DNA of 59,371 nt, taken from IMG/VR virus record IMGVR_UViG_3300032234_000591, positions 1-59,371 of that record; one strand, 5' to 3'. Both the position numbers and the translations under genes were made by a program. The stretch is from a virus. Lineage: Duplodnaviria > Caudoviricetes. Numbering within the stretch: the stretch's first letter is position 1; each line of letters opens with the position of its first letter. Below, piece by piece: positions 1 to 59,371 of this stretch. The notes beneath the pieces were generated by a model. The model made no database searches. It was not told the origin of the DNA and saw only the letters and a program-made list of their open reading frames with translations.

Positions 1-439
1 ATTCAAATACTTCATTGTTAGTTGTCTTAACTTCAACTACCAGCTCTTCGCCCTTCCAATTAATAAAGTTATCTACATAACCAAAAATTGGAGGATCATC
101 ATTAAAAATCTTAAACTCTGAATCAATTGAAATACCAGAGTTCTTAAACGCTGTCTCAATTCTTCCATGAGCAAGAGTTCCATTAGTCATATTTGCTACT
201 GCGTATGGGTCAGAGTTATCTTCAAATACCGCTCCCTCAAATGCAAGGTACCAGTATCGTGGACACTCTCCATGCCCATAGGCAATAGTAGATGGACCAA
301 AAGTTTTCTTCTGTGTATGCTTAGGCTCACGCCCAACTAGATATCCAGCCTCAATAGCCTTTACAAGCTCTTGTGCATCAATCTGTGCTGGTGTCTCAAC
401 CTCTTTAATCATGATCTGCTTTAGTAAATTTTTTGTCAT
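1..439 (-). CDS. Cas4-like / PD-(D/E)XK exonuclease (3' end runs off the window)
   Basis: Not in the ORF track. Manual translation from ATG at 439 gives MTKNLLKQ...FGPSTIAYGHGECPRYWYLAF...GTLAHGRIE...GYVDNFIIWKGEELVVEVKTT, which contains the CPR motif, GxxxH, D and ExK of phage Cas4-like nucleases. Confidence 0.75.
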   Translation of the reverse strand, partial: MTKNLLKQIMIKEVETPAQIDAQELVKAIEAGYLVGREPKHTQKKTFGPSTIAYGHGECPRYWYLAFEGAVFEDNSDPYAVANMTNGTLAHGRIETAFKNSGISIDSEFKIFNDDPPIFGYVDNFINWKGEELVVEVKTTNNEVFE

Positions 440-470
440 TATATTCCTTTGTTTATATAAGTATACCAGG

Positions 471-773
471 TTAGCGCATGATATATTTGAGTGCTGATAC
501 CAAGTTGTTGATTGATTCTGCTGCTGTGTAATAAATATTCTTTTTTGCCCTATCATTTTTGTCTACATTAGCCATCCAGGTTGCCTTGAAAGCCATCTTT
601 GCTGCTATTGCCTGAAGTCTTACGATCTCTACAGTTGCTACATTTAGAGGAATATCTGGCTTAATAATGATCTTAGCAATAAATGTTAGGGCTTGGGTAA
701 GCTCTTCATCCTGCATATAATCAGCTATTTCAGATAGTCCATTAACCATTTCTATTGTTGTTTGTTCACTCAT
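471..773 (-). CDS. hypothetical helical protein
   Basis: 100-aa ORF tightly packed in the operon, with a GGAG SD upstream. Confidence 0.7.
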   Translation of the reverse strand: MSEQTTIEMVNGLSEIADYMQDEELTQALTFIAKIIIKPDIPLNVATVEIVRLQAIAAKMAFKATWMANVDKNDRAKKNIYYTAAESINNLVSALKYIMR

Positions 774-774
774 T

Positions 775-1056
775 TTATTCTCCTATTATTTGTTCTATTA
801 GTTCAAACTCTGTTATCATTAATCTTATTTTTGAGTTACCCTCGCCAAGGACAACAAGTATGGCTGGATCATTACCATTTCTAATTGCATCAGTAACTGC
901 CTTAGCCCAAACATCTTTGTTCAATGTAAAAGACTTAGAGCATTCTTTAAAGTCAACAGTAAAGTTTTTCCAAGTGGCATCGCCCTTGTGTGTATTACGT
1001 CCAGAATTCTTGTGCTGCTTAGCACCAATTCTTTTACTTTCCGCTCTTTCGCTCAA
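775..1056 (-). CDS. putative Holliday junction resolvase (PD-(D/E)XK type)
   Basis: E...NSGR...KGDA...VDFKE pattern of small phage resolvases; lies next to recA. Confidence 0.6.
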   Translation of the reverse strand: MSERAESKRIGAKQHKNSGRNTHKGDATWKNFTVDFKECSKSFTLNKDVWAKAVTDAIRNGNDPAILVVLGEGNSKIRLMITEFELIEQIIGE

Positions 1057-1216
1057 AGTCTTTCCTTGTCATAACGATTGGTACCCTTGATAGATGCTTA
1101 TTAGAACACATCCAAGTCAAGTCTGCACTTTCTTTCCACAGTCTTATAGATGTCACTTCTTCTCCACATGTCTTACATGGAAACTTTCCTGAAAATATCT
1201 TAAACTTTTCAGACAT
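1034..1216 (-). CDS. small zinc-ribbon protein
   Basis: CKTC...WMCSNKH motif; overlaps both neighbours, as in a coupled operon. Confidence 0.6.
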   Translation of the reverse strand: MSEKFKIFSGKFPCKTCGEEVTSIRLWKESADLTWMCSNKHLSRVPIVMTRKDFERKSGK

Positions 1217-2222
1217 CTAAAATCTTATTCTTAATAGAATCTTGTAGGTCTAAATCTTCACGAACACGATTTACGAAACCTTCTCTGCCCTGTACCTTTG
1301 TACCATCTGGCAATACATACCAAGCACCTGTACGCTCTACTATACCCATTAGTTCAGCCGTATCAACAAGATCGCCAATGCTATCAATACCAACATTATC
1401 TCCCCTGAAATAAAAGTCATACTCCCCAGACTGAAAGCCAGGAGAAGTCTTAGAAAATTGGAGTTCCCAACGAATCTTGCGACCAATCTTTTCTTCAATA
1501 AGCTTATCTCCAACATGAATTTTGCCCTTAATCGCTTGATTGTCGGATTCTGATGAAAAAAGTTTAATGACTGTTGAAGAATAAAATTTAGTAGCCTGAC
1601 CACCAGTAGGCTGCTGGCTAGTATACATAGCACTAATATTATTACGAGACTGGCTAATAAGTACAAGCATAGTTGGCTTAACTTTATTATTAGCGTAGTT
1701 AAGCATTTTCCAAGCGTTACTAAAGTCTCTAGACTCTGCGCCAATTTGTTTTGTATTTTCAAGTTGCTTAAGTTCATCTGAGTCCTTTTCAAAATAAATT
1801 GCTGGTAGCAAAGAAGTAATAGAGTCAATAACTATTATATCAACTCCAGCGTTCATTAGGTTAGTACCAATATCAACCATTTCATTAATTGTGCGACACT
1901 GCGATACAATAAGCTTAGATGAGTCAACACCAAGGCTTTCCGCCCACTTCTTATCGTATGACATTTCAGCATCAATCCAAGCACAGATCTTTCCTTCCTT
2001 CTGTGCTAAACCTATCATTTGAAGACATAGAGATGACTTTGCAGAGGATTTAGATCCCCAAACAAGTACTTGACGACCATATGGCAAACCACCATTTAAA
2101 GCACGGTTTAATCCAAAGCTAGGTGTTGATGCATACTCTGTTGCTGGAACAGTATCTCCAGACATTACCGTTTTTCTTAGCTTAGGGCTAAGCTGAGCCA
2201 ATACCTCTTCTACTGTCATCAC
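1209..2222 (-). CDS. recA: RecA/UvsX-like recombinase
   Basis: LNRALNGGLPYGR, P-loop GSKSSAKS, WIDAE, IIVIDSI, ISQSR, TGGQATKFYSS, GAWY. Confidence 0.95.
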   Translation of the reverse strand: MMTVEEVLAQLSPKLRKTVMSGDTVPATEYASTPSFGLNRALNGGLPYGRQVLVWGSKSSAKSSLCLQMIGLAQKEGKICAWIDAEMSYDKKWAESLGVDSSKLIVSQCRTINEMVDIGTNLMNAGVDIIVIDSITSLLPAIYFEKDSDELKQLENTKQIGAESRDFSNAWKMLNYANNKVKPTMLVLISQSRNNISAMYTSQQPTGGQATKFYSSTVIKLFSSESDNQAIKGKIHVGDKLIEEKIGRKIRWELQFSKTSPGFQSGEYDFYFRGDNVGIDSIGDLVDTAELMGIVERTGAWYVLPDGTKVQGREGFVNRVREDLDLQDSIKNKILDV

Positions 2223-2539
2223 TAGAATCTTACCCCATGCTTCTTTGGTCTATCAGAGTTCTTATCCATCTTTTGTTTGATTGCAGAATCCAAAGATTTT
2301 GTCATGTACCCTGCCTTTACCATTCCTGCATATAAGTCTAAAGTACGAATGATGATATCTGCAAACTCATCTGACATCTGATCTGGGTCCATCTCTTTTC
2401 TTAATGCTTCCATTGCCTCAACAACCTCAGACACGATCATCATCATTTGCTTTGTTACAAATATTTCATCTGCAGGACGATCCCAAAAACCTTTTGCCAC
2501 TGCATTTGTATGTATCTTTTCTGCTAACTCATCAAACAT
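2222..2539 (-). CDS. MazG-like nucleotide pyrophosphohydrolase
   Basis: SEVVEAMEA...DEFADIIIR...KMDKNSDRP, the all-alpha NTP-PPase pattern. Confidence 0.8.
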   Translation of the reverse strand: MFDELAEKIHTNAVAKGFWDRPADEIFVTKQMMMIVSEVVEAMEALRKEMDPDQMSDEFADIIIRTLDLYAGMVKAGYMTKSLDSAIKQKMDKNSDRPKKHGVRF

Positions 2540-5500
2540 TTTCTACCTCATTCATTGTAATTGTTCCATCCTTTGTTTTTCCAAAATCAAACTTATACAC
2601 ATTGCCCTCTTCAATCTTCATGTAGGCCTTTGCAAACTGCATTGGGAACACAACTATTGAGTGCATTTCTCTTCCTGCATCTGCTACAACCAGAGATGCC
2701 ATCTTCTTTCCAGCCTTTGTTACTCTTGGCTTAAAGGAAACTACAAAGTGCTCACCTTCTTTGTATGGCAACATCTTGTAGTTCAAAAACTTTACCAAAG
2801 AGCTCTTAGACCCCTTTATCTCGTCAGCAGGTACTGCAGATACAATCCTATTGTCACTTGCAAGAATAAGATAAGTACGACCAGTCTCAATAGACGGAGA
2901 CTCTTCATCAAATATACCAACACTGCCAGTCTTGTCCAAAACTTCAACTCTTGACCATCCTGTTCCTCGTTTAATTGATTTTACCATTCCCAACAATACA
3001 AATGATCCAGTCTCTTCATACTCTTCAACATCATTAATATAAGCATAATAGTGTTGTGGAATAGATGTATTGAACTCAGGAAGGTTGAGATACTCGTACA
3101 AGTTCTCCTTAACTTCCTGTGGATTTGCTGGATTATCTGGGAATGTAAGTGCTCCCACGCATCTCATTGCTTGTAGGGCACGACTGTTAACTCCATTACC
3201 CTTTGTAAATGTAAACTCTTCTACTTCCTTGTATGATGAAAATGGACGACCTGCAATATATCTTTCAGCAATCTTATCAGAGATATACTTGATGCCAGTC
3301 AAACCGAACCGAATACCTTTGCCCTCAATCTTAAAATCAATATCTGAATCATTAAGATGAGGAAGCTTAATAGGAATACCCATACGCTTTGCCTCAATTA
3401 GGTATTCAGTTCTTCCGTCTTTATCCTTTTCGTTCTTAAGTAATGCAAACATAAACTCAAGAGGATAGTGATACTTTAACCACGCCGTCCAATACGATAA
3501 AGTTGAGTAAGCCACTGCGTGGCTCTTGTTGAAAGAATACCCCGCATGGGCTTCAAAGTCATGCCATAAATCAAGAGCCTGGTTAGGCGAGATATAAGCA
3601 GACGCACCAGAAACGAACTTATCCTTGAAAACGTCAAACTCTTTAGCATCTTTTTTCTTTCCAATGATCTTTCTAACTTTATCTGCTTCCGACATGGACA
3701 TACCGCCAAGCGATACGCATGCTTGCATAACTTGTTCCTGGTAAAGAATACAGCCATAGGTTTCCTCCGTAAATTCTTTTAATACTTGATGAGTATACGC
3801 AATATTTTCACGACCATGCTTACGTGCAATATACGACTTACCAATAGTATTCATAGCACCTGGACGTACAAGAGCATTTGATGCAGCTAATTCAGCAAGA
3901 TTTTTTACACGCATCTTAACTAAAAGGTTTGTGTATGGTGCTGCTTCACACTGGAACACACCTTTTGTGTATCCATCTGATAGCATATTGTATACGTTTG
4001 CATCGTCCATATCAATTTTAAGAAGGTCAATCTTTGTTCCTTCTCGTTCCTTAATAATATTAATGCAATCTTTAAGTACGCTTAAAGTCTTTAGTCCAAG
4101 TGCATCAATCTTAATCAAACCAATGTTTTCAGCCTCACCCATATCAACTGCTACCACTGGAATTCTTTCATCTTGCCCAGTAACTGATCTTGTTTCCAAA
4201 GGAGCATATCTAAAGATTGGATCCTTGCTTGTTACAACTCCTGCTGCGTGAATTCCAGTACCACGAATTCTTCCACGAAGCTGATCTCCATAACGCTCTA
4301 CCTCTGGATATTTTTCTCTAAACCAATGAGTGTTCTTTGAATTGCAAAAGTCATCCCATGTGTCAACGACCTTCAATACCTTATTGACATCTGGCAAAGG
4401 AATATTTAGACATCTTGCAACATCTCGCACAACACCTTTGTCTTTAAACTGTAAGAAGGTAGCAATAGATGCAACGTGTCTATACTGTCTAACTAGATAG
4501 TCTTTTACTTCATCACGACGAGTATCTTGAATATCTGAGTCAATATCAGGAAAGTCATTACGGTCTGGATTAATAAAACGAAAGAATAGCAGTCCATGCT
4601 TTATTGGATCAATATCTGTAATACCAAGTGCATAACAAAGCAATGAGCCTGCAGCAGAGCCACGACCTGGACCTACCATGATATCCTCACTCTTAGCCCA
4701 GTTAAGCATGTTACGAACAACCAAAAAGTATGGACCAAAGTTTTTTTGACCAATGATTTCTAGCTCTTCATCAAGGCGTGCAAGATATTCTTCATTCTTA
4801 TCAAGCTTTCTTTCCTTTAAACCTTCTAGTGCAAGCTTCTTTAACTCATCCATTGGCTTCTTGTACTGTACTGGAAGTAGGTCTAGGTGTTCTTTAATAT
4901 CATAGCCTTCTACCTTATCAGCAATTTCATTTGTTGATACAAACATGTCTTCACGATCAATGCCTTGCTTAATCATTGCATCTTTCATCTCTTCATATGA
5001 AAGCAGGTGAATATCAAATTTATTAAAACTCATCATACGGTCTGCACCATATAGATAGTCAAGGCGATCCATAAATGAATCATGCTTCTTTGATTTATCG
5101 TATGTTACATCTTTCTGTAACTTAGCATGAGTATTAAGAAGAAGCATAAGCTCTTGAACTTCTTTTTGACTTGTGTCAGAGTGATGACAGTCTGGTGTTA
5201 CAACAATCTTAACCTTTGCTGCATCTGCTAGTTCAATGATTCCCTTATTAACTTCTGGTGGGTTGTGTGGCATTACCTCAATATAGTAATCATCACCAAA
5301 TTCTTTTTTAAACCACTGTATGTGTTTCTTTGCTGTTGCAAGCTCACCCAACTCAACAGCCTTTGCAATCCAACCACTTAGACATGCAGAGGTAACAATA
5401 ATACCTTCTTTGTACTTTGACAATGTTTCAAAATCAAAGCGTGGCTTACTAAAGAAACCATCTGTCCAAGCAATCTCATTAATCTTATTGAGATTTTCAA

Positions 5501-5807
5501 GACCAACTTGGTTCTTAGCGAGAAGGACTATATGATGATAGTTTTGGTCAAGAGGGTCAAGGCGATCTGCCTTTGCTCTCTTATCTGCCATACTTGTCGT
5601 CATATAGCCTTCTACACCAAGTATTGGCTTAATTCCATTTGCTTTTGCAATACGGTGCAGTTCCCTATGCCCAGATAAAGTACCGTGGTCAGTAATGGCA
5701 ATCGCTGTCATTCCTAACTCAACTGCACGGTTCACGTATTCTTCTGGAGTAGCAACACCATCCATCAAGGAGTAGTGTGTATGGACATGTAAGCCAACGT
5801 AGTTCAT
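2532..5807 (-). CDS. dnaE: DNA polymerase III alpha subunit (family C)
   Basis: PHP domain HVHTHYSLMDG/TDHG, GPGRGSAAGS, PDIDSD catalytic motif, HAAGVV, KIDALGL, YSFNKSHA; no intein visible. Confidence 0.97.
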   Translation of the reverse strand: MNYVGLHVHTHYSLMDGVATPEEYVNRAVELGMTAIAITDHGTLSGHRELHRIAKANGIKPILGVEGYMTTSMADKRAKADRLDPLDQNYHHIVLLAKNQVGLENLNKINEIAWTDGFFSKPRFDFETLSKYKEGIIVTSACLSGWIAKAVELGELATAKKHIQWFKKEFGDDYYIEVMPHNPPEVNKGIIELADAAKVKIVVTPDCHHSDTSQKEVQELMLLLNTHAKLQKDVTYDKSKKHDSFMDRLDYLYGADRMMSFNKFDIHLLSYEEMKDAMIKQGIDREDMFVSTNEIADKVEGYDIKEHLDLLPVQYKKPMDELKKLALEGLKERKLDKNEEYLARLDEELEIIGQKNFGPYFLVVRNMLNWAKSEDIMVGPGRGSAAGSLLCYALGITDIDPIKHGLLFFRFINPDRNDFPDIDSDIQDTRRDEVKDYLVRQYRHVASIATFLQFKDKGVVRDVARCLNIPLPDVNKVLKVVDTWDDFCNSKNTHWFREKYPEVERYGDQLRGRIRGTGIHAAGVVTSKDPIFRYAPLETRSVTGQDERIPVVAVDMGEAENIGLIKIDALGLKTLSVLKDCINIIKEREGTKIDLLKIDMDDANVYNMLSDGYTKGVFQCEAAPYTNLLVKMRVKNLAELAASNALVRPGAMNTIGKSYIARKHGRENIAYTHQVLKEFTEETYGCILYQEQVMQACVSLGGMSMSEADKVRKIIGKKKDAKEFDVFKDKFVSGASAYISPNQALDLWHDFEAHAGYSFNKSHAVAYSTLSYWTAWLKYHYPLEFMFALLKNEKDKDGRTEYLIEAKRMGIPIKLPHLNDSDIDFKIEGKGIRFGLTGIKYISDKIAERYIAGRPFSSYKEVEEFTFTKGNGVNSRALQAMRCVGALTFPDNPANPQEVKENLYEYLNLPEFNTSIPQHYYAYINDVEEYEETGSFVLLGMVKSIKRGTGWSRVEVLDKTGSVGIFDEESPSIETGRTYLILASDNRIVSAVPADEIKGSKSSLVKFLNYKMLPYKEGEHFVVSFKPRVTKAGKKMASLVVADAGREMHSIVVFPMQFAKAYMKIEEGNVYKFDFGKTKDGTITMNEVENV

Positions 5808-5811
5808 CTAG

Positions 5812-6468
5812 TTACCAGTCAATATTGGCTGATGAAGAAGATGAAGGAGTATCAAAGCCTAGATAAAAGGCTTCTTGTTCCGCATAAGGAACCTTGTTAA
5901 GAGCCTTCTCCAATGGATATGGCTCAATTCCTGCCCAATCAAATGGAGCAGAATCTGGAGTGCTTGGAATAAGTGTGTAGCTTGTCTCAGTTCCCTGACC
6001 ATTACGCTTTACCTTCCAAGTAAGATTTGAAATGCTACCTGTCTCAAGTGCATATTCACGAATAGTATTAAATGCTGATTGCTTGCTAACACCCATGTTC
6101 CAGATTGCAACATAAGGTGCTTCAATGCCATCATCTACAAGAACGTTGCAGTAGAAGCGAAGACGAGCTCTCCAGCCAGCCTTTGGGTCCTTACGGTGCA
6201 TCTCTTCTGCCCAGTCACGTCCTTCTGATTCCATTGTATCTACAGCCTTGCGCTTATAGTCCTTTGGATTTGTGTGCTCTGATACTACTAGAGCAAGTCC
6301 ACGATCTGCGTTATAGTTTGCTGAATCTTCATCAAGCTCTTCAATGAAACGAATCTTAACTGCTTGTCCGTCAGCGATCTTAAACCAACGAACCTTTGTA
6401 CCTGTGCCTTCAAACTTTGGCTTATCTACTAGTGCGTTAATGTTTTTTAGTCCTTTTACAATTGCCAT
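5812..6468 (-). CDS. single-stranded DNA-binding protein (gp32-like)
   Basis: Lies between primase and polymerase; VKIRF, KVKRNGQGTETSYTLIP and an acidic/Ser-rich tail ending in DW. Confidence 0.7.
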   Translation of the reverse strand: MAIVKGLKNINALVDKPKFEGTGTKVRWFKIADGQAVKIRFIEELDEDSANYNADRGLALVVSEHTNPKDYKRKAVDTMESEGRDWAEEMHRKDPKAGWRARLRFYCNVLVDDGIEAPYVAIWNMGVSKQSAFNTIREYALETGSISNLTWKVKRNGQGTETSYTLIPSTPDSAPFDWAGIEPYPLEKALNKVPYAEQEAFYLGFDTPSSSSSANIDW

Positions 6469-6496
6469 TTTTTATTTCTCCTATTTATTGTTTTAT

Positions 6497-7423
6497 CTAT
6501 TTTAGCATAGAGATGATTGAATTGTCAAACTGGAACTCCAGCTTTTTAATATCATCATCTTCCATATCGCCTATATCTTTATATTTTTTATCTAAGCTAA
6601 TAACAGTTACTAGATGACCTAGTTTTTCAACTAACTTATCCTTCATAATGATACCAGCTTCATCATTGTCTGCAATTAGTACAACATTATTGAAGTACTT
6701 TTCTAATAGTCTGATCTGAGATACAGACACATTAGCACCCAGCGTTGCAACTGCTGGAAAACCTACTTGATCTAAGCGGATTGCATCAAAAGATGATTCC
6801 ACTACATATACTATACTAGAACTCTTGACTCTATGTAAGTTAAAGAGCACTTTGCTTTTTGGAAGTCCTGGAGTATTCTTAAACTCTTTGCCCTCAATTG
6901 TTCTTGCAACAAACCCTATGCACATACCATCTGGTGAGTGTACTGGAATAGTTACAGATCCCTGCTTTTCAGAATAACCCAAGTCAAACTTAATAACTGA
7001 ATCTTTAGTTAGTCTACGACCATTAAAATAATTCATTGCTCTTGGAGCATCAAGTGCTTGTTTATTTAATCTTTTTATAAGTAGTTCATCATATTGAACA
7101 AAATCAGGTGGTGCATATAAGGCTTTATCTACTATGGTTTGGATATCAGACTTTTGTTCTTTGCCCTTAATGTACCTTACCGTTTCAAAATATGACCTAT
7201 TAGAAGTAAACATAATAAGCTCAATAAGATTCTTAGTTACCTGACATCCAAAGCAAAAGAACAAACCACTATCCTTTGCTACTTCTCCAGCAGGTGTTCT
7301 TGTGTTGTTGTGGTATGGGCAATAGATAATAAAGTCATTGCCAAACTCAGCCTCAATATCAAGACCTGCACCATTGAGAACACGACGAATCTGTTCTTCT
7401 GTATAAATCTCTTTACTTGCCAT
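6497..7423 (-). CDS. dnaG: DNA primase (CHC2 zinc finger + TOPRIM)
   Basis: CPYH...CFGC zinc finger, VVESSFDA, ATLG, DNDEAG, KDIGDM. Start placed at MASKEIY (7423), overlapping the helicase end. Confidence 0.9.
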   Translation of the reverse strand: MASKEIYTEEQIRRVLNGAGLDIEAEFGNDFIIYCPYHNNTRTPAGEVAKDSGLFFCFGCQVTKNLIELIMFTSNRSYFETVRYIKGKEQKSDIQTIVDKALYAPPDFVQYDELLIKRLNKQALDAPRAMNYFNGRRLTKDSVIKFDLGYSEKQGSVTIPVHSPDGMCIGFVARTIEGKEFKNTPGLPKSKVLFNLHRVKSSSIVYVVESSFDAIRLDQVGFPAVATLGANVSVSQIRLLEKYFNNVVLIADNDEAGIIMKDKLVEKLGHLVTVISLDKKYKDIGDMEDDDIKKLEFQFDNSIISMLK

Positions 7424-8636
7424 CTTCAAAATCCTTATAGCGATAATAGCCCTTATCAAAGTCACACTGCACTAAGAAGTCTCCCATAAAACCATTACGG
7501 TTCTTTCTAAAAGCGCACTCAATAATGTCGCTATTACTAGAACGGCCCAATGCCATTACCCAGTCAGCATCATAGGCAATCTGTCTTGACCATGCTGTTT
7601 GTGCAAGGGTGGGAACGGTAGACATATCTTTAACGTCATCAGGTGTAGCAGATGAGATAGCAATAATAGGTACTTCTTCACTAATAGCCATTAGCTTTAG
7701 TTCACGAGAAAGATTCTTCATCTTTACCGTTTCATTATCAGCCTTTTGGTTTGGACTCATAAGTTGAAGATAATCAACCACAACAAAGTCAGGCTTATAC
7801 TGATCTAACTTTCCACGAATAACAGAAGGTGTTACTTCACCACCAGAATCATTAGATATGATATGGAATGGTGGGCGACCATCAAGTTTGCTTGCATGCC
7901 ATTTCTTCATCATGTCAAGCTCTACCTCACCATTAGAAAGTTTTCTATGTGACCACAGGCCTTCACCCATAATTGTAAATACACGGTTACGAACTTCTGT
8001 TTCGCTCATTTCAAGTGAAATAATAAGTGGTGTCTTACCTTGCTTCCATGCCTGAACTGCAAAGTACAAAGCCATCCATGACTTACCAATTCCAGGATAT
8101 GCAAGAAACACTCCAAGTTGACCTGGCATAATTCCAGAAGGTAGATAGTTATCAAACCCTGGCAAACCAGTCTTAATTCCACGCTGTCCAAGTGCTTGCT
8201 GTTCTTTTACATTCTCAAAATATGCAATTGCAGAATCAATATCTGTAGCATCAATGTCACGAATAGAAGATGTATTTTTCTTTAGGGCAGATGTTTTAGT
8301 AATTAGTTCTTCAAGAGCCTGTGCACCTTGACCACTTTGAACCTCTGTTGCAGCAGATCTCAAAATATCTTTGATGCTGTCATTAACATATTCAGTCTTT
8401 AGTTCTTCAAGGTGATGCTTAGTGGCACCAACGTCTTTAATAAGGTCAAAGTCTCTAAACTTTTCTACTACTAATGATGATGGAGGAACTGTTCCATTAT
8501 TTTCAGCATAGAGGCGAATGAAGTTCCAGACATCGTTATGTGTTCTAAGTAATGTCTCTACATTTGCCTGTAGTAGCACATGGAGTTGTTTATCTTGTAA
8601 TACTGCTGAAATTACTTTAGCTTCTGTATTATTCAC
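7413..8636 (-). CDS. dnaB: replicative DNA helicase, DnaB family
   Basis: Walker A AYPGIGKS, ISLEMS, VVVDYLQLM, IAYDAD, KNRNG. Confidence 0.95.
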   Translation of the reverse strand: MNNTEAKVISAVLQDKQLHVLLQANVETLLRTHNDVWNFIRLYAENNGTVPPSSLVVEKFRDFDLIKDVGATKHHLEELKTEYVNDSIKDILRSAATEVQSGQGAQALEELITKTSALKKNTSSIRDIDATDIDSAIAYFENVKEQQALGQRGIKTGLPGFDNYLPSGIMPGQLGVFLAYPGIGKSWMALYFAVQAWKQGKTPLIISLEMSETEVRNRVFTIMGEGLWSHRKLSNGEVELDMMKKWHASKLDGRPPFHIISNDSGGEVTPSVIRGKLDQYKPDFVVVDYLQLMSPNQKADNETVKMKNLSRELKLMAISEEVPIIAISSATPDDVKDMSTVPTLAQTAWSRQIAYDADWVMALGRSSNSDIIECAFRKNRNGFMGDFLVQCDFDKGYYRYKDFEDGK

Positions 8637-8937
8637 TTAGCCACTCCTTTGCTTTAGCCCTACGTTGTTGTCTCTCTTTAATATCTTGTTCTACATCTAG
8701 TTTACCATTAAGAATTTTTTCTGCATTATAAGAAAAATAATTCCAGCTTGGTTCTTGTGCAACAGAAAAATAGTATTCTAGCAAGTCATAGCACTGAGAA
8801 ATACTGTAAGACTCAATAAGTCCATCTGCAGCCCACTGCTCAACATTTAGATTTAGAGATGGCTTTTGCTCATACCTTGCTGTATGCAATTTTGAGTATC
8901 TGCTAAGCAAAGCCATTCGGTCTTTGCGATCAGCCAT
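8629..8937 (-). CDS. hypothetical protein upstream of the helicase
   Basis: 102-aa ORF overlapping both neighbours. Confidence 0.7.
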   Translation of the reverse strand: MADRKDRMALLSRYSKLHTARYEQKPSLNLNVEQWAADGLIESYSISQCYDLLEYYFSVAQEPSWNYFSYNAEKILNGKLDVEQDIKERQQRRAKAKEWLSE

Positions 8938-9143
8938 TACTCTGAGATTTCAGACTTTGCTTCTTGGATCTTTTCTGTAAGCTTGTCTTCTACAAACTTA
9001 TATACACGCTCAAAAGCTTCGTTTGTAGTTTCTCCATCACGCTTACTATCTACAACACCTAGATCAAGTCGCAATGACTGAAAGTTGCCAAGATTAAGCG
9101 TATATCCTAGTGTTACATTTACCTTTGTTGAATCGTTTTCCAT
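8937..9143 (-). CDS. small hypothetical protein
   Basis: 68 aa, TLNLGNFQSLRLDLG; stop/start coupled to the next gene. Confidence 0.7.
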   Translation of the reverse strand: MENDSTKVNVTLGYTLNLGNFQSLRLDLGVVDSKRDGETTNEAFERVYKFVEDKLTEKIQEAKSEISE

Positions 9144-9163
9144 TACCCCACCTAATTTCTATT

Positions 9164-9706
9164 TTAAATAGACTCGTTCCACACTGGAATGAATCGTCCA
9201 TCTTCTGTCTTTGTATATGTAAGTATACCGTCTCCCATACGCCGTGTCAACTCTTGCGTAGTAGGAGTCATGTTGTTTGTTATTAACTTGTCTTTTCTTG
9301 GTTGTCCAATATGTATACTTGCAAGTATAGCACGAATCTCTCTTACATGTGATTCAGAGTAATACGATCTGATCGTAAAACCTCTTTCACCATTAAGCTT
9401 AGCACCTATTGGTGGAGGAATAACTCCTCGTTTAATTAAACTTGGCATATACTTTCTGTGTCTATTGACAAGCTTTGCAGTTTCTGCTACACTATATGCT
9501 CTTTCTCTGTTCTTTTTAAAGTCAGATAACAAGCATGTCTCTAGGCGATCTTTAGTTATATTGTAAAACGTAACCATACCAGTAGAGCGAGAGTTGTGGT
9601 ATACCCTAACCAAGTCCCCATTCAAAAACCATACTCTAACCTTACCCTTAATTACAGGCTCGTTATTGTATGCTTCGCTCTGAATTTTTCCTTTTGAAGT
9701 ATCCAT
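9164..9706 (-). CDS. putative HTH (MerR/excisionase-like) DNA-binding protein
   Basis: YSVAETAKLVNRHRKYMPSLIKRGVIPPP...RSYYSESHV resembles a MerR-type winged HTH. Confidence 0.6.
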   Translation of the reverse strand: MDTSKGKIQSEAYNNEPVIKGKVRVWFLNGDLVRVYHNSRSTGMVTFYNITKDRLETCLLSDFKKNRERAYSVAETAKLVNRHRKYMPSLIKRGVIPPPIGAKLNGERGFTIRSYYSESHVREIRAILASIHIGQPRKDKLITNNMTPTTQELTRRMGDGILTYTKTEDGRFIPVWNESI

Positions 9707-9843
9707 TGTCCCTCTTTTGTTGCTGCAACTGGATGATAGAACTGTCTATTCCCGCATATAAGACAAGATGTTTCTATATGGTCAGTGCTAGTGTACTGTC
9801 TATCTACAAATACACGACCATTACACTTAGCACATTTTAACAT
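9652..9843 (-). CDS. small Zn-finger protein
   Basis: CAKC...CLICG. Confidence 0.65.
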   Translation of the reverse strand: MLKCAKCNGRVFVDRQYTSTDHIETSCLICGNRQFYHPVAATKEGQWILQKEKFRAKHTITSL

Positions 9844-9847
9844 TTAA

Positions 9848-10039
9848 TTATTTATCTTCTTTATTAAGAATATTTTCAACAGATAAAGAATAGTCATTAA
9901 CTGCCTTTTCTTTATTTTGTTTTTCCTGTATTAGCTCAGTGATATCTGCCCGTAAAATTGCAATCTGAGTTTCATAATTAGAGACTATCTCTCCAATTCT
10001 TTGTTGTAGAGCGGTTATTACTAACTCTGCTTTATCCAT
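9848..10039 (-). CDS. small coiled-coil protein
   Basis: Heptad pattern ALQQRIGEIVSNYETQIAILRADIT; AAGG SD. Confidence 0.65.
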   Translation of the reverse strand: MDKAELVITALQQRIGEIVSNYETQIAILRADITELIQEKQNKEKAVNDYSLSVENILNKEDK

Positions 10040-10049
10040 TAATTTACCT

Positions 10050-10262
10050 TTATGACCTTAATGATTCTAGCTCAGACATAAGAGCGTCATGTCTTAAATT
10101 TTCCTGAGCAATCTCTAATGTTAGTCTATCTATATTAGTTTGATTTGGGATATCAACAGCCTGCTCTATAATCAAGCTTACCTGTAGGCTATAAATATTT
10201 GTTACTATACCACGAATGTGCTGGGTAACAATATTAATTTTTTCTTCATTGGTTAATTCCAT
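10050..10262 (-). CDS. small coiled-coil protein
   Basis: 70 aa with GGAGG SD upstream. Confidence 0.65.
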   Translation of the reverse strand: MELTNEEKINIVTQHIRGIVTNIYSLQVSLIIEQAVDIPNQTNIDRLTLEIAQENLRHDALMSELESLRS

Positions 10263-10280
10263 TTTGACCCTCCATAAAAA

Positions 10281-10556
10281 TTATACCACATCTTCAGTGT
10301 TTTGGATTGCTCCCCATTTACCAAGTGGACATGCCGCATGAGGTAGCTTTGCTTTTTCTTTCATAAAGCAACCACACTTTTTACATTGTTTAGTAGCCTG
10401 TATAAGAGAAGGACACTTAAGACAATTTTCTTCATAACGATATTTAAATATGTCATCATCTACTCTATCAATATTTGGATTAAGTAAGTCCCAGGGTCTT
10501 ACAGTATCCCCTGCACTTTTTTCTTTCCATAACTGCCAAGGTGTTTTTTCAGACAT
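10281..10556 (-). CDS. six-Cys small protein (DUF6171-like), paralog of 47810..48046
   Basis: RPWDLL...CLKC...QCKKCGCFM..K..L..A.CPLGKW. Confidence 0.75.
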   Translation of the reverse strand: MSEKTPWQLWKEKSAGDTVRPWDLLNPNIDRVDDDIFKYRYEENCLKCPSLIQATKQCKKCGCFMKEKAKLPHAACPLGKWGAIQNTEDVV

Positions 10557-10780
10557 TAGTCTACTTGATCCTCATTATAAAAAGTATCAGTTTCTGGATT
10601 GTATTTTGAACCAACCCTAACAATTCCGTCATTTTCCACTAATTGCCCAGTTACATCAATAACTTTTGGTTCACTTAAAAAAATTGCTGACAAACGTTCG
10701 TCTGTATGCAAAATATCAACAACCTCGTTATCTAAGATAAAAGCTATTTTAATTGGGGGTATTTCATTCATTTCTGCCAT
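10556..10780 (-). CDS. small acidic protein, possible fibre-assembly partner
   Basis: 74 aa directly after the Cys-rich fibre gene; AGGAG SD and its own promoter motif at 10801-10809. Confidence 0.65.
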   Translation of the reverse strand: MAEMNEIPPIKIAFILDNEVVDILHTDERLSAIFLSEPKVIDVTGQLVENDGIVRVGSKYNPETDTFYNEDQVD

Positions 10781-10827
10781 TTTTTATTCTCCTTTTTTTA
10801 AGTATATCATAAAAACTACTTACTTGT

Positions 10828-13251
10828 CTATGTTATAGATAGATTATCATACGTAGATCCGCCATTATCATCTCCAGAAGAACTATTAATATCTGTAGGT
10901 GTTCTAATTAATCCAGCATAGGATGATCCATTGGCAGAAGTTTTACCAGGGTCTCCAGATTGTCTTGAATAAGATACTGATCCATATGCAGAATTTGAGT
11001 TATTATATGCAGTAGCCGTTATGTTATCTCCGCTTGTAGTAACAGAAATCTTGTATATTTTATTATATGCACTTGTGCTTGTTGAAACATCAGAGTCTGC
11101 TTTAGATATAACATAAGATCCGCTTGTAGATAAAATTCTTAACTTAGAATTATAATTAGTTGTAACTACGCTTACTGGAGTATTGCATGTATAGCTCGTT
11201 CCTGTTTGTGTAACTGTAGGACCACAATATTCAAATGTTCCAAAAGTTCCCCATGTATAGAGAGTTCTACACCTACTTGTTGTACAATTGTAATAAGTTT
11301 GAGTAGCATTTATTGTCCAAGTATATCTATTGGTAGCTGGATTAAGAACACATGGTCCACATCTACCACCTATAGCACTACTTAAAGGAGGACAGGTTGC
11401 TCCTGATCCTCCACCAACACATACCGTTCTAGTAAATGGACCAGTGCAAGAACATTTATCTCCACATGCAGTTCCTAAAGTATTATCTGGATATTCTCCA
11501 ATATTACCATCACAAGTAATAGGATTTGATGTAGTGCAACCACAAGTTCCTCCTGGACAACCAATATAATTAGATCCACCAGCGCCAGTGCATTGGCCAG
11601 TTGATCTTGTTTCAGAAGCACAGTGTTGACAATTAGGATAAGTGTTTGCTCCACTACATCCATATGAATATACTGGGCTTCCAGTTACTGGGCATCCTCC
11701 ACAACCAGTTCCAGAAGCATCTGTTCCAATTATTGTTCCAGTACAGCTGCTTGAGCTTGAAGTAAATGTATAATATGAAGGTGCTGCTGCCCAAAATGAT
11801 CCCGCTGAGCTTACCCAAAATGCTATTCCTGGGCCACCACCACCAGAAGGTATATCTACACTTGCTGTTAAGTCTGTTTTACCAGTAAGCTCAATAACTT
11901 GCAGAGGATAGCTTTGTGCCATTGATCCAGGGTTTATGGGGGTATAGTAATTTAATACAGTTGTGCTATTGTTAGCGGTAGACCCATTTGTGCTCCAGTT
12001 AGATGTGTCAGTTGCAACTACAGAGCTATAAAAATATGTATTTGTGCTATTTAATCCTGCAGCAACTGTTCTACTAAAAGTATCCGTAATAGGTCCCATA
12101 TAAGCACCAACATATGTTGGTGAATAATAGTAGTATGTTATAGTGCCAGATATGTTTGTTACCGCATCTCTAGAATAAAATCTTCTAGCTGGTGTAGTTG
12201 CATGGTCTTGTGTAATTGTTAATGTTGGAACTGGTGTAGCAGTATCATGAACCTCGTAAGGGGAAGAAGTTGTTTCACCATCAACTGGTGCTGTGCTAGT
12301 TGAAAGATATGAAACAATTTTATTAGTAACTGATAAAAATGTTCCAGACTGATAAGAACCAGAGCTTACTGTAATTGATTGCAGATATTGTCCTAATGGA
12401 GATGTTCCAGTAATACCTGGCTTAGTTGTTTGTATTGGTACTGGAAGGGCATTAGTTGTTGCAGATACAGGAGAACTTTCATTTCCACCATATCCTGTAT
12501 TTGATCCAGATACAATGCCACCAGTATACGGTGTAACATAAAAGTTGTATGATGTACTTGCAGATAGTCCTGTTACAGTTATTGTTGTTGGACTTCCACT
12601 TCCAGATGATTTAAAATAGCCTTCTTGTATACCGCTATAAGTATATCTAACTAAATAGCTTGAAGAATAGGCTCCTGCAGTAAATTGTAATTTAACAGAG
12701 TCATATGTTGTATTTGCAGTAACTACAGATAGATTAGATATATTTCTGGCAGCAGAAATAGATTCTGTTTCAGATGTTGATGTGGTTGGAAATCCTCCAG
12801 GCGATGTTGCTGTGACAGAAAATCTATACAGGTTATCAACATTTGGAGCTACATCAGTTTTATTATCTAGTAGCTCATAGGTATAGGTATTACTTGATCC
12901 TACAGGTGGATTAGTCGCAGTTCCGCTTGATATTGTAGACCAAGATGAACCTCCATTAGAACTCCTTTGAAAAACATAAACTAGTGTTGAGGCATTAGAC
13001 CAATAATAATTTGTTCCTGTTAAGGTAATTAATCCAGTAGACGAATTTGTAGACTGAGACAAGGTTACTGTTTGGGATATTGATGCCCCATTAATTGTGT
13101 CAGTACCAAAAAATATTTTCCAAACACCAGCAACTTTAAGATAGCCAGAAACAACGTTTTTCCATGCGCCTCCAACCTTTAGTTTTATTTGAGAAACATC
13201 TTTCCAAACAGAACCACCTTGGCCATTGCTGGTCTTTAATTTAACAGTCAT
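10828..13251 (-). CDS. tail fibre / receptor-binding protein with FN3-like domains and a 22-Cys insert
   Basis: N-terminal WK repeats, Ser/Thr-rich FN3 motif (VTGLSASTSYNFYVTPY), Cys-rich segment at 11185-11745. Confidence 0.7.
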   Translation of the reverse strand: MTVKLKTSNGQGGSVWKDVSQIKLKVGGAWKNVVSGYLKVAGVWKIFFGTDTINGASISQTVTLSQSTNSSTGLITLTGTNYYWSNASTLVYVFQRSSNGGSSWSTISSGTATNPPVGSSNTYTYELLDNKTDVAPNVDNLYRFSVTATSPGGFPTTSTSETESISAARNISNLSVVTANTTYDSVKLQFTAGAYSSSYLVRYTYSGIQEGYFKSSGSGSPTTITVTGLSASTSYNFYVTPYTGGIVSGSNTGYGGNESSPVSATTNALPVPIQTTKPGITGTSPLGQYLQSITVSSGSYQSGTFLSVTNKIVSYLSTSTAPVDGETTSSPYEVHDTATPVPTLTITQDHATTPARRFYSRDAVTNISGTITYYYYSPTYVGAYMGPITDTFSRTVAAGLNSTNTYFYSSVVATDTSNWSTNGSTANNSTTVLNYYTPINPGSMAQSYPLQVIELTGKTDLTASVDIPSGGGGPGIAFWVSSAGSFWAAAPSYYTFTSSSSSCTGTIIGTDASGTGCGGCPVTGSPVYSYGCSGANTYPNCQHCASETRSTGQCTGAGGSNYIGCPGGTCGCTTSNPITCDGNIGEYPDNTLGTACGDKCSCTGPFTRTVCVGGGSGATCPPLSSAIGGRCGPCVLNPATNRYTWTINATQTYYNCTTSRCRTLYTWGTFGTFEYCGPTVTQTGTSYTCNTPVSVVTTNYNSKLRILSTSGSYVISKADSDVSTSTSAYNKIYKISVTTSGDNITATAYNNSNSAYGSVSYSRQSGDPGKTSANGSSYAGLIRTPTDINSSSGDDNGGSTYDNLSIT

Positions 13252-13262
13252 TTATTATCCAA

Positions 13263-15617
13263 TCACGGAGTGTAAAGTAATACTACGTCTCCATTAGCTT
13301 CATTTGCTGATAGATAAGCATTACTATAAAAATTAGCTACTGTACTGGTAAAAATATTTCTTAATCCGCCAGAGTTTGCTGCACCAGCACCGTCTGGATC
13401 ACCAGCAATTTGTGCAGATCTTGCTACTTTTACTTGTCTTCCAAAATCTTCTTGATAGTGACCTAAAACTAATCTACCTGATTCAGAAGTAGAGATAACT
13501 CCATATCCACCAATAGTATCTGTTATAGAAAAACTTCCAGATAATGACTCTATTGTAACATCACCAACATAAAGCTGTCCGTCTACATCCATTGGTCCAG
13601 AAATATTTCCGCTTGTTGCATTAATTTCTCCAGTGATATTTGCACTACTTGCAAATAGATCTCCGTTGAGTCTAACTCTAAAAGGGCTTGTCTCATCTGT
13701 TGGTCCAGTACCGCCAGACCAAAACACATTATCATTGTCATCTGCTGGACTATTTATACCAGCTGTGGTAGTTTCTACCGTGTCTTTAGTTACATAGATA
13801 TATCCATTTGTTGAGTCTAAAGAAATCTTTCCTTGTCCCGTTGCAGTTTTTGTAATTGCACTTGAGGTTACACTCCATCCACCAATAAGAGCAGATTTAG
13901 TTGTCAACAAACCTGTTTCTCCATTAATAGTTGTTATGTCATTTACAGTTGACGAATTAAATGTTAATCCATCCTTGTTTAGTATATACCCTTTGCCAGA
14001 TAAAGAACCGCCAGTATCTCCTGTAGGAGTAACAGTATTACCTGTCAATGTTCCACTATATATAGATGCACCGCTTGCCATGTTAACGTTACCGCTAAAT
14101 GATCCCTTTTTAGCCTGTAGGTCTCCAGTTACTACAAGAGATGATCCATCCCAAGTAACATAATTATCTGTTCCACCAACCTTTAAAGATGCTGACTGAG
14201 ATGAGTCTATATACCAATAATTATTTGTATTAAATACCAAACCTCTTTTACCAGTTGCTACTCCATAACCAAATCTAAAAACTCCTGTATCTGTTCCAGC
14301 AACTCCAGCTTCAAAGTACCCAGTTGTAGAAACATTTGTTCCTATAAAAGGAGACCCAGCAGTTGATACTGGGCTACCAGTTAGTGTTTGATATGATGAA
14401 GAAGTATTGTTATATTCATCATATGCTGCAATTGCAACTTCATAACTTGTACCTGAAGCAAGTCCTGTTATTCTAAATGCTGTGCCATTGCCTGGAGAGT
14501 CAACATAAGAGTAGTTTGATGCTGGAATAGTTACTGGCCTAAACCTAATCCTATATCCTCTTAAAGTAGTATCTGATACTGCAGTCCAAGATATGTTTAG
14601 AAAAGCATTAAAACCTATTGTTCCAGAACTTTCTAATCCACCAGTCACTGATCCAGTTGGAGCAGCAGGCCCCTCATTATCTACTGTAATTGGTGATGTA
14701 GGAGTTACCTTTTGAGCAGCACAAAAAGCTGTAGATACTGCAACCTTGCTAGTAAATCTTGCCTTTACCCATCTAGCATTATTATTAACTGTAATGATGT
14801 TTGCTGGGGAGATCTGATCAAAATAAACTCTTGAATAAGTAACTCCAGTGGGTTCTGTAGAAGAATCAGACTCATACTCATAAATATCAATAGAATCAAA
14901 CACAGATTGTGAAGGTATGGTATAGGCTACACTATATCCACTTATTGCTGAAGTAACTGTAATAACTGGCACTGGAAGATTTAAAACATATGCAGGAACT
15001 GTAGTATCACAAGCCTTTGCACTTACATTATAGAATGGGTCAATTGCAAAAACACAAACCTTAGTAATGTTAACTGATAAATCTCCAATAGTTGCTTTAT
15101 TTATTTCTTTTGTAAGTATTGCTGTCTGGGCAGTTTGTGTTCTATTTACTGGAAAAGATCCATATGGGGTTTGACGTATTGTACCTGTAGATAAAGTAAT
15201 TTCTAAAATAAATTCTGAAACGGTTACGTTGGCAGGATCTTCATAGTCCCAGTTAAACGTAACAATAAGATCTTCTGTTTTTCCAGATTCTGTTGACCAA
15301 GCTGTTGAAACATTGCTTACAGATCCTAAAGCAATTGAATCAGAATCAAGGATATATCCTGGATTGCCATTAGATGGTGGAACTGATGTTTTAGCTCTTA
15401 CCTGATCATCATTAATATTGGGAGATCCATAAGCATTACTACCTCTTGATCCACCAGCGATTAAAGATTTACCGTCTGCACCAATTTCTTCAATTTCTGC
15501 ACCCTGACGGGCATATGTTTGTCCTCTTTTATCCCAAGCTAAACGTGGGTCATCAATACCAATCGGAACTGTCTGATTTTTTGCTACAGATTTTGGGCTG
15601 GTATATTTTGACTTCAC
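13263..15617 (-). CDS. minor tail protein with FN3 domain
   Basis: ISWTAV...GYRIRFR...ITGLASGTSYEVAIAAYD FN3 signature; Gly-rich beta repeats; position in the tail module. Confidence 0.75.
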   Translation of the reverse strand: MKSKYTSPKSVAKNQTVPIGIDDPRLAWDKRGQTYARQGAEIEEIGADGKSLIAGGSRGSNAYGSPNINDDQVRAKTSVPPSNGNPGYILDSDSIALGSVSNVSTAWSTESGKTEDLIVTFNWDYEDPANVTVSEFILEITLSTGTIRQTPYGSFPVNRTQTAQTAILTKEINKATIGDLSVNITKVCVFAIDPFYNVSAKACDTTVPAYVLNLPVPVITVTSAISGYSVAYTIPSQSVFDSIDIYEYESDSSTEPTGVTYSRVYFDQISPANIITVNNNARWVKARFTSKVAVSTAFCAAQKVTPTSPITVDNEGPAAPTGSVTGGLESSGTIGFNAFLNISWTAVSDTTLRGYRIRFRPVTIPASNYSYVDSPGNGTAFRITGLASGTSYEVAIAAYDEYNNTSSSYQTLTGSPVSTAGSPFIGTNVSTTGYFEAGVAGTDTGVFRFGYGVATGKRGLVFNTNNYWYIDSSQSASLKVGGTDNYVTWDGSSLVVTGDLQAKKGSFSGNVNMASGASIYSGTLTGNTVTPTGDTGGSLSGKGYILNKDGLTFNSSTVNDITTINGETGLLTTKSALIGGWSVTSSAITKTATGQGKISLDSTNGYIYVTKDTVETTTAGINSPADDNDNVFWSGGTGPTDETSPFRVRLNGDLFASSANITGEINATSGNISGPMDVDGQLYVGDVTIESLSGSFSITDTIGGYGVISTSESGRLVLGHYQEDFGRQVKVARSAQIAGDPDGAGAANSGGLRNIFTSTVANFYSNAYLSANEANGDVVLLYTP

Positions 15618-15629
15618 AATAGTTCCACC

Positions 15630-16154
15630 TTACTTTGGTCCTATTGCCATCCAGTTTATGAAAAAAGATGATGTCAATGGTCTTACTGTACCGCCAGTTT
15701 CAAAACTTCTTGAATCAACTACACGAGCAACAAAATTATCTTTTGTTACATCTTGCACTGTAACAATAACATTTGTATTATTTGTATTTACTGTAGTGCT
15801 TCCAAATTGTGCTGTTGCTGTAATAATTGGTGTTGCATCAAATGACTTTACTGCAGTAGACTCATTAGCAAATGGGATAGTTACATAATACATATGCTTA
15901 TTTGATGGCATAAAGCTAGCGCCCCCTGTTGCAGTATCAACTTTATACTTGCCAAATATAATTTTTGTTGATCCAGGATCATATTGCTGAGAAATATTGA
16001 CTCCGCTATTCCAGTCAGTATACCCTGTTCCTTGTGCTCCAAAGTTATTGCTAATTGCAGTAATGCTATCACTGTGCTGGTTAACTACATTAATTACTTG
16101 GTGCCAAGCAGCCAAGTCTATAATATTTGGGTCTGAGATTTTAATATACGGCAT
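15630..16154 (-). CDS. minor tail protein
   Basis: C-terminal F...PIITAT...INWMAIGP resembles small tail/H-lectin-like folds; position in the tail module. Confidence 0.6.
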   Translation of the reverse strand: MPYIKISDPNIIDLAAWHQVINVVNQHSDSITAISNNFGAQGTGYTDWNSGVNISQQYDPGSTKIIFGKYKVDTATGGASFMPSNKHMYYVTIPFANESTAVKSFDATPIITATAQFGSTTVNTNNTNVIVTVQDVTKDNFVARVVDSRSFETGGTVRPLTSSFFINWMAIGPK

Positions 16155-16173
16155 TGTCTTCTCCTATTTGTTA

Positions 16174-16182
16174 ATTATACCA
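16174..16182 (-). promoter_or_regulatory. extended -10 promoter TGGTATAAT
   Basis: One copy of the recurrent motif, upstream of the SD and ATG at 16154. Confidence 0.65.
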
Positions 16183-16190
16183 CAGAGGGT

Positions 16191-19100
16191 CTATTCTTGA
16201 ATTCTTTTCAAAACAAGGGAAGTTTCAAGCCCCTGGCTAAAGCTTTGAGCAACAGACTGTACAAAATATTTTTGACTGCTAATGCCATTAAGGTTGTAGG
16301 ATAGTGTTACTATGTCCCCTACCTGAATTAGTGGGTGGCCAAATATATTTAAAGATACCGTTTTTGAAAATCCTTCAATACCCATCTGTATAACCTTTAG
16401 CATCTTATATGCTGCCTGCTTAGACTGTATCCATTCAGAATCTAACTGCACAACCTCAGACATATTGGATGGATCAATAACCTGCTCAATAATTTCTGGA
16501 TCTGAAGGAGCCACGATCTCATGTGTCCAAAGATTGAAGTTGTTAGTTAAATCATTTAGCTCATCAGAATCTTTCTTTAATATTACTGCATGTGGTCTAC
16601 CATTTGCTACAGCCATTCTAGCTCTAAATCCTGTATTCAGAGGTGTTGAATATGAAAGAGAATATTCATCAACAAGCTTCTTCTGATATCTAGTTTGATC
16701 TTCTGGACTATTGCCTGGATAATATTTCATCATATATTCAATTGGAAGCACATCAACACTTACTGCAGCAGGAGTTGTATACTGAACATCATAATAATTA
16801 ATGCCAGCAATCTCTGGTGTTGTTTGCATAATATATGTAGGTGAATTATTATATAGTGGTTGATTTTGTACCATACCGTTTAAGAATTCTCTATCCTGAT
16901 AGAAATAACTTACACTTCTTTCTAAAAGTGGTTTAACAGTAGCATGAATTTCTCTTAGTATTGCTGGTGCATCTACTGTATCACTAAAATAATTTATTGG
17001 GGGATATACCCCCTCTATCTCACGTGGAACCCTAGTTGTACAAAAACCAAATTTTGTATCAGCCACAATATTATCAGGAACCGATGGCTTTCTTCTTGCA
17101 CCAGTAAGGAAGTTAATATCCATAGCTCCCCAAGCACCACCACCTGGATTTGTTTCTTCATCGTAATTGTCAAATTGTGGTCTTTGCCATCCAGTGATTT
17201 GTACATTATTTAAAAATACATGAAATATATTCAATGGCTCTTCTTCTGTTCCATCTTCTCCATCTGAGCCATCTGATAAAACATATGCAACCTTTAAGTT
17301 AAATGCATTATCAGTTACAAATGAATATTGTGTTTTTCCATCTACTTCTGTTTTCGTAATAATTTTAGAGAAATTACTAATAATACTATTACATTCTCCA
17401 GTAACATCTGCCCAATATAGTATGTCATTATTAACTGCATCATATATCTGCATGATATACCTGTATCTTGCAGGACTATATGGCTCGTCTGTTTTTGGAT
17501 TTTTAGTGTTAAGCTTTACAAGCTGTACAAAATATGCATCTCCTGCTTCAGTATCACTTTCCATATTAAAAAATATTCCAGCTGCTGAGGTGTCCTGATT
17601 GGTCAATTCAAACTTTACAGAGTATGTGTGATATCCAAGATCTACCTCTGATGTTGGGAACATTAATACCATCTCATCTTCATCATTTGAGATTACTATC
17701 TTATCTATGCTTGGAAGTGATGGCTCTTGTAGGCCATTAATATCTGCTGGATCACTATCATCTACAATATAACTAATTGCTCCCGCAGGTGATATTACAT
17801 TTGTAAATACATTACAAAGTTTTTTAGATAAATCTTTTGTTGATAAAGTATTGATTCTTTCATGTTTTGCTGGGTATGTTCCAAACAATCCACGCTGAAC
17901 ATTAGTAATATTTCCAGTTGGAGTTATTTTAATATCATAGTCAGAAGAAATTACTGCTTCTCCGCCAGATATATATGTTCCAGTTTCTGTACCGCCAACA
18001 ACAAAGGTAGTTGAATCTGCTGCTCCAACTACTCCTATTACGTTATATCCTTGAGGATCTACTCCAGTAATGCTTATTTTTTGTCCAATTGTAAAATTGT
18101 TATCAGCAGTATATGTCATTGAAGTTTCATCACCAGTAGCGTTTGTTATAGTTGCATAAGATGAAAGTAACCCAATACTATATTCTTTTATAAATCTATC
18201 AATTTCAGCTGACAACTCAAGATTATTTTTAACAGATACCGTAACACTCTTAGATTCATCCATTGTTGAGATGGTGTATTCTTTATAAGTAAATGAAACA
18301 ATTTCATTTTCAATAAAAGCATACCCATCATTATTTAAATTATATGTATGAAAAATATCTTGTAGGTCATTATTATTAATTTTCATTACGTTGGATGTAG
18401 CTTCCATGGTTTCATTCAAATAGTTAAAACCAACAGAATCATTAGTCTGCTGTGACCATACAACATCATTAGAAGTTGTGTATACAAATGATGGAGAATC
18501 TTTAATACCTAGATTTGTAACATTTTGTAAAGATGGAGATTGTTTAACTTTAGGGGTTTGATACCTTAACGATATCTTTCCTGGTTTAGCAGCATTTGAT
18601 ACAGACAGTCCATTCTGAACAATGTTTGTTTCTGATAAAGAAAGATTAGATCCTGTTGAAGATAAAATATTATGCAAACTTAAAAATCTCATTATCCCAT
18701 ATTCATCTATATATGCACCAATTTGATAGGCAACAAAAAGCTCATTCAAAGCATCAAGTATTGTTGAATCTTTTGAATTGACATAGTAGTATGACATATC
18801 TATAGGAGAAGACTTACTATTGCATATACGATAAAGTGAGTCATAATCATAGTCAGTAAATCCAGCAAGATCAAGTATATTGGTAATAATATCAAATACG
18901 GTCTTTAGGTTTGCAACATAGTCTGGAACTGGTGTTGACTGAAGGTAACGTGAAACATCAAATGATTGAACTGTTACAGTTTGAATATCACTTTCATTCC
19001 ATGAGTCTGAATAAAAAACTCCTCCAGGAATATATGTATTTGATGTAGTAGTTGACCCAGGTGTTGAATAAGTTGCAAGATTAAAGTTTACATAAAACTT

Positions 19101-20600
19101 AATATTTTTTCTTAACATATTAGCAAGAATGGTTGAAGACTGATTGCTTTGGCTAGAAAATATTGGAACTATTGTTGATCCATTTATTGCTGGTATTCCA
19201 GAAAGAACAATACTAGCATCATTTGTATTTAAAGAAGATATTGGCAAAGCGCTATTGTCTGCATCTAAAGATTTGTTGATTGATACATTTTGCACAAAAT
19301 CCGTTAGATCAATCTCTAATCTTGGAGACACTTCAATTAATTGCATTCTTTCTAAATCTGAACCAATATCAGTTTCTGAATCATCTACACCATTAAGTTG
19401 GGCAATTTCTAAATTAATATCCTGTGATACTTGAGTTACTGATATCTTTGTTATTGTTGTTGATAAAGATAATGAGCCAGTAGAACTAAACTGTGGCATA
19501 GTTGACCATTTTGTTTTTGTCCATGCAGATCCATTCCAATATAAAGTAAGAATTCCCGTAGCAATAAAATCAGAGTTGATCTGTGGGCTTATGGACTGTG
19601 ATCCATCAACTGTAATTGTTGTTCCATTAATTGCTATATTTACTAATGGAATAGTCATTAAAGTATTAAATTTAAGAACTATCTTATTTGTTGTAATTGC
19701 TTTTTCATAAATAGCAGTAATTGTCTTTGATGTATCGTCAGATACGAAATATCTATATGGGGAAACATCTGTAGGGAGAGCAGTTTTCATGACTGGGATC
19801 TCTGACTTTACTAAGAAAAATTTAGGATTTTGAATAATTGGAGTTATGGGCATATATTTAAGACCATAAAAACCACCATTTTCTGTTTCACTGCTTAGAA
19901 TCTTTGAAGCTATTTTTCTGTAGTTTGATGGAAATGAGTACTTAGAGTCTCCTGTTGAAACATATGATTCCCCTGGCCTAAAGTATGTAAATGGCATCTC
20001 TGTTGGAAATAATGAATGGTTTTGATAATCAAAATATGTTGTTGCATATATTTGTGGCAATGTAAAATATACTGTTGGCTCTTCATCATAGTCAGCGTTA
20101 CTTAAAGCATTTGCTGTAATGGTGTACACAAAGGATGAGATGATGTCTGTGGGGCCTGAAGAACCTACATAGGTAATAACCTTAGTCCAGCCTAAAGAGT
20201 CTGCCTCAACTTGCTCAGAGCCGAATTGTGTTGATGCTCCTTTGCCTGACAAAGTTACCATTACTGGAACTGGCTGGCTTGTTTTTAAATATGTTATTAC
20301 TTTGTATGCAGGACTTGATACAGATGTAATATCATATGATACTGTTCCTGTACCGCCTGACATTGGGAAGCTTCTTGTAGTAAAGTTAGGCTTACCGCCA
20401 GATGTAACATTTGATACTGCGCTTCCACCAGACTTTAATGTTGGAGTAATTGATGCTCCAGAACCAGCCACTGTTATATATGGTGGATTAAAAAGATTGT
20501 GATTCCACTCTGCAGAAACTACAGGGGTAAGTGTAATTGAATCTGAACCTGTAAATATATTAGAACTTTGACTTTCTGTAAGTGCCCCAACTTTTAGCAT
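16191..20600 (-). CDS. large tail tip / hub protein
   Basis: 1469 aa two genes after the tape measure; YIDEYGIMRF and C-terminal GHPLIQVGDIVTL typical of tail-tip proteins. Confidence 0.75.
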   Translation of the reverse strand: MLKVGALTESQSSNIFTGSDSITLTPVVSAEWNHNLFNPPYITVAGSGASITPTLKSGGSAVSNVTSGGKPNFTTRSFPMSGGTGTVSYDITSVSSPAYKVITYLKTSQPVPVMVTLSGKGASTQFGSEQVEADSLGWTKVITYVGSSGPTDIISSFVYTITANALSNADYDEEPTVYFTLPQIYATTYFDYQNHSLFPTEMPFTYFRPGESYVSTGDSKYSFPSNYRKIASKILSSETENGGFYGLKYMPITPIIQNPKFFLVKSEIPVMKTALPTDVSPYRYFVSDDTSKTITAIYEKAITTNKIVLKFNTLMTIPLVNIAINGTTITVDGSQSISPQINSDFIATGILTLYWNGSAWTKTKWSTMPQFSSTGSLSLSTTITKISVTQVSQDINLEIAQLNGVDDSETDIGSDLERMQLIEVSPRLEIDLTDFVQNVSINKSLDADNSALPISSLNTNDASIVLSGIPAINGSTIVPIFSSQSNQSSTILANMLRKNIKFYVNFNLATYSTPGSTTTSNTYIPGGVFYSDSWNESDIQTVTVQSFDVSRYLQSTPVPDYVANLKTVFDIITNILDLAGFTDYDYDSLYRICNSKSSPIDMSYYYVNSKDSTILDALNELFVAYQIGAYIDEYGIMRFLSLHNILSSTGSNLSLSETNIVQNGLSVSNAAKPGKISLRYQTPKVKQSPSLQNVTNLGIKDSPSFVYTTSNDVVWSQQTNDSVGFNYLNETMEATSNVMKINNNDLQDIFHTYNLNNDGYAFIENEIVSFTYKEYTISTMDESKSVTVSVKNNLELSAEIDRFIKEYSIGLLSSYATITNATGDETSMTYTADNNFTIGQKISITGVDPQGYNVIGVVGAADSTTFVVGGTETGTYISGGEAVISSDYDIKITPTGNITNVQRGLFGTYPAKHERINTLSTKDLSKKLCNVFTNVISPAGAISYIVDDSDPADINGLQEPSLPSIDKIVISNDEDEMVLMFPTSEVDLGYHTYSVKFELTNQDTSAAGIFFNMESDTEAGDAYFVQLVKLNTKNPKTDEPYSPARYRYIMQIYDAVNNDILYWADVTGECNSIISNFSKIITKTEVDGKTQYSFVTDNAFNLKVAYVLSDGSDGEDGTEEEPLNIFHVFLNNVQITGWQRPQFDNYDEETNPGGGAWGAMDINFLTGARRKPSVPDNIVADTKFGFCTTRVPREIEGVYPPINYFSDTVDAPAILREIHATVKPLLERSVSYFYQDREFLNGMVQNQPLYNNSPTYIMQTTPEIAGINYYDVQYTTPAAVSVDVLPIEYMMKYYPGNSPEDQTRYQKKLVDEYSLSYSTPLNTGFRARMAVANGRPHAVILKKDSDELNDLTNNFNLWTHEIVAPSDPEIIEQVIDPSNMSEVVQLDSEWIQSKQAAYKMLKVIQMGIEGFSKTVSLNIFGHPLIQVGDIVTLSYNLNGISSQKYFVQSVAQSFSQGLETSLVLKRIQE

Positions 20601-21049
20601 TAGGCCTCCGTAAAGTCAATGCTCATATTAACATAGTCTGATATTCTTGTTCTGTTAATAATTGTTTTAGAAAAATTGTTCATAAATACAGTATACACTT
20701 CAAAACCAGATTGTGAAGTAACAAATGATCCAGACTGATTAAGCTCAGAGCTTACAACTTTTAAATAAACTGGAACTCCAGCATAAGCCTTATAGAATGA
20801 CTCAAGCCATGCTGCACTTTGATTTAAATCAGCTGTTTCGGATGTTCTTGATGGAACATAACTCCAAGACACAGAAATATTGTTTTTTTGAGCAACTACA
20901 TATTTTCTCATTTTTCCATTTGCCATTCTCTGCTGAGTTTCAATCAGCTCTGGAGATATAGAAATTGGATCTCTATTATGATCTGTAAGCTTTTGCCAAT
21001 TAACATTGTCTGTGGATAGATGTATTCCAGCCTGAATTAAATAAGCCAT
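20600..21049 (-). CDS. distal tail (Dit-like) protein
   Basis: Immediately after the tape measure; RMANGKMRKYVVAQK...VSWSYVP. Confidence 0.65.
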   Translation of the reverse strand: MAYLIQAGIHLSTDNVNWQKLTDHNRDPISISPELIETQQRMANGKMRKYVVAQKNNISVSWSYVPSRTSETADLNQSAAWLESFYKAYAGVPVYLKVVSSELNQSGSFVTSQSGFEVYTVFMNNFSKTIINRTRISDYVNMSIDFTEA

Positions 21050-24000
21050 TACAAACCAACCTTATTGCTCTTATTATTTTTGCTTACTTCAAGCTTTAAC
21101 TTTCTTATAACTTCGTTTGCTACACCTTCGGCATTTGCATTATTGCTTGTTATTGGCATATTTATATTATACACTGTACCACCAGAATTTGTGCTAATTG
21201 TTGCGGTACCATTATTTACCGCATTCATTGCAGCTACACCGTAATCTTTTACAGATGATGCTTTTACAACAAACTCTCCATCTGAGACTCTTATTTGTCC
21301 TCCACCAGCATAACCAAGAGTTGCTCTAATTGAATCTGATGTACCTGTTCCTGGACCCTTAATTAATCCACCCATTGATTTTTTAATAGGATTATCTAGA
21401 TTAATTTGCCCAAATTGAGAAAAATCTATTTGTTTGTTATCTAAATTAAACTTTTCTCTTATTGATAAAATATCTCTTCTTGCTATATACGAATTCATTC
21501 CTGAAATCTTTGGCTGCATTATATCATAAGCTGCAAGGCTGTAGGGGTCGCTACCATATGCGTGTCCCCAGTCTACACCTTCTACATTTGTTCTTTTATC
21601 TACATCAGATAGTATATGTATTAGTTCATGGGCTGCAAGGTCTCTAGGAATATTTTTAAAGATTGGTAGTTTATACGCCCAGTCTTTATTTTGTGGAAGA
21701 TTAATTTGTCCAAGGGCTCCACCTTCACCAGTTCCTGCACTAGCACCTTTGTCATTATTATTTTTAAATTTAACATCTATAAAATCACTAAATGTTGGTA
21801 CTTTGTCTTTAGATGAAACTGGTATAAATTGTAGTCCCGTCTCATTAGAAAGCATTTGTAGTGCATCCATTAATGGCTTAGAGTTTTTAGATCTTTGCTT
21901 TGGGTCTTTTGCTGGGTCATGAATGTTTACATAGACGGCTGATCCACTATTAGTTGGAAAAATTTCTCCCTCAGCATTTCTTTGCTTATATGCTCCAGCC
22001 ATAGTTTTAAACTGGGACATAATTCCAACTGGTCCAAGGGGTGCTGTTTTTAATAAATTCTTTATCAGTCCTGTCCAGCTTTTATCTTTAGGAGAAATTA
22101 AATTATTTTTAGCTAGTCCACCATCTGCAAAGCGTGGAACTAATCCACCCATAGCATAGCCCATCTGTTTCATTCTATTAATTAATTCTTTATTAGTTTC
22201 TTGTGGCATAACAAAATTTTTATACTTTTTGCGTTGTTCAAGGAATCTGTCACGGCTTGTTCTATAATTTGTATCACGTTCCTGACGTGTTATTTTACGA
22301 GCTTCAGAACCATCTGGAAGGTAAACTTGATTAGGATCTTTAACTAAGCCACCTTCTGCATAACCCATCGCCTTTAGTCTATTAATTAATTCTTTATTGG
22401 TTTCTTGTGGCATAATAAAGTCTTTATACTTTTTACGCTGTGCAAGGAATCTATCACGACCTATTCTATAATTAGCATCACGTTCCTGGCGTGTCATCTT
22501 ACGGGCTTCAACGCCATCTGGAAGGTAAGTTTTGTTAGGATCTTGGATTAGTCCACCATCTGCAAATCTTCCAGCATTAAGTTTGTCCATAAAACCTGTG
22601 CCATATTTCTTGACGGATTTTGCTTTAATAACATACTCACCATTTGAAAGGTATGCTGGTATAGAATCAGATGTTCCAGTACCAGCACCTCTGATCATTC
22701 CGCCACTAGCAGCCTTTTTCTTATTAGGTATTTTTGCAGCCTCTGCCTTAGTAAGAGGAGCTCCACCACTAATATCTTCTGCTCTGTTCTTTAATCTAGC
22801 AATCTCAGCATCTTTCTTTCTTAGCTCTGTTTCTAAATTAAACTCCATTTGCACATTTTGTGCTTGCTGCTGGATTGATGCTGCCTTTATATAATCTCCA
22901 GATATCTTTGCTAACACTCCCTCTTTAGCAAGATCTTTTAATTTTGTTTCTAGGTCTATTTGTCTTTGTATTTCATCATTAGCAGTCTTTTGTGCATCAC
23001 GTTTTCTTTCAAGACCCTGAATTTCTTTATCTAGTATTTTTAGATATGCCTTTGATGCTGCACTTATGCCATCTGTTCCATCTTCATAATCTTTATAATC
23101 ATTATTATTAAAAATTTTGTTGATTTCTTCTCTTGCTGCTGCAAGATTATCAACATAATCTTTAAAATCTTTGCCCTTCATCAATGCACCTAGTAGCATA
23201 GAGTCAGTTGCATAACGACGTGCTAATGCTCTTTGACCTTCATCTGGAAATAAATCTGTTCTAAGACTATCAAGATTTTTACCTTGAGCAGCTAACATCT
23301 CTAGGGCAAGATGCATCATTGTGTAATCAGCAGCTGTTGCTGTTGCAGCTTTTCCACTTTCCTTAATAATACGTTCTATTAATGCAAATCTTTCAATAAG
23401 TGCATCATCTCCACTTGCTTTTATTGAAGCCTGTAATGCTAAAACTCCAGTCTTTGCATCAACTGATGATCTAGTAAAAGCTTGAAGTCTTTCTTGTATT
23501 TGATCATACGTAAGTGCTCCGTTGCTTAAAACTCCGAAGAAAGAAAACATTTGATCTGCAAGATTCTTAGCACTATCTCTTAGTTCGTCATAATCTTTTG
23601 CAACATTTCCAGTTGGTCCCTCAAGGAAAGTAAAAGATCCGCCTGCTTGATTAACTGCATCGCCAAGCTTACTAAAACTTGCTTCTGTAGCTGTTGATGA
23701 ATCTATTACATCTTTAGAAATAGATTTCCATACTGCTCCAAACTCATTGGCTCTACCTGCTGCTTCCATAAGTGCATATACATATTTTTGAGCATTTGCA
23801 GGATCAAGGCCACCTATTGCTATAGCTGTAGTAACCTGAGATCTCATATTTCCACGAAGAGTATTTAAGCTTTGACCTTGCTTAGATATGTTTTTAATAA
23901 AAAGTGATATTGGATCATCTTCAGGAAGTTTTTTAAGGTCATCAATAATTGCTTGAACCTCTGGAGATAAAAGACCAAATTTATCTCTTAAATTTAATGA

Positions 24001-27000
24001 TGCATTACTTAGTTCTGTTACCTTTATCTTTGTATCTAAAACCTTATCTCCAAATGCTGTTATAAGGCTATTTGAAACAGTAAATGTTGATTTAGTGATT
24101 GCAGCATGTTCTTTTTGTTTTGCAATTAATCCAGTAAAGGCGGATGTAACTGCTCCAATTGTTGCACCTAATGCCATTCCTTGTGGTCCAAAAAACATAC
24201 CAAGATTTGCTCCAGCTAATGCTCCTTGTGCTATACCTTTGCCAGCAAAATCTGGTGTCATTGAAAGACCCATATTTAATCCAAGTAGGCCAACACCTCC
24301 ACCCATTGAGTTTAGCCTATTGCCAGCTCCTTTAGCTATAGATGTAAATCTAGAAGGTCCTTTTGGTGTTGGAGAAGTATTTGGTGGTGTAGCAGGTCCT
24401 CCAGGAATAACTCCAACAATACTAGAACCTGCTGCTGTTGCACTTGTAGGTGGTCCCTGTAGTCTGGTTGCAACTCTACGTCTCTTGCTTTGCTTTGTAG
24501 CTTCTTTATCTCTTGCTGTTGCATATGCCCTTGCATCATCTCTTCCATCTTTTGATGCTTGTGCATGAGGGCTTTTTCTATCTCTTGAAGCAATATAAGG
24601 ATCAGCGATTGCAACTTTATCTAATCCAATCTTATATGCATTACCAGTTTTTATTCCAGCCTTTTCTGCTTCTTTGGCAAACTCTGCTGAAAAAGCTGCT
24701 ACGTCTCCCTTTAAGCTTGCAAGTCTAATCTTGACTTCTTTAGAAAATTGATTATAGACTAATGCAGCATCCCTAGAAGATAAACCAATTTGAGCTGCCA
24801 TTGGGTTAGTAATTTTAAATCTTGCATTTCTTGTATATGGAACGTTTTCTGCTCCCACAGATCTTTCCATACCAGCATAATATGCTCCAGACTTTCTAAA
24901 CTTAGTATATGGATCTTTGCTAATAGGAACTCTAGAATCAGTTCTAGGATCAGTTACTGCAGTAACCTCCCTCATTCTTGTTCTAGCAGCTCTTACACGA
25001 TCATCTGTCTTTGCTACTTCTGCATATGCATCATCTACTAATTTATCTAGTTCTTCTGCAGTTACTACTGCTTTATCTCCCAGCTTTTTAAATCCAGCCT
25101 CAATGCTATCTGTTACCTTTTGATTAATTGATCTAATTTCTTCAATTGGAACTCCTGCTTGTTCTAGCTGTCTTTGTAATTCAATATCTCTTGTTGCTGC
25201 ACCGCTACCTATTAAGTCTTGCTTAGCTAAAGCAATTGGTGCTGTTTTTCCGCTTCCAGTTTTTCCTACTGCTCTATTTAATTCTGTTGATGTTGCTGTT
25301 ACTTCATTGGTAAATACAGTAAAGAGTCTATCAAGTCCTCCTTCAACTTCTGCAACCATTGTGCGAATTTGTCTTGCAAAAGCAGTATCAAGACCTTCAA
25401 CCATTGAAAGAAGTTCTGCACCAGTTCTATATGAGCTTCCACCAAAGTGGGCTGCTGCAAATCCTCCTGGAATATCAACAGCAGTTCCAGTTTTTGGAAG
25501 ACCACGCTTATATCCAGGAACCTCATCAGCAATCATTGCATTAATAAGACCGCCATACTTCTTGCTCATTCTTGTTGGGATTACTGTTTCTCCAGGCATG
25601 AGTAGTGCTAATTCTGAATCTTTATTTCCTGTACCGCCAACAACTGCTGGCTTTCCACTTGCAAACTTTTTAACTGGTCCACGAGTAAGTGGTGGAGCCA
25701 CTGGAATAAACTGTGATTGAGCGGCAATTGCTCTTTGATATGCCTGCGTTAATCCATTAACAGCTGCTGCTTCAGATGTAAATGTCTGTGAAAGCTTAAC
25801 GTGAATCTGATCAAGAGATGCTGCAACAGCTGCTGCATTTCTTTGTTCAGTAGTCATATACTCAACTTGAGTTCCTAGAGTTGCGGTTGATCTTCCAGTT
25901 CTATCAAATAATGTTTTTACGAATGTAAAGCCTTTAATTATGTTTGCAATACCGTTTGCAAGCAAACCAAATGTCATCAAAAATACTGGGCCAAGACCTG
26001 CAACAACTGCAGTAATAGTTACTATAATTTTTTTAGTATTATCGCTTAGATTGTTAAACTTATCTATTATCTTTGTAATAAATTCAGCAATCGGTGTTGC
26101 TGCCTTCAAAAATTCTTCTCCAAGTGGAACTAGTGCTACCTTTAAATTTTCAACAGCGCCCTTAAATTTATTCATAGCAGACTCTGAAGTCATACCTAAT
26201 TCTTTTTCTGATAATGCTGCTAGCTCTTGTACTGATGCTCCTGCTAGATCAAGAACACGTGCTGCCTGTGTTCCTTCTTGTGTTACGTTTGCAAATAATG
26301 TAGAAAGACGAGAGAACTGAAATTTTCCAAATAGTTGTTCAATTGCCTGTGCTCTGTTAAGAGGATCAAGCTGATTAAGTGCAGTTGCAAACTCAATAAC
26401 AGTTTTCTTTAAATCACCCTTATTGTCTACAACTATCTTTTTTACATTAATGCCAAAGCTTTCAAGCATTGCAGCTGCTTTTCCAGTTGGATTAATAATA
26501 GATGCAAGACCAGACTTAAGTGCGTTAGCACCTTCTGATGCATTAATACCGCCTTCTTTCATGGCTGTCATAAAGAATGCTAAATCTTTTACGTCTCCAC
26601 CAAGTTGCTGAACAATAGGTGCTGCTTTTGGAATTGCTGTTGACACATCATCAAGAGATAAGACTGTTTGGTTTTCTACTGCGTTCAAAAAGTCAATTGA
26701 TTCCGCAAGGTTTTCAGAAGACATTGCAAAGGCATTTTGCAATGATATAGTTGTTTCAAGTGCTTTTTGGCTTTCTACCTGACCAAGAATAGAAAGCTTG
26801 GTTGCTGCAGCTGTTTGTCTTTGTAGATCAAGACCCTGAAAACCTGCAGCAGCTGCTTCGGCTGCTAATCCAACAGTAGTTGAAACAGCGATACCATATT
26901 TAGTAAATTCTTTACCAAGATCTTGAATGTCTTTTAATGCTTGTGCTGATTCTTCCTGTGGTGTAAATAAATCTCCATACACCTTTTTAAATCTAATTGC

Positions 27001-27654
27001 TTGTGTTTCCATATCCATAAATGTTTTGGAAGCAGCAGAGCCAAGGGCAATAAGCGGTAAGGTAAAACCAACCATAAGCTGGCGACCAGCCCACTGAGTA
27101 TTTTTACCAAAGTTAAGAAGATTTGTTGACCCTTGCTTTAAAAGCTGGTTCATTATTGCTTGCTTTTGAGCAGCTATTTGTGTTCTTGTACCAAGATCAG
27201 TCATGTCAAGAGCAAGAGGTCTAACAGCAATTGCCTTCATTGCTCCGCTAGCATCACGGCCCATACGTATATATTGTGTCTGTAAATCTTTTACATTTTC
27301 TCTTGCTACCTTGTTTATAGTATCCTGTTCGGTCTTAAACAATCTACCGAAAGTTTTTGTTGCACCGCCAGCGTACCTAAAGTATTCCCCTAGTGAAAAT
27401 TTGTTTTTTTCTAGAGCACTAGTAAAAGATTCAGTGGTAGTTCTTATTGTTTTTATTGATGCTGAAAACTGCCCAGTAGCATTTACTGAGTTTATTAATG
27501 TTTGCTGAAGTTGAGTAGATACTGCATTTGCTGCAGCTCCGCCCTTAGCCAAAGAAGAGTGAAAGGCTGATATCTGTCTCTGTAAGTTTTTGATACTGGC
27601 AAGTGCATCAGTAGTATCAATACTTATTTGAATATTGGACTGAGCATCAGCCAT
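21049..27654 (-). CDS. tape measure protein with C-terminal accessory domains
   Basis: 2201 aa Ala/Gly-rich helical protein, core AMKEGGINASEGANALKSGL...AIEQLFGK, downstream of the tail tube and chaperones. Confidence 0.93.
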   Translation of the reverse strand: MADAQSNIQISIDTTDALASIKNLQRQISAFHSSLAKGGAAANAVSTQLQQTLINSVNATGQFSASIKTIRTTTESFTSALEKNKFSLGEYFRYAGGATKTFGRLFKTEQDTINKVARENVKDLQTQYIRMGRDASGAMKAIAVRPLALDMTDLGTRTQIAAQKQAIMNQLLKQGSTNLLNFGKNTQWAGRQLMVGFTLPLIALGSAASKTFMDMETQAIRFKKVYGDLFTPQEESAQALKDIQDLGKEFTKYGIAVSTTVGLAAEAAAAGFQGLDLQRQTAAATKLSILGQVESQKALETTISLQNAFAMSSENLAESIDFLNAVENQTVLSLDDVSTAIPKAAPIVQQLGGDVKDLAFFMTAMKEGGINASEGANALKSGLASIINPTGKAAAMLESFGINVKKIVVDNKGDLKKTVIEFATALNQLDPLNRAQAIEQLFGKFQFSRLSTLFANVTQEGTQAARVLDLAGASVQELAALSEKELGMTSESAMNKFKGAVENLKVALVPLGEEFLKAATPIAEFITKIIDKFNNLSDNTKKIIVTITAVVAGLGPVFLMTFGLLANGIANIIKGFTFVKTLFDRTGRSTATLGTQVEYMTTEQRNAAAVAASLDQIHVKLSQTFTSEAAAVNGLTQAYQRAIAAQSQFIPVAPPLTRGPVKKFASGKPAVVGGTGNKDSELALLMPGETVIPTRMSKKYGGLINAMIADEVPGYKRGLPKTGTAVDIPGGFAAAHFGGSSYRTGAELLSMVEGLDTAFARQIRTMVAEVEGGLDRLFTVFTNEVTATSTELNRAVGKTGSGKTAPIALAKQDLIGSGAATRDIELQRQLEQAGVPIEEIRSINQKVTDSIEAGFKKLGDKAVVTAEELDKLVDDAYAEVAKTDDRVRAARTRMREVTAVTDPRTDSRVPISKDPYTKFRKSGAYYAGMERSVGAENVPYTRNARFKITNPMAAQIGLSSRDAALVYNQFSKEVKIRLASLKGDVAAFSAEFAKEAEKAGIKTGNAYKIGLDKVAIADPYIASRDRKSPHAQASKDGRDDARAYATARDKEATKQSKRRRVATRLQGPPTSATAAGSSIVGVIPGGPATPPNTSPTPKGPSRFTSIAKGAGNRLNSMGGGVGLLGLNMGLSMTPDFAGKGIAQGALAGANLGMFFGPQGMALGATIGAVTSAFTGLIAKQKEHAAITKSTFTVSNSLITAFGDKVLDTKIKVTELSNASLNLRDKFGLLSPEVQAIIDDLKKLPEDDPISLFIKNISKQGQSLNTLRGNMRSQVTTAIAIGGLDPANAQKYVYALMEAAGRANEFGAVWKSISKDVIDSSTATEASFSKLGDAVNQAGGSFTFLEGPTGNVAKDYDELRDSAKNLADQMFSFFGVLSNGALTYDQIQERLQAFTRSSVDAKTGVLALQASIKASGDDALIERFALIERIIKESGKAATATAADYTMMHLALEMLAAQGKNLDSLRTDLFPDEGQRALARRYATDSMLLGALMKGKDFKDYVDNLAAAREEINKIFNNNDYKDYEDGTDGISAASKAYLKILDKEIQGLERKRDAQKTANDEIQRQIDLETKLKDLAKEGVLAKISGDYIKAASIQQQAQNVQMEFNLETELRKKDAEIARLKNRAEDISGGAPLTKAEAAKIPNKKKAASGGMIRGAGTGTSDSIPAYLSNGEYVIKAKSVKKYGTGFMDKLNAGRFADGGLIQDPNKTYLPDGVEARKMTRQERDANYRIGRDRFLAQRKKYKDFIMPQETNKELINRLKAMGYAEGGLVKDPNQVYLPDGSEARKITRQERDTNYRTSRDRFLEQRKKYKNFVMPQETNKELINRMKQMGYAMGGLVPRFADGGLAKNNLISPKDKSWTGLIKNLLKTAPLGPVGIMSQFKTMAGAYKQRNAEGEIFPTNSGSAVYVNIHDPAKDPKQRSKNSKPLMDALQMLSNETGLQFIPVSSKDKVPTFSDFIDVKFKNNNDKGASAGTGEGGALGQINLPQNKDWAYKLPIFKNIPRDLAAHELIHILSDVDKRTNVEGVDWGHAYGSDPYSLAAYDIMQPKISGMNSYIARRDILSIREKFNLDNKQIDFSQFGQINLDNPIKKSMGGLIKGPGTGTSDSIRATLGYAGGGQIRVSDGEFVVKASSVKDYGVAAMNAVNNGTATISTNSGGTVYNINMPITSNNANAEGVANEVIRKLKLEVSKNNKSNKVGL
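22159..22566 (-). repeat. 2 x 204-bp (68-aa) tandem repeat inside the tape measure
   Basis: FADGGLIQDPNKTYLPDGVEARKMTRQERDANYR...KAMG followed by YAEGGLVKDPNQVYLPDGSEARKITRQERDTNYR...KQMG; unit starts at 22566, 22362 and 22158. Confidence 0.95.
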
Positions 27655-27678
27655 TCACTATACCTCTTTATTTAGTTA

Positions 27679-28002
27679 TTATTCATTACCGCTAAACATT
27701 GCTGCTGCATCAGAAATCTTGATTCCTGAAGCTACTTCAACAATCTCATAGACAGTAGGTAGATCAATGTTCTCTTCAAGTACTGAAATGTCTGTAGCTA
27801 GCTCTGGCTTATATTGCTCCATTGCAATTAGAACACATTCCATTAGTAGGTCAATAGACTTTTCATTGTCATCTACTACTGCTGCAATACCCTCAAACTT
27901 CTTCATAAACTTTCTCAAAAGTGAAATTTTAAGTGGTCTGAGTGTTATTTCTGTACCATCAATTAGCTTAATCTTTTGCGCTTCATGCACAGTTGTTGCC
28001 AT
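27679..28002 (-). CDS. tail assembly chaperone (G-like, short paralog)
   Basis: Directly before the tape measure; start MATTVHE has a GGGAGG SD; homologous to the N-terminal half of 28030..28746. Confidence 0.75.
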   Translation of the reverse strand: MATTVHEAQKIKLIDGTEITLRPLKISLLRKFMKKFEGIAAVVDDNEKSIDLLMECVLIAMEQYKPELATDISVLEENIDLPTVYEIVEVASGIKISDAAAMFSGNE

Positions 28003-28029
28003 GTTGATCCCTCCCATAGGTTTAGATAA

Positions 28030-28746
28030 TTATACCATAAGAGACGGGTCTCTCGCATCTTCATAGTCTAGACCCATCCCAATTCCAAATCCTGCTTTTC
28101 TAGCATTCTGTCCTTGCAAAGCTAAAATATCATTGCTATCATTTGTTGCACCACGACTGAAGACTCTTGCTTTAAGATCTTCCCATTCTTTTTGCCCACG
28201 TCCAGAATCTGTCTGCTGATCCAAATCAATTCCTTGTATTGCTGCAAAAAATTTTTTTTCTTCATAGTCCAGCTCTCTTTTGCTAGATATGATTGCCATA
28301 ATTTCTGATAAGGATAATGATGCTTCTAGCTCTTTATAGTCTTTCCATATACCAAGTAAAAAGACCTCAGACTCTAGCTTTGCTAAATCAAAGTCTTCCC
28401 ATGATGGCCCTGGGTCTGATTTTTGTGCCTGCGTCTTTATATCTTCTTCTGATTCCCCGCCAACCTTTATATTTCCAGCAATATCCAATATCTCATGCAC
28501 TGTTGGTAGGTCTATATTATTTTCTAGATCTTCAATACTTGTAGATATTTGAGGATAATATTGTTTCATTGCAATTCTGGTACATTCTACTAAAACATGC
28601 ATTGCCTCATCATCATTTTTGGTTCGCTTAATCTGACTAAATGCATCCATAAATTCTCTTAGATATTTAATCTTAAGTGGCATGATCTCTATCTCTGTAC
28701 CATCAAACAAGTAAATATTTTTTGTTTTATATATTTCTGTAGCCAT
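28030..28746 (-). CDS. tail assembly chaperone (GT-like, long paralog)
   Basis: Between tail tube and tape measure; N-terminal ~95 aa align with the 27679..28002 product, followed by an extra C-terminal domain. Confidence 0.75.
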   Translation of the reverse strand: MATEIYKTKNIYLFDGTEIEIMPLKIKYLREFMDAFSQIKRTKNDDEAMHVLVECTRIAMKQYYPQISTSIEDLENNIDLPTVHEILDIAGNIKVGGESEEDIKTQAQKSDPGPSWEDFDLAKLESEVFLLGIWKDYKELEASLSLSEIMAIISSKRELDYEEKKFFAAIQGIDLDQQTDSGRGQKEWEDLKARVFSRGATNDSNDILALQGQNARKAGFGIGMGLDYEDARDPSLMV

Positions 28747-28765
28747 GATATATTAAGTTTACCAT

Positions 28766-28799
28766 AAAACAACAAAGCCCACCTCAAAAGAGATGGGCT
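28766..28799 (-). terminator. intrinsic terminator after the major tail gene
   Basis: Minus strand AGCCCATCTC-TTTT-GAGGTGGGCT followed by TTGTTGTTTT. Confidence 0.8.
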
Positions 28800-28818
28800 A
28801 AGTCGTATTATTAAGTTG

Positions 28819-29454
28819 TTATGAAGCTGCTTCCCAAGTACGATCAACGATCTTACCGTATGATCCTGATGCATCCTCTGGTAGAAGACGGAATGAAACT
28901 TCAAACATTGAAGCCTCATCACGCTTTGCAGATACTGTTACGTTCTCAATTGAGAGTGCACGGTATGCTGAATAGACACGCTCTACGTAAGCAGAATCAG
29001 CACAGTCACCTGTTCCTGGTCCTACTGCTACGATACCACGCTCTACTGGACATTCTCCAATGTCACCTGCAGAAAGGTCAAGTGCCAATCCGTCAGATGC
29101 TCCCTTGTCTCCAGCTAGCTTTGAGCTTGAGTATGCAAGAGCCAAAAGGAGATTCTCCAATGTAGCCTCAGCAAATGCTGTTGCAAGATTTACCTGCATT
29201 CCTTGCTTGTAAAGCTTAGCAACGTCAAGAATTTGGTCTACCTGTACTTCACCGAAGTCAGGCTGGAACTGCAATTCAAGACCGTTCATGGTGTAACCTA
29301 CGTTTGTATACGTATCATCACCTGCGAGAGTCTCACGGAATGATTCATCTGCTACAAAGTCCTCCAGGGTATCTGGAGTCAAAGTTGTGTCTGCAACAAA
29401 AAGTGCTGCTGCTCCAACGATAATGTTGGAAGACGTTCCACGACTGTATGCCAT
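28819..29454 (-). CDS. major tail (tube) protein
   Basis: NIIVGAAALFV, NVGYTMNGLEL, VQVDQ, AEATLENLLLAL; has its own promoter, SD and terminator. Confidence 0.85.
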   Translation of the reverse strand: MAYSRGTSSNIIVGAAALFVADTTLTPDTLEDFVADESFRETLAGDDTYTNVGYTMNGLELQFQPDFGEVQVDQILDVAKLYKQGMQVNLATAFAEATLENLLLALAYSSSKLAGDKGASDGLALDLSAGDIGECPVERGIVAVGPGTGDCADSAYVERVYSAYRALSIENVTVSAKRDEASMFEVSFRLLPEDASGSYGKIVDRTWEAAS

Positions 29455-29516
29455 TTATTCACCTCTTTCTTTTAGAATAGATATTAAGTTGTACGGCGTT
29501 GTGTTTCCTCAAGTCA

Positions 29517-29525
29517 ATTATAACA
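29517..29525 (-). promoter_or_regulatory. extended -10 promoter TGTTATAAT (major tail gene)
   Basis: Recurrent motif in the intergenic gap. Confidence 0.65.
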
Positions 29526-29530
29526 GTCTT

Positions 29531-30157
29531 TTATATAACTATTCTTTTAGTCTTGCCGTTGACTGTTGTAATGTCATACCCTTGTCCAGAGGCAGGAAGG
29601 CTCTCTGGAGCCCAGTCATTTGAGGTTAGATCTGGCATTTGGTGGTACTCAAAGTCAATAATCATCTTATTTCCACCATATGTACGGGCTGTTCCAAAAT
29701 CTATGATATCTCTAGTCTCTTCAAGCTGGTATATCTTAAAGTTATGAAAATAGAACATATTCTCTATATAGTCTGGTATACCCTGAGTTCCTATATTTAT
29801 GACTCTATTTGAGCACCAGTTATTTACTTCTTCTGCTGTCTCATCCAGGCGATCCATCAGTCTGAGTACGGCCTCCTGAATTTTAACCATATTCTCTATT
29901 GTATTTTCTGCTGTTGCATAAAAATAGTACATTATCTGCTCAGACTTTATATGTGGCATAGTTTTTCTATTCATTTTAACAAGTCTGTCCCAAGTACCCA
30001 TTACCCCACCTGCTGGGAACGATCCAGTAAGGTCGTCAAGGATTGATGGAGTTGAAGGAAATAGCGGTACTTCAACATTAGTAAGCAAAGGTATCTTATC
30101 TTCAAGATACTTATTGATCCAGAGTACTGGTGTATTTAAAAGTGAATCATTTGCCAT
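29531..30157 (-). CDS. putative tail terminator / completion protein
   Basis: Synteny only (the gene before the major tail gene). Confidence 0.5.
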   Translation of the reverse strand: MANDSLLNTPVLWINKYLEDKIPLLTNVEVPLFPSTPSILDDLTGSFPAGGVMGTWDRLVKMNRKTMPHIKSEQIMYYFYATAENTIENMVKIQEAVLRLMDRLDETAEEVNNWCSNRVINIGTQGIPDYIENMFYFHNFKIYQLEETRDIIDFGTARTYGGNKMIIDFEYHQMPDLTSNDWAPESLPASGQGYDITTVNGKTKRIVI

Positions 30158-30828
30158 TATTTAATCCCCGCATTCGCTACCCATCTGTAACCAACTTGAA
30201 AACCTTTTGATCTTCCTGTTGATTTTCCTGCTGCTAGATTTCTTTTATATACTTGTGGGTTTTTAAAGTATTCGTAAATTCCGCTTGTTTTTAAAAATGC
30301 CTGAGTAAAGTACCTATTAAAAAATGTGTCTACAACTTTTTGAAAAGCACCTGTAGTTTCTGTACCTCCAGGTGAATTAATAACAACCTCGCCTTTAGTA
30401 AAGATTGTTTCTCCACCATCTTCAAAAACCAACACGTTTGATCTTGTTGGTTTGATGGTTACTGGAGTTCCTTCTTCCATAATTTTAGCCTTGTTATAAA
30501 AAGGTACTGATGAGCCATCCTTAATTGATGTTGATTGCTTCAACGTTGATACAAACGAAAGGCCAAGGTTGCTTATTGTATAGTTTATTTCATATAGACG
30601 TGCATCAGGACTTCCCACTTTATACCATTCATAAATATGGTGTAGTGCTTTTGGATTTACCCTGGCATTTGAGTCAATATATTGTTCTAATAATTCTTTT
30701 GTCATAACTCCAACATTATTTAAAAACTTTACTTTTCCTGCTTTAACTCCATCTAAAAATCCAACAGAATAATTAATAATGTTTTTCATATCTCTTCTAA
30801 ACATTGCATCGTTCATTTTAACTTTCAT
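30157..30828 (-). CDS. putative neck / tail completion protein
   Basis: Synteny; KAKIMEEGTP resembles the HK97 gp10-like E.GT motif. Confidence 0.5.
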   Translation of the reverse strand: MKVKMNDAMFRRDMKNIINYSVGFLDGVKAGKVKFLNNVGVMTKELLEQYIDSNARVNPKALHHIYEWYKVGSPDARLYEINYTISNLGLSFVSTLKQSTSIKDGSSVPFYNKAKIMEEGTPVTIKPTRSNVLVFEDGGETIFTKGEVVINSPGGTETTGAFQKVVDTFFNRYFTQAFLKTSGIYEYFKNPQVYKRNLAAGKSTGRSKGFQVGYRWVANAGIK

Positions 30829-31274
30829 TATAGATCACTTGCCTGATTCTCTGATCTTCTCAGCACAACTTTGTAATATTCAACATTGCCAAATGGACCG
30901 ACTATAGCTTCACTTGATGCTATTTCATAAATAGTAGATTTTCCATCTCTTGGGCCAGAAGTTTCCATATATATGTTGTTCTGTTGCTTTGTTCTAATGT
31001 TAGTAACTATAACATTTGTGATTGAGTTTCTTGAGTTGCTTGCAGAAACTCTAAGGTCAGTCTTTGTTCTTCCAAGCAATATATTTTCTTTACTTATATT
31101 AACATTTGGCTTAACTTCTTCTGAAGCAGCTTGTCCTGTTGGTGCAAAGTTACATGCTATTGATCTATCAAGGACCCATTGCTTTTTTAGGTTGCCGTAA
31201 GCACCCTGATCAACTATTGGATAATAGATGTCTGCAAGCATTGGGAAGGTAAAGTCTGTTGCTTCGCATTGCAT
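30828..31274 (-). CDS. putative head closure (stopper) protein
   Basis: Synteny and size; DQGAYG...W pattern. Confidence 0.5.
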   Translation of the reverse strand: MQCEATDFTFPMLADIYYPIVDQGAYGNLKKQWVLDRSIACNFAPTGQAASEEVKPNVNISKENILLGRTKTDLRVSASNSRNSITNVIVTNIRTKQQNNIYMETSGPRDGKSTIYEIASSEAIVGPFGNVEYYKVVLRRSENQASDL

Positions 31275-32236
31275 TAAAGAATACCAATTCTAGTAATGCT
31301 TCTCTTATACTTATCAAGTATTTTATCAACTAGCATATTTCCAGTACCATCTAAAACTGTCTTATCAAATTGAATCTTAAACTGTTCTGTATTATATGAG
31401 GTTACATATCTCTTGTAATAGTCTATTTTTCCACACTTAACATCTTCAATAAGCATAAGTGCTGCTTCATAAATATCGTGTGGAACAACTTTGTATCCTG
31501 TTTCAAGCAAGAATAGATAGTCCCATCCTTCTGGGAATGCTGCTCCAGTTGAAAAGGTGTAGGCATTCTCGCTGTAGTCTGTATCATAAACGTTAAATGA
31601 GTCAGATGGTGCAACAGGAAGATTAAGACCCTTTTGCTCAGATCTATTATTAATTAATCCTTCGGTTGAAGATGTTTTAACAATTGCTGTTTTATCTTTT
31701 GTAAGTGCATATGACCATTCTCCAATATAAGATGGATCTTCGCTTGAATCATATACTAAAGATGAGTTTTCATATGCCTTTAAAATTTTGTATACCTTTT
31801 CCCAAATAGGAAGGTAATCAGTTCCTTGTCCAGACTGATCAAACCAATCAACCTTATAGTAAAATCCGCCAGTGATTGAATCAATGATTGCTCTTGCAAT
31901 TCTTTCATACTGTGCATACTCTGCTATTTCTGATGCTGTAGTCCCAAGCTTATTAGGATTAACATATGGTCTCTTGATCTCAAGATTATCTTCTACTACT
32001 ATCCTATCTTGGTCTTTGACTTCTTCATAAATAACTAATGAGTAACTATCATCATACTGGGAAAATTCTCCAGCCAGCTCTATTATAACCTTGGAACTAG
32101 CATTAGACTCTATCTCATACTCTCCAAGGATATCATTTCTATCTTTGTCTTTAATCTCTACAATGTGCAAGGTGTCTGACTGTGGCACTTCATAGGTGGC
32201 AAAAATAGGATATGGTGGTATTCTTAAAACTTCCAT
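31274..32236 (-). CDS. head-to-tail adaptor
   Basis: ARAIIDSITG...GYKVVPHDIYEAALMLI...VDKILDKY, a gp6/gp15-like pattern. Confidence 0.65.
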   Translation of the reverse strand: MEVLRIPPYPIFATYEVPQSDTLHIVEIKDKDRNDILGEYEIESNASSKVIIELAGEFSQYDDSYSLVIYEEVKDQDRIVVEDNLEIKRPYVNPNKLGTTASEIAEYAQYERIARAIIDSITGGFYYKVDWFDQSGQGTDYLPIWEKVYKILKAYENSSLVYDSSEDPSYIGEWSYALTKDKTAIVKTSSTEGLINNRSEQKGLNLPVAPSDSFNVYDTDYSENAYTFSTGAAFPEGWDYLFLLETGYKVVPHDIYEAALMLIEDVKCGKIDYYKRYVTSYNTEQFKIQFDKTVLDGTGNMLVDKILDKYKRSITRIGIL

Positions 32237-32574
32237 TATTTACCGTATGCTCTCTTCACTTCTTCTGGGGTAGCTGGACGAACAGATTTATTAGTAATCC
32301 ATTTTTCAGCATCCTCTGCAGTGACTATATTATAACCTTTAGTTAATGCTCCCACACCATTCCAATTAAGATTGCGAAGTGAATATACTGCAACCTTTTC
32401 TTGTGGTGCCTTTGGTTTAACAACTAATTCTTCTTTTTCTTTTGGTATAAAACTAAAAATTACTTCTAAAATTTCGCCCTTTGTACTTACCCCATATAGG
32501 TCAATATTATTTTTCTTTGCATATGATCTTAGTTCAAACACAGTCTTTTTATTTAGTTCATCTATTAATGACAT
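32236..32574 (-). CDS. small protein with Rho-N/HeH-like N-terminus
   Basis: LNKKTVFELRSYAKKNNIDLYGVSTKGEILEVI; start MSLIDE has a GGAGG SD. Confidence 0.6.
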   Translation of the reverse strand: MSLIDELNKKTVFELRSYAKKNNIDLYGVSTKGEILEVIFSFIPKEKEELVVKPKAPQEKVAVYSLRNLNWNGVGALTKGYNIVTAEDAEKWITNKSVRPATPEEVKRAYGK

Positions 32575-32605
32575 TATGACCTCCACTGCTATTATATCAG
32601 AATAT

Positions 32606-32637
32606 GACAAAGGAGGGCAGATATTCTCCGCCCTCCT
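32606..32637 (-). terminator. intrinsic terminator after the capsid gene
   Basis: Minus strand AGGAGGGC-GGAGAATATCT-GCCCTCCT followed by TTGTC. Confidence 0.7.
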
Positions 32638-32655
32638 CGTCTTTATAATCAGAGA

Positions 32656-33780
32656 TTATGAATCTGATGCTGCGTCTGCGTAAGCGACTGCATCAAGCTC
32701 TTCCCACTGAAGACCAAAACGGACGAATACTGTGTATTCAATTGTGTCCTTCTTTGGCTGGTATGTACGGTTTACAGTGATATCACGCTGGAATCCCCAT
32801 ACACGGTTTGCTGGGAATGTAAGGTCTACATATCCTGCTGGGTAGTATGGAACTTCCTGAACATCAACACCGAGAACACGTGTTGTACGTGCTCCACCGA
32901 ATGTCTGTGCTGCACCATCAAGGTATGCCTGACGGTTTGCCTCTGTTCCACCATTACGTGGTGCGAATGCTTCTGCAATTGCATCTGCAAGAGTACCGTT
33001 ATTCTTAACGATTCCCTGGAATGCATCTGTACCTGCATAGAACTTCAAGTTAGACTTGATAGCACGGTACTTGCGTGGCATTGCAAGAATGATGTCCTGC
33101 ATAACTTCTGGTGTCCATGCATTGTTAGCAACTGTTACGATTGCCTCGTGTGCATCTGAACCATCTGTAACCTTGTGGACAAAGCCTTCCATGATTCCAA
33201 GGAAGTCATCTGATCCACCATCGCCATTAATAGCGAGGTCTTCAATGTCGTTAGCGAAAGCATTGGTCATCAAGCGAACTAGATGATCTTCAAGTGCTGC
33301 GCCTTCAATATTGTCTTCAAGAGCTTCTGTTGAAACTTCCCAGTCAAGACGAATCTTCTTGGTTGTAAGCTCAACCTTAGAGAATGTTGCACCTGCATTT
33401 TCAAATGTAGGCTGTGCCTGTGCTGCTGCACGAATGACACGCTCTCCAACGTTAACCTTCTCAAGTTCCATTGTGTTAGCTCTCATTGTAACTCTACGGC
33501 CATCCTTGGCTAGTACAGTTGCATCCCATACGTAATCAATAAAACGACGAGCCTGCTCTGGTGCTAGAATACCACCTGGTGTACCAGTTGGATTTACTGC
33601 GTTTGGTCCAGAAAAGTCTCCGTAGTTAGCTGTAGCAATGTTACCAAGCGAAGCTGCTGGATTTAGATTTCCATTAGGTCCTTGTGCTACTGCACCTCCG
33701 ATGCCGCCTGAAACTGCAACGCCATCACCTGTTGGATGATTAAAAGACTTTTCAAGATCTGTGTTATTTTGTTCTGACAT
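32656..33780 (-). CDS. major capsid protein (HK97 fold)
   Basis: GGILAPEQARRFID, ELTTKKIRLDWEVSTEALEDNIEG, DIEDLAINGD; start MSEQNN with GGAGG SD. Confidence 0.92.
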   Translation of the reverse strand: MSEQNNTDLEKSFNHPTGDGVAVSGGIGGAVAQGPNGNLNPAASLGNIATANYGDFSGPNAVNPTGTPGGILAPEQARRFIDYVWDATVLAKDGRRVTMRANTMELEKVNVGERVIRAAAQAQPTFENAGATFSKVELTTKKIRLDWEVSTEALEDNIEGAALEDHLVRLMTNAFANDIEDLAINGDGGSDDFLGIMEGFVHKVTDGSDAHEAIVTVANNAWTPEVMQDIILAMPRKYRAIKSNLKFYAGTDAFQGIVKNNGTLADAIAEAFAPRNGGTEANRQAYLDGAAQTFGGARTTRVLGVDVQEVPYYPAGYVDLTFPANRVWGFQRDITVNRTYQPKKDTIEYTVFVRFGLQWEELDAVAYADAASDS

Positions 33781-33806
33781 ATTGTTCACCTCCTAGTGAT
33801 TTTGTT

Positions 33807-34340
33807 TTAGTTAAATAGGTCGGAATTTGTGAGGAAACGTCCGCCCCATAGGGATTTCTGAATCACTTTTGGTGATTCCTGTACAATCTCGCCGAGATCG
33901 CCAGACTTGCGGAAAGCTGTTTCTGCAACTACGGCATCAACTGTCTTTCCAAACTCATTAAAGCTGCCCTTAACTTCCTTAACCTCAGCGGTTACGGACT
34001 CAAGAGACTTTGTAATTGCATCAACATTTGACTGCATAGCCTTTACTGTTGCTGCTAGATCGCTCAAGGCATTAGTTACAGAGTTCTGAATATCAGAAAC
34101 TGCTTTTGCAACTTCTGCTGTTGCTGTTGCAACCTCAACGATTGCTTCATCAGCCTTCTCTGTTACTTCTTCAATAGAAGGAGCACTAACCTCTTCAACT
34201 GCAACATCTGACTTTTCAGTAACAGCCTCTGCTGTAACCTCTGGTGTTTCTGCTACAATCTCTGCTGGAGCCTCTGGAGCAACCTCAACTTTTTCAACTT
34301 CTGGAGTTGCTTCTGCAACTACATCTGTATTTTCTGTCAT
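33807..34340 (-). CDS. probable nested scaffolding protein (internal in-frame start)
   Basis: AAAGGAGGATAATCCT-ATG inside the protease gene, exactly at the domain boundary (MTENTDVV). Confidence 0.65.
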   Translation of the reverse strand: MTENTDVVAEATPEVEKVEVAPEAPAEIVAETPEVTAEAVTEKSDVAVEEVSAPSIEEVTEKADEAIVEVATATAEVAKAVSDIQNSVTNALSDLAATVKAMQSNVDAITKSLESVTAEVKEVKGSFNEFGKTVDAVVAETAFRKSGDLGEIVQESPKVIQKSLWGGRFLTNSDLFN

Positions 34341-35099
34341 AGGATTATCCTCCTTTGCTATCTTAATTGTTCTAATGCCTTTTGCACTATCAACTAAGAA
34401 CTTTATCATTGTGGTTTTTTCTGAATCATTTTTTTCAACAAATCCAATATTCTTCATCTCTTCACCAGATACTGGGCTAAGCTCTGTTTCATTTTCAGAT
34501 ACTGTAACAAGGCCAGACTCTGCATCCCAGAATACGTTTTCAACAACAGTATCTGCTGATGATCCTGTGATTGTATTTACACCGTCAACTTTTTCAACTG
34601 ACATAATATTTGCAAACTGATTTGCAGGGGAATCAACAAGACTCAACTCTATCAAATCATATTCTTTAATAACTCTAATTGACTTTTCCAAATTCTCATC
34701 GTAGGCATCATCCCACTTATTCATTCTTCCGCCAATTGAAAAACCAGTGTAGGTTCCGTCTAGAACCTTTTCCCATGCATCTTGTGCACCCTTAGAAATA
34801 TATGCTGAAACAAAAACACCCTTATAGAACTTCTTTGATTCTGGATCAAAGTACTTTTCTTCTTTGAATGAAACCATCTTGCCTACTGCTGATGGCTGAT
34901 GCATTTCTCTTATGTTACCACGGAACTTAGCAAATGCTGCCATAGATGCTTCTGTTGTTACAATGTCATCTTGCTTATCTAGATTGTCTAGAGATGCAAA
35001 ACCAGAGACCATGCGACGGCCTTCATCAACCTTTGTAAGAGGCATTGATAGGCGAACTTTATCACCTTCAGTGGTCCAGTGAGCTTTATTTATATTCAT
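33807..35099 (-). CDS. prohead protease (HK97 type) fused to scaffold
   Basis: VSGFAS..NLDKQDD, REMHQ, GFSIGG, ELSLVDSPANQ; acidic Ala/Glu-rich coiled-coil C-terminal half. Confidence 0.9.
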   Translation of the reverse strand: MNINKAHWTTEGDKVRLSMPLTKVDEGRRMVSGFASLDNLDKQDDIVTTEASMAAFAKFRGNIREMHQPSAVGKMVSFKEEKYFDPESKKFYKGVFVSAYISKGAQDAWEKVLDGTYTGFSIGGRMNKWDDAYDENLEKSIRVIKEYDLIELSLVDSPANQFANIMSVEKVDGVNTITGSSADTVVENVFWDAESGLVTVSENETELSPVSGEEMKNIGFVEKNDSEKTTMIKFLVDSAKGIRTIKIAKEDNPMTENTDVVAEATPEVEKVEVAPEAPAEIVAETPEVTAEAVTEKSDVAVEEVSAPSIEEVTEKADEAIVEVATATAEVAKAVSDIQNSVTNALSDLAATVKAMQSNVDAITKSLESVTAEVKEVKGSFNEFGKTVDAVVAETAFRKSGDLGEIVQESPKVIQKSLWGGRFLTNSDLFN

Positions 35100-35108
35100 A
35101 GCGTTTCT

Positions 35109-35117
35109 ATTATACCA
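35109..35117 (-). promoter_or_regulatory. extended -10 promoter TGGTATAAT (protease/capsid operon)
   Basis: 9 nt before the ATG at 35099; no SD. Confidence 0.7.
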
Positions 35118-35139
35118 AACCTTTTATAACTTTTCTTAA

Positions 35140-36750
35140 TTATTGAGACGATCTACCTTCGCCCTGTGCATTACGCCCAGAGATAGTTGCAGGACCATCA
35201 GATTGGTTATTTGCTCTTTCTGCATCCCTTGATCTATTACCAGCAAGATTTGCTGCAGCGTCTGTTGCCTGTCTTGCTGACATAATAAATGGAGCATCTC
35301 CGTCTGGATGTTGAGGAAGACCAATAGCTTCACGAGCTTCGTTTGGCATCATTACCTGAGTCTTTACATATCTTTCAAGAATTTGTGACTGTGTAATTTC
35401 GTCAGTTAGTGTAAGTTCATTAAACCTAAGTTCAAGAATATCTGTTTTCTCTTTGATAATTTTGCTAATGACTTTATTTAGATGTCCTTGTGCTGGACGA
35501 GAAACCTGCTCTTTGAATGTTCTATCTTGTGCTATGGATGCTGCGATTGCTGCTGAATCAGTACCGCCAAGTTTTGAAATTGGAACCTGATGAGCAACAA
35601 GAATATCATCACGATTTTGCTTACGATATTCTTTAAATGATCCATCTTGAATACCATTCTCAATTGGTTCCATTTTGAAATCAACTTTATTTTGATCAGT
35701 ATCTCCAGGAAGTGGTATGTAAAGTGTTCTATGTGACTGCGCCTTTAAACCAGTCTGTAAGAAACGGAACATCTTGTCTTCTGCTTCTCCAGATAGTTTT
35801 GCACCTTTTAGCGTTACAACATATCTTGGAACAGCCTTGTTTTCAAAATAATCAATGTTATATTGTGAAGCAAGCTGATCACCAAGAAGTGATGGAAGTG
35901 CTGCGATAATATCAGGAATACCATAATATGTATTTAGTGGAGAATATTCTTTAATATGAATAATCTCATTTGGACGTGGATCTGATGTTACTGGATTAGC
36001 ATTCTTTGCACCAAAGTTTCTAAAGTAAACAATCTTTTGTCCAATAATTTGCATATATCCATCACGCAAACGACGAACACGAACAGTGGTTGATGGTATG
36101 TGACCAATATATCCAATGTCTCCATTAACAGTGCGACCTACTTCAATATATCCATTTCCAGTAGACTCAACATCTGTATAAACTTTTTCCATTGTCTTAG
36201 TGAAAGAATCATCATCATTAAGGTTTTCTAGCCAATCACGCATTTCAAGTTTCATTCTCTCAATACGCTTACGAGCACGTGCAACGGCTGCCTCATCTTC
36301 TTTATTTTCAAGAGTCATCATTGTACGATCAGTTACCTCAAATGAATAACCAAGTCCAACAATATTTGCTACCTTGGCATCAATAGCAGCATGGTTAGCA
36401 AATGATGTGTCATAAAAGTTTGCAAGTTCATATAAATTGTATGGTGGAGTAATTACATCATAGATTCCATAACCATTACGATATACAGTTCCAGGGTTGA
36501 TTGCCTTTGATCCCGCATCTGATCCTACAGAATTTGCATTAGCTGAATCAAGATATGCTTGACTATTTACATCTACAGCCTTTCCAATATTTCTTGCAGT
36601 TCTTCTGCGAAAGTTTTGATCTAATCCAGAATAATCTTTTAAAACGTCCCAAGACTTATTGAATGGGTCTTGATCCTTAAATGGATTATCTTTTTCGTCT
36701 TGTGTATTTAGACTTGCAGAAATATATGTGTAGTCTTGATCTTTACTCAT
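35140..36750 (-). CDS. portal protein
   Basis: GNGYIEV, EIIHIK..SP...YYGIPD, YFENKAVP, ILVAHQVP, MMPNEAREAIGLP; start MSKDQDY. Confidence 0.93.
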   Translation of the reverse strand: MSKDQDYTYISASLNTQDEKDNPFKDQDPFNKSWDVLKDYSGLDQNFRRRTARNIGKAVDVNSQAYLDSANANSVGSDAGSKAINPGTVYRNGYGIYDVITPPYNLYELANFYDTSFANHAAIDAKVANIVGLGYSFEVTDRTMMTLENKEDEAAVARARKRIERMKLEMRDWLENLNDDDSFTKTMEKVYTDVESTGNGYIEVGRTVNGDIGYIGHIPSTTVRVRRLRDGYMQIIGQKIVYFRNFGAKNANPVTSDPRPNEIIHIKEYSPLNTYYGIPDIIAALPSLLGDQLASQYNIDYFENKAVPRYVVTLKGAKLSGEAEDKMFRFLQTGLKAQSHRTLYIPLPGDTDQNKVDFKMEPIENGIQDGSFKEYRKQNRDDILVAHQVPISKLGGTDSAAIAASIAQDRTFKEQVSRPAQGHLNKVISKIIKEKTDILELRFNELTLTDEITQSQILERYVKTQVMMPNEAREAIGLPQHPDGDAPFIMSARQATDAAANLAGNRSRDAERANNQSDGPATISGRNAQGEGRSSQ

Positions 36751-37150
36751 CAAATGCTTCTTTCCCGTGAGTTTTAAGAGTCTGTTGTGCTGCATGCCAT
36801 GCACCCAAATCATTCATTGATGGAATCAAACCATTAACCATACGATCAAGCTGCTCTGAATGCTCTTCTTCACTAATTCTAGTTAGTCCAGGAACAAATA
36901 CTGCTTCACCATCTCCAGGATCTCCATAATGTCTTGCTGCATTCTTTAGCTCAGTAATCTTTGCAATATCACCACGCATAGATGGAATATTCAAAACAGA
37001 TCCTTCTCCATCTGTAAACCATCTTCCAGAAGCCTTTTTATAAACATAAAGGCCCCAGTCATAGTTCTTTTCAATTACCTTTTTACGGACATTTCCAATG
37101 ATTGGCAGACCAGTTCTTGGATTAATTAGTGGATTATTTGATTTACTCAT
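36743..37150 (-). CDS. hypothetical protein upstream of the portal
   Basis: ORF overlapping the portal start; promoter motif 7 nt upstream of the ATG at 37150. Confidence 0.7.
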   Translation of the reverse strand: MSKSNNPLINPRTGLPIIGNVRKKVIEKNYDWGLYVYKKASGRWFTDGEGSVLNIPSMRGDIAKITELKNAARHYGDPGDGEAVFVPGLTRISEEEHSEQLDRMVNGLIPSMNDLGAWHAAQQTLKTHGKEAFDE

Positions 37151-37197
37151 AACCATAAGTATACCACAATGATGTTAAAGTGAACTACACATAACCA

Positions 37198-39231
37198 TTA
37201 GTAGAATTTAATCTCACATGCGTCTGTTGAGCAATATGCCTCACCTGCAGCCTCAAGATTTTCTACACCATCATAGATGGCAGACCAGTCAATCTTACCA
37301 ATCTTACCAACGTATGCATTATATTCTTCTCTTGTGATTTCAGTATATGGTTGCTGAGGATATGTCTTATTTCCCATTGGAAGGAATGAAACTGCCTTAA
37401 GCTGCCCCTCATACATATTTAGTGCTGGAGCAACAAACTTCTTCTCTTCCTCCTTATCAAATGACAGGGTTACAGAAACACCATTATCTGACCAGTACTT
37501 CTGAGCAGTTGCTGCAAGACCAATCTTTTCAAACAAACTTACCTGCTTCTCAGAACGCTTGTGTCCTGATGCCACTGGGAAGTATACTACTGAGGTATTT
37601 GCTGATACTAGATCATCTTCAATCTTATACCCCGCTGCTTTGAAAAGATGAAGCATTGGATCTTGATTACCAAAACGAATAGCACGAAGATAGAATTCTC
37701 CACCAGGTCCCCAGTGAACTCCAGGGGTAGCACCAGAAAGGAGCGAAACAGATCCTGATGGCTTAACTGTTGTTACACGAACTGATTCACGAACACATAG
37801 CCATTCTGAATAACGATGATCATGCTTACGAATTGTATTATAACCTTCGTCCATCCACTCACGTGTTGTTGGAAGACCATGCTCATCAGCAAATGCAGCA
37901 ATACCTGTCAAAGATGTACCAATACGACGGTTTCTTTGCATAATACCGTTTGTCTGTTGCCAATGTGTTGGCATCAAAGTTACAGTCTTTCCATAAAGGT
38001 AAGCAAACTTCAATGTCTTGAGGAAGTCCTCCTTGGATTCATGACGGTTCAAGTGCACTTCTACAAGTGTACAAAGTTCGTATGACTCCAATGGCTGCTC
38101 CGCACAAGGATTGAAGCCCATAATGCGAGTGTCCTTATAGTCAGGAGCATCTGCAAGACGGCCATAATTACGAGCAACATCAAGCCAGATAAAACCTGGC
38201 TCTCCGTTATCTGCAATTAAATCTACATAATCTTCATACTTGGTTCCAACTTCTGCTGCGATTGAGTTATTTGACATCCATGCCCAGCCTGGCTTTTCTG
38301 GATCATATGAATTTCTTTCTGGAAATACTTCTGGATTCTTCAGATTAATAAATCCTTCATCATTTGGTGTACCAAGTGCAAGGGTAGCAGAACGACGAAC
38401 ATTTCCAGAAACAACGCATGTACCAATAAGATTTACAATGTCTACAATAGCACGGCTATCTAAATGCTCTCCTGCTCTAGAACCAATTACATTTCTAATC
38501 CGTGTATGGAGATCAATAAGTGGCTGTGGACCGCTTGCAACGCCTCCAAAGCCCTTAATAGGGGCTCCTAGAGGACGGATAAGGTCATAGCTAAATTCTT
38601 GAATTGATTGATTCTGGCGTAGGAATGAGTTGATCAAAAGACGAACTGATTCAACCCATCCTTCACGAGTATCAGGAATTTCATAAATAGATACTGGCTC
38701 TGTTGGTGCATAAATAGACATCTGCTTATCTTGTCCAAGAGTATCAAATCCTACTCCAATACCCAGCATCAATGCATCCATAACCCAGGCAAATAGGGCT
38801 CCTGGATCATTGCGATCAATATCACGAGTAGACACCATTGCACAATTTTGAAGGGAAGCAGAGTTACGCTTCTCCATAGTCATTGGAGTACCAAATGCCC
38901 ATAGGCCTCTTCCTGGTGGTGTCCACTTCAATTCAAACATTCTTTGGAATGCCTCTTGAGCAGACTTCTGTGCCTTATTATCATTCCATGGTAGACGGTT
39001 ATCCTTAGCATGGTTCTTCTGTACTGAGTACATACCCTCAATTACACGACGGCAGACTTCATGCCAGCGTTCCTTTGTGCCGTCCTCTTTTACACGGGAA
39101 TAAGTACGAATGAACGTAATCTCTCCTAATGAGTTAGATCCTGCATCTGAGAATCCAAATGGTGCAGGGACAGTAGAGTACTTATTTACAAAGTCCTCTG
39201 ATAGACGGAATGAGAATACACTTTCTGACAT
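37198..39231 (-). CDS. nrdJ: class II (adenosylcobalamin-dependent) ribonucleotide reductase, monomeric RTPR type
   Basis: RTYSR, PPGRGLW, LQNCA, GNVRRSA, NPCAEQ, TTVKPSGSVS, C-terminal CSTDAC. Confidence 0.93.
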   Translation of the reverse strand: MSESVFSFRLSEDFVNKYSTVPAPFGFSDAGSNSLGEITFIRTYSRVKEDGTKERWHEVCRRVIEGMYSVQKNHAKDNRLPWNDNKAQKSAQEAFQRMFELKWTPPGRGLWAFGTPMTMEKRNSASLQNCAMVSTRDIDRNDPGALFAWVMDALMLGIGVGFDTLGQDKQMSIYAPTEPVSIYEIPDTREGWVESVRLLINSFLRQNQSIQEFSYDLIRPLGAPIKGFGGVASGPQPLIDLHTRIRNVIGSRAGEHLDSRAIVDIVNLIGTCVVSGNVRRSATLALGTPNDEGFINLKNPEVFPERNSYDPEKPGWAWMSNNSIAAEVGTKYEDYVDLIADNGEPGFIWLDVARNYGRLADAPDYKDTRIMGFNPCAEQPLESYELCTLVEVHLNRHESKEDFLKTLKFAYLYGKTVTLMPTHWQQTNGIMQRNRRIGTSLTGIAAFADEHGLPTTREWMDEGYNTIRKHDHRYSEWLCVRESVRVTTVKPSGSVSLLSGATPGVHWGPGGEFYLRAIRFGNQDPMLHLFKAAGYKIEDDLVSANTSVVYFPVASGHKRSEKQVSLFEKIGLAATAQKYWSDNGVSVTLSFDKEEEKKFVAPALNMYEGQLKAVSFLPMGNKTYPQQPYTEITREEYNAYVGKIGKIDWSAIYDGVENLEAAGEAYCSTDACEIKFY

Positions 39232-39382
39232 TTATATACCTTTCAAAGTAAAATTGATGAGAGCTTTGCTATTTGCAAAGTAGTGTTAAGTATATCATAA
39301 ATTTAGAAAGAAAGTTACGCTCAATAAAGATGTATGAATGTTTAGTTGAAGGTTAGTACTTTTTAATTAAATAAGTTCTGTC

Positions 39383-40048
39383 TCAAAATTTGGTACTATT
39401 GATGTGACAAATTTCAATTTGATTTATATTTACATGTTTTGGTAATGATCCAACCCAATAAATTGATTCTGCTAAATCATCTGCAGTTAATGCTTGTTCT
39501 CTCTTTTGTTCTTGAGTATCAATGGTCGCAGGACATATTTCTGTTATTTTAATACCATACTGAGGAAACTCTAATCTCATTGTATCAATAAGTCCTCTTT
39601 CACCCCTCTTGGCATTTGTATAATTGCCACCTCCACGATATGGTATTTTTCCTCCAAAAGAAGTAATAAAAATAATTGTCGGAGACTCTGACCTTTCCAT
39701 ACATGGGACAAAAAGTTGAGACAGATACATTGGGCCAGTGACATTTATATCATATGCTCTTCTAAAATTCTCTGGTGTTTCATTAATAATATATGTAGGG
39801 GATGAACCTCCACCAGCATTATTTACTAATAGGTCCAAAGTTATGTCTTTGTATTTTTCAGCAAACATTTCTATTGCTAATGAATCTGTAACATCTAGCT
39901 CATAAACCTCAACATTATCTGATATTAGTTGAGAAACTTTAGATAAATCTCTTGAAACAGCAACAACCCTATAGCCATTTTCTGAAAGGCGCTTAACTGT
40001 TGCTAGCCCCACCCCTTTACTAGCACCTGTAACTATTGCTGTTTTCAT
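39383..40048 (-). CDS. short-chain dehydrogenase/reductase (YdfG-like)
   Basis: TGASKGVG, NNAGG, catalytic YTNAK, C-terminal LPKHVNIN. Confidence 0.9.
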   Translation of the reverse strand: MKTAIVTGASKGVGLATVKRLSENGYRVVAVSRDLSKVSQLISDNVEVYELDVTDSLAIEMFAEKYKDITLDLLVNNAGGGSSPTYIINETPENFRRAYDINVTGPMYLSQLFVPCMERSESPTIIFITSFGGKIPYRGGGNYTNAKRGERGLIDTMRLEFPQYGIKITEICPATIDTQEQKREQALTADDLAESIYWVGSLPKHVNINQIEICHINSTKF

Positions 40049-40053
40049 TTATG

Positions 40054-40743
40054 CTACATAGAGCCTTTATGCAGTTCCATATTATTATGAATCCAGTGTC
40101 CTGGAACCATATACTTAAATCCCGTTTTTACAATGTGGGCAGTATGATGATATGGAGCTGATGATGGAAATATTATAATGCTTCCAGCTTTAGGCTTAAG
40201 TCCAAAGTCTATTTCTTTGTTTGCTACTGCAATATCATAGTCAAGATCTGGAGAAGGGAAAGTTCCAATATCTGTATACTCAGACAAGGTAAATGAAATT
40301 TCACCACCCTCAAAATCATCATTAAGATACATAACCAAAGAGTATCTAAGAGTCTGATCACCATCTAGCTGATCAAAGTGTGCCCCCATTCCAATTCCAG
40401 ACCTATACTTCTTTATATTGAATACTGGAAATAGTCTTGGCTCATCATTATCACCTATTGAAGTGGCATAATCTTTAGAAACATCATAGAATGATTCCAT
40501 AATAGTGTCAAAAATATAGGACATCTTTGTTTTGTATGGCTCTTCTAGATCTTTAATTTTATTGCTATCAAAAGCTTTTGTTTGTCCGTAAATAAAATCT
40601 TTATCGTTTGATGCTGTCCAATTTTCCCATGGCTGATGACCATTAAGCTCGTCTAGCTCATCAATTGTTTTCATGAGCTGATCAAAGTTTTTAACACCAT
40701 CTTCGTAATAGTATACCTTTTCATGCAATATTTCTTTTTTCAT
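40054..40743 (-). CDS. 2OG-Fe(II) oxygenase, prolyl-4-hydroxylase-like
   Basis: HFD...YLNDDFEGGEI...HTAHIVKTGFKY. Confidence 0.88.
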   Translation of the reverse strand: MKKEILHEKVYYYEDGVKNFDQLMKTIDELDELNGHQPWENWTASNDKDFIYGQTKAFDSNKIKDLEEPYKTKMSYIFDTIMESFYDVSKDYATSIGDNDEPRLFPVFNIKKYRSGIGMGAHFDQLDGDQTLRYSLVMYLNDDFEGGEISFTLSEYTDIGTFPSPDLDYDIAVANKEIDFGLKPKAGSIIIFPSSAPYHHTAHIVKTGFKYMVPGHWIHNNMELHKGSM

Positions 40744-40752
40744 TTGATCTCC

Positions 40753-41412
40753 TCAGTATTTGTTGTTTTCATAAAAGTTAGTAGTTTTAATAAATCCAAC
40801 AAGGACATACCTAATTGGACCCTTACCTACGTGTCTTACACCATGTCTATATTCATCGTTACCTGGAAATAAAAGCAGTGATCCAGGCTTTGGTTTTATC
40901 TCTATGTTGGCATTTTCAAAAAATAATTCTCCATCCACATAGTCATCATTGAGATATAAAATTGCAGCATGCTGTATTGATGGATCTGTATGCTGGTCTG
41001 TATGTGATTTTAATTCAACTCCATCTTGCATTCTTTGAATTGTTGCAAAACCACTCAATTCAAGAGTACTATCAGAGTCAGATACAACTTTACTTAATCT
41101 TTTGTAAATTGGAAGAAACACATCTTCACTTGATATATTAAGATTTTTATCACTCCAGTTTTGGGTTATTTCAAACTTTCCCTCAGCGACCAAGTTATCA
41201 ACATCATCTCTGCCAAACTTTTCCATACAAAATCTTTTTAAGTTTGAGTGATATTCAATATACCAATCTTCTTCTGGCGTATTATTTATAATATCAAACA
41301 TTTCTTGTAATTCTTCTTTTAATAAAAAATTTTCTATTAGCAGAACATCTTCTGTTATATTTTTAACAACAAAGTTATTTGCTTCTAGTTCTTTTTTTAA
41401 AAAAGCAGCCAC
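40753..41412 (-). CDS. 2OG-Fe(II) oxygenase, prolyl-4-hydroxylase-like
   Basis: HTD...YLNDDYVDGEL...HGVRHVGKGPIRY. Confidence 0.88.
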   Translation of the reverse strand: MAAFLKKELEANNFVVKNITEDVLLIENFLLKEELQEMFDIINNTPEEDWYIEYHSNLKRFCMEKFGRDDVDNLVAEGKFEITQNWSDKNLNISSEDVFLPIYKRLSKVVSDSDSTLELSGFATIQRMQDGVELKSHTDQHTDPSIQHAAILYLNDDYVDGELFFENANIEIKPKPGSLLLFPGNDEYRHGVRHVGKGPIRYVLVGFIKTTNFYENNKY

Positions 41413-41414
41413 AA

Positions 41415-42161
41415 CTATAACTCTTCTACTTTATATTTATTGCCATCCATATCAAGCTTATAACCTTCTTTAATAAGATTTTGCCACTCTTCTTTTTCTA
41501 CTTTTTGTGCTTCTCTAATTTTTTTCATTTCTTCAGCCCAGGCATCTCTTGTTTCTTGTGGATATGCAGATTCTTCTCTATCATCCCAAAAAGAACCAAG
41601 TGTATATCTAACACCCTTAGTAATCATTGTCACTTCATGCATATTTGCATGGCCCCCAGCAAAAACAGCAAGCATTCCTACTTTTGGTTCTACCGAAATG
41701 TCATGACTTGGAAACTTTAACAAACCACCTTCAAAGTCTTCATTTAAATAAACAAAAGCTGCATATCTACTTCTTTCAAATGGTCCAGTATTTCCATGCT
41801 CGTCTGTGTTGTCTGAATGTAGTCTTGCATATGCTCCAGGCTCCCACTTTTGAGTATGGTATCCAATTTCAACAATAGTTTTTGGATCTAGATCATGAAT
41901 TGATGCAACTCCATCAATAATTCCCTTTTTAATTTGAGAAAATATATCTGTTGGCAAATCAAAATCCTCAATTTCTTGATCTCCATCTTTTGGAAGTATT
42001 GAAGAATATGACTCATAAAAAGATATTGGTGTCCATAAAATTTTTTCAGACTCTGCCTGCTTATCTAAAACTTTAATTATTTTTGCAGACTCTTCATCAG
42101 TTAGGAAGTTTTCATAAAGTACTATGTCTTCCGTTAGTCTTTTTTTATTGTTTAAGTTCAT
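41415..42161 (-). CDS. 2OG-Fe(II) oxygenase, prolyl-4-hydroxylase-like
   Basis: HSD...YLNEDFEGGLL...HEVTMITKGVRY. Confidence 0.88.
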   Translation of the reverse strand: MNLNNKKRLTEDIVLYENFLTDEESAKIIKVLDKQAESEKILWTPISFYESYSSILPKDGDQEIEDFDLPTDIFSQIKKGIIDGVASIHDLDPKTIVEIGYHTQKWEPGAYARLHSDNTDEHGNTGPFERSRYAAFVYLNEDFEGGLLKFPSHDISVEPKVGMLAVFAGGHANMHEVTMITKGVRYTLGSFWDDREESAYPQETRDAWAEEMKKIREAQKVEKEEWQNLIKEGYKLDMDGNKYKVEEL

Positions 42162-43045
42162 TTTAATCTCACTATTCCCTCTTTTAGATGTGCTTTAGGT
42201 GGATTTGCATCCCTAAACTTTTGTCTTAGATCTTCCTGCATTTCCGCCCATTTATCCTTGCCATACTCTTTTTCTTTTTCTAACCAATAATCTGAGCCAG
42301 GGTAGTATTTTTCAACATACATTCTTGAAAAATATTTATTTTCTCCATAGCTTGGCATGACTCCATGTAAGTATACCCTACCTTCTTCTGTAAGTATTTC
42401 TGGATGTCCAGATGGAAAAACTAAGTAGTCCCCAGCCTTTGGCTTGTATTTTATAAATTTATCATTAACTAAAAAGTCAATCTCTCCACCTTCATAGTCA
42501 TCATTAAAGTATACTAATGCTGTTATTGCAAACTTATATCCTCGTTCTTCTTGTTGCTCTCTTACATAATCTGAATGATACATCATTCCAAATTTATTAT
42601 CTTCTGAGCTTATATCGTATTTGCATATAGTTGGTCCATTGTATCTCCATGCGTTCATTTTATTTCCGTCTGAATCAATGTACAATTCATTAAAGTCTAA
42701 AGGTACGTTATGGTTTTTTGCATAATCTTCTACTACTAAATAAAAGTTTTTATACATTTGAAATAATACGTCTTTTTCATTTTTTTGTTTTTCGGTTATA
42801 GCATCAACTTTTTCAATATTTCCATATTTATCATCACGAGAATATGTATCAATAACTGGATTTAAATATTCTCCAAAATTTGACCACCTTGTCCATTTGG
42901 AAAAAAATCTATCTTCATCATTATTTGTAGAATCTTTTAATGTTTTGTATATCTTATCTATGTCAGTAAAAAGATTTTTATAAACAATGATGTTTGGATA
43001 TATCTCTTCTGACTCAAGAGTTAAAGAATTGCCATTATTTATCAT
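42158..43045 (-). CDS. 2OG-Fe(II) oxygenase, prolyl-4-hydroxylase-like
   Basis: HSD...YFNDDYEGGEI...HGVMPSYGENKY. Confidence 0.85.
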   Translation of the reverse strand: MINNGNSLTLESEEIYPNIIVYKNLFTDIDKIYKTLKDSTNNDEDRFFSKWTRWSNFGEYLNPVIDTYSRDDKYGNIEKVDAITEKQKNEKDVLFQMYKNFYLVVEDYAKNHNVPLDFNELYIDSDGNKMNAWRYNGPTICKYDISSEDNKFGMMYHSDYVREQQEERGYKFAITALVYFNDDYEGGEIDFLVNDKFIKYKPKAGDYLVFPSGHPEILTEEGRVYLHGVMPSYGENKYFSRMYVEKYYPGSDYWLEKEKEYGKDKWAEMQEDLRQKFRDANPPKAHLKEGIVRLK

Positions 43046-43710
43046 TATGGTTGTCTACTTCCTGTATGCTTTTGAATTGTCCAAAAGAATGGTATAACAT
43101 ATCTGATACCACTAGTGATCTCTCTTACACCGTGAACATAGTTTAAGTCCCCTGGGAAAAAGTATGCTGCTCCAGGCTTTGGCTTAAACTCTATACCCTG
43201 GTTTGGAAAATATAGTTCTCCACCTTCATAATCATCGTTAAGATAAAACAAGCCAGCGAGGTCAAACCACGGAAAATCGTTTGGCTCACCGCTTGGCAAC
43301 TGCTTATCAGCATGTGGCATCTGAAGCTGACCTGGAAGCCATCTTACAATTGCTGGACTTGTTTCTTTGGCATCAACTTCAAAATATGCATCTACATCTT
43401 TTTTAAAACGCTGAACCATATTAGAAATAACAATAGATATTTGTGGATCTAATTTATCTAAAGTGTTTGCTGTTGCAACTCTATCTTTCCAGTAGTCAGA
43501 ATCATAAGTTACAACGCCATCTTCATTATAATGAGTTTCTGTTACATCCCAGATTGTTATTCTTTTTGCAGCATCTAGCAAAAACTCATGCTCTTCCTTT
43601 GTCATAAAATTTTCTCTTGCTTGAATATTATCTGGTGATGAGCCAAAAAATCCAGGTGGCGTTATTGATTCGTACTTAACCATATTGCGGTTTTGAATTT
43701 CTTCTATCAT
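43045..43710 (-). CDS. 2OG-Fe(II) oxygenase, prolyl-4-hydroxylase-like
   Basis: HAD...YLNDDYEGGEL...HGVREITSGIRY; start moved to MIEEIQ (43710), 6 nt after a promoter motif. Confidence 0.88.
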   Translation of the reverse strand: MIEEIQNRNMVKYESITPPGFFGSSPDNIQARENFMTKEEHEFLLDAAKRITIWDVTETHYNEDGVVTYDSDYWKDRVATANTLDKLDPQISIVISNMVQRFKKDVDAYFEVDAKETSPAIVRWLPGQLQMPHADKQLPSGEPNDFPWFDLAGLFYLNDDYEGGELYFPNQGIEFKPKPGAAYFFPGDLNYVHGVREITSGIRYVIPFFWTIQKHTGSRQP

Positions 43711-43716
43711 ATTTTT

Positions 43717-43725
43717 ATTATACCA
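43717..43725 (-). promoter_or_regulatory. extended -10 promoter TGGTATAAT inside the oxygenase island (leaderless)
   Basis: 6 nt before the ATG at 43710. Confidence 0.7.
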
Positions 43726-43729
43726 CTTT

Positions 43730-44455
43730 CTACTCGTAAGACCTTCTGGCCCAAACACTATTTTTGTATACACCACCATTTGGAACACGATATTTTTTAC
43801 TATTTTGTGTATTACTAATAATTATATCATTAATTCCTGGAATGACTGCTTCTGATTTCCAATCTTCTCTTAAAAAAGGAAGCATTTGAGCATAGGGAGT
43901 TCCAGCTGGAAGCACTCCAGTCCATCCCTCTTTTACAAAAAATGGCATAGACCCAGGAAGATTTACTTTATCATTATCTATGATGCCAGAAACTGTCATA
44001 AATGGAAGATCGTATCTATTGAATGGTGAAGCATACAATACGCTATATCCATCAGGAACCTTTATTGCCCACTCTGGAAACCAAGCAAAGTGATACTTAT
44101 AGTATCCGTGTGGGTGCTCAAACTGTGGCATTGGATCTCTTCTTGTAACAAAATCTTCATAAAGAGGATTGCTGACTTTTGCAGAGATATTTCCAATATC
44201 ATCTATTGAAAATGTTATATCGCAAGGAGTTACAAGGCTATATCCTGTTGTCATTATATCCAAAAGTGCTGGGCATGCTTTCCATGTTGGTATCTTTCCA
44301 GCATCTGGACCAACCCAATAATCACCGTTTGGCATCTTGGCAAACCTATCTGCCTGTCTATACCAAGACGGAATCAGTTTTGATATAGGTTGAGGCCTTG
44401 ACTCGCTATCTGACTTTAACCAATATCTATTACTAATAAACTCTATTATTTTCAT
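43730..44455 (-). CDS. DUF6065-related protein
   Basis: PQPISKLIPSWY...KACPALLDIMTTGY...SGIIDND...PAGTPYAQMLPF; shares the C-x(0,1)-P...G[YW] and terminal [GN]xP motifs with its two neighbours. Confidence 0.6.
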   Translation of the reverse strand: MKIIEFISNRYWLKSDSESRPQPISKLIPSWYRQADRFAKMPNGDYWVGPDAGKIPTWKACPALLDIMTTGYSLVTPCDITFSIDDIGNISAKVSNPLYEDFVTRRDPMPQFEHPHGYYKYHFAWFPEWAIKVPDGYSVLYASPFNRYDLPFMTVSGIIDNDKVNLPGSMPFFVKEGWTGVLPAGTPYAQMLPFLREDWKSEAVIPGINDIIISNTQNSKKYRVPNGGVYKNSVWARRSYE

Positions 44456-45156
44456 TTTGTATTATCAATCACTGTTAGCTTTAAATTTTTAACCTCATGT
44501 GAACCAACAGACTCTCCCTTTTCGTTTACTGCATTACGATACCAGTCAGTCCACTGTCCTGCTTTATTTACTTCTTGTGCTGCATCTCCATATGCTTGCA
44601 TCTGTATGTTACGCTCTTGCATGTTCTCAAAATTTAAAATTTCAATAGACTCATCTTTTAATGATGTGATAGAAATTGGTATTATTGTTGCTATTGGAGT
44701 ATTAGCCTTTATTGTAATTTCTTTGTTTGGCGTTATACATTTGACAGCTAAGGGAAAATCAGAATCTAGAAAAGAAGTAGAAATAAGAGAAGACATAACT
44801 TCAAGATCTGGATTAAAATAGTTTTGTGGATTTATTGTGAGAACACTCATTTTTTGCTCTGTTCTTAAAATAAACCCTGTATTAAAGCTAACTGTTGATT
44901 GCCCTCTGCCAGTATACACATACTCTTGTCCCTGTAATATTTTTACAGTATCTGGTGTTGTATCATTAATACCGTTCCAAATAAAAGTAATGTCAACTGG
45001 ACAAGATATATACCAACCAATAACATTTGCTGAGGTAACTGGATGACATCTATATGCATGACCCTGTGGAGTTTCATCCATCCAGTCTCTCTTAATACTC
45101 ATTGGAGATATGTCAAGTGCTTTATGATTGAGCTTATAACATTTTACTATTGACAT
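44452..45156 (-). CDS. DUF6065-like protein
   Basis: KRDWMDET...HAYRCHPVTSANVIGW...WNG. Confidence 0.7.
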   Translation of the reverse strand: MSIVKCYKLNHKALDISPMSIKRDWMDETPQGHAYRCHPVTSANVIGWYISCPVDITFIWNGINDTTPDTVKILQGQEYVYTGRGQSTVSFNTGFILRTEQKMSVLTINPQNYFNPDLEVMSSLISTSFLDSDFPLAVKCITPNKEITIKANTPIATIIPISITSLKDESIEILNFENMQERNIQMQAYGDAAQEVNKAGQWTDWYRNAVNEKGESVGSHEVKNLKLTVIDNTK

Positions 45157-45827
45157 TAAGATCCTGTCTCTTCATAAAATTCTGGCTTATGAAACTTATC
45201 GCTATAGTCAAGCATTGTAACCAGTGAGTACTTAGTTCCAGAGTGGACGACCTTTGCTTGATGTGGATACATATAGTTTGATGGAAATAAAACAACATCT
45301 CCAGCTTTTGGCACATAGTTAATACCCTGCAATCTAAAGAACAGCTCTCCACCTTCAAAATCATCATTAAGATATGCCACTAATGAGACGGTACAGTTAT
45401 AAGAAAACCCATGGTCATGATGCTCCATAAAATGATGACCTGGCTCATACTTAATAAAATTGAAAGCTTCCCAGTATCTTAGATTATGTATGTTGAAGCG
45501 TTTACAGTAATCTTCAACTGCAAGACTTTGCCTATCATAACAGTCTTGCCATATTTGCTGTAGCTTTTTAGAATGCTCTGATGGATCGTGTTGTATGTCT
45601 GTCTTTTTAAACTTAAAATCTACACAGTCTCTATATTCTGGCATTCTTTGTCTATATCCAACATATGCTTCTTGCCAGTTATAGTAGTTTGAGGTTTCTT
45701 TACTTAAAACTGACTCTAGTCTATTAATAATATCTAGCTCTTTTGGAAGAACATCATGGTAAACTAAAATTCCTGGAGCTATTTCTTCGCATCCGCTCCA
45801 CGTAATGCCTGTATTATTTATATTCAT
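45156..45827 (-). CDS. 2OG-Fe(II) oxygenase, prolyl-4-hydroxylase-like
   Basis: HHD...YLNDDFEGGEL...HQAKVVHSGTKY. Confidence 0.88.
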   Translation of the reverse strand: MNINNTGITWSGCEEIAPGILVYHDVLPKELDIINRLESVLSKETSNYYNWQEAYVGYRQRMPEYRDCVDFKFKKTDIQHDPSEHSKKLQQIWQDCYDRQSLAVEDYCKRFNIHNLRYWEAFNFIKYEPGHHFMEHHDHGFSYNCTVSLVAYLNDDFEGGELFFRLQGINYVPKAGDVVLFPSNYMYPHQAKVVHSGTKYSLVTMLDYSDKFHKPEFYEETGS

Positions 45828-45844
45828 ACTTTTCTCCTTTTATT

Positions 45845-46552
45845 TTAATTTGATTGATGACCTAAAAGATTTATGTCAGACATAATAACTATACAATACT
45901 TTGTTCCACTTTTCATTGGAAGTGATGCATGCTCATAAATATAATTAGATGGAAAAACTGCAATATCTCCTATTTTTGGAGCATAGGTTAGATTGTCAAG
46001 CCTTGGAAATTGTATTTCTCCACCTTCATAATCATCATTTAGGTAAACTACTATAGAAACTGTTGTATTGTAGTGTGGACCATGATCAGAATGAATTTTA
46101 AATTCTTGCCCCTGCCCCTCATATTTTACAAAATTAAATGCTTCATAATAGCAAACATTTATTCCCCAATAATTAGCATAATCATCAACACACATTTTTA
46201 CAATGTTATACATTTTCTCATAAATATTAAAAAGTTCAGAATTTTTTTCAGTCTTTGGTCCTAAAGTCTTATCATTAAACTTAAAGTCATAGCAGTTTCT
46301 TGCAGCTTTTACTGGTTTATCTGAGGTTGTAACCATTGCTTCGCTCCAACCATATACGGAGCTTTTAGATAAAGTTTCTTCAAGTGTATTTATAACCCAG
46401 ACGACATCTTCTTTACTGATAGCACTTTCATAAATATTTAATCCTAGGGCTGGATTAGAAATGTTAATATTATTTAAAGTTCTTGGAAATCTGGTTGACA
46501 AAGATTCTGATCTATCTTTAGTAAACCATGGATTATCTTCTTCACTATACAT
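45845..46552 (-). CDS. 2OG-Fe(II) oxygenase, prolyl-4-hydroxylase-like
   Basis: HSD...YLNDDYEGGEI...HASLPMKSGTKY; closest to 45156..45827 (shared EAFNFxKYE). Start is 46552 or 46564. Confidence 0.88.
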   Translation of the reverse strand: MYSEEDNPWFTKDRSESLSTRFPRTLNNINISNPALGLNIYESAISKEDVVWVINTLEETLSKSSVYGWSEAMVTTSDKPVKAARNCYDFKFNDKTLGPKTEKNSELFNIYEKMYNIVKMCVDDYANYWGINVCYYEAFNFVKYEGQGQEFKIHSDHGPHYNTTVSIVVYLNDDYEGGEIQFPRLDNLTYAPKIGDIAVFPSNYIYEHASLPMKSGTKYCIVIMSDINLLGHQSN

Positions 46553-46580
46553 AATTTCCCCCAAATTGTACTATTTATAA

Positions 46581-47051
46581 TTATATCACAAACCTGCTTG
46601 ATGATAAAAAGAAGCTAAGATATTTTCTTTCACCAGATTTTATCTTAAGTACCTCGTGCTCATAATCTTTTGATGCTGGGTGACATATTAAACTTCCTTC
46701 TATTGGTTTGTGTATTATATTTTTTTGTGTATACTTTATTTCACCACCAGTATAATCATTGTTGAGATATATAACTATTCCGTAAAAAAAATATTTGTCT
46801 GGATTATCAATACACCATCCGCAATCACAGCCCATTTTATGTTGATCTGAATGAGGCTCTGTATATTCTCCAACTTTTAATGTTTTTATATTTCCAAGAC
46901 CTTCAACACTATACTTATCATTAAATATTTTAGATACTTTATTTTTTATTTCTATTTGCCAATCAATCCATGTATTAGAAACAATGCCGTATAGTTCATC
47001 TTTACTTAAAAAATCTTTAATTAAAAATATATTTTTTTCTAAATTAATCAT
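46581..47051 (-). CDS. short 2OG-Fe(II) oxygenase with a CxCxxC insert
   Basis: HSDQHKMGCDCGWC...YLNNDYTGGEI...HEVLKIKSGERKY. Confidence 0.85.
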   Translation of the reverse strand: MINLEKNIFLIKDFLSKDELYGIVSNTWIDWQIEIKNKVSKIFNDKYSVEGLGNIKTLKVGEYTEPHSDQHKMGCDCGWCIDNPDKYFFYGIVIYLNNDYTGGEIKYTQKNIIHKPIEGSLICHPASKDYEHEVLKIKSGERKYLSFFLSSSRFVI

Positions 47052-47850
47052 TTTCTGTATTATCTTTTATATACTGAATTGGCTTTAAAACTATTTTTTT
47101 TATTGATTCATAAACTTTATTTCCATTCTCATCTATACCTTTTTTATAAAATTGTGGCCAATTATATGGACCATAATCTTCAAAGTGCTGTGATCTCATT
47201 TCTGTATATTTTCTAAAACGTTCACTTTTTTCTTTATTTGCATACTTTATTTCTACATCTGTAATCTCTGTGGTATTTTTTTTATGTATTGATATAAAGC
47301 ATATTGGCATTCCTTTTGGAAAAGTTATTTCTTTGTTTGGACTATTTATTTTCCATGTTACTTGTAGTGGATGATCTATAAAACGATTAGACCTTAATAG
47401 TCCAGTTAATGGTTGAGCATCTTTAAAAATATAATTAGGTGGACCAGAGATAGTTAAAAAGTGTTCATCGTCTGTTTCTGCAACTAATCCAAAAACAAAC
47501 GTAATAGCACCTACCCCTGTATCTGTAGATGCAATCTTTATGCCATTGTAAAATTCTCCAGACAGAACAGAAACATGGCTTGCGTTCTCTCCTTCTATAC
47601 CTTCAGACACTCCGTCCCAACTTATAACAACATCTTGTGGAAGCTTTATTTCCCAACCATTTGACATCGCATCTATTAGCGGGGTACACTTATATGCTAG
47701 TTTATTGTATGTTTTGTCCATCCAGTCTCTACGAATAGATGCTGGCTCAATTTTTGGATATTCTGCATCTATATCTTCAGACCAAAAAATTATTTTTGGA
47801 TTATTGCTTTTAATCTTCTTTGCCCCATTTTCCAATTGGACATTCTGCAT
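47044..47850 (-). CDS. DUF6065-like protein (start uncertain)
   Basis: RRDWMDKT...AYKCTPLIDAMSNGW...WDG; paralog of 44452..45156. The N-terminal extension to 47922 overlaps the upstream gene and is doubtful. Confidence 0.7.
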   Translation of the reverse strand: MQNVQLENGAKKIKSNNPKIIFWSEDIDAEYPKIEPASIRRDWMDKTYNKLAYKCTPLIDAMSNGWEIKLPQDVVISWDGVSEGIEGENASHVSVLSGEFYNGIKIASTDTGVGAITFVFGLVAETDDEHFLTISGPPNYIFKDAQPLTGLLRSNRFIDHPLQVTWKINSPNKEITFPKGMPICFISIHKKNTTEITDVEIKYANKEKSERFRKYTEMRSQHFEDYGPYNWPQFYKKGIDENGNKVYESIKKIVLKPIQYIKDNTEND

Positions 47851-48046
47851 TAGATAAAGTTGTTTTTGATGGCATATAGCATAGGCATTTACTGCATTGT
47901 TTTGTTGGTAAGAAAAACTCACATCCTACACATAAATCCAGCCTAGCTTTAATAATTGATTCGTCTTTAATAATCCTATCTGGATCTAATAAATGCCAAG
48001 GTCTTGAATCACCTAAGCTTTGCTTCCATTCATTCCATTTTGACAT
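47810..48046 (-). CDS. six-Cys small protein (DUF6171-like), paralog of 10281..10556
   Basis: RPWHLL...CVGC...QCSKCLCYM..K..L..AECPIGKW. Confidence 0.75.
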   Translation of the reverse strand: MSKWNEWKQSLGDSRPWHLLDPDRIIKDESIIKARLDLCVGCEFFLPTKQCSKCLCYMPSKTTLSNAECPIGKWGKED

Positions 48047-48067
48047 ATTTCCCCCATTATTTAAACA

Positions 48068-48511
48068 TTATACAGCTTTTATTATTTTTTGTCCATCCCA
48101 TAAGTCACCAAAACCAATATTTTTTTCTAAAGAAATATCTATTACGATTACTTTGTTTTCAAAGGCAGCTTTATATTTTTGATCATATGATTCAGATTTT
48201 GGATTTGCAATTACTCCAAAAATTTTATTATCGGATAGCAAAAAATAAATATTATGATCTTCATCAAAACTAGCTGAGTCTTCTAAGTTTTCGGATATAA
48301 TATTATTTCCATCAAAAATAGCACCAATCTTTATCCCACTATGAATTTGCGTATGAATGGCAATAGCACCTTTTGATATAGCATTTTTATATCTTATATC
48401 TAATTCTGTATCTTTTTCAAAATAGAGTACCTCAAAGATCTCAAATATACCATCTTCTATTTCAACTGCAAGCGCATACTTATTATTAACCATGTTATTT
48501 TTTCTATTCAC
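48068..48511 (-). CDS. hypothetical protein with an internal two-fold repeat, possible fibre-assembly partner
   Basis: Two halves ending IKIGAIFDGNNII and IGFGDLWDGQKII; promoter motif 6 nt before the GTG. Confidence 0.65.
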   Translation of the reverse strand: MNRKNNMVNNKYALAVEIEDGIFEIFEVLYFEKDTELDIRYKNAISKGAIAIHTQIHSGIKIGAIFDGNNIISENLEDSASFDEDHNIYFLLSDNKIFGVIANPKSESYDQKYKAAFENKVIVIDISLEKNIGFGDLWDGQKIIKAV

Positions 48512-48517
48512 AAGAAT

Positions 48518-48526
48518 AGTATAGCA
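48518..48526 (-). promoter_or_regulatory. extended -10 promoter TGCTATACT at the head of the enzyme island (leaderless)
   Basis: 6 nt before the GTG at 48511. Confidence 0.65.
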
Positions 48527-48544
48527 TATTAAGAAGATGTCTTA

Positions 48545-49453
48545 TTAGATAACACACATACCGCCAGCGCAACTTGCTGGTGCCATACATGCTGGTCTAC
48601 AAACCGCAAAGCTTGGGAAGAATGGCGGGAAGAATGGCGGGAAGAAAGGCGGGAAGAAAGGAGGGAAGAATGGTGGGAAGAATGGAAAGAACGGCGGGAA
48701 GAAAGGAGGGAAAAACGGTGGGAAGAATGGTGGGAAGAACGGGAAAAATGGAGGGAAAAATGGTGGAAAGAATGGGAAGAACGGAGGAAAGAATGGTGGA
48801 AAGAATGGTGCTAGGGTTGTAATAGATCCTGATGCTGAAGAAACAATGCTTGTTCCGTTAGCATTAGTGGCTCTGACTGTATATGTTTGAGCTGTACCTG
48901 CTGTATCTGCAATCACAATAGGAGATGTTGCACCTGTTCCAGATGTTCCATCGCTGCCATTTACTGTATAAAGAGTGATAGCTTTTCCACCAGTTGCTGG
49001 TTCTGTAAATGCAATAGAGTTTTGATTGACTCCAGCAGTTGGTACTGGGGCATCCATTTGTGCTGGAACAGTGGTAACAGTTACAGAAGATGATGTTGTT
49101 GTTGGTCCAGTGCCAGCAGCATTATATGGTGCAACAGTAAATGTATAAGATACACCAGAAGCAAGGCCTTGGAATGTATAAGTTCCTCCAGGTCCACCCC
49201 ATGATGGAACATTAGCCGTGTATGTTGTTGGAGTTGTTGAGATAAAGTATCCACTTGTGCGTTCTGGGTCTGCTGGTATAGAAACAGTTACCGCTCCTCC
49301 AGTGTTAGATGCAGACTCTGCCGAGTTTGCAGCAGTAAGCAAATAAGGTCTATTGGTTCCAATATCGGAAACTGTTACTGAGGCAACTGCTCCTGGCTGT
49401 AAAAAGTTATCCTGAGCAGAAGACTTGATTCCTCTTTTTTTGCTTGTTGCCAT
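48545..49453 (-). CDS. FN3-like virion-type protein with C-terminal (P)PFF repeat and Cys-rich tip
   Basis: FQGLASGVSYTFTVAPYNAAGTG and QTYTVRATNANGTS FN3 strands, then the Pro/Phe repeat and AVCRPACMAPASCAGGMCVI. Confidence 0.85.
   Translation of the reverse strand: MATSKKRGIKSSAQDNFLQPGAVASVTVSDIGTNRPYLLTAANSAESASNTGGAVTVSIPADPERTSGYFISTTPTTYTANVPSWGGPGGTYTFQGLASGVSYTFTVAPYNAAGTGPTTTSSSVTVTTVPAQMDAPVPTAGVNQNSIAFTEPATGGKAITLYTVNGSDGTSGTGATSPIVIADTAGTAQTYTVRATNANGTSIVSSASGSITTLAPFFPPFFPPFFPFFPPFFPPFFPFFPPFFPPFFPPFFPPFFPFFPPFFPPFFPPFFPPFFPPFFPSFAVCRPACMAPASCAGGMCVI
48608..48808 (-). repeat. coding repeat: 13 x PPFF + 4 x PFF + PSF (67 aa)
   Basis: 12/9-bp units on the + strand (gaagaatggcgg, gaagaaaggagg, gaagaatggtgg) that vary at synonymous positions. 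Confidence 0.97.
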
Positions 49454-49472
49454 TTTTTATCCCCTTATTTCA

Positions 49473-51704
49473 TTACGCTGATAGATCGCCCATTACAACC
49501 CATGTATTTGCTGCTCTCTTAAAGAGAGTTGCAGATGACCATTGAGTTCTTAGCTTTAATCCTGGTGTTGCATTTACTGTTACTCCACCTGCACCTGCAA
49601 TTGTTACTTGTCCAGTTGATGTTTGAAGAACATCTATTGATGTTCCAACTGGGAAGTTAAGTGTAGAATCTGCTGGTATTGTTAGAGTCATTGCAGATGA
49701 AGAGCCCATCTCAATCAACTCATCTCTTTCTGCTACATCAGTAAGTGTATATGATGAAGTTTTTTGAATAATTAGTGTACGTGATGGAACACCTTCTTTT
49801 GTCTGTGTACCGTCCGTAAAGGCCACTCCTGATGCTGCAACTGTTACCAATCCAGTAAATGTTGGGGCATTAATTGGAGCCTTTAAATCTACAGAATCTT
49901 TTGTAGCAGTAACTGCTGTATCAATTGATATAATTCCTGGTGTTGCTTCTTGCAAACCATTCCCAGCGACAACTGTCTTTGCAGCATTAAATTCTGCATA
50001 TGTAATGTTATCTGTACCAATTACAATTGGGTTTGCTGATGAATTATTGATATATCCAATAGATGCATTTACTGTTCCAGCCTGTACGAACGTAAAGTCA
50101 CCATTTTTCATTTCTCCAGTAGGGTTATTGTCTGAATCTGTTGCACGAGTTAATACCCATGGAGTTGATCCTGAACCATTTGTTGTTAATACATAAATAC
50201 CGTTTTGCTTTGCATCTGTCTGGTTCTTGATAAGAACTCTTTGACCAACAACAACTGATTCTCCATCAATTTGATTAAAGGCACGGTTTGTATCTGCTGT
50301 AAGAGTTGCTCCTACCCCAGATGTTCCATTTGAGTAGTTTGCTGCTAAATTGTTTACTGATGCTGCATGTACTGCTTCATGGAAATTAATTCCAGCAATT
50401 ACGTTATCAACATAAAGCTTGGTTACTGCATGTAGATCTGATGAAGGTGCACCTGATAGTGTAAGTGCTCCTGTCATTGTACCCCCAGCAAGTGACAATT
50501 TATCATCTAGCGCTGTTTGTGTTGCAGTTGATATTGGCTTATTAGCATCTGAAGTATTATCAACATTATTTAGGCCAAGAGAAAGCTTGGTTACTGTAGC
50601 TGCTGCATCTGTTGCTGCATTATCTGCATAAGTTTTTGTAGCCAGCGCTGATGTATCTGCAATGCCGTGAACTGAAGTTGTATCTGAATTGTGTGTTGAT
50701 ACTGCTGAATCTGCATAAGTTTGTGCAGCAGATTGTGCATCAGAAACGTTTGTGGTTGTTGCAAGCAATGATGTATCTGCAATGCCGTGGATGCTTGTAG
50801 TATCTGACTGATGGTTAGAAACTGCAGTTGATGCAGCAGAATCTGCATAGGTCTTTGTGGCTAGCTCTGCTGTATCTGAAATTCCATGAACTGATGTTGT
50901 ATCAGATGAGTGTGTGCTAACTGCACTATCTGCGTATGTCTTTGTTGCAAGTTCTGCTGTATCTGAAATTCCATGAACTCCTGTTGTATCATCGCTATGT
51001 GTAGAAATAGATGTTGTTACATAAGAATTTGTTGCTAAATCAGCAGTGTTTAAAATACCATGAACATTAGTTGTATCTGCATTATGTACTGAAACTGAGC
51101 CATCTGCGTAACCCTTTGTTGCTAAATCTGCAGTATCTGCAATTCCATGAACTGATGTTGTATCTAGGCTATGGGTTCCAACAGCACCATCTGCATAATC
51201 TTTTGTTGCTAATGCTGCTGTGTCTGAAATTCCATGTACTGATGTTGTGTCATTTGAATGTGTGGTAATTGATGTATCAACATAGCTTGTTGAGGCAACA
51301 GAGGAATCAACATCAAACTGATCTGTGGATGCATTCCAATCAAGTCCAGCTCCTGCTGCACTTGCTGCATCAAATGTTGAGTTAGCAACTGCTGTATCAA
51401 CATAAGTTTCTGTTGCAAGGTTAGCTAGGAAGTTTGCATCATCTCCAAGGGCTGCTGCAAGCTCATTAAGTGTATTAAGAGCGGCAGGTGCTCCATCAAT
51501 AAGGTTGCTAATGGCTGTAGTGATTGACTCAGCGTCGGTGAAATATGTAAGATCTACCCAGTGATTAACACCGTCTCCAACCTTAAATTTATTGGTATCT
51601 GACTCAAAGCCAATTTCACCAGCTGCAAGAATAGGTCCGTTACCTGAGTTTGTAGAGATCCACTGTGAAGCGGTACCTCTACGCTGTTGCATTCTTGTTG
51701 CCAT
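49473..51704 (-). CDS. tail fibre-like protein with seven His-containing ~29-aa repeats
   Basis: N-terminal MQQRRGTASQW...LAAGEIGFESDTNKFKVGDG fibre-anchor motif, APAALNTLNELAAALGDD, HxxDTTxVHGIxDTAxLATK repeats, C-terminal WVVMGDLSA. Confidence 0.8.
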   Translation of the reverse strand: MATRMQQRRGTASQWISTNSGNGPILAAGEIGFESDTNKFKVGDGVNHWVDLTYFTDAESITTAISNLIDGAPAALNTLNELAAALGDDANFLANLATETYVDTAVANSTFDAASAAGAGLDWNASTDQFDVDSSVASTSYVDTSITTHSNDTTSVHGISDTAALATKDYADGAVGTHSLDTTSVHGIADTADLATKGYADGSVSVHNADTTNVHGILNTADLATNSYVTTSISTHSDDTTGVHGISDTAELATKTYADSAVSTHSSDTTSVHGISDTAELATKTYADSAASTAVSNHQSDTTSIHGIADTSLLATTTNVSDAQSAAQTYADSAVSTHNSDTTSVHGIADTSALATKTYADNAATDAAATVTKLSLGLNNVDNTSDANKPISTATQTALDDKLSLAGGTMTGALTLSGAPSSDLHAVTKLYVDNVIAGINFHEAVHAASVNNLAANYSNGTSGVGATLTADTNRAFNQIDGESVVVGQRVLIKNQTDAKQNGIYVLTTNGSGSTPWVLTRATDSDNNPTGEMKNGDFTFVQAGTVNASIGYINNSSANPIVIGTDNITYAEFNAAKTVVAGNGLQEATPGIISIDTAVTATKDSVDLKAPINAPTFTGLVTVAASGVAFTDGTQTKEGVPSRTLIIQKTSSYTLTDVAERDELIEMGSSSAMTLTIPADSTLNFPVGTSIDVLQTSTGQVTIAGAGGVTVNATPGLKLRTQWSSATLFKRAANTWVVMGDLSA
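50615..51263 (-). repeat. 7 x HxxDTTx[VI]HGIxxTxxLAT repeat
   Basis: Read from the translation; base period 29 aa (87 bp), with two longer units. Boundaries approximate. Confidence 0.9.
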
Positions 51705-51744
51705 TTACATTCCTCCAGTGGTTCTATAGTATTATATCAGATAA

Positions 51745-52212
51745 TTAGTTAAAATTATCTATTGGTGTTCCGCCATCAAAAGTCTGGTCCCAGACCTCAG
51801 TATTGTATAATCCGCCATCAATCTGTGCTGAAAAAATAGCATCATAAAACCCTGCATCTTGAAACACTGTAACAATAAGTCCAGTGCCATCAATTGCGGT
51901 ATCATGAATATGCTGTCTTAGATTATATGTATCTTCAAATGTAGCAATCATGATCCACTCATTTGCCTCTGTAGAGTAGACAGATAAGTGACGAGTGGTG
52001 TTATCAAAGTAGAACTGTCCATCAACTGGGTTTTCTGGAGCTTCTGACTCTGTTGGTATTACTACTGATGTAAACTTTCCGTCTACATATTCTTTTGTTG
52101 CTGCGTGTGCATTTTCAGTAGGTGTTCCTACTTCAACGGTACCGCCAAAAGATCCACCAAGGGCAACGACTAACCCATTCTTTACTTTAAAATCTTTGTC
52201 TGTCGTTGCCAC
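51745..52212 (-). CDS. small fibre-associated protein
   Basis: MATTDKDFKVKNGLVV shared with the adjacent gene; HAATKEYVD and P.NPVDGQFYFD fibre motifs. Confidence 0.7.
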   Translation of the reverse strand: MATTDKDFKVKNGLVVALGGSFGGTVEVGTPTENAHAATKEYVDGKFTSVVIPTESEAPENPVDGQFYFDNTTRHLSVYSTEANEWIMIATFEDTYNLRQHIHDTAIDGTGLIVTVFQDAGFYDAIFSAQIDGGLYNTEVWDQTFDGGTPIDNFN

Positions 52213-52233
52213 TTGGTTTCTCCTTTAAGTTGA

Positions 52234-54855
52234 TTATGCTAGTAGTGTTCCGATAACAGTAACTGTTGAGCTATTGTTAACAGGTGTTACACGAAGTCTT
52301 ACATTTGAACCATCAACATCTGCAGTTACAGACATTGATGAACCGTTTGTTCCAACTATTGCATACTCTGTGATAGCAATGTTGTCAGATGTATCAAGTG
52401 TAATAAGAACCTCAGTAAGTTCTGTGTGTGAACCGTATGCGGTCTTTACAAGGAACTTTGCTGAACGGTAGTCTGCCTTAGCAAATGAATACGCAGTAAT
52501 CTGTGATCCACCTGTTGGAGCAGAAACTGTTGCTGCAATCTGCTTAGCAACTGAGTTTAACTCAACTGCTGTGAAGTTTGGAACAACTGCTTCAAGAGCA
52601 TCTACTGCTCTCTGATTTGTGAAGTAGAGATTTGTTGCACCCTCTGTAAGATCATCAGTATCAGAATCTGCTATACCATTCTCTGCGGTAATTGTAAGAC
52701 CATTACCATCACCTGTAATTGTGATGTTTGTCTTTGTAGAGTGGTTTACAAGAAGATCTGCTGCTGCAGACTTTGCACGTGAATCTGTAAAGTAGTGGTT
52801 ATTTTCACCCTCTTCAAGATCATCAGTAGTTGAGTCATCAACACCGTTTTCTGCGGTGATGATAAGTTCTCCACCAACCTCAGTAATTGATATATTTGTC
52901 TGTGTTGAACCAGTCAAAACATCCTTAACACGAGAATCTGTATAGTACTTGTTTGTTGTACCTTCAGAAATATCGTCTGAGTCAAGTTGTGATGCATCTA
53001 CTGCAATTACGCCTGTTCCATCGTTGTAACTAATTGCATTACCTGCAGATAGTGACTCACGAGCACGAGTTTGTGTGAAGTATAGATTTTGGTCTTCTCC
53101 AATATCAGATGACTTTAGAGTAAGGCTTGATCCAAGTGCTAGTGTCTGACCATTAATTGTAACTGAGTCATTGTCAAGGGCAGCGTTTGGAATATTTTGA
53201 AGAGTATTATCTCCACCGTCAATTGTCTTGTTTGTAAGTGTCTGAGAATCAGAAGTTCCTACAACGTTACCAGTTACACCGTGAATATTGCTTGTGTAAT
53301 CTGAGTGATCTCCGACTGCGCCATCTGCGTAGATACGTGTAGCGATTGTATCAGTATCAACAGAAACTTCAAGACCATCTACGATGATTCCTGTTCCTGC
53401 TGTTACAGAACCTGCACCAGAGAACTGTGTCCATGACTGTGCTGTAAAGTCTGTTAGGTATGGATTATTTTGTACCCAAGCAGTTCCGCCGTACTGTGTG
53501 CCCTCTGCGATATAAATTGCTGCACCAAGAAGCTCTGTATACACATCTGCATCGGCTGCACGAGTAAGTGTCCATGTTGCTCCATGGGTGTAAACATAAA
53601 TACCAGCATCGTTACCGTTTGTGATAAGAACTCTCAAACCATCTTCTGCTGAACCAAATGTGTGTCCATCAATTACTAGAGCTGATGTACCAGAAAGAGT
53701 TGGTGTTGAGTCATCGTAAAGTACGTGTGCTGCATTCTTCCAGTCAAGACCAGAAACTGCATTGTCAACATATGAGTTAGTTGCAATCTGGTTTCCTGCT
53801 GAAGCAGAACCAATATATGCATCTCCATCTGGATTAAGAACAATATCTCCAGCAGATGTTGATAGTGTTAAATCTCCACCTGCATGAACAGTTAGATCTC
53901 CTTCAGCATCAGATTCAGCCTGAATATATGCTGAATTGTTGTTGTCAGTACCGAAATATGTTGTTCCGTCAAATGTTTTATTTGTAAGTGTCTGTAAATC
54001 TGATGTACCAACAACTGATCCAGTTACACCATGTACACCTGAAGAAGCATTGGTGTGTGTATCAAGGTTATCTTGAACATCTTGTGCTGAACCAGAAGCA
54101 TCGTACCAACCATCTACAGTTGTACGATCAATTTGAATTCCGTTACCAGTTATGCCACCACCGAAACTAAGACCGTCACCAATCTGAACATCAAATGATC
54201 CGTCTACATACTCAATACCAGTTCCAAGGGCTGCAGAAACTGCATCCTTAGCACGAGTATCAGTGAAGTACTTATTTGAAGTACCCTCAGATAGATCATC
54301 TGTATCAAAATCTCCAAGATCTGCAGAGATTGTTCCAGATGCGCTGTCATAGTTGATTCCTGTACCCTCAGATAATGCCTGACGAGCACGGGTATCTGTA
54401 AAGTACTTGTTTGTGGTACCTTCTGTTAGGTTATCAGTTGTTGAATCAGCTACGCCATTTTCTGCATTGATGTGAAGAACTCCACCAATTTCTTCAATAG
54501 TGATATTGGTTGTTGTAGCATTTGTAAGAACATCTTTAACACGATCATCTGTGTAGTAAAGGTTTGAACCTTCTGCAAGATCACCTGTGTCATGATTTGC
54601 TATACTTGAAACTTCACCTGTTACGTTACCAACCAAGTCTGCTGTAATTTCTCCTGCAGCAAAGTCTCCATTTTCATCACGAAGTACTAGTGTGTCTGGT
54701 GTGTTTTCTGATGTTCCTGAACCACCAACTTGATCAATAATATAATCAATATCTACTTGCGCTTTAGTAAGAATGTCCTCACCATTGATTGTACCTGTTG
54801 TACCTTCAACTACCAGGCCATTTTTAATCTTAAAGTTTTTATCTACTGTTGCCAT
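52234..54855 (-). CDS. long acidic fibre protein with seven TDDLxEGxxNxY[FY]TxxR repeats
   Basis: Repeats read from the translation; also two HxxxxSxxHGVTGxVVGTSDxQTLTNKT units. Confidence 0.8.
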   Translation of the reverse strand: MATVDKNFKIKNGLVVEGTTGTINGEDILTKAQVDIDYIIDQVGGSGTSENTPDTLVLRDENGDFAAGEITADLVGNVTGEVSSIANHDTGDLAEGSNLYYTDDRVKDVLTNATTTNITIEEIGGVLHINAENGVADSTTDNLTEGTTNKYFTDTRARQALSEGTGINYDSASGTISADLGDFDTDDLSEGTSNKYFTDTRAKDAVSAALGTGIEYVDGSFDVQIGDGLSFGGGITGNGIQIDRTTVDGWYDASGSAQDVQDNLDTHTNASSGVHGVTGSVVGTSDLQTLTNKTFDGTTYFGTDNNNSAYIQAESDAEGDLTVHAGGDLTLSTSAGDIVLNPDGDAYIGSASAGNQIATNSYVDNAVSGLDWKNAAHVLYDDSTPTLSGTSALVIDGHTFGSAEDGLRVLITNGNDAGIYVYTHGATWTLTRAADADVYTELLGAAIYIAEGTQYGGTAWVQNNPYLTDFTAQSWTQFSGAGSVTAGTGIIVDGLEVSVDTDTIATRIYADGAVGDHSDYTSNIHGVTGNVVGTSDSQTLTNKTIDGGDNTLQNIPNAALDNDSVTINGQTLALGSSLTLKSSDIGEDQNLYFTQTRARESLSAGNAISYNDGTGVIAVDASQLDSDDISEGTTNKYYTDSRVKDVLTGSTQTNISITEVGGELIITAENGVDDSTTDDLEEGENNHYFTDSRAKSAAADLLVNHSTKTNITITGDGNGLTITAENGIADSDTDDLTEGATNLYFTNQRAVDALEAVVPNFTAVELNSVAKQIAATVSAPTGGSQITAYSFAKADYRSAKFLVKTAYGSHTELTEVLITLDTSDNIAITEYAIVGTNGSSMSVTADVDGSNVRLRVTPVNNSSTVTVIGTLLA

Positions 54856-54871
54856 TTTTTATCTCCTTAGT

Positions 54872-55318
54872 CTATGCCTTCAAGCCAATACGTGCATAAC
54901 GTACTGTTATTGGGGTGATCCCTTGGGCTGGTGTAACACTGAGGGCAACTGTGTTACTAACCCTGGAGACATTAATGGTGCCAATATTCCCATCATTGTC
55001 TATAACTCCATATTCGCTGACGCTTACATTTGTACCGTCAACAAGTATGGTCATCTCTGTGGCGTAAAATTTATTATCGCCACCAGAAGTCTTCTTGATA
55101 GAGATTAGATACTTAACCATTCTCCATTGTGTTGCATCAAAGTTGTCAAATACCGTAGTATTTTCAATGCCATTAATTTCATTTTCATTATTGCCAAATG
55201 TTCCCAAGTCTGTTGATTGGGCAGCGGTACTATCAATTAAATCTTCATAGTCTGCTTGTGATGGACGATCACCAGTCTGAAACTTGGTTTTTACTGTTGG
55301 AATAGATTGTCTGGCCAT
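54872..55318 (-). CDS. virion protein homologous to the C-terminal domain of 52234..54855
   Basis: FDATQWRMVKYLI...TEMTILVD...SEYGVI versus FAKADYRSAKFLV...TEVLITLD...TEYAIV. Confidence 0.7.
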   Translation of the reverse strand: MARQSIPTVKTKFQTGDRPSQADYEDLIDSTAAQSTDLGTFGNNENEINGIENTTVFDNFDATQWRMVKYLISIKKTSGGDNKFYATEMTILVDGTNVSVSEYGVIDNDGNIGTINVSRVSNTVALSVTPAQGITPITVRYARIGLKA

Positions 55319-55342
55319 GCCCCAATTATATCATCTTTTATA

Positions 55343-55567
55343 TTAAATTATATAATTACTGAAACCAATAATTTGAAGAGGAATTGGTGGAACTGCTGAT
55401 CCAGAAGTACCTTCAATTTGAATTGCAGTCAATCTTATTCTAAAAGGAAGTGTTGAATTTATAACTACCTTTTTACTTGGGCTTGTAATTGAAGTGTTTA
55501 TTAAGAAGTCTTGTTCAATTTTTTTAGTTACTACTGGTTGATCTTCGTAAATTTTAACAGTGGCCAT
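55343..55567 (-). CDS. small hypothetical protein
   Basis: 74 aa, coupled to the upstream gene (TAATG overlap). Confidence 0.65.
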   Translation of the reverse strand: MATVKIYEDQPVVTKKIEQDFLINTSITSPSKKVVINSTLPFRIRLTAIQIEGTSGSAVPPIPLQIIGFSNYII

Positions 55568-55980
55568 TATGCAGTAACATCTTCAAGAACTATAAGTTTT
55601 CCTTGAGCTACTGTCCATACTATGGTGTCGTCTGCTAAAGAAACCTCAATATCAAAAATATCATTTGTTTGAAGTGTTCCTGTTTGTGCTGCTGTTAATG
55701 AAACAGTAAATTCTCCAACAAGATCATCCTCATCTGCTGCTGGTGTCAGAGTATAAAGCAAAGTTGCTGTATCTGTAATTTGTCCAGGAATAACAGGGTT
55801 AGTAGTTGGACGCTTAATCTGCATTGAAATATCCCAATCAGGAATATTTAAAGGTACCTTTGCATCATCTGTTAAATACACCTTAAAACTAGCAGTATCC
55901 CCCTTCACAAATGTCCAATTGACAAATGGTGGAGCTTCTCCAATATTGTATAGTGATGCTTGTCCTCTACGTGTAGCCAT
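55567..55980 (-). CDS. BppU-N-like structural protein
   Basis: WTFVKGDTASFKVYL...FTVSLTAAQT...FDIEV...VWTVAQG; paralog of 57545..57940. Confidence 0.6.
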   Translation of the reverse strand: MATRRGQASLYNIGEAPPFVNWTFVKGDTASFKVYLTDDAKVPLNIPDWDISMQIKRPTTNPVIPGQITDTATLLYTLTPAADEDDLVGEFTVSLTAAQTGTLQTNDIFDIEVSLADDTIVWTVAQGKLIVLEDVTA

Positions 55981-55986
55981 TTTTAT

Positions 55987-55995
55987 ATTATACCA
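55987..55995 (-). promoter_or_regulatory. extended -10 promoter TGGTATAAT (leaderless)
   Basis: 6 nt before the ATG at 55980. Confidence 0.7.
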
Positions 55996-56041
55996 CTTGA
56001 AAATAGCAATTATTAGGTTTAATAAAAAAATGTTACAAAAC

Positions 56042-56071
56042 TTGCTTTTTATGGCAATCAGATGTTATACT
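56042..56071 (+). promoter_or_regulatory. sigma70/SigA-type promoter for the transglycosylase gene
   Basis: TTGCTT-18 bp-TATACT with extended TG; followed by hairpin TGCTACC-AAAC-GGTAGCA (56079-56096) and an AGGAGG SD. Confidence 0.7.
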
Positions 56072-56119
56072 TAGTTAGTGCTACCAAACGGTAGCATCTT
56101 TAATCTCTAGGAGGTTTTT

Positions 56120-56695
56120 TTGATGAGAAGAGATAAAAAGATCTGGATTGGAATCCTTGCTTCAATTGGGCTGCTAGCACCACTAACAAATGCAGCTAAT
56201 GCTATAAGTACTGAAAAAACCTTAAACAAACCTTTGGTTTCTGAGCCTGCAACCGCTAAAGCGGTTTTTTTGGTTTCTAAGCCTAAAAGTTTGACTAAGG
56301 TAAAAAAGAACTTAAATGTTCTACATAAATATCAAGACGCTGTTAGCCTTACAGATAAGCAACTTAAGGAGTTGCTATATGGTGTTGGCTTTCGTGGCAA
56401 CGGATTAGTAAAGGCTTGGGCAGTTGCTAAAAAAGAGTCTAACGGAAGGCCACTAGCTTTTAATGGCAATGTAAAAACTGGAGATAATTCTTATGGTATT
56501 TTTCAGATAAACATGCTAGGAATGCTTAAGGATAGCCGTAAAGAAAAATTTGGTATTAACTTTAATAGTGAATTACTAAATCCTGTTATTAATGCACAGG
56601 TTGCATACCATATGAGCAATGCTGGTGAAAATTGGTCTGCTTGGCATGGAATAACTCCAAAAACTAAAAATTGGATGAAAAAGTTTCCACATTAA
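56120..56695 (+). CDS. secreted lytic transglycosylase-like (lysozyme fold) protein
   Basis: Signal peptide ending AANA; AVAKKESNG (catalytic Glu), SYGIFQINM, LLNPVINA, WSAW. Confidence 0.8.
   Translation: MMRRDKKIWIGILASIGLLAPLTNAANAISTEKTLNKPLVSEPATAKAVFLVSKPKSLTKVKKNLNVLHKYQDAVSLTDKQLKELLYGVGFRGNGLVKAWAVAKKESNGRPLAFNGNVKTGDNSYGIFQINMLGMLKDSRKEKFGINFNSELLNPVINAQVAYHMSNAGENWSAWHGITPKTKNWMKKFPH
56251..56271 (+). terminator. terminator-like hairpin inside the transglycosylase ORF
   Basis: AACCGC-TAAA-GCGGTT followed by TTTTT. Confidence 0.5.
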
Positions 56696-56704
56696 GTTTT
56701 GAGG

Positions 56705-56742
56705 ATACCCCCTTGGCCAAGCGCCTTGGGGGTATTTTTTTT
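56705..56742 (+). terminator. intrinsic terminator after the transglycosylase gene
   Basis: ATACCCCC...GGGGGTAT plus a T run, between convergent genes. Confidence 0.75.
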
Positions 56743-57457
56743 ATGAGACAGAAATATATATAGAATTTAATCTTGCAGTACAGGGATTATCTGTTCTAAT
56801 CTGTGGTATCCCACCAAATGATTGCATTTTTGAATCATGCAGGAAAATAGTATGTTCTATAGAAAAATCATAGTCATATTGATATTTTAATGATCCAGCA
56901 AATGACGTTATTGAATATTCATCATTCTCTACTAATGTCTTCACCCAGACTTCTGTATTATTTATATATGTTGTAAGTTCAATATTATAACGAATTGTTA
57001 TAATTGATCCTATATTAAGAGTTCTAAAATTAAGCCTTTTTGTTGTTTCATTCCATAAAGATACATTGCCTTTTGGAAGAAACTCTTCTATTGACTTTTC
57101 AATATTGCCAATAGCTAAATCAACCCAACCATCAGAACTTTGATCAATTCCAGTCTTTTTTTTATTTATAGATTTACTCTGATAATATCCCCAGCCAATC
57201 ATTTGTTCTGATGGAGATAAAACACTTTTTCCATCTAACCCATTTTTACCATTTTTACCTGAAGGTCCTTTGTCACCTTTAGGTCCTGGAATTCCTTGTG
57301 GACCTTGTTGTCCAGTGTCTCCTTTAGGGCCCTGTGGACCAGCTGGGCCAGGTACTGGAAGGAAGTGTAGGGTATTTGATGTATCTTGAGATTCTTCAAC
57401 CTTAGATGCGTAGTTAGATTTTTTTATTGGCGAATCCATGCTTTTAGATATAGCCAT
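56741..57457 (-). CDS. collagen-like (Gly-X-Y) repeat protein
   Basis: GPAGPQGPKGDTGQQGPQGIPGPKGDKGPSGKNGKNGLDG followed by a beta-rich C-terminal domain. Confidence 0.8.
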   Translation of the reverse strand: MAISKSMDSPIKKSNYASKVEESQDTSNTLHFLPVPGPAGPQGPKGDTGQQGPQGIPGPKGDKGPSGKNGKNGLDGKSVLSPSEQMIGWGYYQSKSINKKKTGIDQSSDGWVDLAIGNIEKSIEEFLPKGNVSLWNETTKRLNFRTLNIGSIITIRYNIELTTYINNTEVWVKTLVENDEYSITSFAGSLKYQYDYDFSIEHTIFLHDSKMQSFGGIPQIRTDNPCTARLNSIYISVS

Positions 57458-57464
57458 AAGAAAT

Positions 57465-57548
57465 CTACTTCTTTACTTTAAATATTGTCCCATTTATTTT
57501 TATAAGTGGTGGGAGTTTTGGATTCTTATCATTAATTTTAATTATCAT
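57465..57548 (-). CDS. 27-aa microprotein (below the ORF track cut-off)
   Basis: MIIKINDKNPKLPPLIKINGTIFKVKK*; ATGA overlap with the upstream stop and fills the gap to the next gene. Confidence 0.55.
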   Translation of the reverse strand: MIIKINDKNPKLPPLIKINGTIFKVKK

Positions 57549-57940
57549 AAACTACCCAGTGGTGTGACATCTCCAAGAACACATATAGTTCCAATTACTG
57601 GTGTCCAGGTTATTGTTGAGCTACCGTCAGGAATTGTAGCCTGAAGATCAAATGATAGTTCTGCTACTACTGAAGAGTATTTAGTTCCCCAGTTTGCAGT
57701 AAGGTCTGCAGAAGCTGAAACAGTTATAACGCTTCCTTCTACCTCTACAGAAAGCTCATCAAGGAAGTCTGAGGATGGGTCATAAGCCGTTGCAGCATAA
57801 GTCCATCCTTCGGTATCAAATTCAGTAACTTCGTCATTCTCAAGAAGAGACACGGTAAATGAGGCAGAGTCTCCACGAACAACAGTCCATTGTATATTTG
57901 CTGGGGTAGCCCCAAATTTCTCTATTGTAGGTGAGCACAT
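57545..57940 (-). CDS. BppU-N-like structural protein
   Basis: WTVVRGDSASFTVSL...FDLQA...TWTPVIG; paralog of 55567..55980. Confidence 0.6.
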   Translation of the reverse strand: MCSPTIEKFGATPANIQWTVVRGDSASFTVSLLENDEVTEFDTEGWTYAATAYDPSSDFLDELSVEVEGSVITVSASADLTANWGTKYSSVVAELSFDLQATIPDGSSTITWTPVIGTICVLGDVTPLGSL

Positions 57941-57959
57941 ATCACTGATTATACCATAA

Positions 57960-58020
57960 TAAAAAGAATTGGCTCCTAGGGGCAGTGGGGTGGGGTATTT
58001 AGCAACCTAGGAACCAATCC
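57960..58020 (-). ncRNA. candidate ~60-nt small RNA (single hairpin with a C-rich loop)
   Basis: Promoter motif TGTTATAAT (58027-58035), 13-bp stem with a G-U pair on this strand, then UCUUUUU; no ORF. Confidence 0.5.
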
Positions 58021-58264
58021 ATATGAATTATAACATTGTATTATTTAAAATAAGCCAGAGCATATGGAATTATAACTTATTGTTATACTTTTAAATTGTT
58101 ATCAAATTGTTATTGTCTTAAATGTCCGTTTTGTTATGTTATAGGTAATTAGCCAGGGTATTGAGTAGTGTATACTTAAAATATATAAAGAAAAGAAGTA
58201 TGTCTAAACTAGGTTTTTAGAAGATAGTTTATATATAGTATATAGGGAAAATGGGAAAATTAGA

Positions 58265-58975
58265 ATGAATCGTCAAGCATTAGACAAAGGATATGTCCGC
58301 CTAGTAAATTCCTGGGGTACTGAATTAGATATATCCAACTCAGCAAGAGTATCTTACGATAAAGAATCTAAGCTAAGAGAAGATGGCTCCCTTGCTCTTA
58401 GGGATCAAAGCCTTATTCAATTTTTGGTTAGAGATAAACATGACTCTACTTTAAGACACTGTGGTTTTACATTTGAGGTGTACGCTCCTCTTATGGTTGC
58501 CCGTCAATGGTATAAGCATGCTGTAGCTTCTACTCACGTTGAAGATCAATTAGGCTGGAATGAGTCATCCCGTCGCTATGTTACTGAAAATGAAGAGTTT
58601 TATATTCCTTCAGGATCATCATGGAGATCTAAACCAGAAAACTCAAAACAAGGATCTGGTGAACCTATTACTAGTGGGTGGGGAACTTATTTTTCAATGG
58701 CACTGGCAAAATATGTTGAAGAAGGAGAAGCTTTGTATAAAAGAGCTATGGAAGAAGGAATAGCTCCAGAGCAAGCTCGCTTATTCTTACCAGCATATGG
58801 AATGTATGTTAGATGGAGATGGACTGCTTCTCTAAATTCCGTTTTGCATTTCTTGACATTACGACAAGGACATGGTGCACAGAGTGAGATAGTAGAATAT
58901 GCAAATATTATTGGGGAATTAGTAAAAGAAAAATTCCCAGTAACTACAAAAGCCTGGGAAGAATTTCGCTTATAA
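58265..58975 (+). CDS. thyX: flavin-dependent thymidylate synthase
   Basis: NSARVSY, H.STLRH..FTFEVYAPLMVARQWYKH, WNESSRRY, APEQARLFLP, FLTLR...AQSEI. Confidence 0.93.
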   Translation: MNRQALDKGYVRLVNSWGTELDISNSARVSYDKESKLREDGSLALRDQSLIQFLVRDKHDSTLRHCGFTFEVYAPLMVARQWYKHAVASTHVEDQLGWNESSRRYVTENEEFYIPSGSSWRSKPENSKQGSGEPITSGWGTYFSMALAKYVEEGEALYKRAMEEGIAPEQARLFLPAYGMYVRWRWTASLNSVLHFLTLRQGHGAQSEIVEYANIIGELVKEKFPVTTKAWEEFRL

Positions 58976-59188
58976 CTACTTGTTATGATCTTTAAGATGC
59001 TCTATAAGAAGATCAAATACCTTGTCAGTTTTTTCCTCAAGACGAGTAACTGAATCTTTTAGCGATGATCCTGAATTAGGCTTAAGCTCGCTTAGATAAT
59101 GTTTTACAAGCCATTTAATTCCAAAAGCAATTGAAGATACAATTGTAAGTATTGCTACGATTAATGAAGCCCAGTCTTGTACAGTCAT
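58976..59188 (-). CDS. small membrane protein (holin-like, 1 TM + coiled coil)
   Basis: Hydrophobic WASLIVAILTIVSSIAFGIKWLV followed by ELKPNSGSSLKDSVTRLE. Confidence 0.6.
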   Translation of the reverse strand: MTVQDWASLIVAILTIVSSIAFGIKWLVKHYLSELKPNSGSSLKDSVTRLEEKTDKVFDLLIEHLKDHNK

Positions 59189-59214
59189 AAGACTTATTAT
59201 ATCATTATTTAAGA

Positions 59215-59371
59215 CTACTCAGCAGTTATGTAAGTACCGTTGATATAAACATGGGTTGCAGTTGTTAATGTTACTGGGCTACCCTGCTTAAAAATTGCTT
59301 CCATAACTGGAGAGTTTGCTCCACCAGATTGTTTAATGTAATGCAAGTCAAGTACTGATGTATTTGCTAAA
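59215..59371 (-). CDS. 3' end of a fibre-like gene (starts beyond the window)
   Basis: Open frame ...LANTSVLDLHYIKQSGGANSPVMEAIFKQGSPVTLTTATHVYINGTYITAE*. Confidence 0.6.
   Translation of the reverse strand, partial: LANTSVLDLHYIKQSGGANSPVMEAIFKQGSPVTLTTATHVYINGTYITAE

What the first reader, a model, noticed from the sequence alone, without database searches (positions are those of the whole stretch)
39383..49453. Candidate virion-protein tailoring system: (P)PFF-repeat protein followed by 8 prolyl-hydroxylase-like oxygenases, 3 DUF6065-like proteins and an SDR
Seen: a co-oriented, nearly gap-free run. It starts with an FN3-like protein ending in 13 PPFF + 4 PFF units and a 4-Cys tip, followed by two small partner genes, eight diverged 2OG-Fe(II) oxygenases (each retains HxD...Y[LF]NxD[YF]xxG...H...[RK]), three DUF6065-like genes and one SDR. 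Established: this oxygenase fold is that of prolyl 4-hydroxylases acting on Pro-rich peptides, and phages are known to carry multiple 2OG oxygenases of mostly unassigned function. Inference: the layout resembles a precursor-plus-tailoring-enzyme cluster (RiPP-like logic) in which a Pro/Phe polymer displayed on the virion is hydroxylated or oxidised at several positions, possibly as handles for glycosylation or cross-linking, or to tune adhesion. I cannot establish novelty without a search.
Basis: partly seen in the sequence, partly recalled or inferred. Interest (0 to 1): 0.88.

Follow-up and report, generated by a model that had tools for sequence, protein, structure and literature searches.

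The report
Phage prolyl-hydroxylase array beside Pro-Phe-repeat protein
A freshwater phage fragment encodes a fibre-associated protein with a proline-phenylalanine repeat tail, followed by eight prolyl-hydroxylase-like enzymes, an arrangement kept in hundreds of related uncultured phages that points to undescribed oxidative tailoring of a virion protein, though no modification has been shown.

Summary
On the minus strand, 39383-49453 holds an FN3-like protein ending in 13 PPFF + 4 PFF units and a 4-Cys tip. Two small genes follow, then eight 2OG-Fe(II) oxygenases with intact catalytic motifs, three DUF6065-type genes and an SDR.

New here:
- One modelled oxygenase matches only protein prolyl hydroxylases among its top 50 Foldseek PDB rows.
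- The modelled DUF6065 protein has a trimeric-dUTPase fold.
- The order fibre gene, then PP[FY]F-repeat protein, then oxygenase/DUF6065 array recurs in about 190 uncultured-phage loci, with two unrelated N-terminal domains, FN3 and PASTA-like.
- In FN3 relatives whose tail is FSPFG-type, without Pro-Pro, 0 of 70 complete loci hold four or more oxygenases. In PFF-type relatives 28 of 31 do.

Limits:
- That contrast rests on only two independent changes on the tree.
- Oxygenase number does not follow repeat number.
- Related cyanophage oxygenases lie among DNA-metabolism genes.
- One DUF6065-type gene looks nucleotide-related.

Modification of the repeat tail is the best reading (about 0.45) but is unproven. 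The RiPP analogy is loose. I rate it a new variant of a known kind.

The parts
49473..51704 (-). Tail-fibre-like protein (743 aa) with an Mtd_N N-terminus and internal 87-nt-period repeats. It is the conserved upstream neighbour of the repeat protein.
   Evidence: Pfam Mtd_N 8.2e-11. PHROG tail-fibre and minor-tail families. TRF repeat at 50841-51253. A homologue lies upstream of the repeat gene in most related loci.
48545..49453 (-). FN3-like protein (302 aa) ending in 13 PPFF + 4 PFF units and a 4-Cys tip. It is the candidate substrate.
   Evidence: Translation. fn3 at 4.1e-5, just under the cut-off, and 7 of 7 homologues above it. 323 relatives in IMG/VR. 445 proteins in the large protein set, with only generic names among the 120 listed.
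48614..48810 (-). DNA tandem array that encodes the (P)PFF repeats.
   Evidence: TRF period 12, 17.2 copies, with higher-order periods of 33, 45 and 57. Sequence read.
48068..48511 (-). Small protein of 147 aa, family unknown.
   Evidence: No Pfam or PHROG hit. A homologue is present in 11 of 41 loci with Cys-rich tips and in 0 of 32 others.
47810..48046 (-). Cys-rich protein of 78 aa (DUF6171-like, phrog_13558). It co-varies with the Cys-rich tip of the repeat protein.
   Evidence: DUF6171 at 2.6e-4, below the cut-off; phrog_13558 at 6e-13. Present in 38 of 41 Cys-rich-tip loci and 0 of 32 others. It goes the same way in about 5 of 6 independent pairs on the tree and never the opposite way.
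47044..47922 (-). DUF6065 protein (292 aa as listed; start uncertain).
   Evidence: PF19541 at 8.5e-32. An orthologue was found in only 3 of 78 related loci.
46581..47051 (-). 2OG-Fe(II) oxygenase 1 (156 aa, short form).
   Evidence: PF13640 at 28.9 bits, cut-off 27. Catalytic columns kept.
45845..46564 (-). 2OG-Fe(II) oxygenase 2 (239 aa), a core member of the array.
   Evidence: PF13640 at 1.2e-12. Orthologues in 73 of 78 related loci.
45156..45827 (-). 2OG-Fe(II) oxygenase 3 (223 aa), a core member; this is the one that was modelled.
   Evidence: PF13640 at 4.9e-13. AF2 pLDDT 89.5. The top 50 Foldseek PDB rows are all protein prolyl hydroxylases, one of them titled only as a 2OG-Fe(II) oxygenase family oxidoreductase.
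44452..45156 (-). DUF6065 protein (234 aa) with a dUTPase-like fold. Its start overlaps the stop of oxygenase 3 by 1 nt.
   Evidence: PF19541 at 1.2e-33. AF2 pLDDT 89.9. dUTPases at Z 10.0-10.3 (111-127 residues aligned) and Foldseek E 7e-5.
43730..44455 (-). Distant DUF6065 homologue (241 aa, phrog_7084). It keeps an invariant acidic GIIDND motif that the other two lack.
   Evidence: No Pfam hit. phrog_7084 at 1.4e-30. hhalign to the DUF6065 group gives 93% probability. Invariant D160, D162 and Q190. Haloarchaeal-virus homologues lie beside thymidylate synthase.
43045..43788 (-). 2OG-Fe(II) oxygenase 4 (247 aa as listed), a core member.
   Evidence: PF13640 at 1.5e-7. Orthologues in 68 of 78 loci.
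42158..43045 (-). 2OG-Fe(II) oxygenase 5 (295 aa), a variable member.
   Evidence: PF13640 at 9.7e-9. Orthologues in 30 of 78 loci.
41415..42161 (-). 2OG-Fe(II) oxygenase 6 (248 aa).
   Evidence: PF13640 at 7.8e-9. Orthologues in 54 of 78 loci.
40753..41412 (-). 2OG-Fe(II) oxygenase 7 (219 aa).
   Evidence: PF13640 at 1.2e-11. Orthologues in 38 of 78 loci.
40054..40743 (-). 2OG-Fe(II) oxygenase 8 (229 aa).
   Evidence: PF13640 at 1.8e-9. Orthologues in 46 of 78 loci.
39383..40048 (-). Classical short-chain dehydrogenase/reductase (221 aa), the last gene of the run.
   Evidence: adh_short at 1.8e-39. phrog_3142 FabG-like at 1.3e-43. TGxxxGxG and YxxxK are visible in the translation.
37198..39231 (-). 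Class II (B12-dependent) ribonucleotide reductase. It is the downstream boundary gene, followed by the portal, protease and capsid genes.
   Evidence: RNR_Alpha at 2.8e-32 and RNR-II_ins_dom at 2.4e-15. Portal, protease and capsid PHROGs.

Best explanation
The region is a conserved module of a large group of uncultured phages. Relatives with complete genomes measure 100-120 kb and encode WhiB, so an actinobacterial host is likely.

The gene order is as follows:
- A tail-fibre gene comes first.
- Next comes a protein with FN3 domains, a very hydrophobic (P)PFF repeat tail and an exchangeable C-terminal tip.
- Then come eight anciently diverged, catalytically intact 2OG/Fe(II) oxygenases with the protein prolyl-hydroxylase fold. 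Three dUTPase-fold proteins are interleaved with them, and an SDR ends the run.

The most likely mechanism is inferred, not shown. During infection the oxygenases hydroxylate prolines of the Pro-Pro/Pro-Phe tail of the neighbouring protein before it is built into the virion. The different paralogues could supply different positions or stereochemistries, possibly on other residues as well. The SDR could oxidise one of the new hydroxyl groups.

The two true DUF6065 proteins have lost the acidic motif that the third keeps. I take them to be non-catalytic partners or scaffolds. The third (43730-44455) may instead be a nucleotide-metabolism enzyme that merely lies in the cluster.
For: Enzyme class:
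- 8 of 8 oxygenases pass PF13640 and keep the metal- and 2OG-binding columns.
- A profile of oxygenases 2 and 3 hits the Bacillus anthracis prolyl 4-hydroxylase best (E about 2e-6), then lysyl and prolyl hydroxylases.
- The model of oxygenase 3 (pLDDT 89.5) aligns over about 215 columns, TM 0.66-0.69, to PHD2, Trichoplax PHD, Pseudomonas PPHD bound to EF-Tu, Chlamydomonas P4H and PBCV-1 vCPH. No nucleic-acid oxygenase appears in the top 50 rows.

Linkage starting from the repeat protein:
- 73 of 78 FN3-PPFF loci have the array downstream. The other 5 loci end within 0-224 bp of the gene.
- 27 of 29 repeat ORFs from the sample retrieved with a PASTA-like query, each with at least 3.5 kb of downstream flank, have an oxygenase or DUF6065 gene within 3.5 kb.

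Linkage starting from the array:
- 37 of 37 loci anchored on DUF6065, each with at least 7 kb upstream, carry a PP[FY]F-repeat ORF upstream. 34 were found by the regex and 3 have a 3-unit tail.

Two unrelated N-terminal domain classes (64 PASTA-like, 25 FN3-like) carry the same kind of tail next to arrays.

In 596 Gb of prokaryote genome contigs, a scan for the repeat pattern found 28 stretches. Ten are credible repeat proteins, all on MAG contigs, and 9 of the 10 have phage fibre, oxygenase, DUF6065 or cys78 neighbours.

Co-variation with repeat type:
- Among 101 FN3-family loci whose downstream flank reaches the RNR or portal gene, PFF-type tails have four or more oxygenases in 28 of 31.
- FSPFG-type or other tails have four or more in 0 of 70.
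- No DUF6065 gene in the FSPFG-type sample was closest to the 44452-45156 copy.

Age and conservation of the paralogues:
- Paralogues in the window are 23-44% identical to each other, while orthologues in other loci reach 94% identity. Each copy therefore appears to be conserved separately.

A collagen-like protein, the textbook substrate, is missing from a 100%-complete relative that still has 6 oxygenases.

Against: - No chemical evidence of modification exists.
- The repeat-type contrast rests on 2 changes on the N-domain tree. The oxygenase count follows in 2 of 2 independent pairs, but the sign test gives p = 0.5. All samples also share a fibre homologue, so inherited synteny explains part of the linkage.
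- Oxygenase number does not scale with repeat number. Complete arrays hold 6-8 oxygenases for 5-32 units, Hint-type loci hold 2-8, and loci with only 3 units still hold 2-6 in the stretch fetched.
- Three PFF-type loci have only 2 adjacent oxygenases.
- FSPFG-type phages still keep 1-2 oxygenases in 50 of 70 loci.
- Relatives carry 1-3 oxygenase genes elsewhere in the genome.
- The nearest cultured-phage homologues are cyanophage proteins at 26-37% identity. In the two records examined they lie among DNA-metabolism genes (endonuclease V, helicase, thymidylate synthase, NrdC), and no repeat protein is annotated there. I did not scan those records for the repeat.
- DUF6065 has a nucleotide-enzyme fold.
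- The 43730-44455 type occurs beside thymidylate synthase in the one haloarchaeal virus locus examined, and next to the RNR gene in 20 loci with no oxygenase downstream of the FN3 gene.
- In PBCV-1 no hydroxyproline was detected in virions (passage of PMC7019647).
Confidence: 0.45

Rival explanations
1. The oxygenases are protein hydroxylases, but their targets are other proteins. Candidates are other phage structural proteins (the adjacent fibre, or the collagen-like protein at 56741-57457) and host proteins such as translation factors. On this reading the repeat protein is only a syntenic neighbour.
For: The fold matches include hydroxylases of non-repeat targets: PHD2 with HIF, and Pseudomonas PPHD with EF-Tu. 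The window encodes a collagen-like protein with 14 Gly-X-Y triplets. Oxygenase number is independent of repeat number. FSPFG-type phages keep 1-2 oxygenases.
Against: Collagen is absent from a complete relative that has 6 oxygenases, and from 3 of 5 records searched. Large arrays are found only with PP-type tails: 0 of 70 FSPFG-type or other loci have four or more oxygenases. The tail and the array stay together even when the N-terminal domain is swapped.
Confidence: 0.2
2. The cluster is an auxiliary metabolic or nucleotide-related island. On this reading 2OG oxygenases, dUTPase-fold proteins, an SDR and the adjacent RNR act on nucleotides, DNA or a small molecule, or they modulate 2OG and succinate levels. 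Its position next to the repeat gene would then be historical.
For: DUF6065 proteins have the dUTPase fold. The 43730-44455 family keeps invariant acidic and Gln positions. That family neighbours thymidylate synthase and DNA polymerase in the haloarchaeal virus locus examined, and the RNR gene in FSPFG-type phages. No canonical dUTPase (PF00692) was found in the window or in 5 related records. In the two cyanophage records examined, the related oxygenases lie among DNA-metabolism genes. Passages of PMC3037559 propose DNA repair or 2OG modulation for the cyanophage copies.
Against: The top 50 structural matches of oxygenase 3 are all protein prolyl hydroxylases, with no AlkB, TET or JBP entry. 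The same holds for the sequence-profile hits. The true DUF6065 proteins replace the acidic positions with Ser/Thr. A metabolic island would not be expected to follow the composition of a neighbouring structural protein's tail.
Confidence: 0.2
3. The cluster is functionally mixed. A core of oxygenases 2-4 plus the DUF6065 gene at 44452-45156 serves the repeat protein. The other oxygenases, the 43730-44455 protein and the SDR have unrelated roles and have accumulated in a hot-spot for accessory genes.
For: Orthologue occupancy varies widely. Oxygenases 2, 3 and 4 occur in 73, 69 and 68 of 78 loci, while oxygenases 5, 7, 8 and 1 occur in 30, 38, 46 and 9. Minimal arrays hold only oxygenases 2 and 3 plus the two DUF6065-type genes. 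Two gene orders exist in the core, and extra genes are inserted in some loci.
Against: The variable members are still found inside the same run in dozens of loci and keep intact catalytic motifs. This rival overlaps with the best explanation rather than excluding it.
Confidence: 0.1

Closest known systems
Chlorovirus PBCV-1 prolyl 4-hydroxylase (vCPH/A085R) and its Pro-rich repeat peptide substrates
   Same: It is a virus-encoded 2OG/Fe(II) prolyl-hydroxylase-fold enzyme, and the 5c5t structure is among the matches of oxygenase 3. [quoted passage not shown] 1999; I did not read that paper).
   Different: PBCV-1 has a single enzyme in a eukaryotic giant virus, with no adjacent substrate gene. 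Here 8 paralogues, dUTPase-fold proteins and an SDR lie directly after a Pro-Phe repeat protein in a tailed phage. In PBCV-1 the biological role is unknown and no Hyp was detected in virions (PMC7019647).
Cyanophage multi-copy 2OG-Fe(II) oxygenases
   Same: These are the closest sequence relatives among cultured phages, at 26-37% identity. They also occur in multiple copies, up to 5 per genome (PMC3037559, Table 3 passage).
   Different: In the two records examined the cyanophage copies lie among early and DNA-metabolism genes. No PPFF protein is annotated there, and a DUF6065 query found no match in GenBank phages. Their proposed roles are DNA repair or 2OG modulation (PMC3037559).
Bacterial and eukaryotic protein prolyl hydroxylases (Bacillus anthracis P4H, PHD2/EGLN, Pseudomonas PPHD, Chlamydomonas P4H)
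   Same: The fold, the metal triad and the basic 2OG-binding residue are shared, and the structural alignment runs over the full length.
   Different: Sequence identity is 13-20%. Those substrates are collagen-like Gly-X-Y repeats, HIF, EF-Tu or Ser-Pro repeats, not Pro-Pro-Phe-Phe. None of them forms eight-gene arrays.
Plant and algal hydroxyproline-rich glycoproteins (extensin-type) made by P4H (analogy recalled, not tested)
   Same: They are Pro-rich repeats containing aromatic residues that are hydroxylated by PF13640-type P4Hs. The Chlamydomonas P4H structure is among the matches.
   Different: No glycosyltransferase or peroxidase was found in the cluster. The repeat chemistry differs, and no Ser-Pro(n) motif is present.
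RiPP precursor plus tailoring-enzyme clusters
   Same: A repetitive peptide-like segment is encoded next to several modifying enzymes in one co-oriented run.
   Different: The 'precursor' is a 302-aa protein with FN3 domains that follows a tail-fibre gene. No leader peptide, peptidase, transporter or RiPP recognition element was found.
Trimeric dUTPases and dUTPase-related viral proteins
   Same: The DUF6065 model aligns to dUTPases of bacteria, eukaryotes and viruses at Z 10.0-10.3 over 111-127 residues. It also aligns to dUTPase-related herpesvirus proteins (pp71, ORF10) at Z 7-9.
   Different: There is no sequence-level match to PF00692. An extra N-terminal conserved motif and C-terminal helices are present. 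The acidic motif kept in the 43730-44455 family is Ser/Thr in the true DUF6065 proteins.

Membership tests
2OG-Fe(II) oxygenase superfamily, P4H-like (Pfam PF13640) | Profile match above the curated cut-off | tested here: met
   8 of 8 proteins score 28.9-50.3 bits against a cut-off of 27. The six-frame search of the window listed 7 of them.
2OG-Fe(II) oxygenase superfamily, P4H-like (Pfam PF13640) | HxD...H iron triad and a basic residue for the 2OG C5 carboxylate | tested here: met
   H, D and the distal H are invariant in the alignment of the 8 proteins. A K or R directly precedes the invariant Tyr in all 8. Among 42 orthologues of oxygenase 3, H136, D138, H189 and K199 are invariant.
Protein prolyl hydroxylases (PHD / CP4H type) | Double-stranded beta-helix core with the N-terminal helices of this subfamily | tested here: met
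   Model pLDDT 89.5. The top 50 Foldseek PDB rows are PHD2, Trichoplax and Dictyostelium PHD, PPHD, CrP4H, BaP4H and vCPH, plus one entry titled only as a 2OG-Fe(II) oxygenase family oxidoreductase. TM is up to 0.69.
Protein prolyl hydroxylases (PHD / CP4H type) | Hydroxylation of peptidyl proline | not testable with these tools
   This needs an enzyme assay or mass spectrometry.
DUF6065 (Pfam PF19541) | Profile match above the curated cut-off (26.6 bits) | tested here: met
   47044-47922 scores 111 bits and 44452-45156 scores 117 bits.
DUF6065 (Pfam PF19541), third gene 43730-44455 | Profile match above the curated cut-off | tested here: not met
   No Pfam family at E <= 0.01. It is related through phrog_7084 (1.4e-30) and hhalign (93%, E 3.2e-7), so it is a distant homologue and not a member.
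Trimeric dUTPase (Pfam PF00692) | Profile match | tested here: not met
   PF00692 is not among the Pfam hits of the three proteins. The six-frame search of the window at E <= 0.1 found none.
Trimeric dUTPase (Pfam PF00692) | dUTPase beta-barrel fold | tested here: met
   Foldseek E 7e-5 to 1e-3 against many dUTPases. VIA Z 10.0-10.3, rmsd 2.3-4.9 A, 111-127 residues aligned.
Trimeric dUTPase (Pfam PF00692) | Conserved catalytic motifs (recalled from memory, not in any call) | tested here: inconclusive
   The 43730-44455 family has invariant D160, D162 and Q190 in a GIIDND...GTPxAQ context. The true DUF6065 proteins have Ser/Thr at the acidic positions. I did not make a residue-level structural superposition on a dUTPase.
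Classical SDR (Pfam PF00106) | Profile match, TGxxxGxG cofactor motif and YxxxK catalytic motif | tested here: met
   adh_short at 135.7 bits. TGASKGVG and YTNAK are visible in the translation.
RiPP biosynthetic cluster | Short precursor with leader and core peptide, plus a leader peptidase or recognition element | tested here: not met
   The candidate is 302 aa with FN3 domains. None of the 17 neighbouring products has a peptidase, transporter or RiPP-associated family hit.
Collagen-like protein as P4H substrate | Gly-X-Y triplet repeats | tested here: not met
   The repeat tail holds no Gly (translation). A separate collagen-like gene exists at 56741-57457 but is not conserved with the arrays.
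Fibronectin type III domain (Pfam PF00041) | Profile match above the cut-off (25 bits) | tested here: inconclusive
   The window protein scores 24.2 bits. 7 of 7 homologues score 26.8-40.1 bits, and most relatives carry a precomputed PF00041.

The most novel reading that the evidence does not exclude
These phages build a virion appendage from a Pro-aromatic polymer that is oxidatively tailored by a dedicated multi-enzyme set. Up to eight prolyl-hydroxylase paralogues would write a pattern of hydroxylations on PP[FY]F units, and an SDR would oxidise further. dUTPase-fold DUF6065 proteins would be repurposed as trimeric, non-catalytic scaffolds or chaperones for the tail. This would be a phage counterpart of hydroxyproline-rich wall proteins or mussel adhesive proteins. 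The exchangeable tip cassettes (Cys-rich tip plus a small Cys-rich partner, or a Hint-like self-processing domain) would set the binding specificity.
Probability: 0.2. Interest if true: 0.88.

Novelty: new variant of a known kind. Interest (0 to 1): 0.68.

Why it matters
Phage- and virus-encoded prolyl-hydroxylase-like genes are common in aquatic viromes, but their use 'remains cryptic' (passage of PMC9301287). No natural substrate is known even for the PBCV-1 enzyme (PMC7019647).

This module supplies a concrete candidate substrate, genetically linked and short enough to synthesise as a peptide. It also supplies natural controls, namely sister phages with FSPFG tails and almost no oxygenases. 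The long-open question of what viral P4H-like enzymes do therefore becomes directly testable.

The work also gives a fold, and a first hypothesis, for DUF6065, a mostly viral family that no paper in the searched library mentions. It further reveals a previously unnamed class of Pro-aromatic repeat proteins with swappable tips in abundant freshwater phages.

Tried and rejected
- **GenBank phage searches.** Megablast with the region and tblastn with the repeat protein found nothing. tblastn with DUF6065 (44452-45156) also found nothing.
- **Sequence-profile searches of PDB.** The mixed DUF6065 alignment gave only a weak hit to a WSSV dUTPase (E 0.089). The two sub-family profiles gave nothing useful. 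The fold search was needed to place the family.
- **Complex prediction.** Oxygenase 3 with the adjacent DUF6065 (result) gave no verdict: score 0.00 and controls not run. I do not use it for or against binding.
- **The look-up of sequencing runs**. No RNA holder was listed and the best DNA holder has a share of 0.29. I did not lay reads, so I draw nothing from this on expression or habitat.
- **Protein atlas**. It only returned DUF6065 clusters that are mostly viral.
- **Promoter and terminator scan**. Nothing above chance.
- **Collagen as the substrate.** Considered and downgraded.
- **Dose relation between repeat number and oxygenase number.** Looked for and not found.
- **Hint/intein identity of the long C-terminal variants.** Support is weak: Intein_splicing is below the cut-off, although PF14890 is precomputed on a few relatives.
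- **Literature.** No paper holds 'DUF6065'. The listed results for PPFF/PFFP/FFPPFF/Pro-Pro-Phe-Phe concern fractures, fibrils or a plant cyclic peptide, none a phage (15 of 136 listed). Searches on prolyl hydroxylase plus phage terms listed no description of this module.
- **What I saw of each paper.** I saw only passages of PMC3037559, PMC12906663, PMC7019647 and PMC9301287, and only search listings of the rest. I did not read Eriksson et al. 1999. Supplements were not consulted, and Tables S4 and S6 of PMC3037559 may list more cyanophage oxygenases.

Full report
**What the window is.** The window is a whole IMG/VR virus record of 59,371 bp, classed as linear, with CheckV completeness about 55%. 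Nearly all long ORFs lie on the minus strand. In transcription order the genes run as follows.
- Structural and fibre proteins lie at 52234-54855, 51745-52212 and 49473-51704; the last of these carries an Mtd_N domain.
- The finding occupies 49453-39383.
- A class II ribonucleotide reductase follows.
- After that come the portal, prohead protease and major capsid genes, a series of very long tail proteins, and then DnaB-like helicase, primase, a DnaE-type polymerase and a UvsX-like recombinase.

The capsid protein is about 42% identical to those of 120-134 kb Streptomyces phages. Three complete or near-complete relatives of 100-120 kb each encode WhiB. WhiB was not found in the window fragment itself. 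An actinobacterial host is therefore likely but not shown.

**The observation.** It holds in every main respect. The 302-aa protein ends in 13 PPFF + 4 PFF units, one PSF and a 20-residue tip with four Cys, and the DNA repeat is seen by TRF at 48614-48810. A 147-aa protein of no known family and a 78-aa Cys-rich DUF6171-like protein follow. Then come eight PF13640 oxygenases, all above the curated cut-off. Each keeps the HxD, Y-x-N-x-D-x-x-x-G, distal His and K/R-Y columns. Two proteins are bona fide DUF6065. A third has no Pfam hit, but it matches phrog_7084 and aligns to the DUF6065 profile at 93% probability. A classical SDR ends the run. Genes abut or overlap, and no minus-strand terminator-like site was detected.

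**What the enzymes are.** Paralogues in the window are only 23-44% identical to each other. Each has orthologues in related phages at up to 84-94% identity (58% and 35% for oxygenases 5 and 1). The copies are therefore old and appear to be conserved separately.

A profile of oxygenases 2 and 3 hits the Bacillus anthracis prolyl 4-hydroxylase best, followed by lysyl hydroxylase LH3, PKHD/PiuC and prolyl 3-hydroxylase. An AlphaFold2 model of oxygenase 3 (pLDDT 89.5) aligns over its full length to PHD2/EGLN1, Trichoplax and Dictyostelium PHDs, and the Pseudomonas EF-Tu prolyl hydroxylase. It also aligns to Chlamydomonas and B. anthracis P4H and to the PBCV-1 viral collagen prolyl hydroxylase. No AlkB, TET or JBP entry is among the top 50 rows. 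In the viral structure library the best matches are dioxygenases of 'uncultured Caudovirales phage' and of cyanophages.

**What DUF6065 is.** The model of the 44452-45156 product (pLDDT 89.9) has the trimeric-dUTPase beta-barrel. VIA gives Z 10.0-10.3 over 111-127 residues, Foldseek gives E down to 7e-5, and dCTP deaminases score about Z 6. The model also has C-terminal helices that lie outside the barrel.

No sequence-level match to dUTPase exists. No canonical dUTPase was found in five related records either.

The distant third copy (43730-44455) keeps invariant D160, D162 and Q190 in a GIIDND...GTPxAQ context. At the aligned positions the true DUF6065 proteins have Ser/Thr and Thr. From memory, this region resembles the Asp-bearing conserved motif of dUTPases; I did not test that.

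Homologues of the third copy are the only GenBank phage hits, and all 49 matching records are haloarchaeal tailed viruses. In the one examined (HSTV-2) the gene lies beside thymidylate synthase and DNA polymerase. In FSPFG-type phages a gene of this type sits directly before the RNR gene, in 20 loci without any oxygenase downstream of the FN3 gene. This member may therefore be a nucleotide enzyme and not part of a tailoring system.

**Is the repeat protein linked to the array?** Three samples with different anchors agree.
1. Anchored on the window's repeat protein, the scan found 323 relatives in IMG/VR and kept 78 loci. The tails printed for these loci are almost all (P)PFF- or PYF-type repeats after the FN3 region. 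73 of the 78 have oxygenase or DUF6065 genes downstream, and the other 5 loci end within 0-224 bp of the gene. The core is oxygenase 2, oxygenase 3, the two downstream DUF6065-type genes and oxygenase 4, found in two alternative orders. The smallest arrays hold only the first four of these.
2. A pattern scan of 596 Gb of prokaryote genome contigs found 28 stretches. Ten are credible repeat proteins, all on MAG contigs, and nine have fibre, oxygenase, DUF6065 or cys78 neighbours. The other 18 are spurious low-complexity frames. This scan revealed a second architecture: a PASTA-like N-terminus (Pfam PASTA 1.8e-9 for one member) followed by strict PP[FYHW]F units ending in ...F-K. Using such a protein as query gave 36 viral loci. 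Together with six of the MAG loci, 27 of 29 repeat ORFs with at least 3.5 kb of downstream flank have an oxygenase or DUF6065 gene within 3.5 kb. The two exceptions are a second copy in one contig and a 553-aa protein followed by a cys78 homologue.
3. Anchored on a DUF6065 protein of that second lineage, 37 of 37 loci with at least 7 kb upstream carry a PP[FY]F-repeat ORF upstream on the same strand. 34 have four or more units, and 3 have three PPYF units plus PPRFK.

Clustering the N-terminal parts gives just two unrelated classes, 64 PASTA-like and 25 FN3-like. All samples share a homologue of the fibre gene, so they are related phages and part of the linkage is inherited synteny.

**Co-variation with repeat composition.** The wider FN3 family has 445 proteins, and the 120 listed carry only generic names. 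It includes many members whose tails are built of FSPFG(V)F, TPYSF or similar units without Pro-Pro. Eighty loci of that type were fetched. They have the same layout: fibre gene, FN3-repeat protein, RNR, a small protein, then portal. They carry only 0-2 oxygenases, mostly placed after the RNR gene, and 0-2 DUF6065-type genes. None of those DUF6065-type genes was closest to the 44452-45156 copy.

Among 101 loci whose downstream flank reaches the RNR or portal gene, the counts are:

| Tail type | Loci with four or more oxygenases |
|---|---|
| PFF-type | 28 of 31 |
| FSPFG-type or other | 0 of 70 |

. The three PFF-type exceptions have two adjacent oxygenases. The full record of one of them holds seven PF13640 matches, four of them in a second mini-array about 8 kb away.

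On a tree of the N-terminal domain the repeat type changes only twice. The oxygenase count follows in both independent pairs (2 of 2, sign test p = 0.5). The direction is as the hypothesis predicts, but the number of independent events is too small for statistics.

**Results against the substrate hypothesis.**
- Oxygenase number does not follow repeat number: 6-8 oxygenases for 5-32 units in complete arrays.
- Loci with only three repeat units still hold two to six oxygenases in the stretch fetched.
- FSPFG-type phages mostly keep one or two oxygenases.
- Related records carry one to three extra oxygenase genes elsewhere in the genome.
- The nearest homologues in cultured phages are cyanophage proteins at 26-37% identity. 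In the two records examined they lie among DNA endonuclease V, helicase, thymidylate synthase and NrdC genes. DNA repair or 2OG modulation has been proposed for them (passages of PMC3037559).
- For the one viral P4H characterised in vitro, that of PBCV-1, the role is unknown and no hydroxyproline was detected in virions (passages of PMC7019647).

**Other candidate substrates.** The window encodes a collagen-like protein at 56741-57457 with 14 Gly-X-Y triplets. Collagen is absent from a 100%-complete relative that has six oxygenases, and from three of the five records searched. It therefore cannot be the obligate partner of the array.

**The tip is a separate, mobile cassette.** Among the 78 loci, the C-terminal tips are Cys-rich in 41, short in 22 and a roughly 160-aa Hint-like domain in 15. 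The Hint assignment rests only on Pfam hits below the cut-off.

The small Cys-rich gene (47810-48046 in the window) is present in 38 of 41 Cys-rich-tip loci and in 0 of 32 others. On the N-domain tree the tip type changes at least 6 times (12 on the best tree). The small gene goes the same way in about 5 of 6 independent pairs and never the opposite way (p about 0.06).

The tip and its small partner are thus exchanged together, as is usual for host-interaction modules. The oxygenase array stays constant through these exchanges.

**Conclusion.** The best-supported reading (about 0.45) is that the prolyl-hydroxylase-fold paralogues act on the Pro-rich aromatic tail of the neighbouring fibre-associated protein.
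- Shown here: the fold class, intact catalytic motifs, conserved adjacency across two protein architectures, and directional co-variation with repeat type.
- Inferred: the substrate, the chemistry, virion display, and the roles of DUF6065 and the SDR.

The rivals are other protein targets, a nucleotide or small-molecule island, and a functionally mixed hot-spot. None of them is excluded.

I found no description of this module, of PP[FY]F-repeat phage proteins or of DUF6065 in the searched library. The principle of a viral prolyl hydroxylase acting on viral Pro-rich repeats is known from PBCV-1 in vitro. The multi-paralogue array, its dUTPase-fold companions and the genetically linked candidate substrate are new. 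I therefore rate it a new variant of a known kind.

Noticed in passing
window 47810-48046 and the tip of 48545-49453; loci L001-L078: The small Cys-rich DUF6171-like gene is present only when the repeat protein has a Cys-rich tip: 38 of 41 loci against 0 of 32. Tip and gene change together on the tree, as an exchangeable tip-plus-partner cassette.
   Followed up: yes
L008, L010, L021, L022, L024, L025, L034-L036, L047, L053, L055, L056, L060, L072 (C-termini of the repeat proteins): In 15 of 78 relatives the Cys-rich tip is replaced by a domain of about 160 aa with weak Hint/intein-splicing similarity. Some begin with Cys directly after the repeats, which suggests self-processing at the end of the PPFF tail.
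   Followed up: partly
L224-L303 and proteins P0014, P0028, P0047 and others: A sister group of phages has the same FN3 protein but with FSPFG(V)F, FTPFG, GAF or TPYSF repeats in place of PPFF. It has almost no oxygenases. This is a wider class of aromatic-Pro/Gly repeat tails.
   Followed up: partly
L085, L091, L096, L098, L102, L107, L110-L145: A second architecture has a PASTA-like N-terminal domain and strict PP[FYHW]F units ending in ...F-K, in phages with contigs up to about 174 kb. Some contigs carry two such genes.
   Followed up: partly
window 56741-57457 (-): A collagen-like protein has 14 Gly-X-Y triplets and a C-terminal globular part. Homologues occur in 2 of 3 complete relatives.
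   Followed up: partly
window 10281-10556 (-): A second DUF6171-like small Cys-rich protein (E 5.8e-4, below the cut-off) lies far from the cluster, next to long tail genes.
   Followed up: no
window 50841-51253 (-), inside the fibre gene: The fibre gene holds 4.7 copies of an 87-nt (29-aa) repeat, encoding reiterated '...TTSVHGISDTAELATKTYADSAVSTH...' units.
   Followed up: no
L079 (HSTV-2) 6899-7768: The haloarchaeal-virus homologue of the 43730-44455 protein lies between thymidylate synthase/DNA polymerase and the baseplate genes. This is the only cultured-virus context found for this family.
   Followed up: partly
window 2532-5807, 37198-39231 and 58265-58975: The phage encodes a DnaE-type Pol III alpha subunit, a class II RNR and ThyX. 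No tRNA and no canonical dUTPase were found in the fragment.
   Followed up: partly
window 56120-56695 (+): This is one of the few plus-strand genes. The 191-aa product has a hydrophobic N-terminus. It was not analysed.
   Followed up: no
G001 (record of L036) 54909-58079: A second mini-array of four PF13640 matches plus a DUF6065 gene lies about 8 kb from the main repeat gene in a 108-kb relative whose main array has only two oxygenases.
   Followed up: partly
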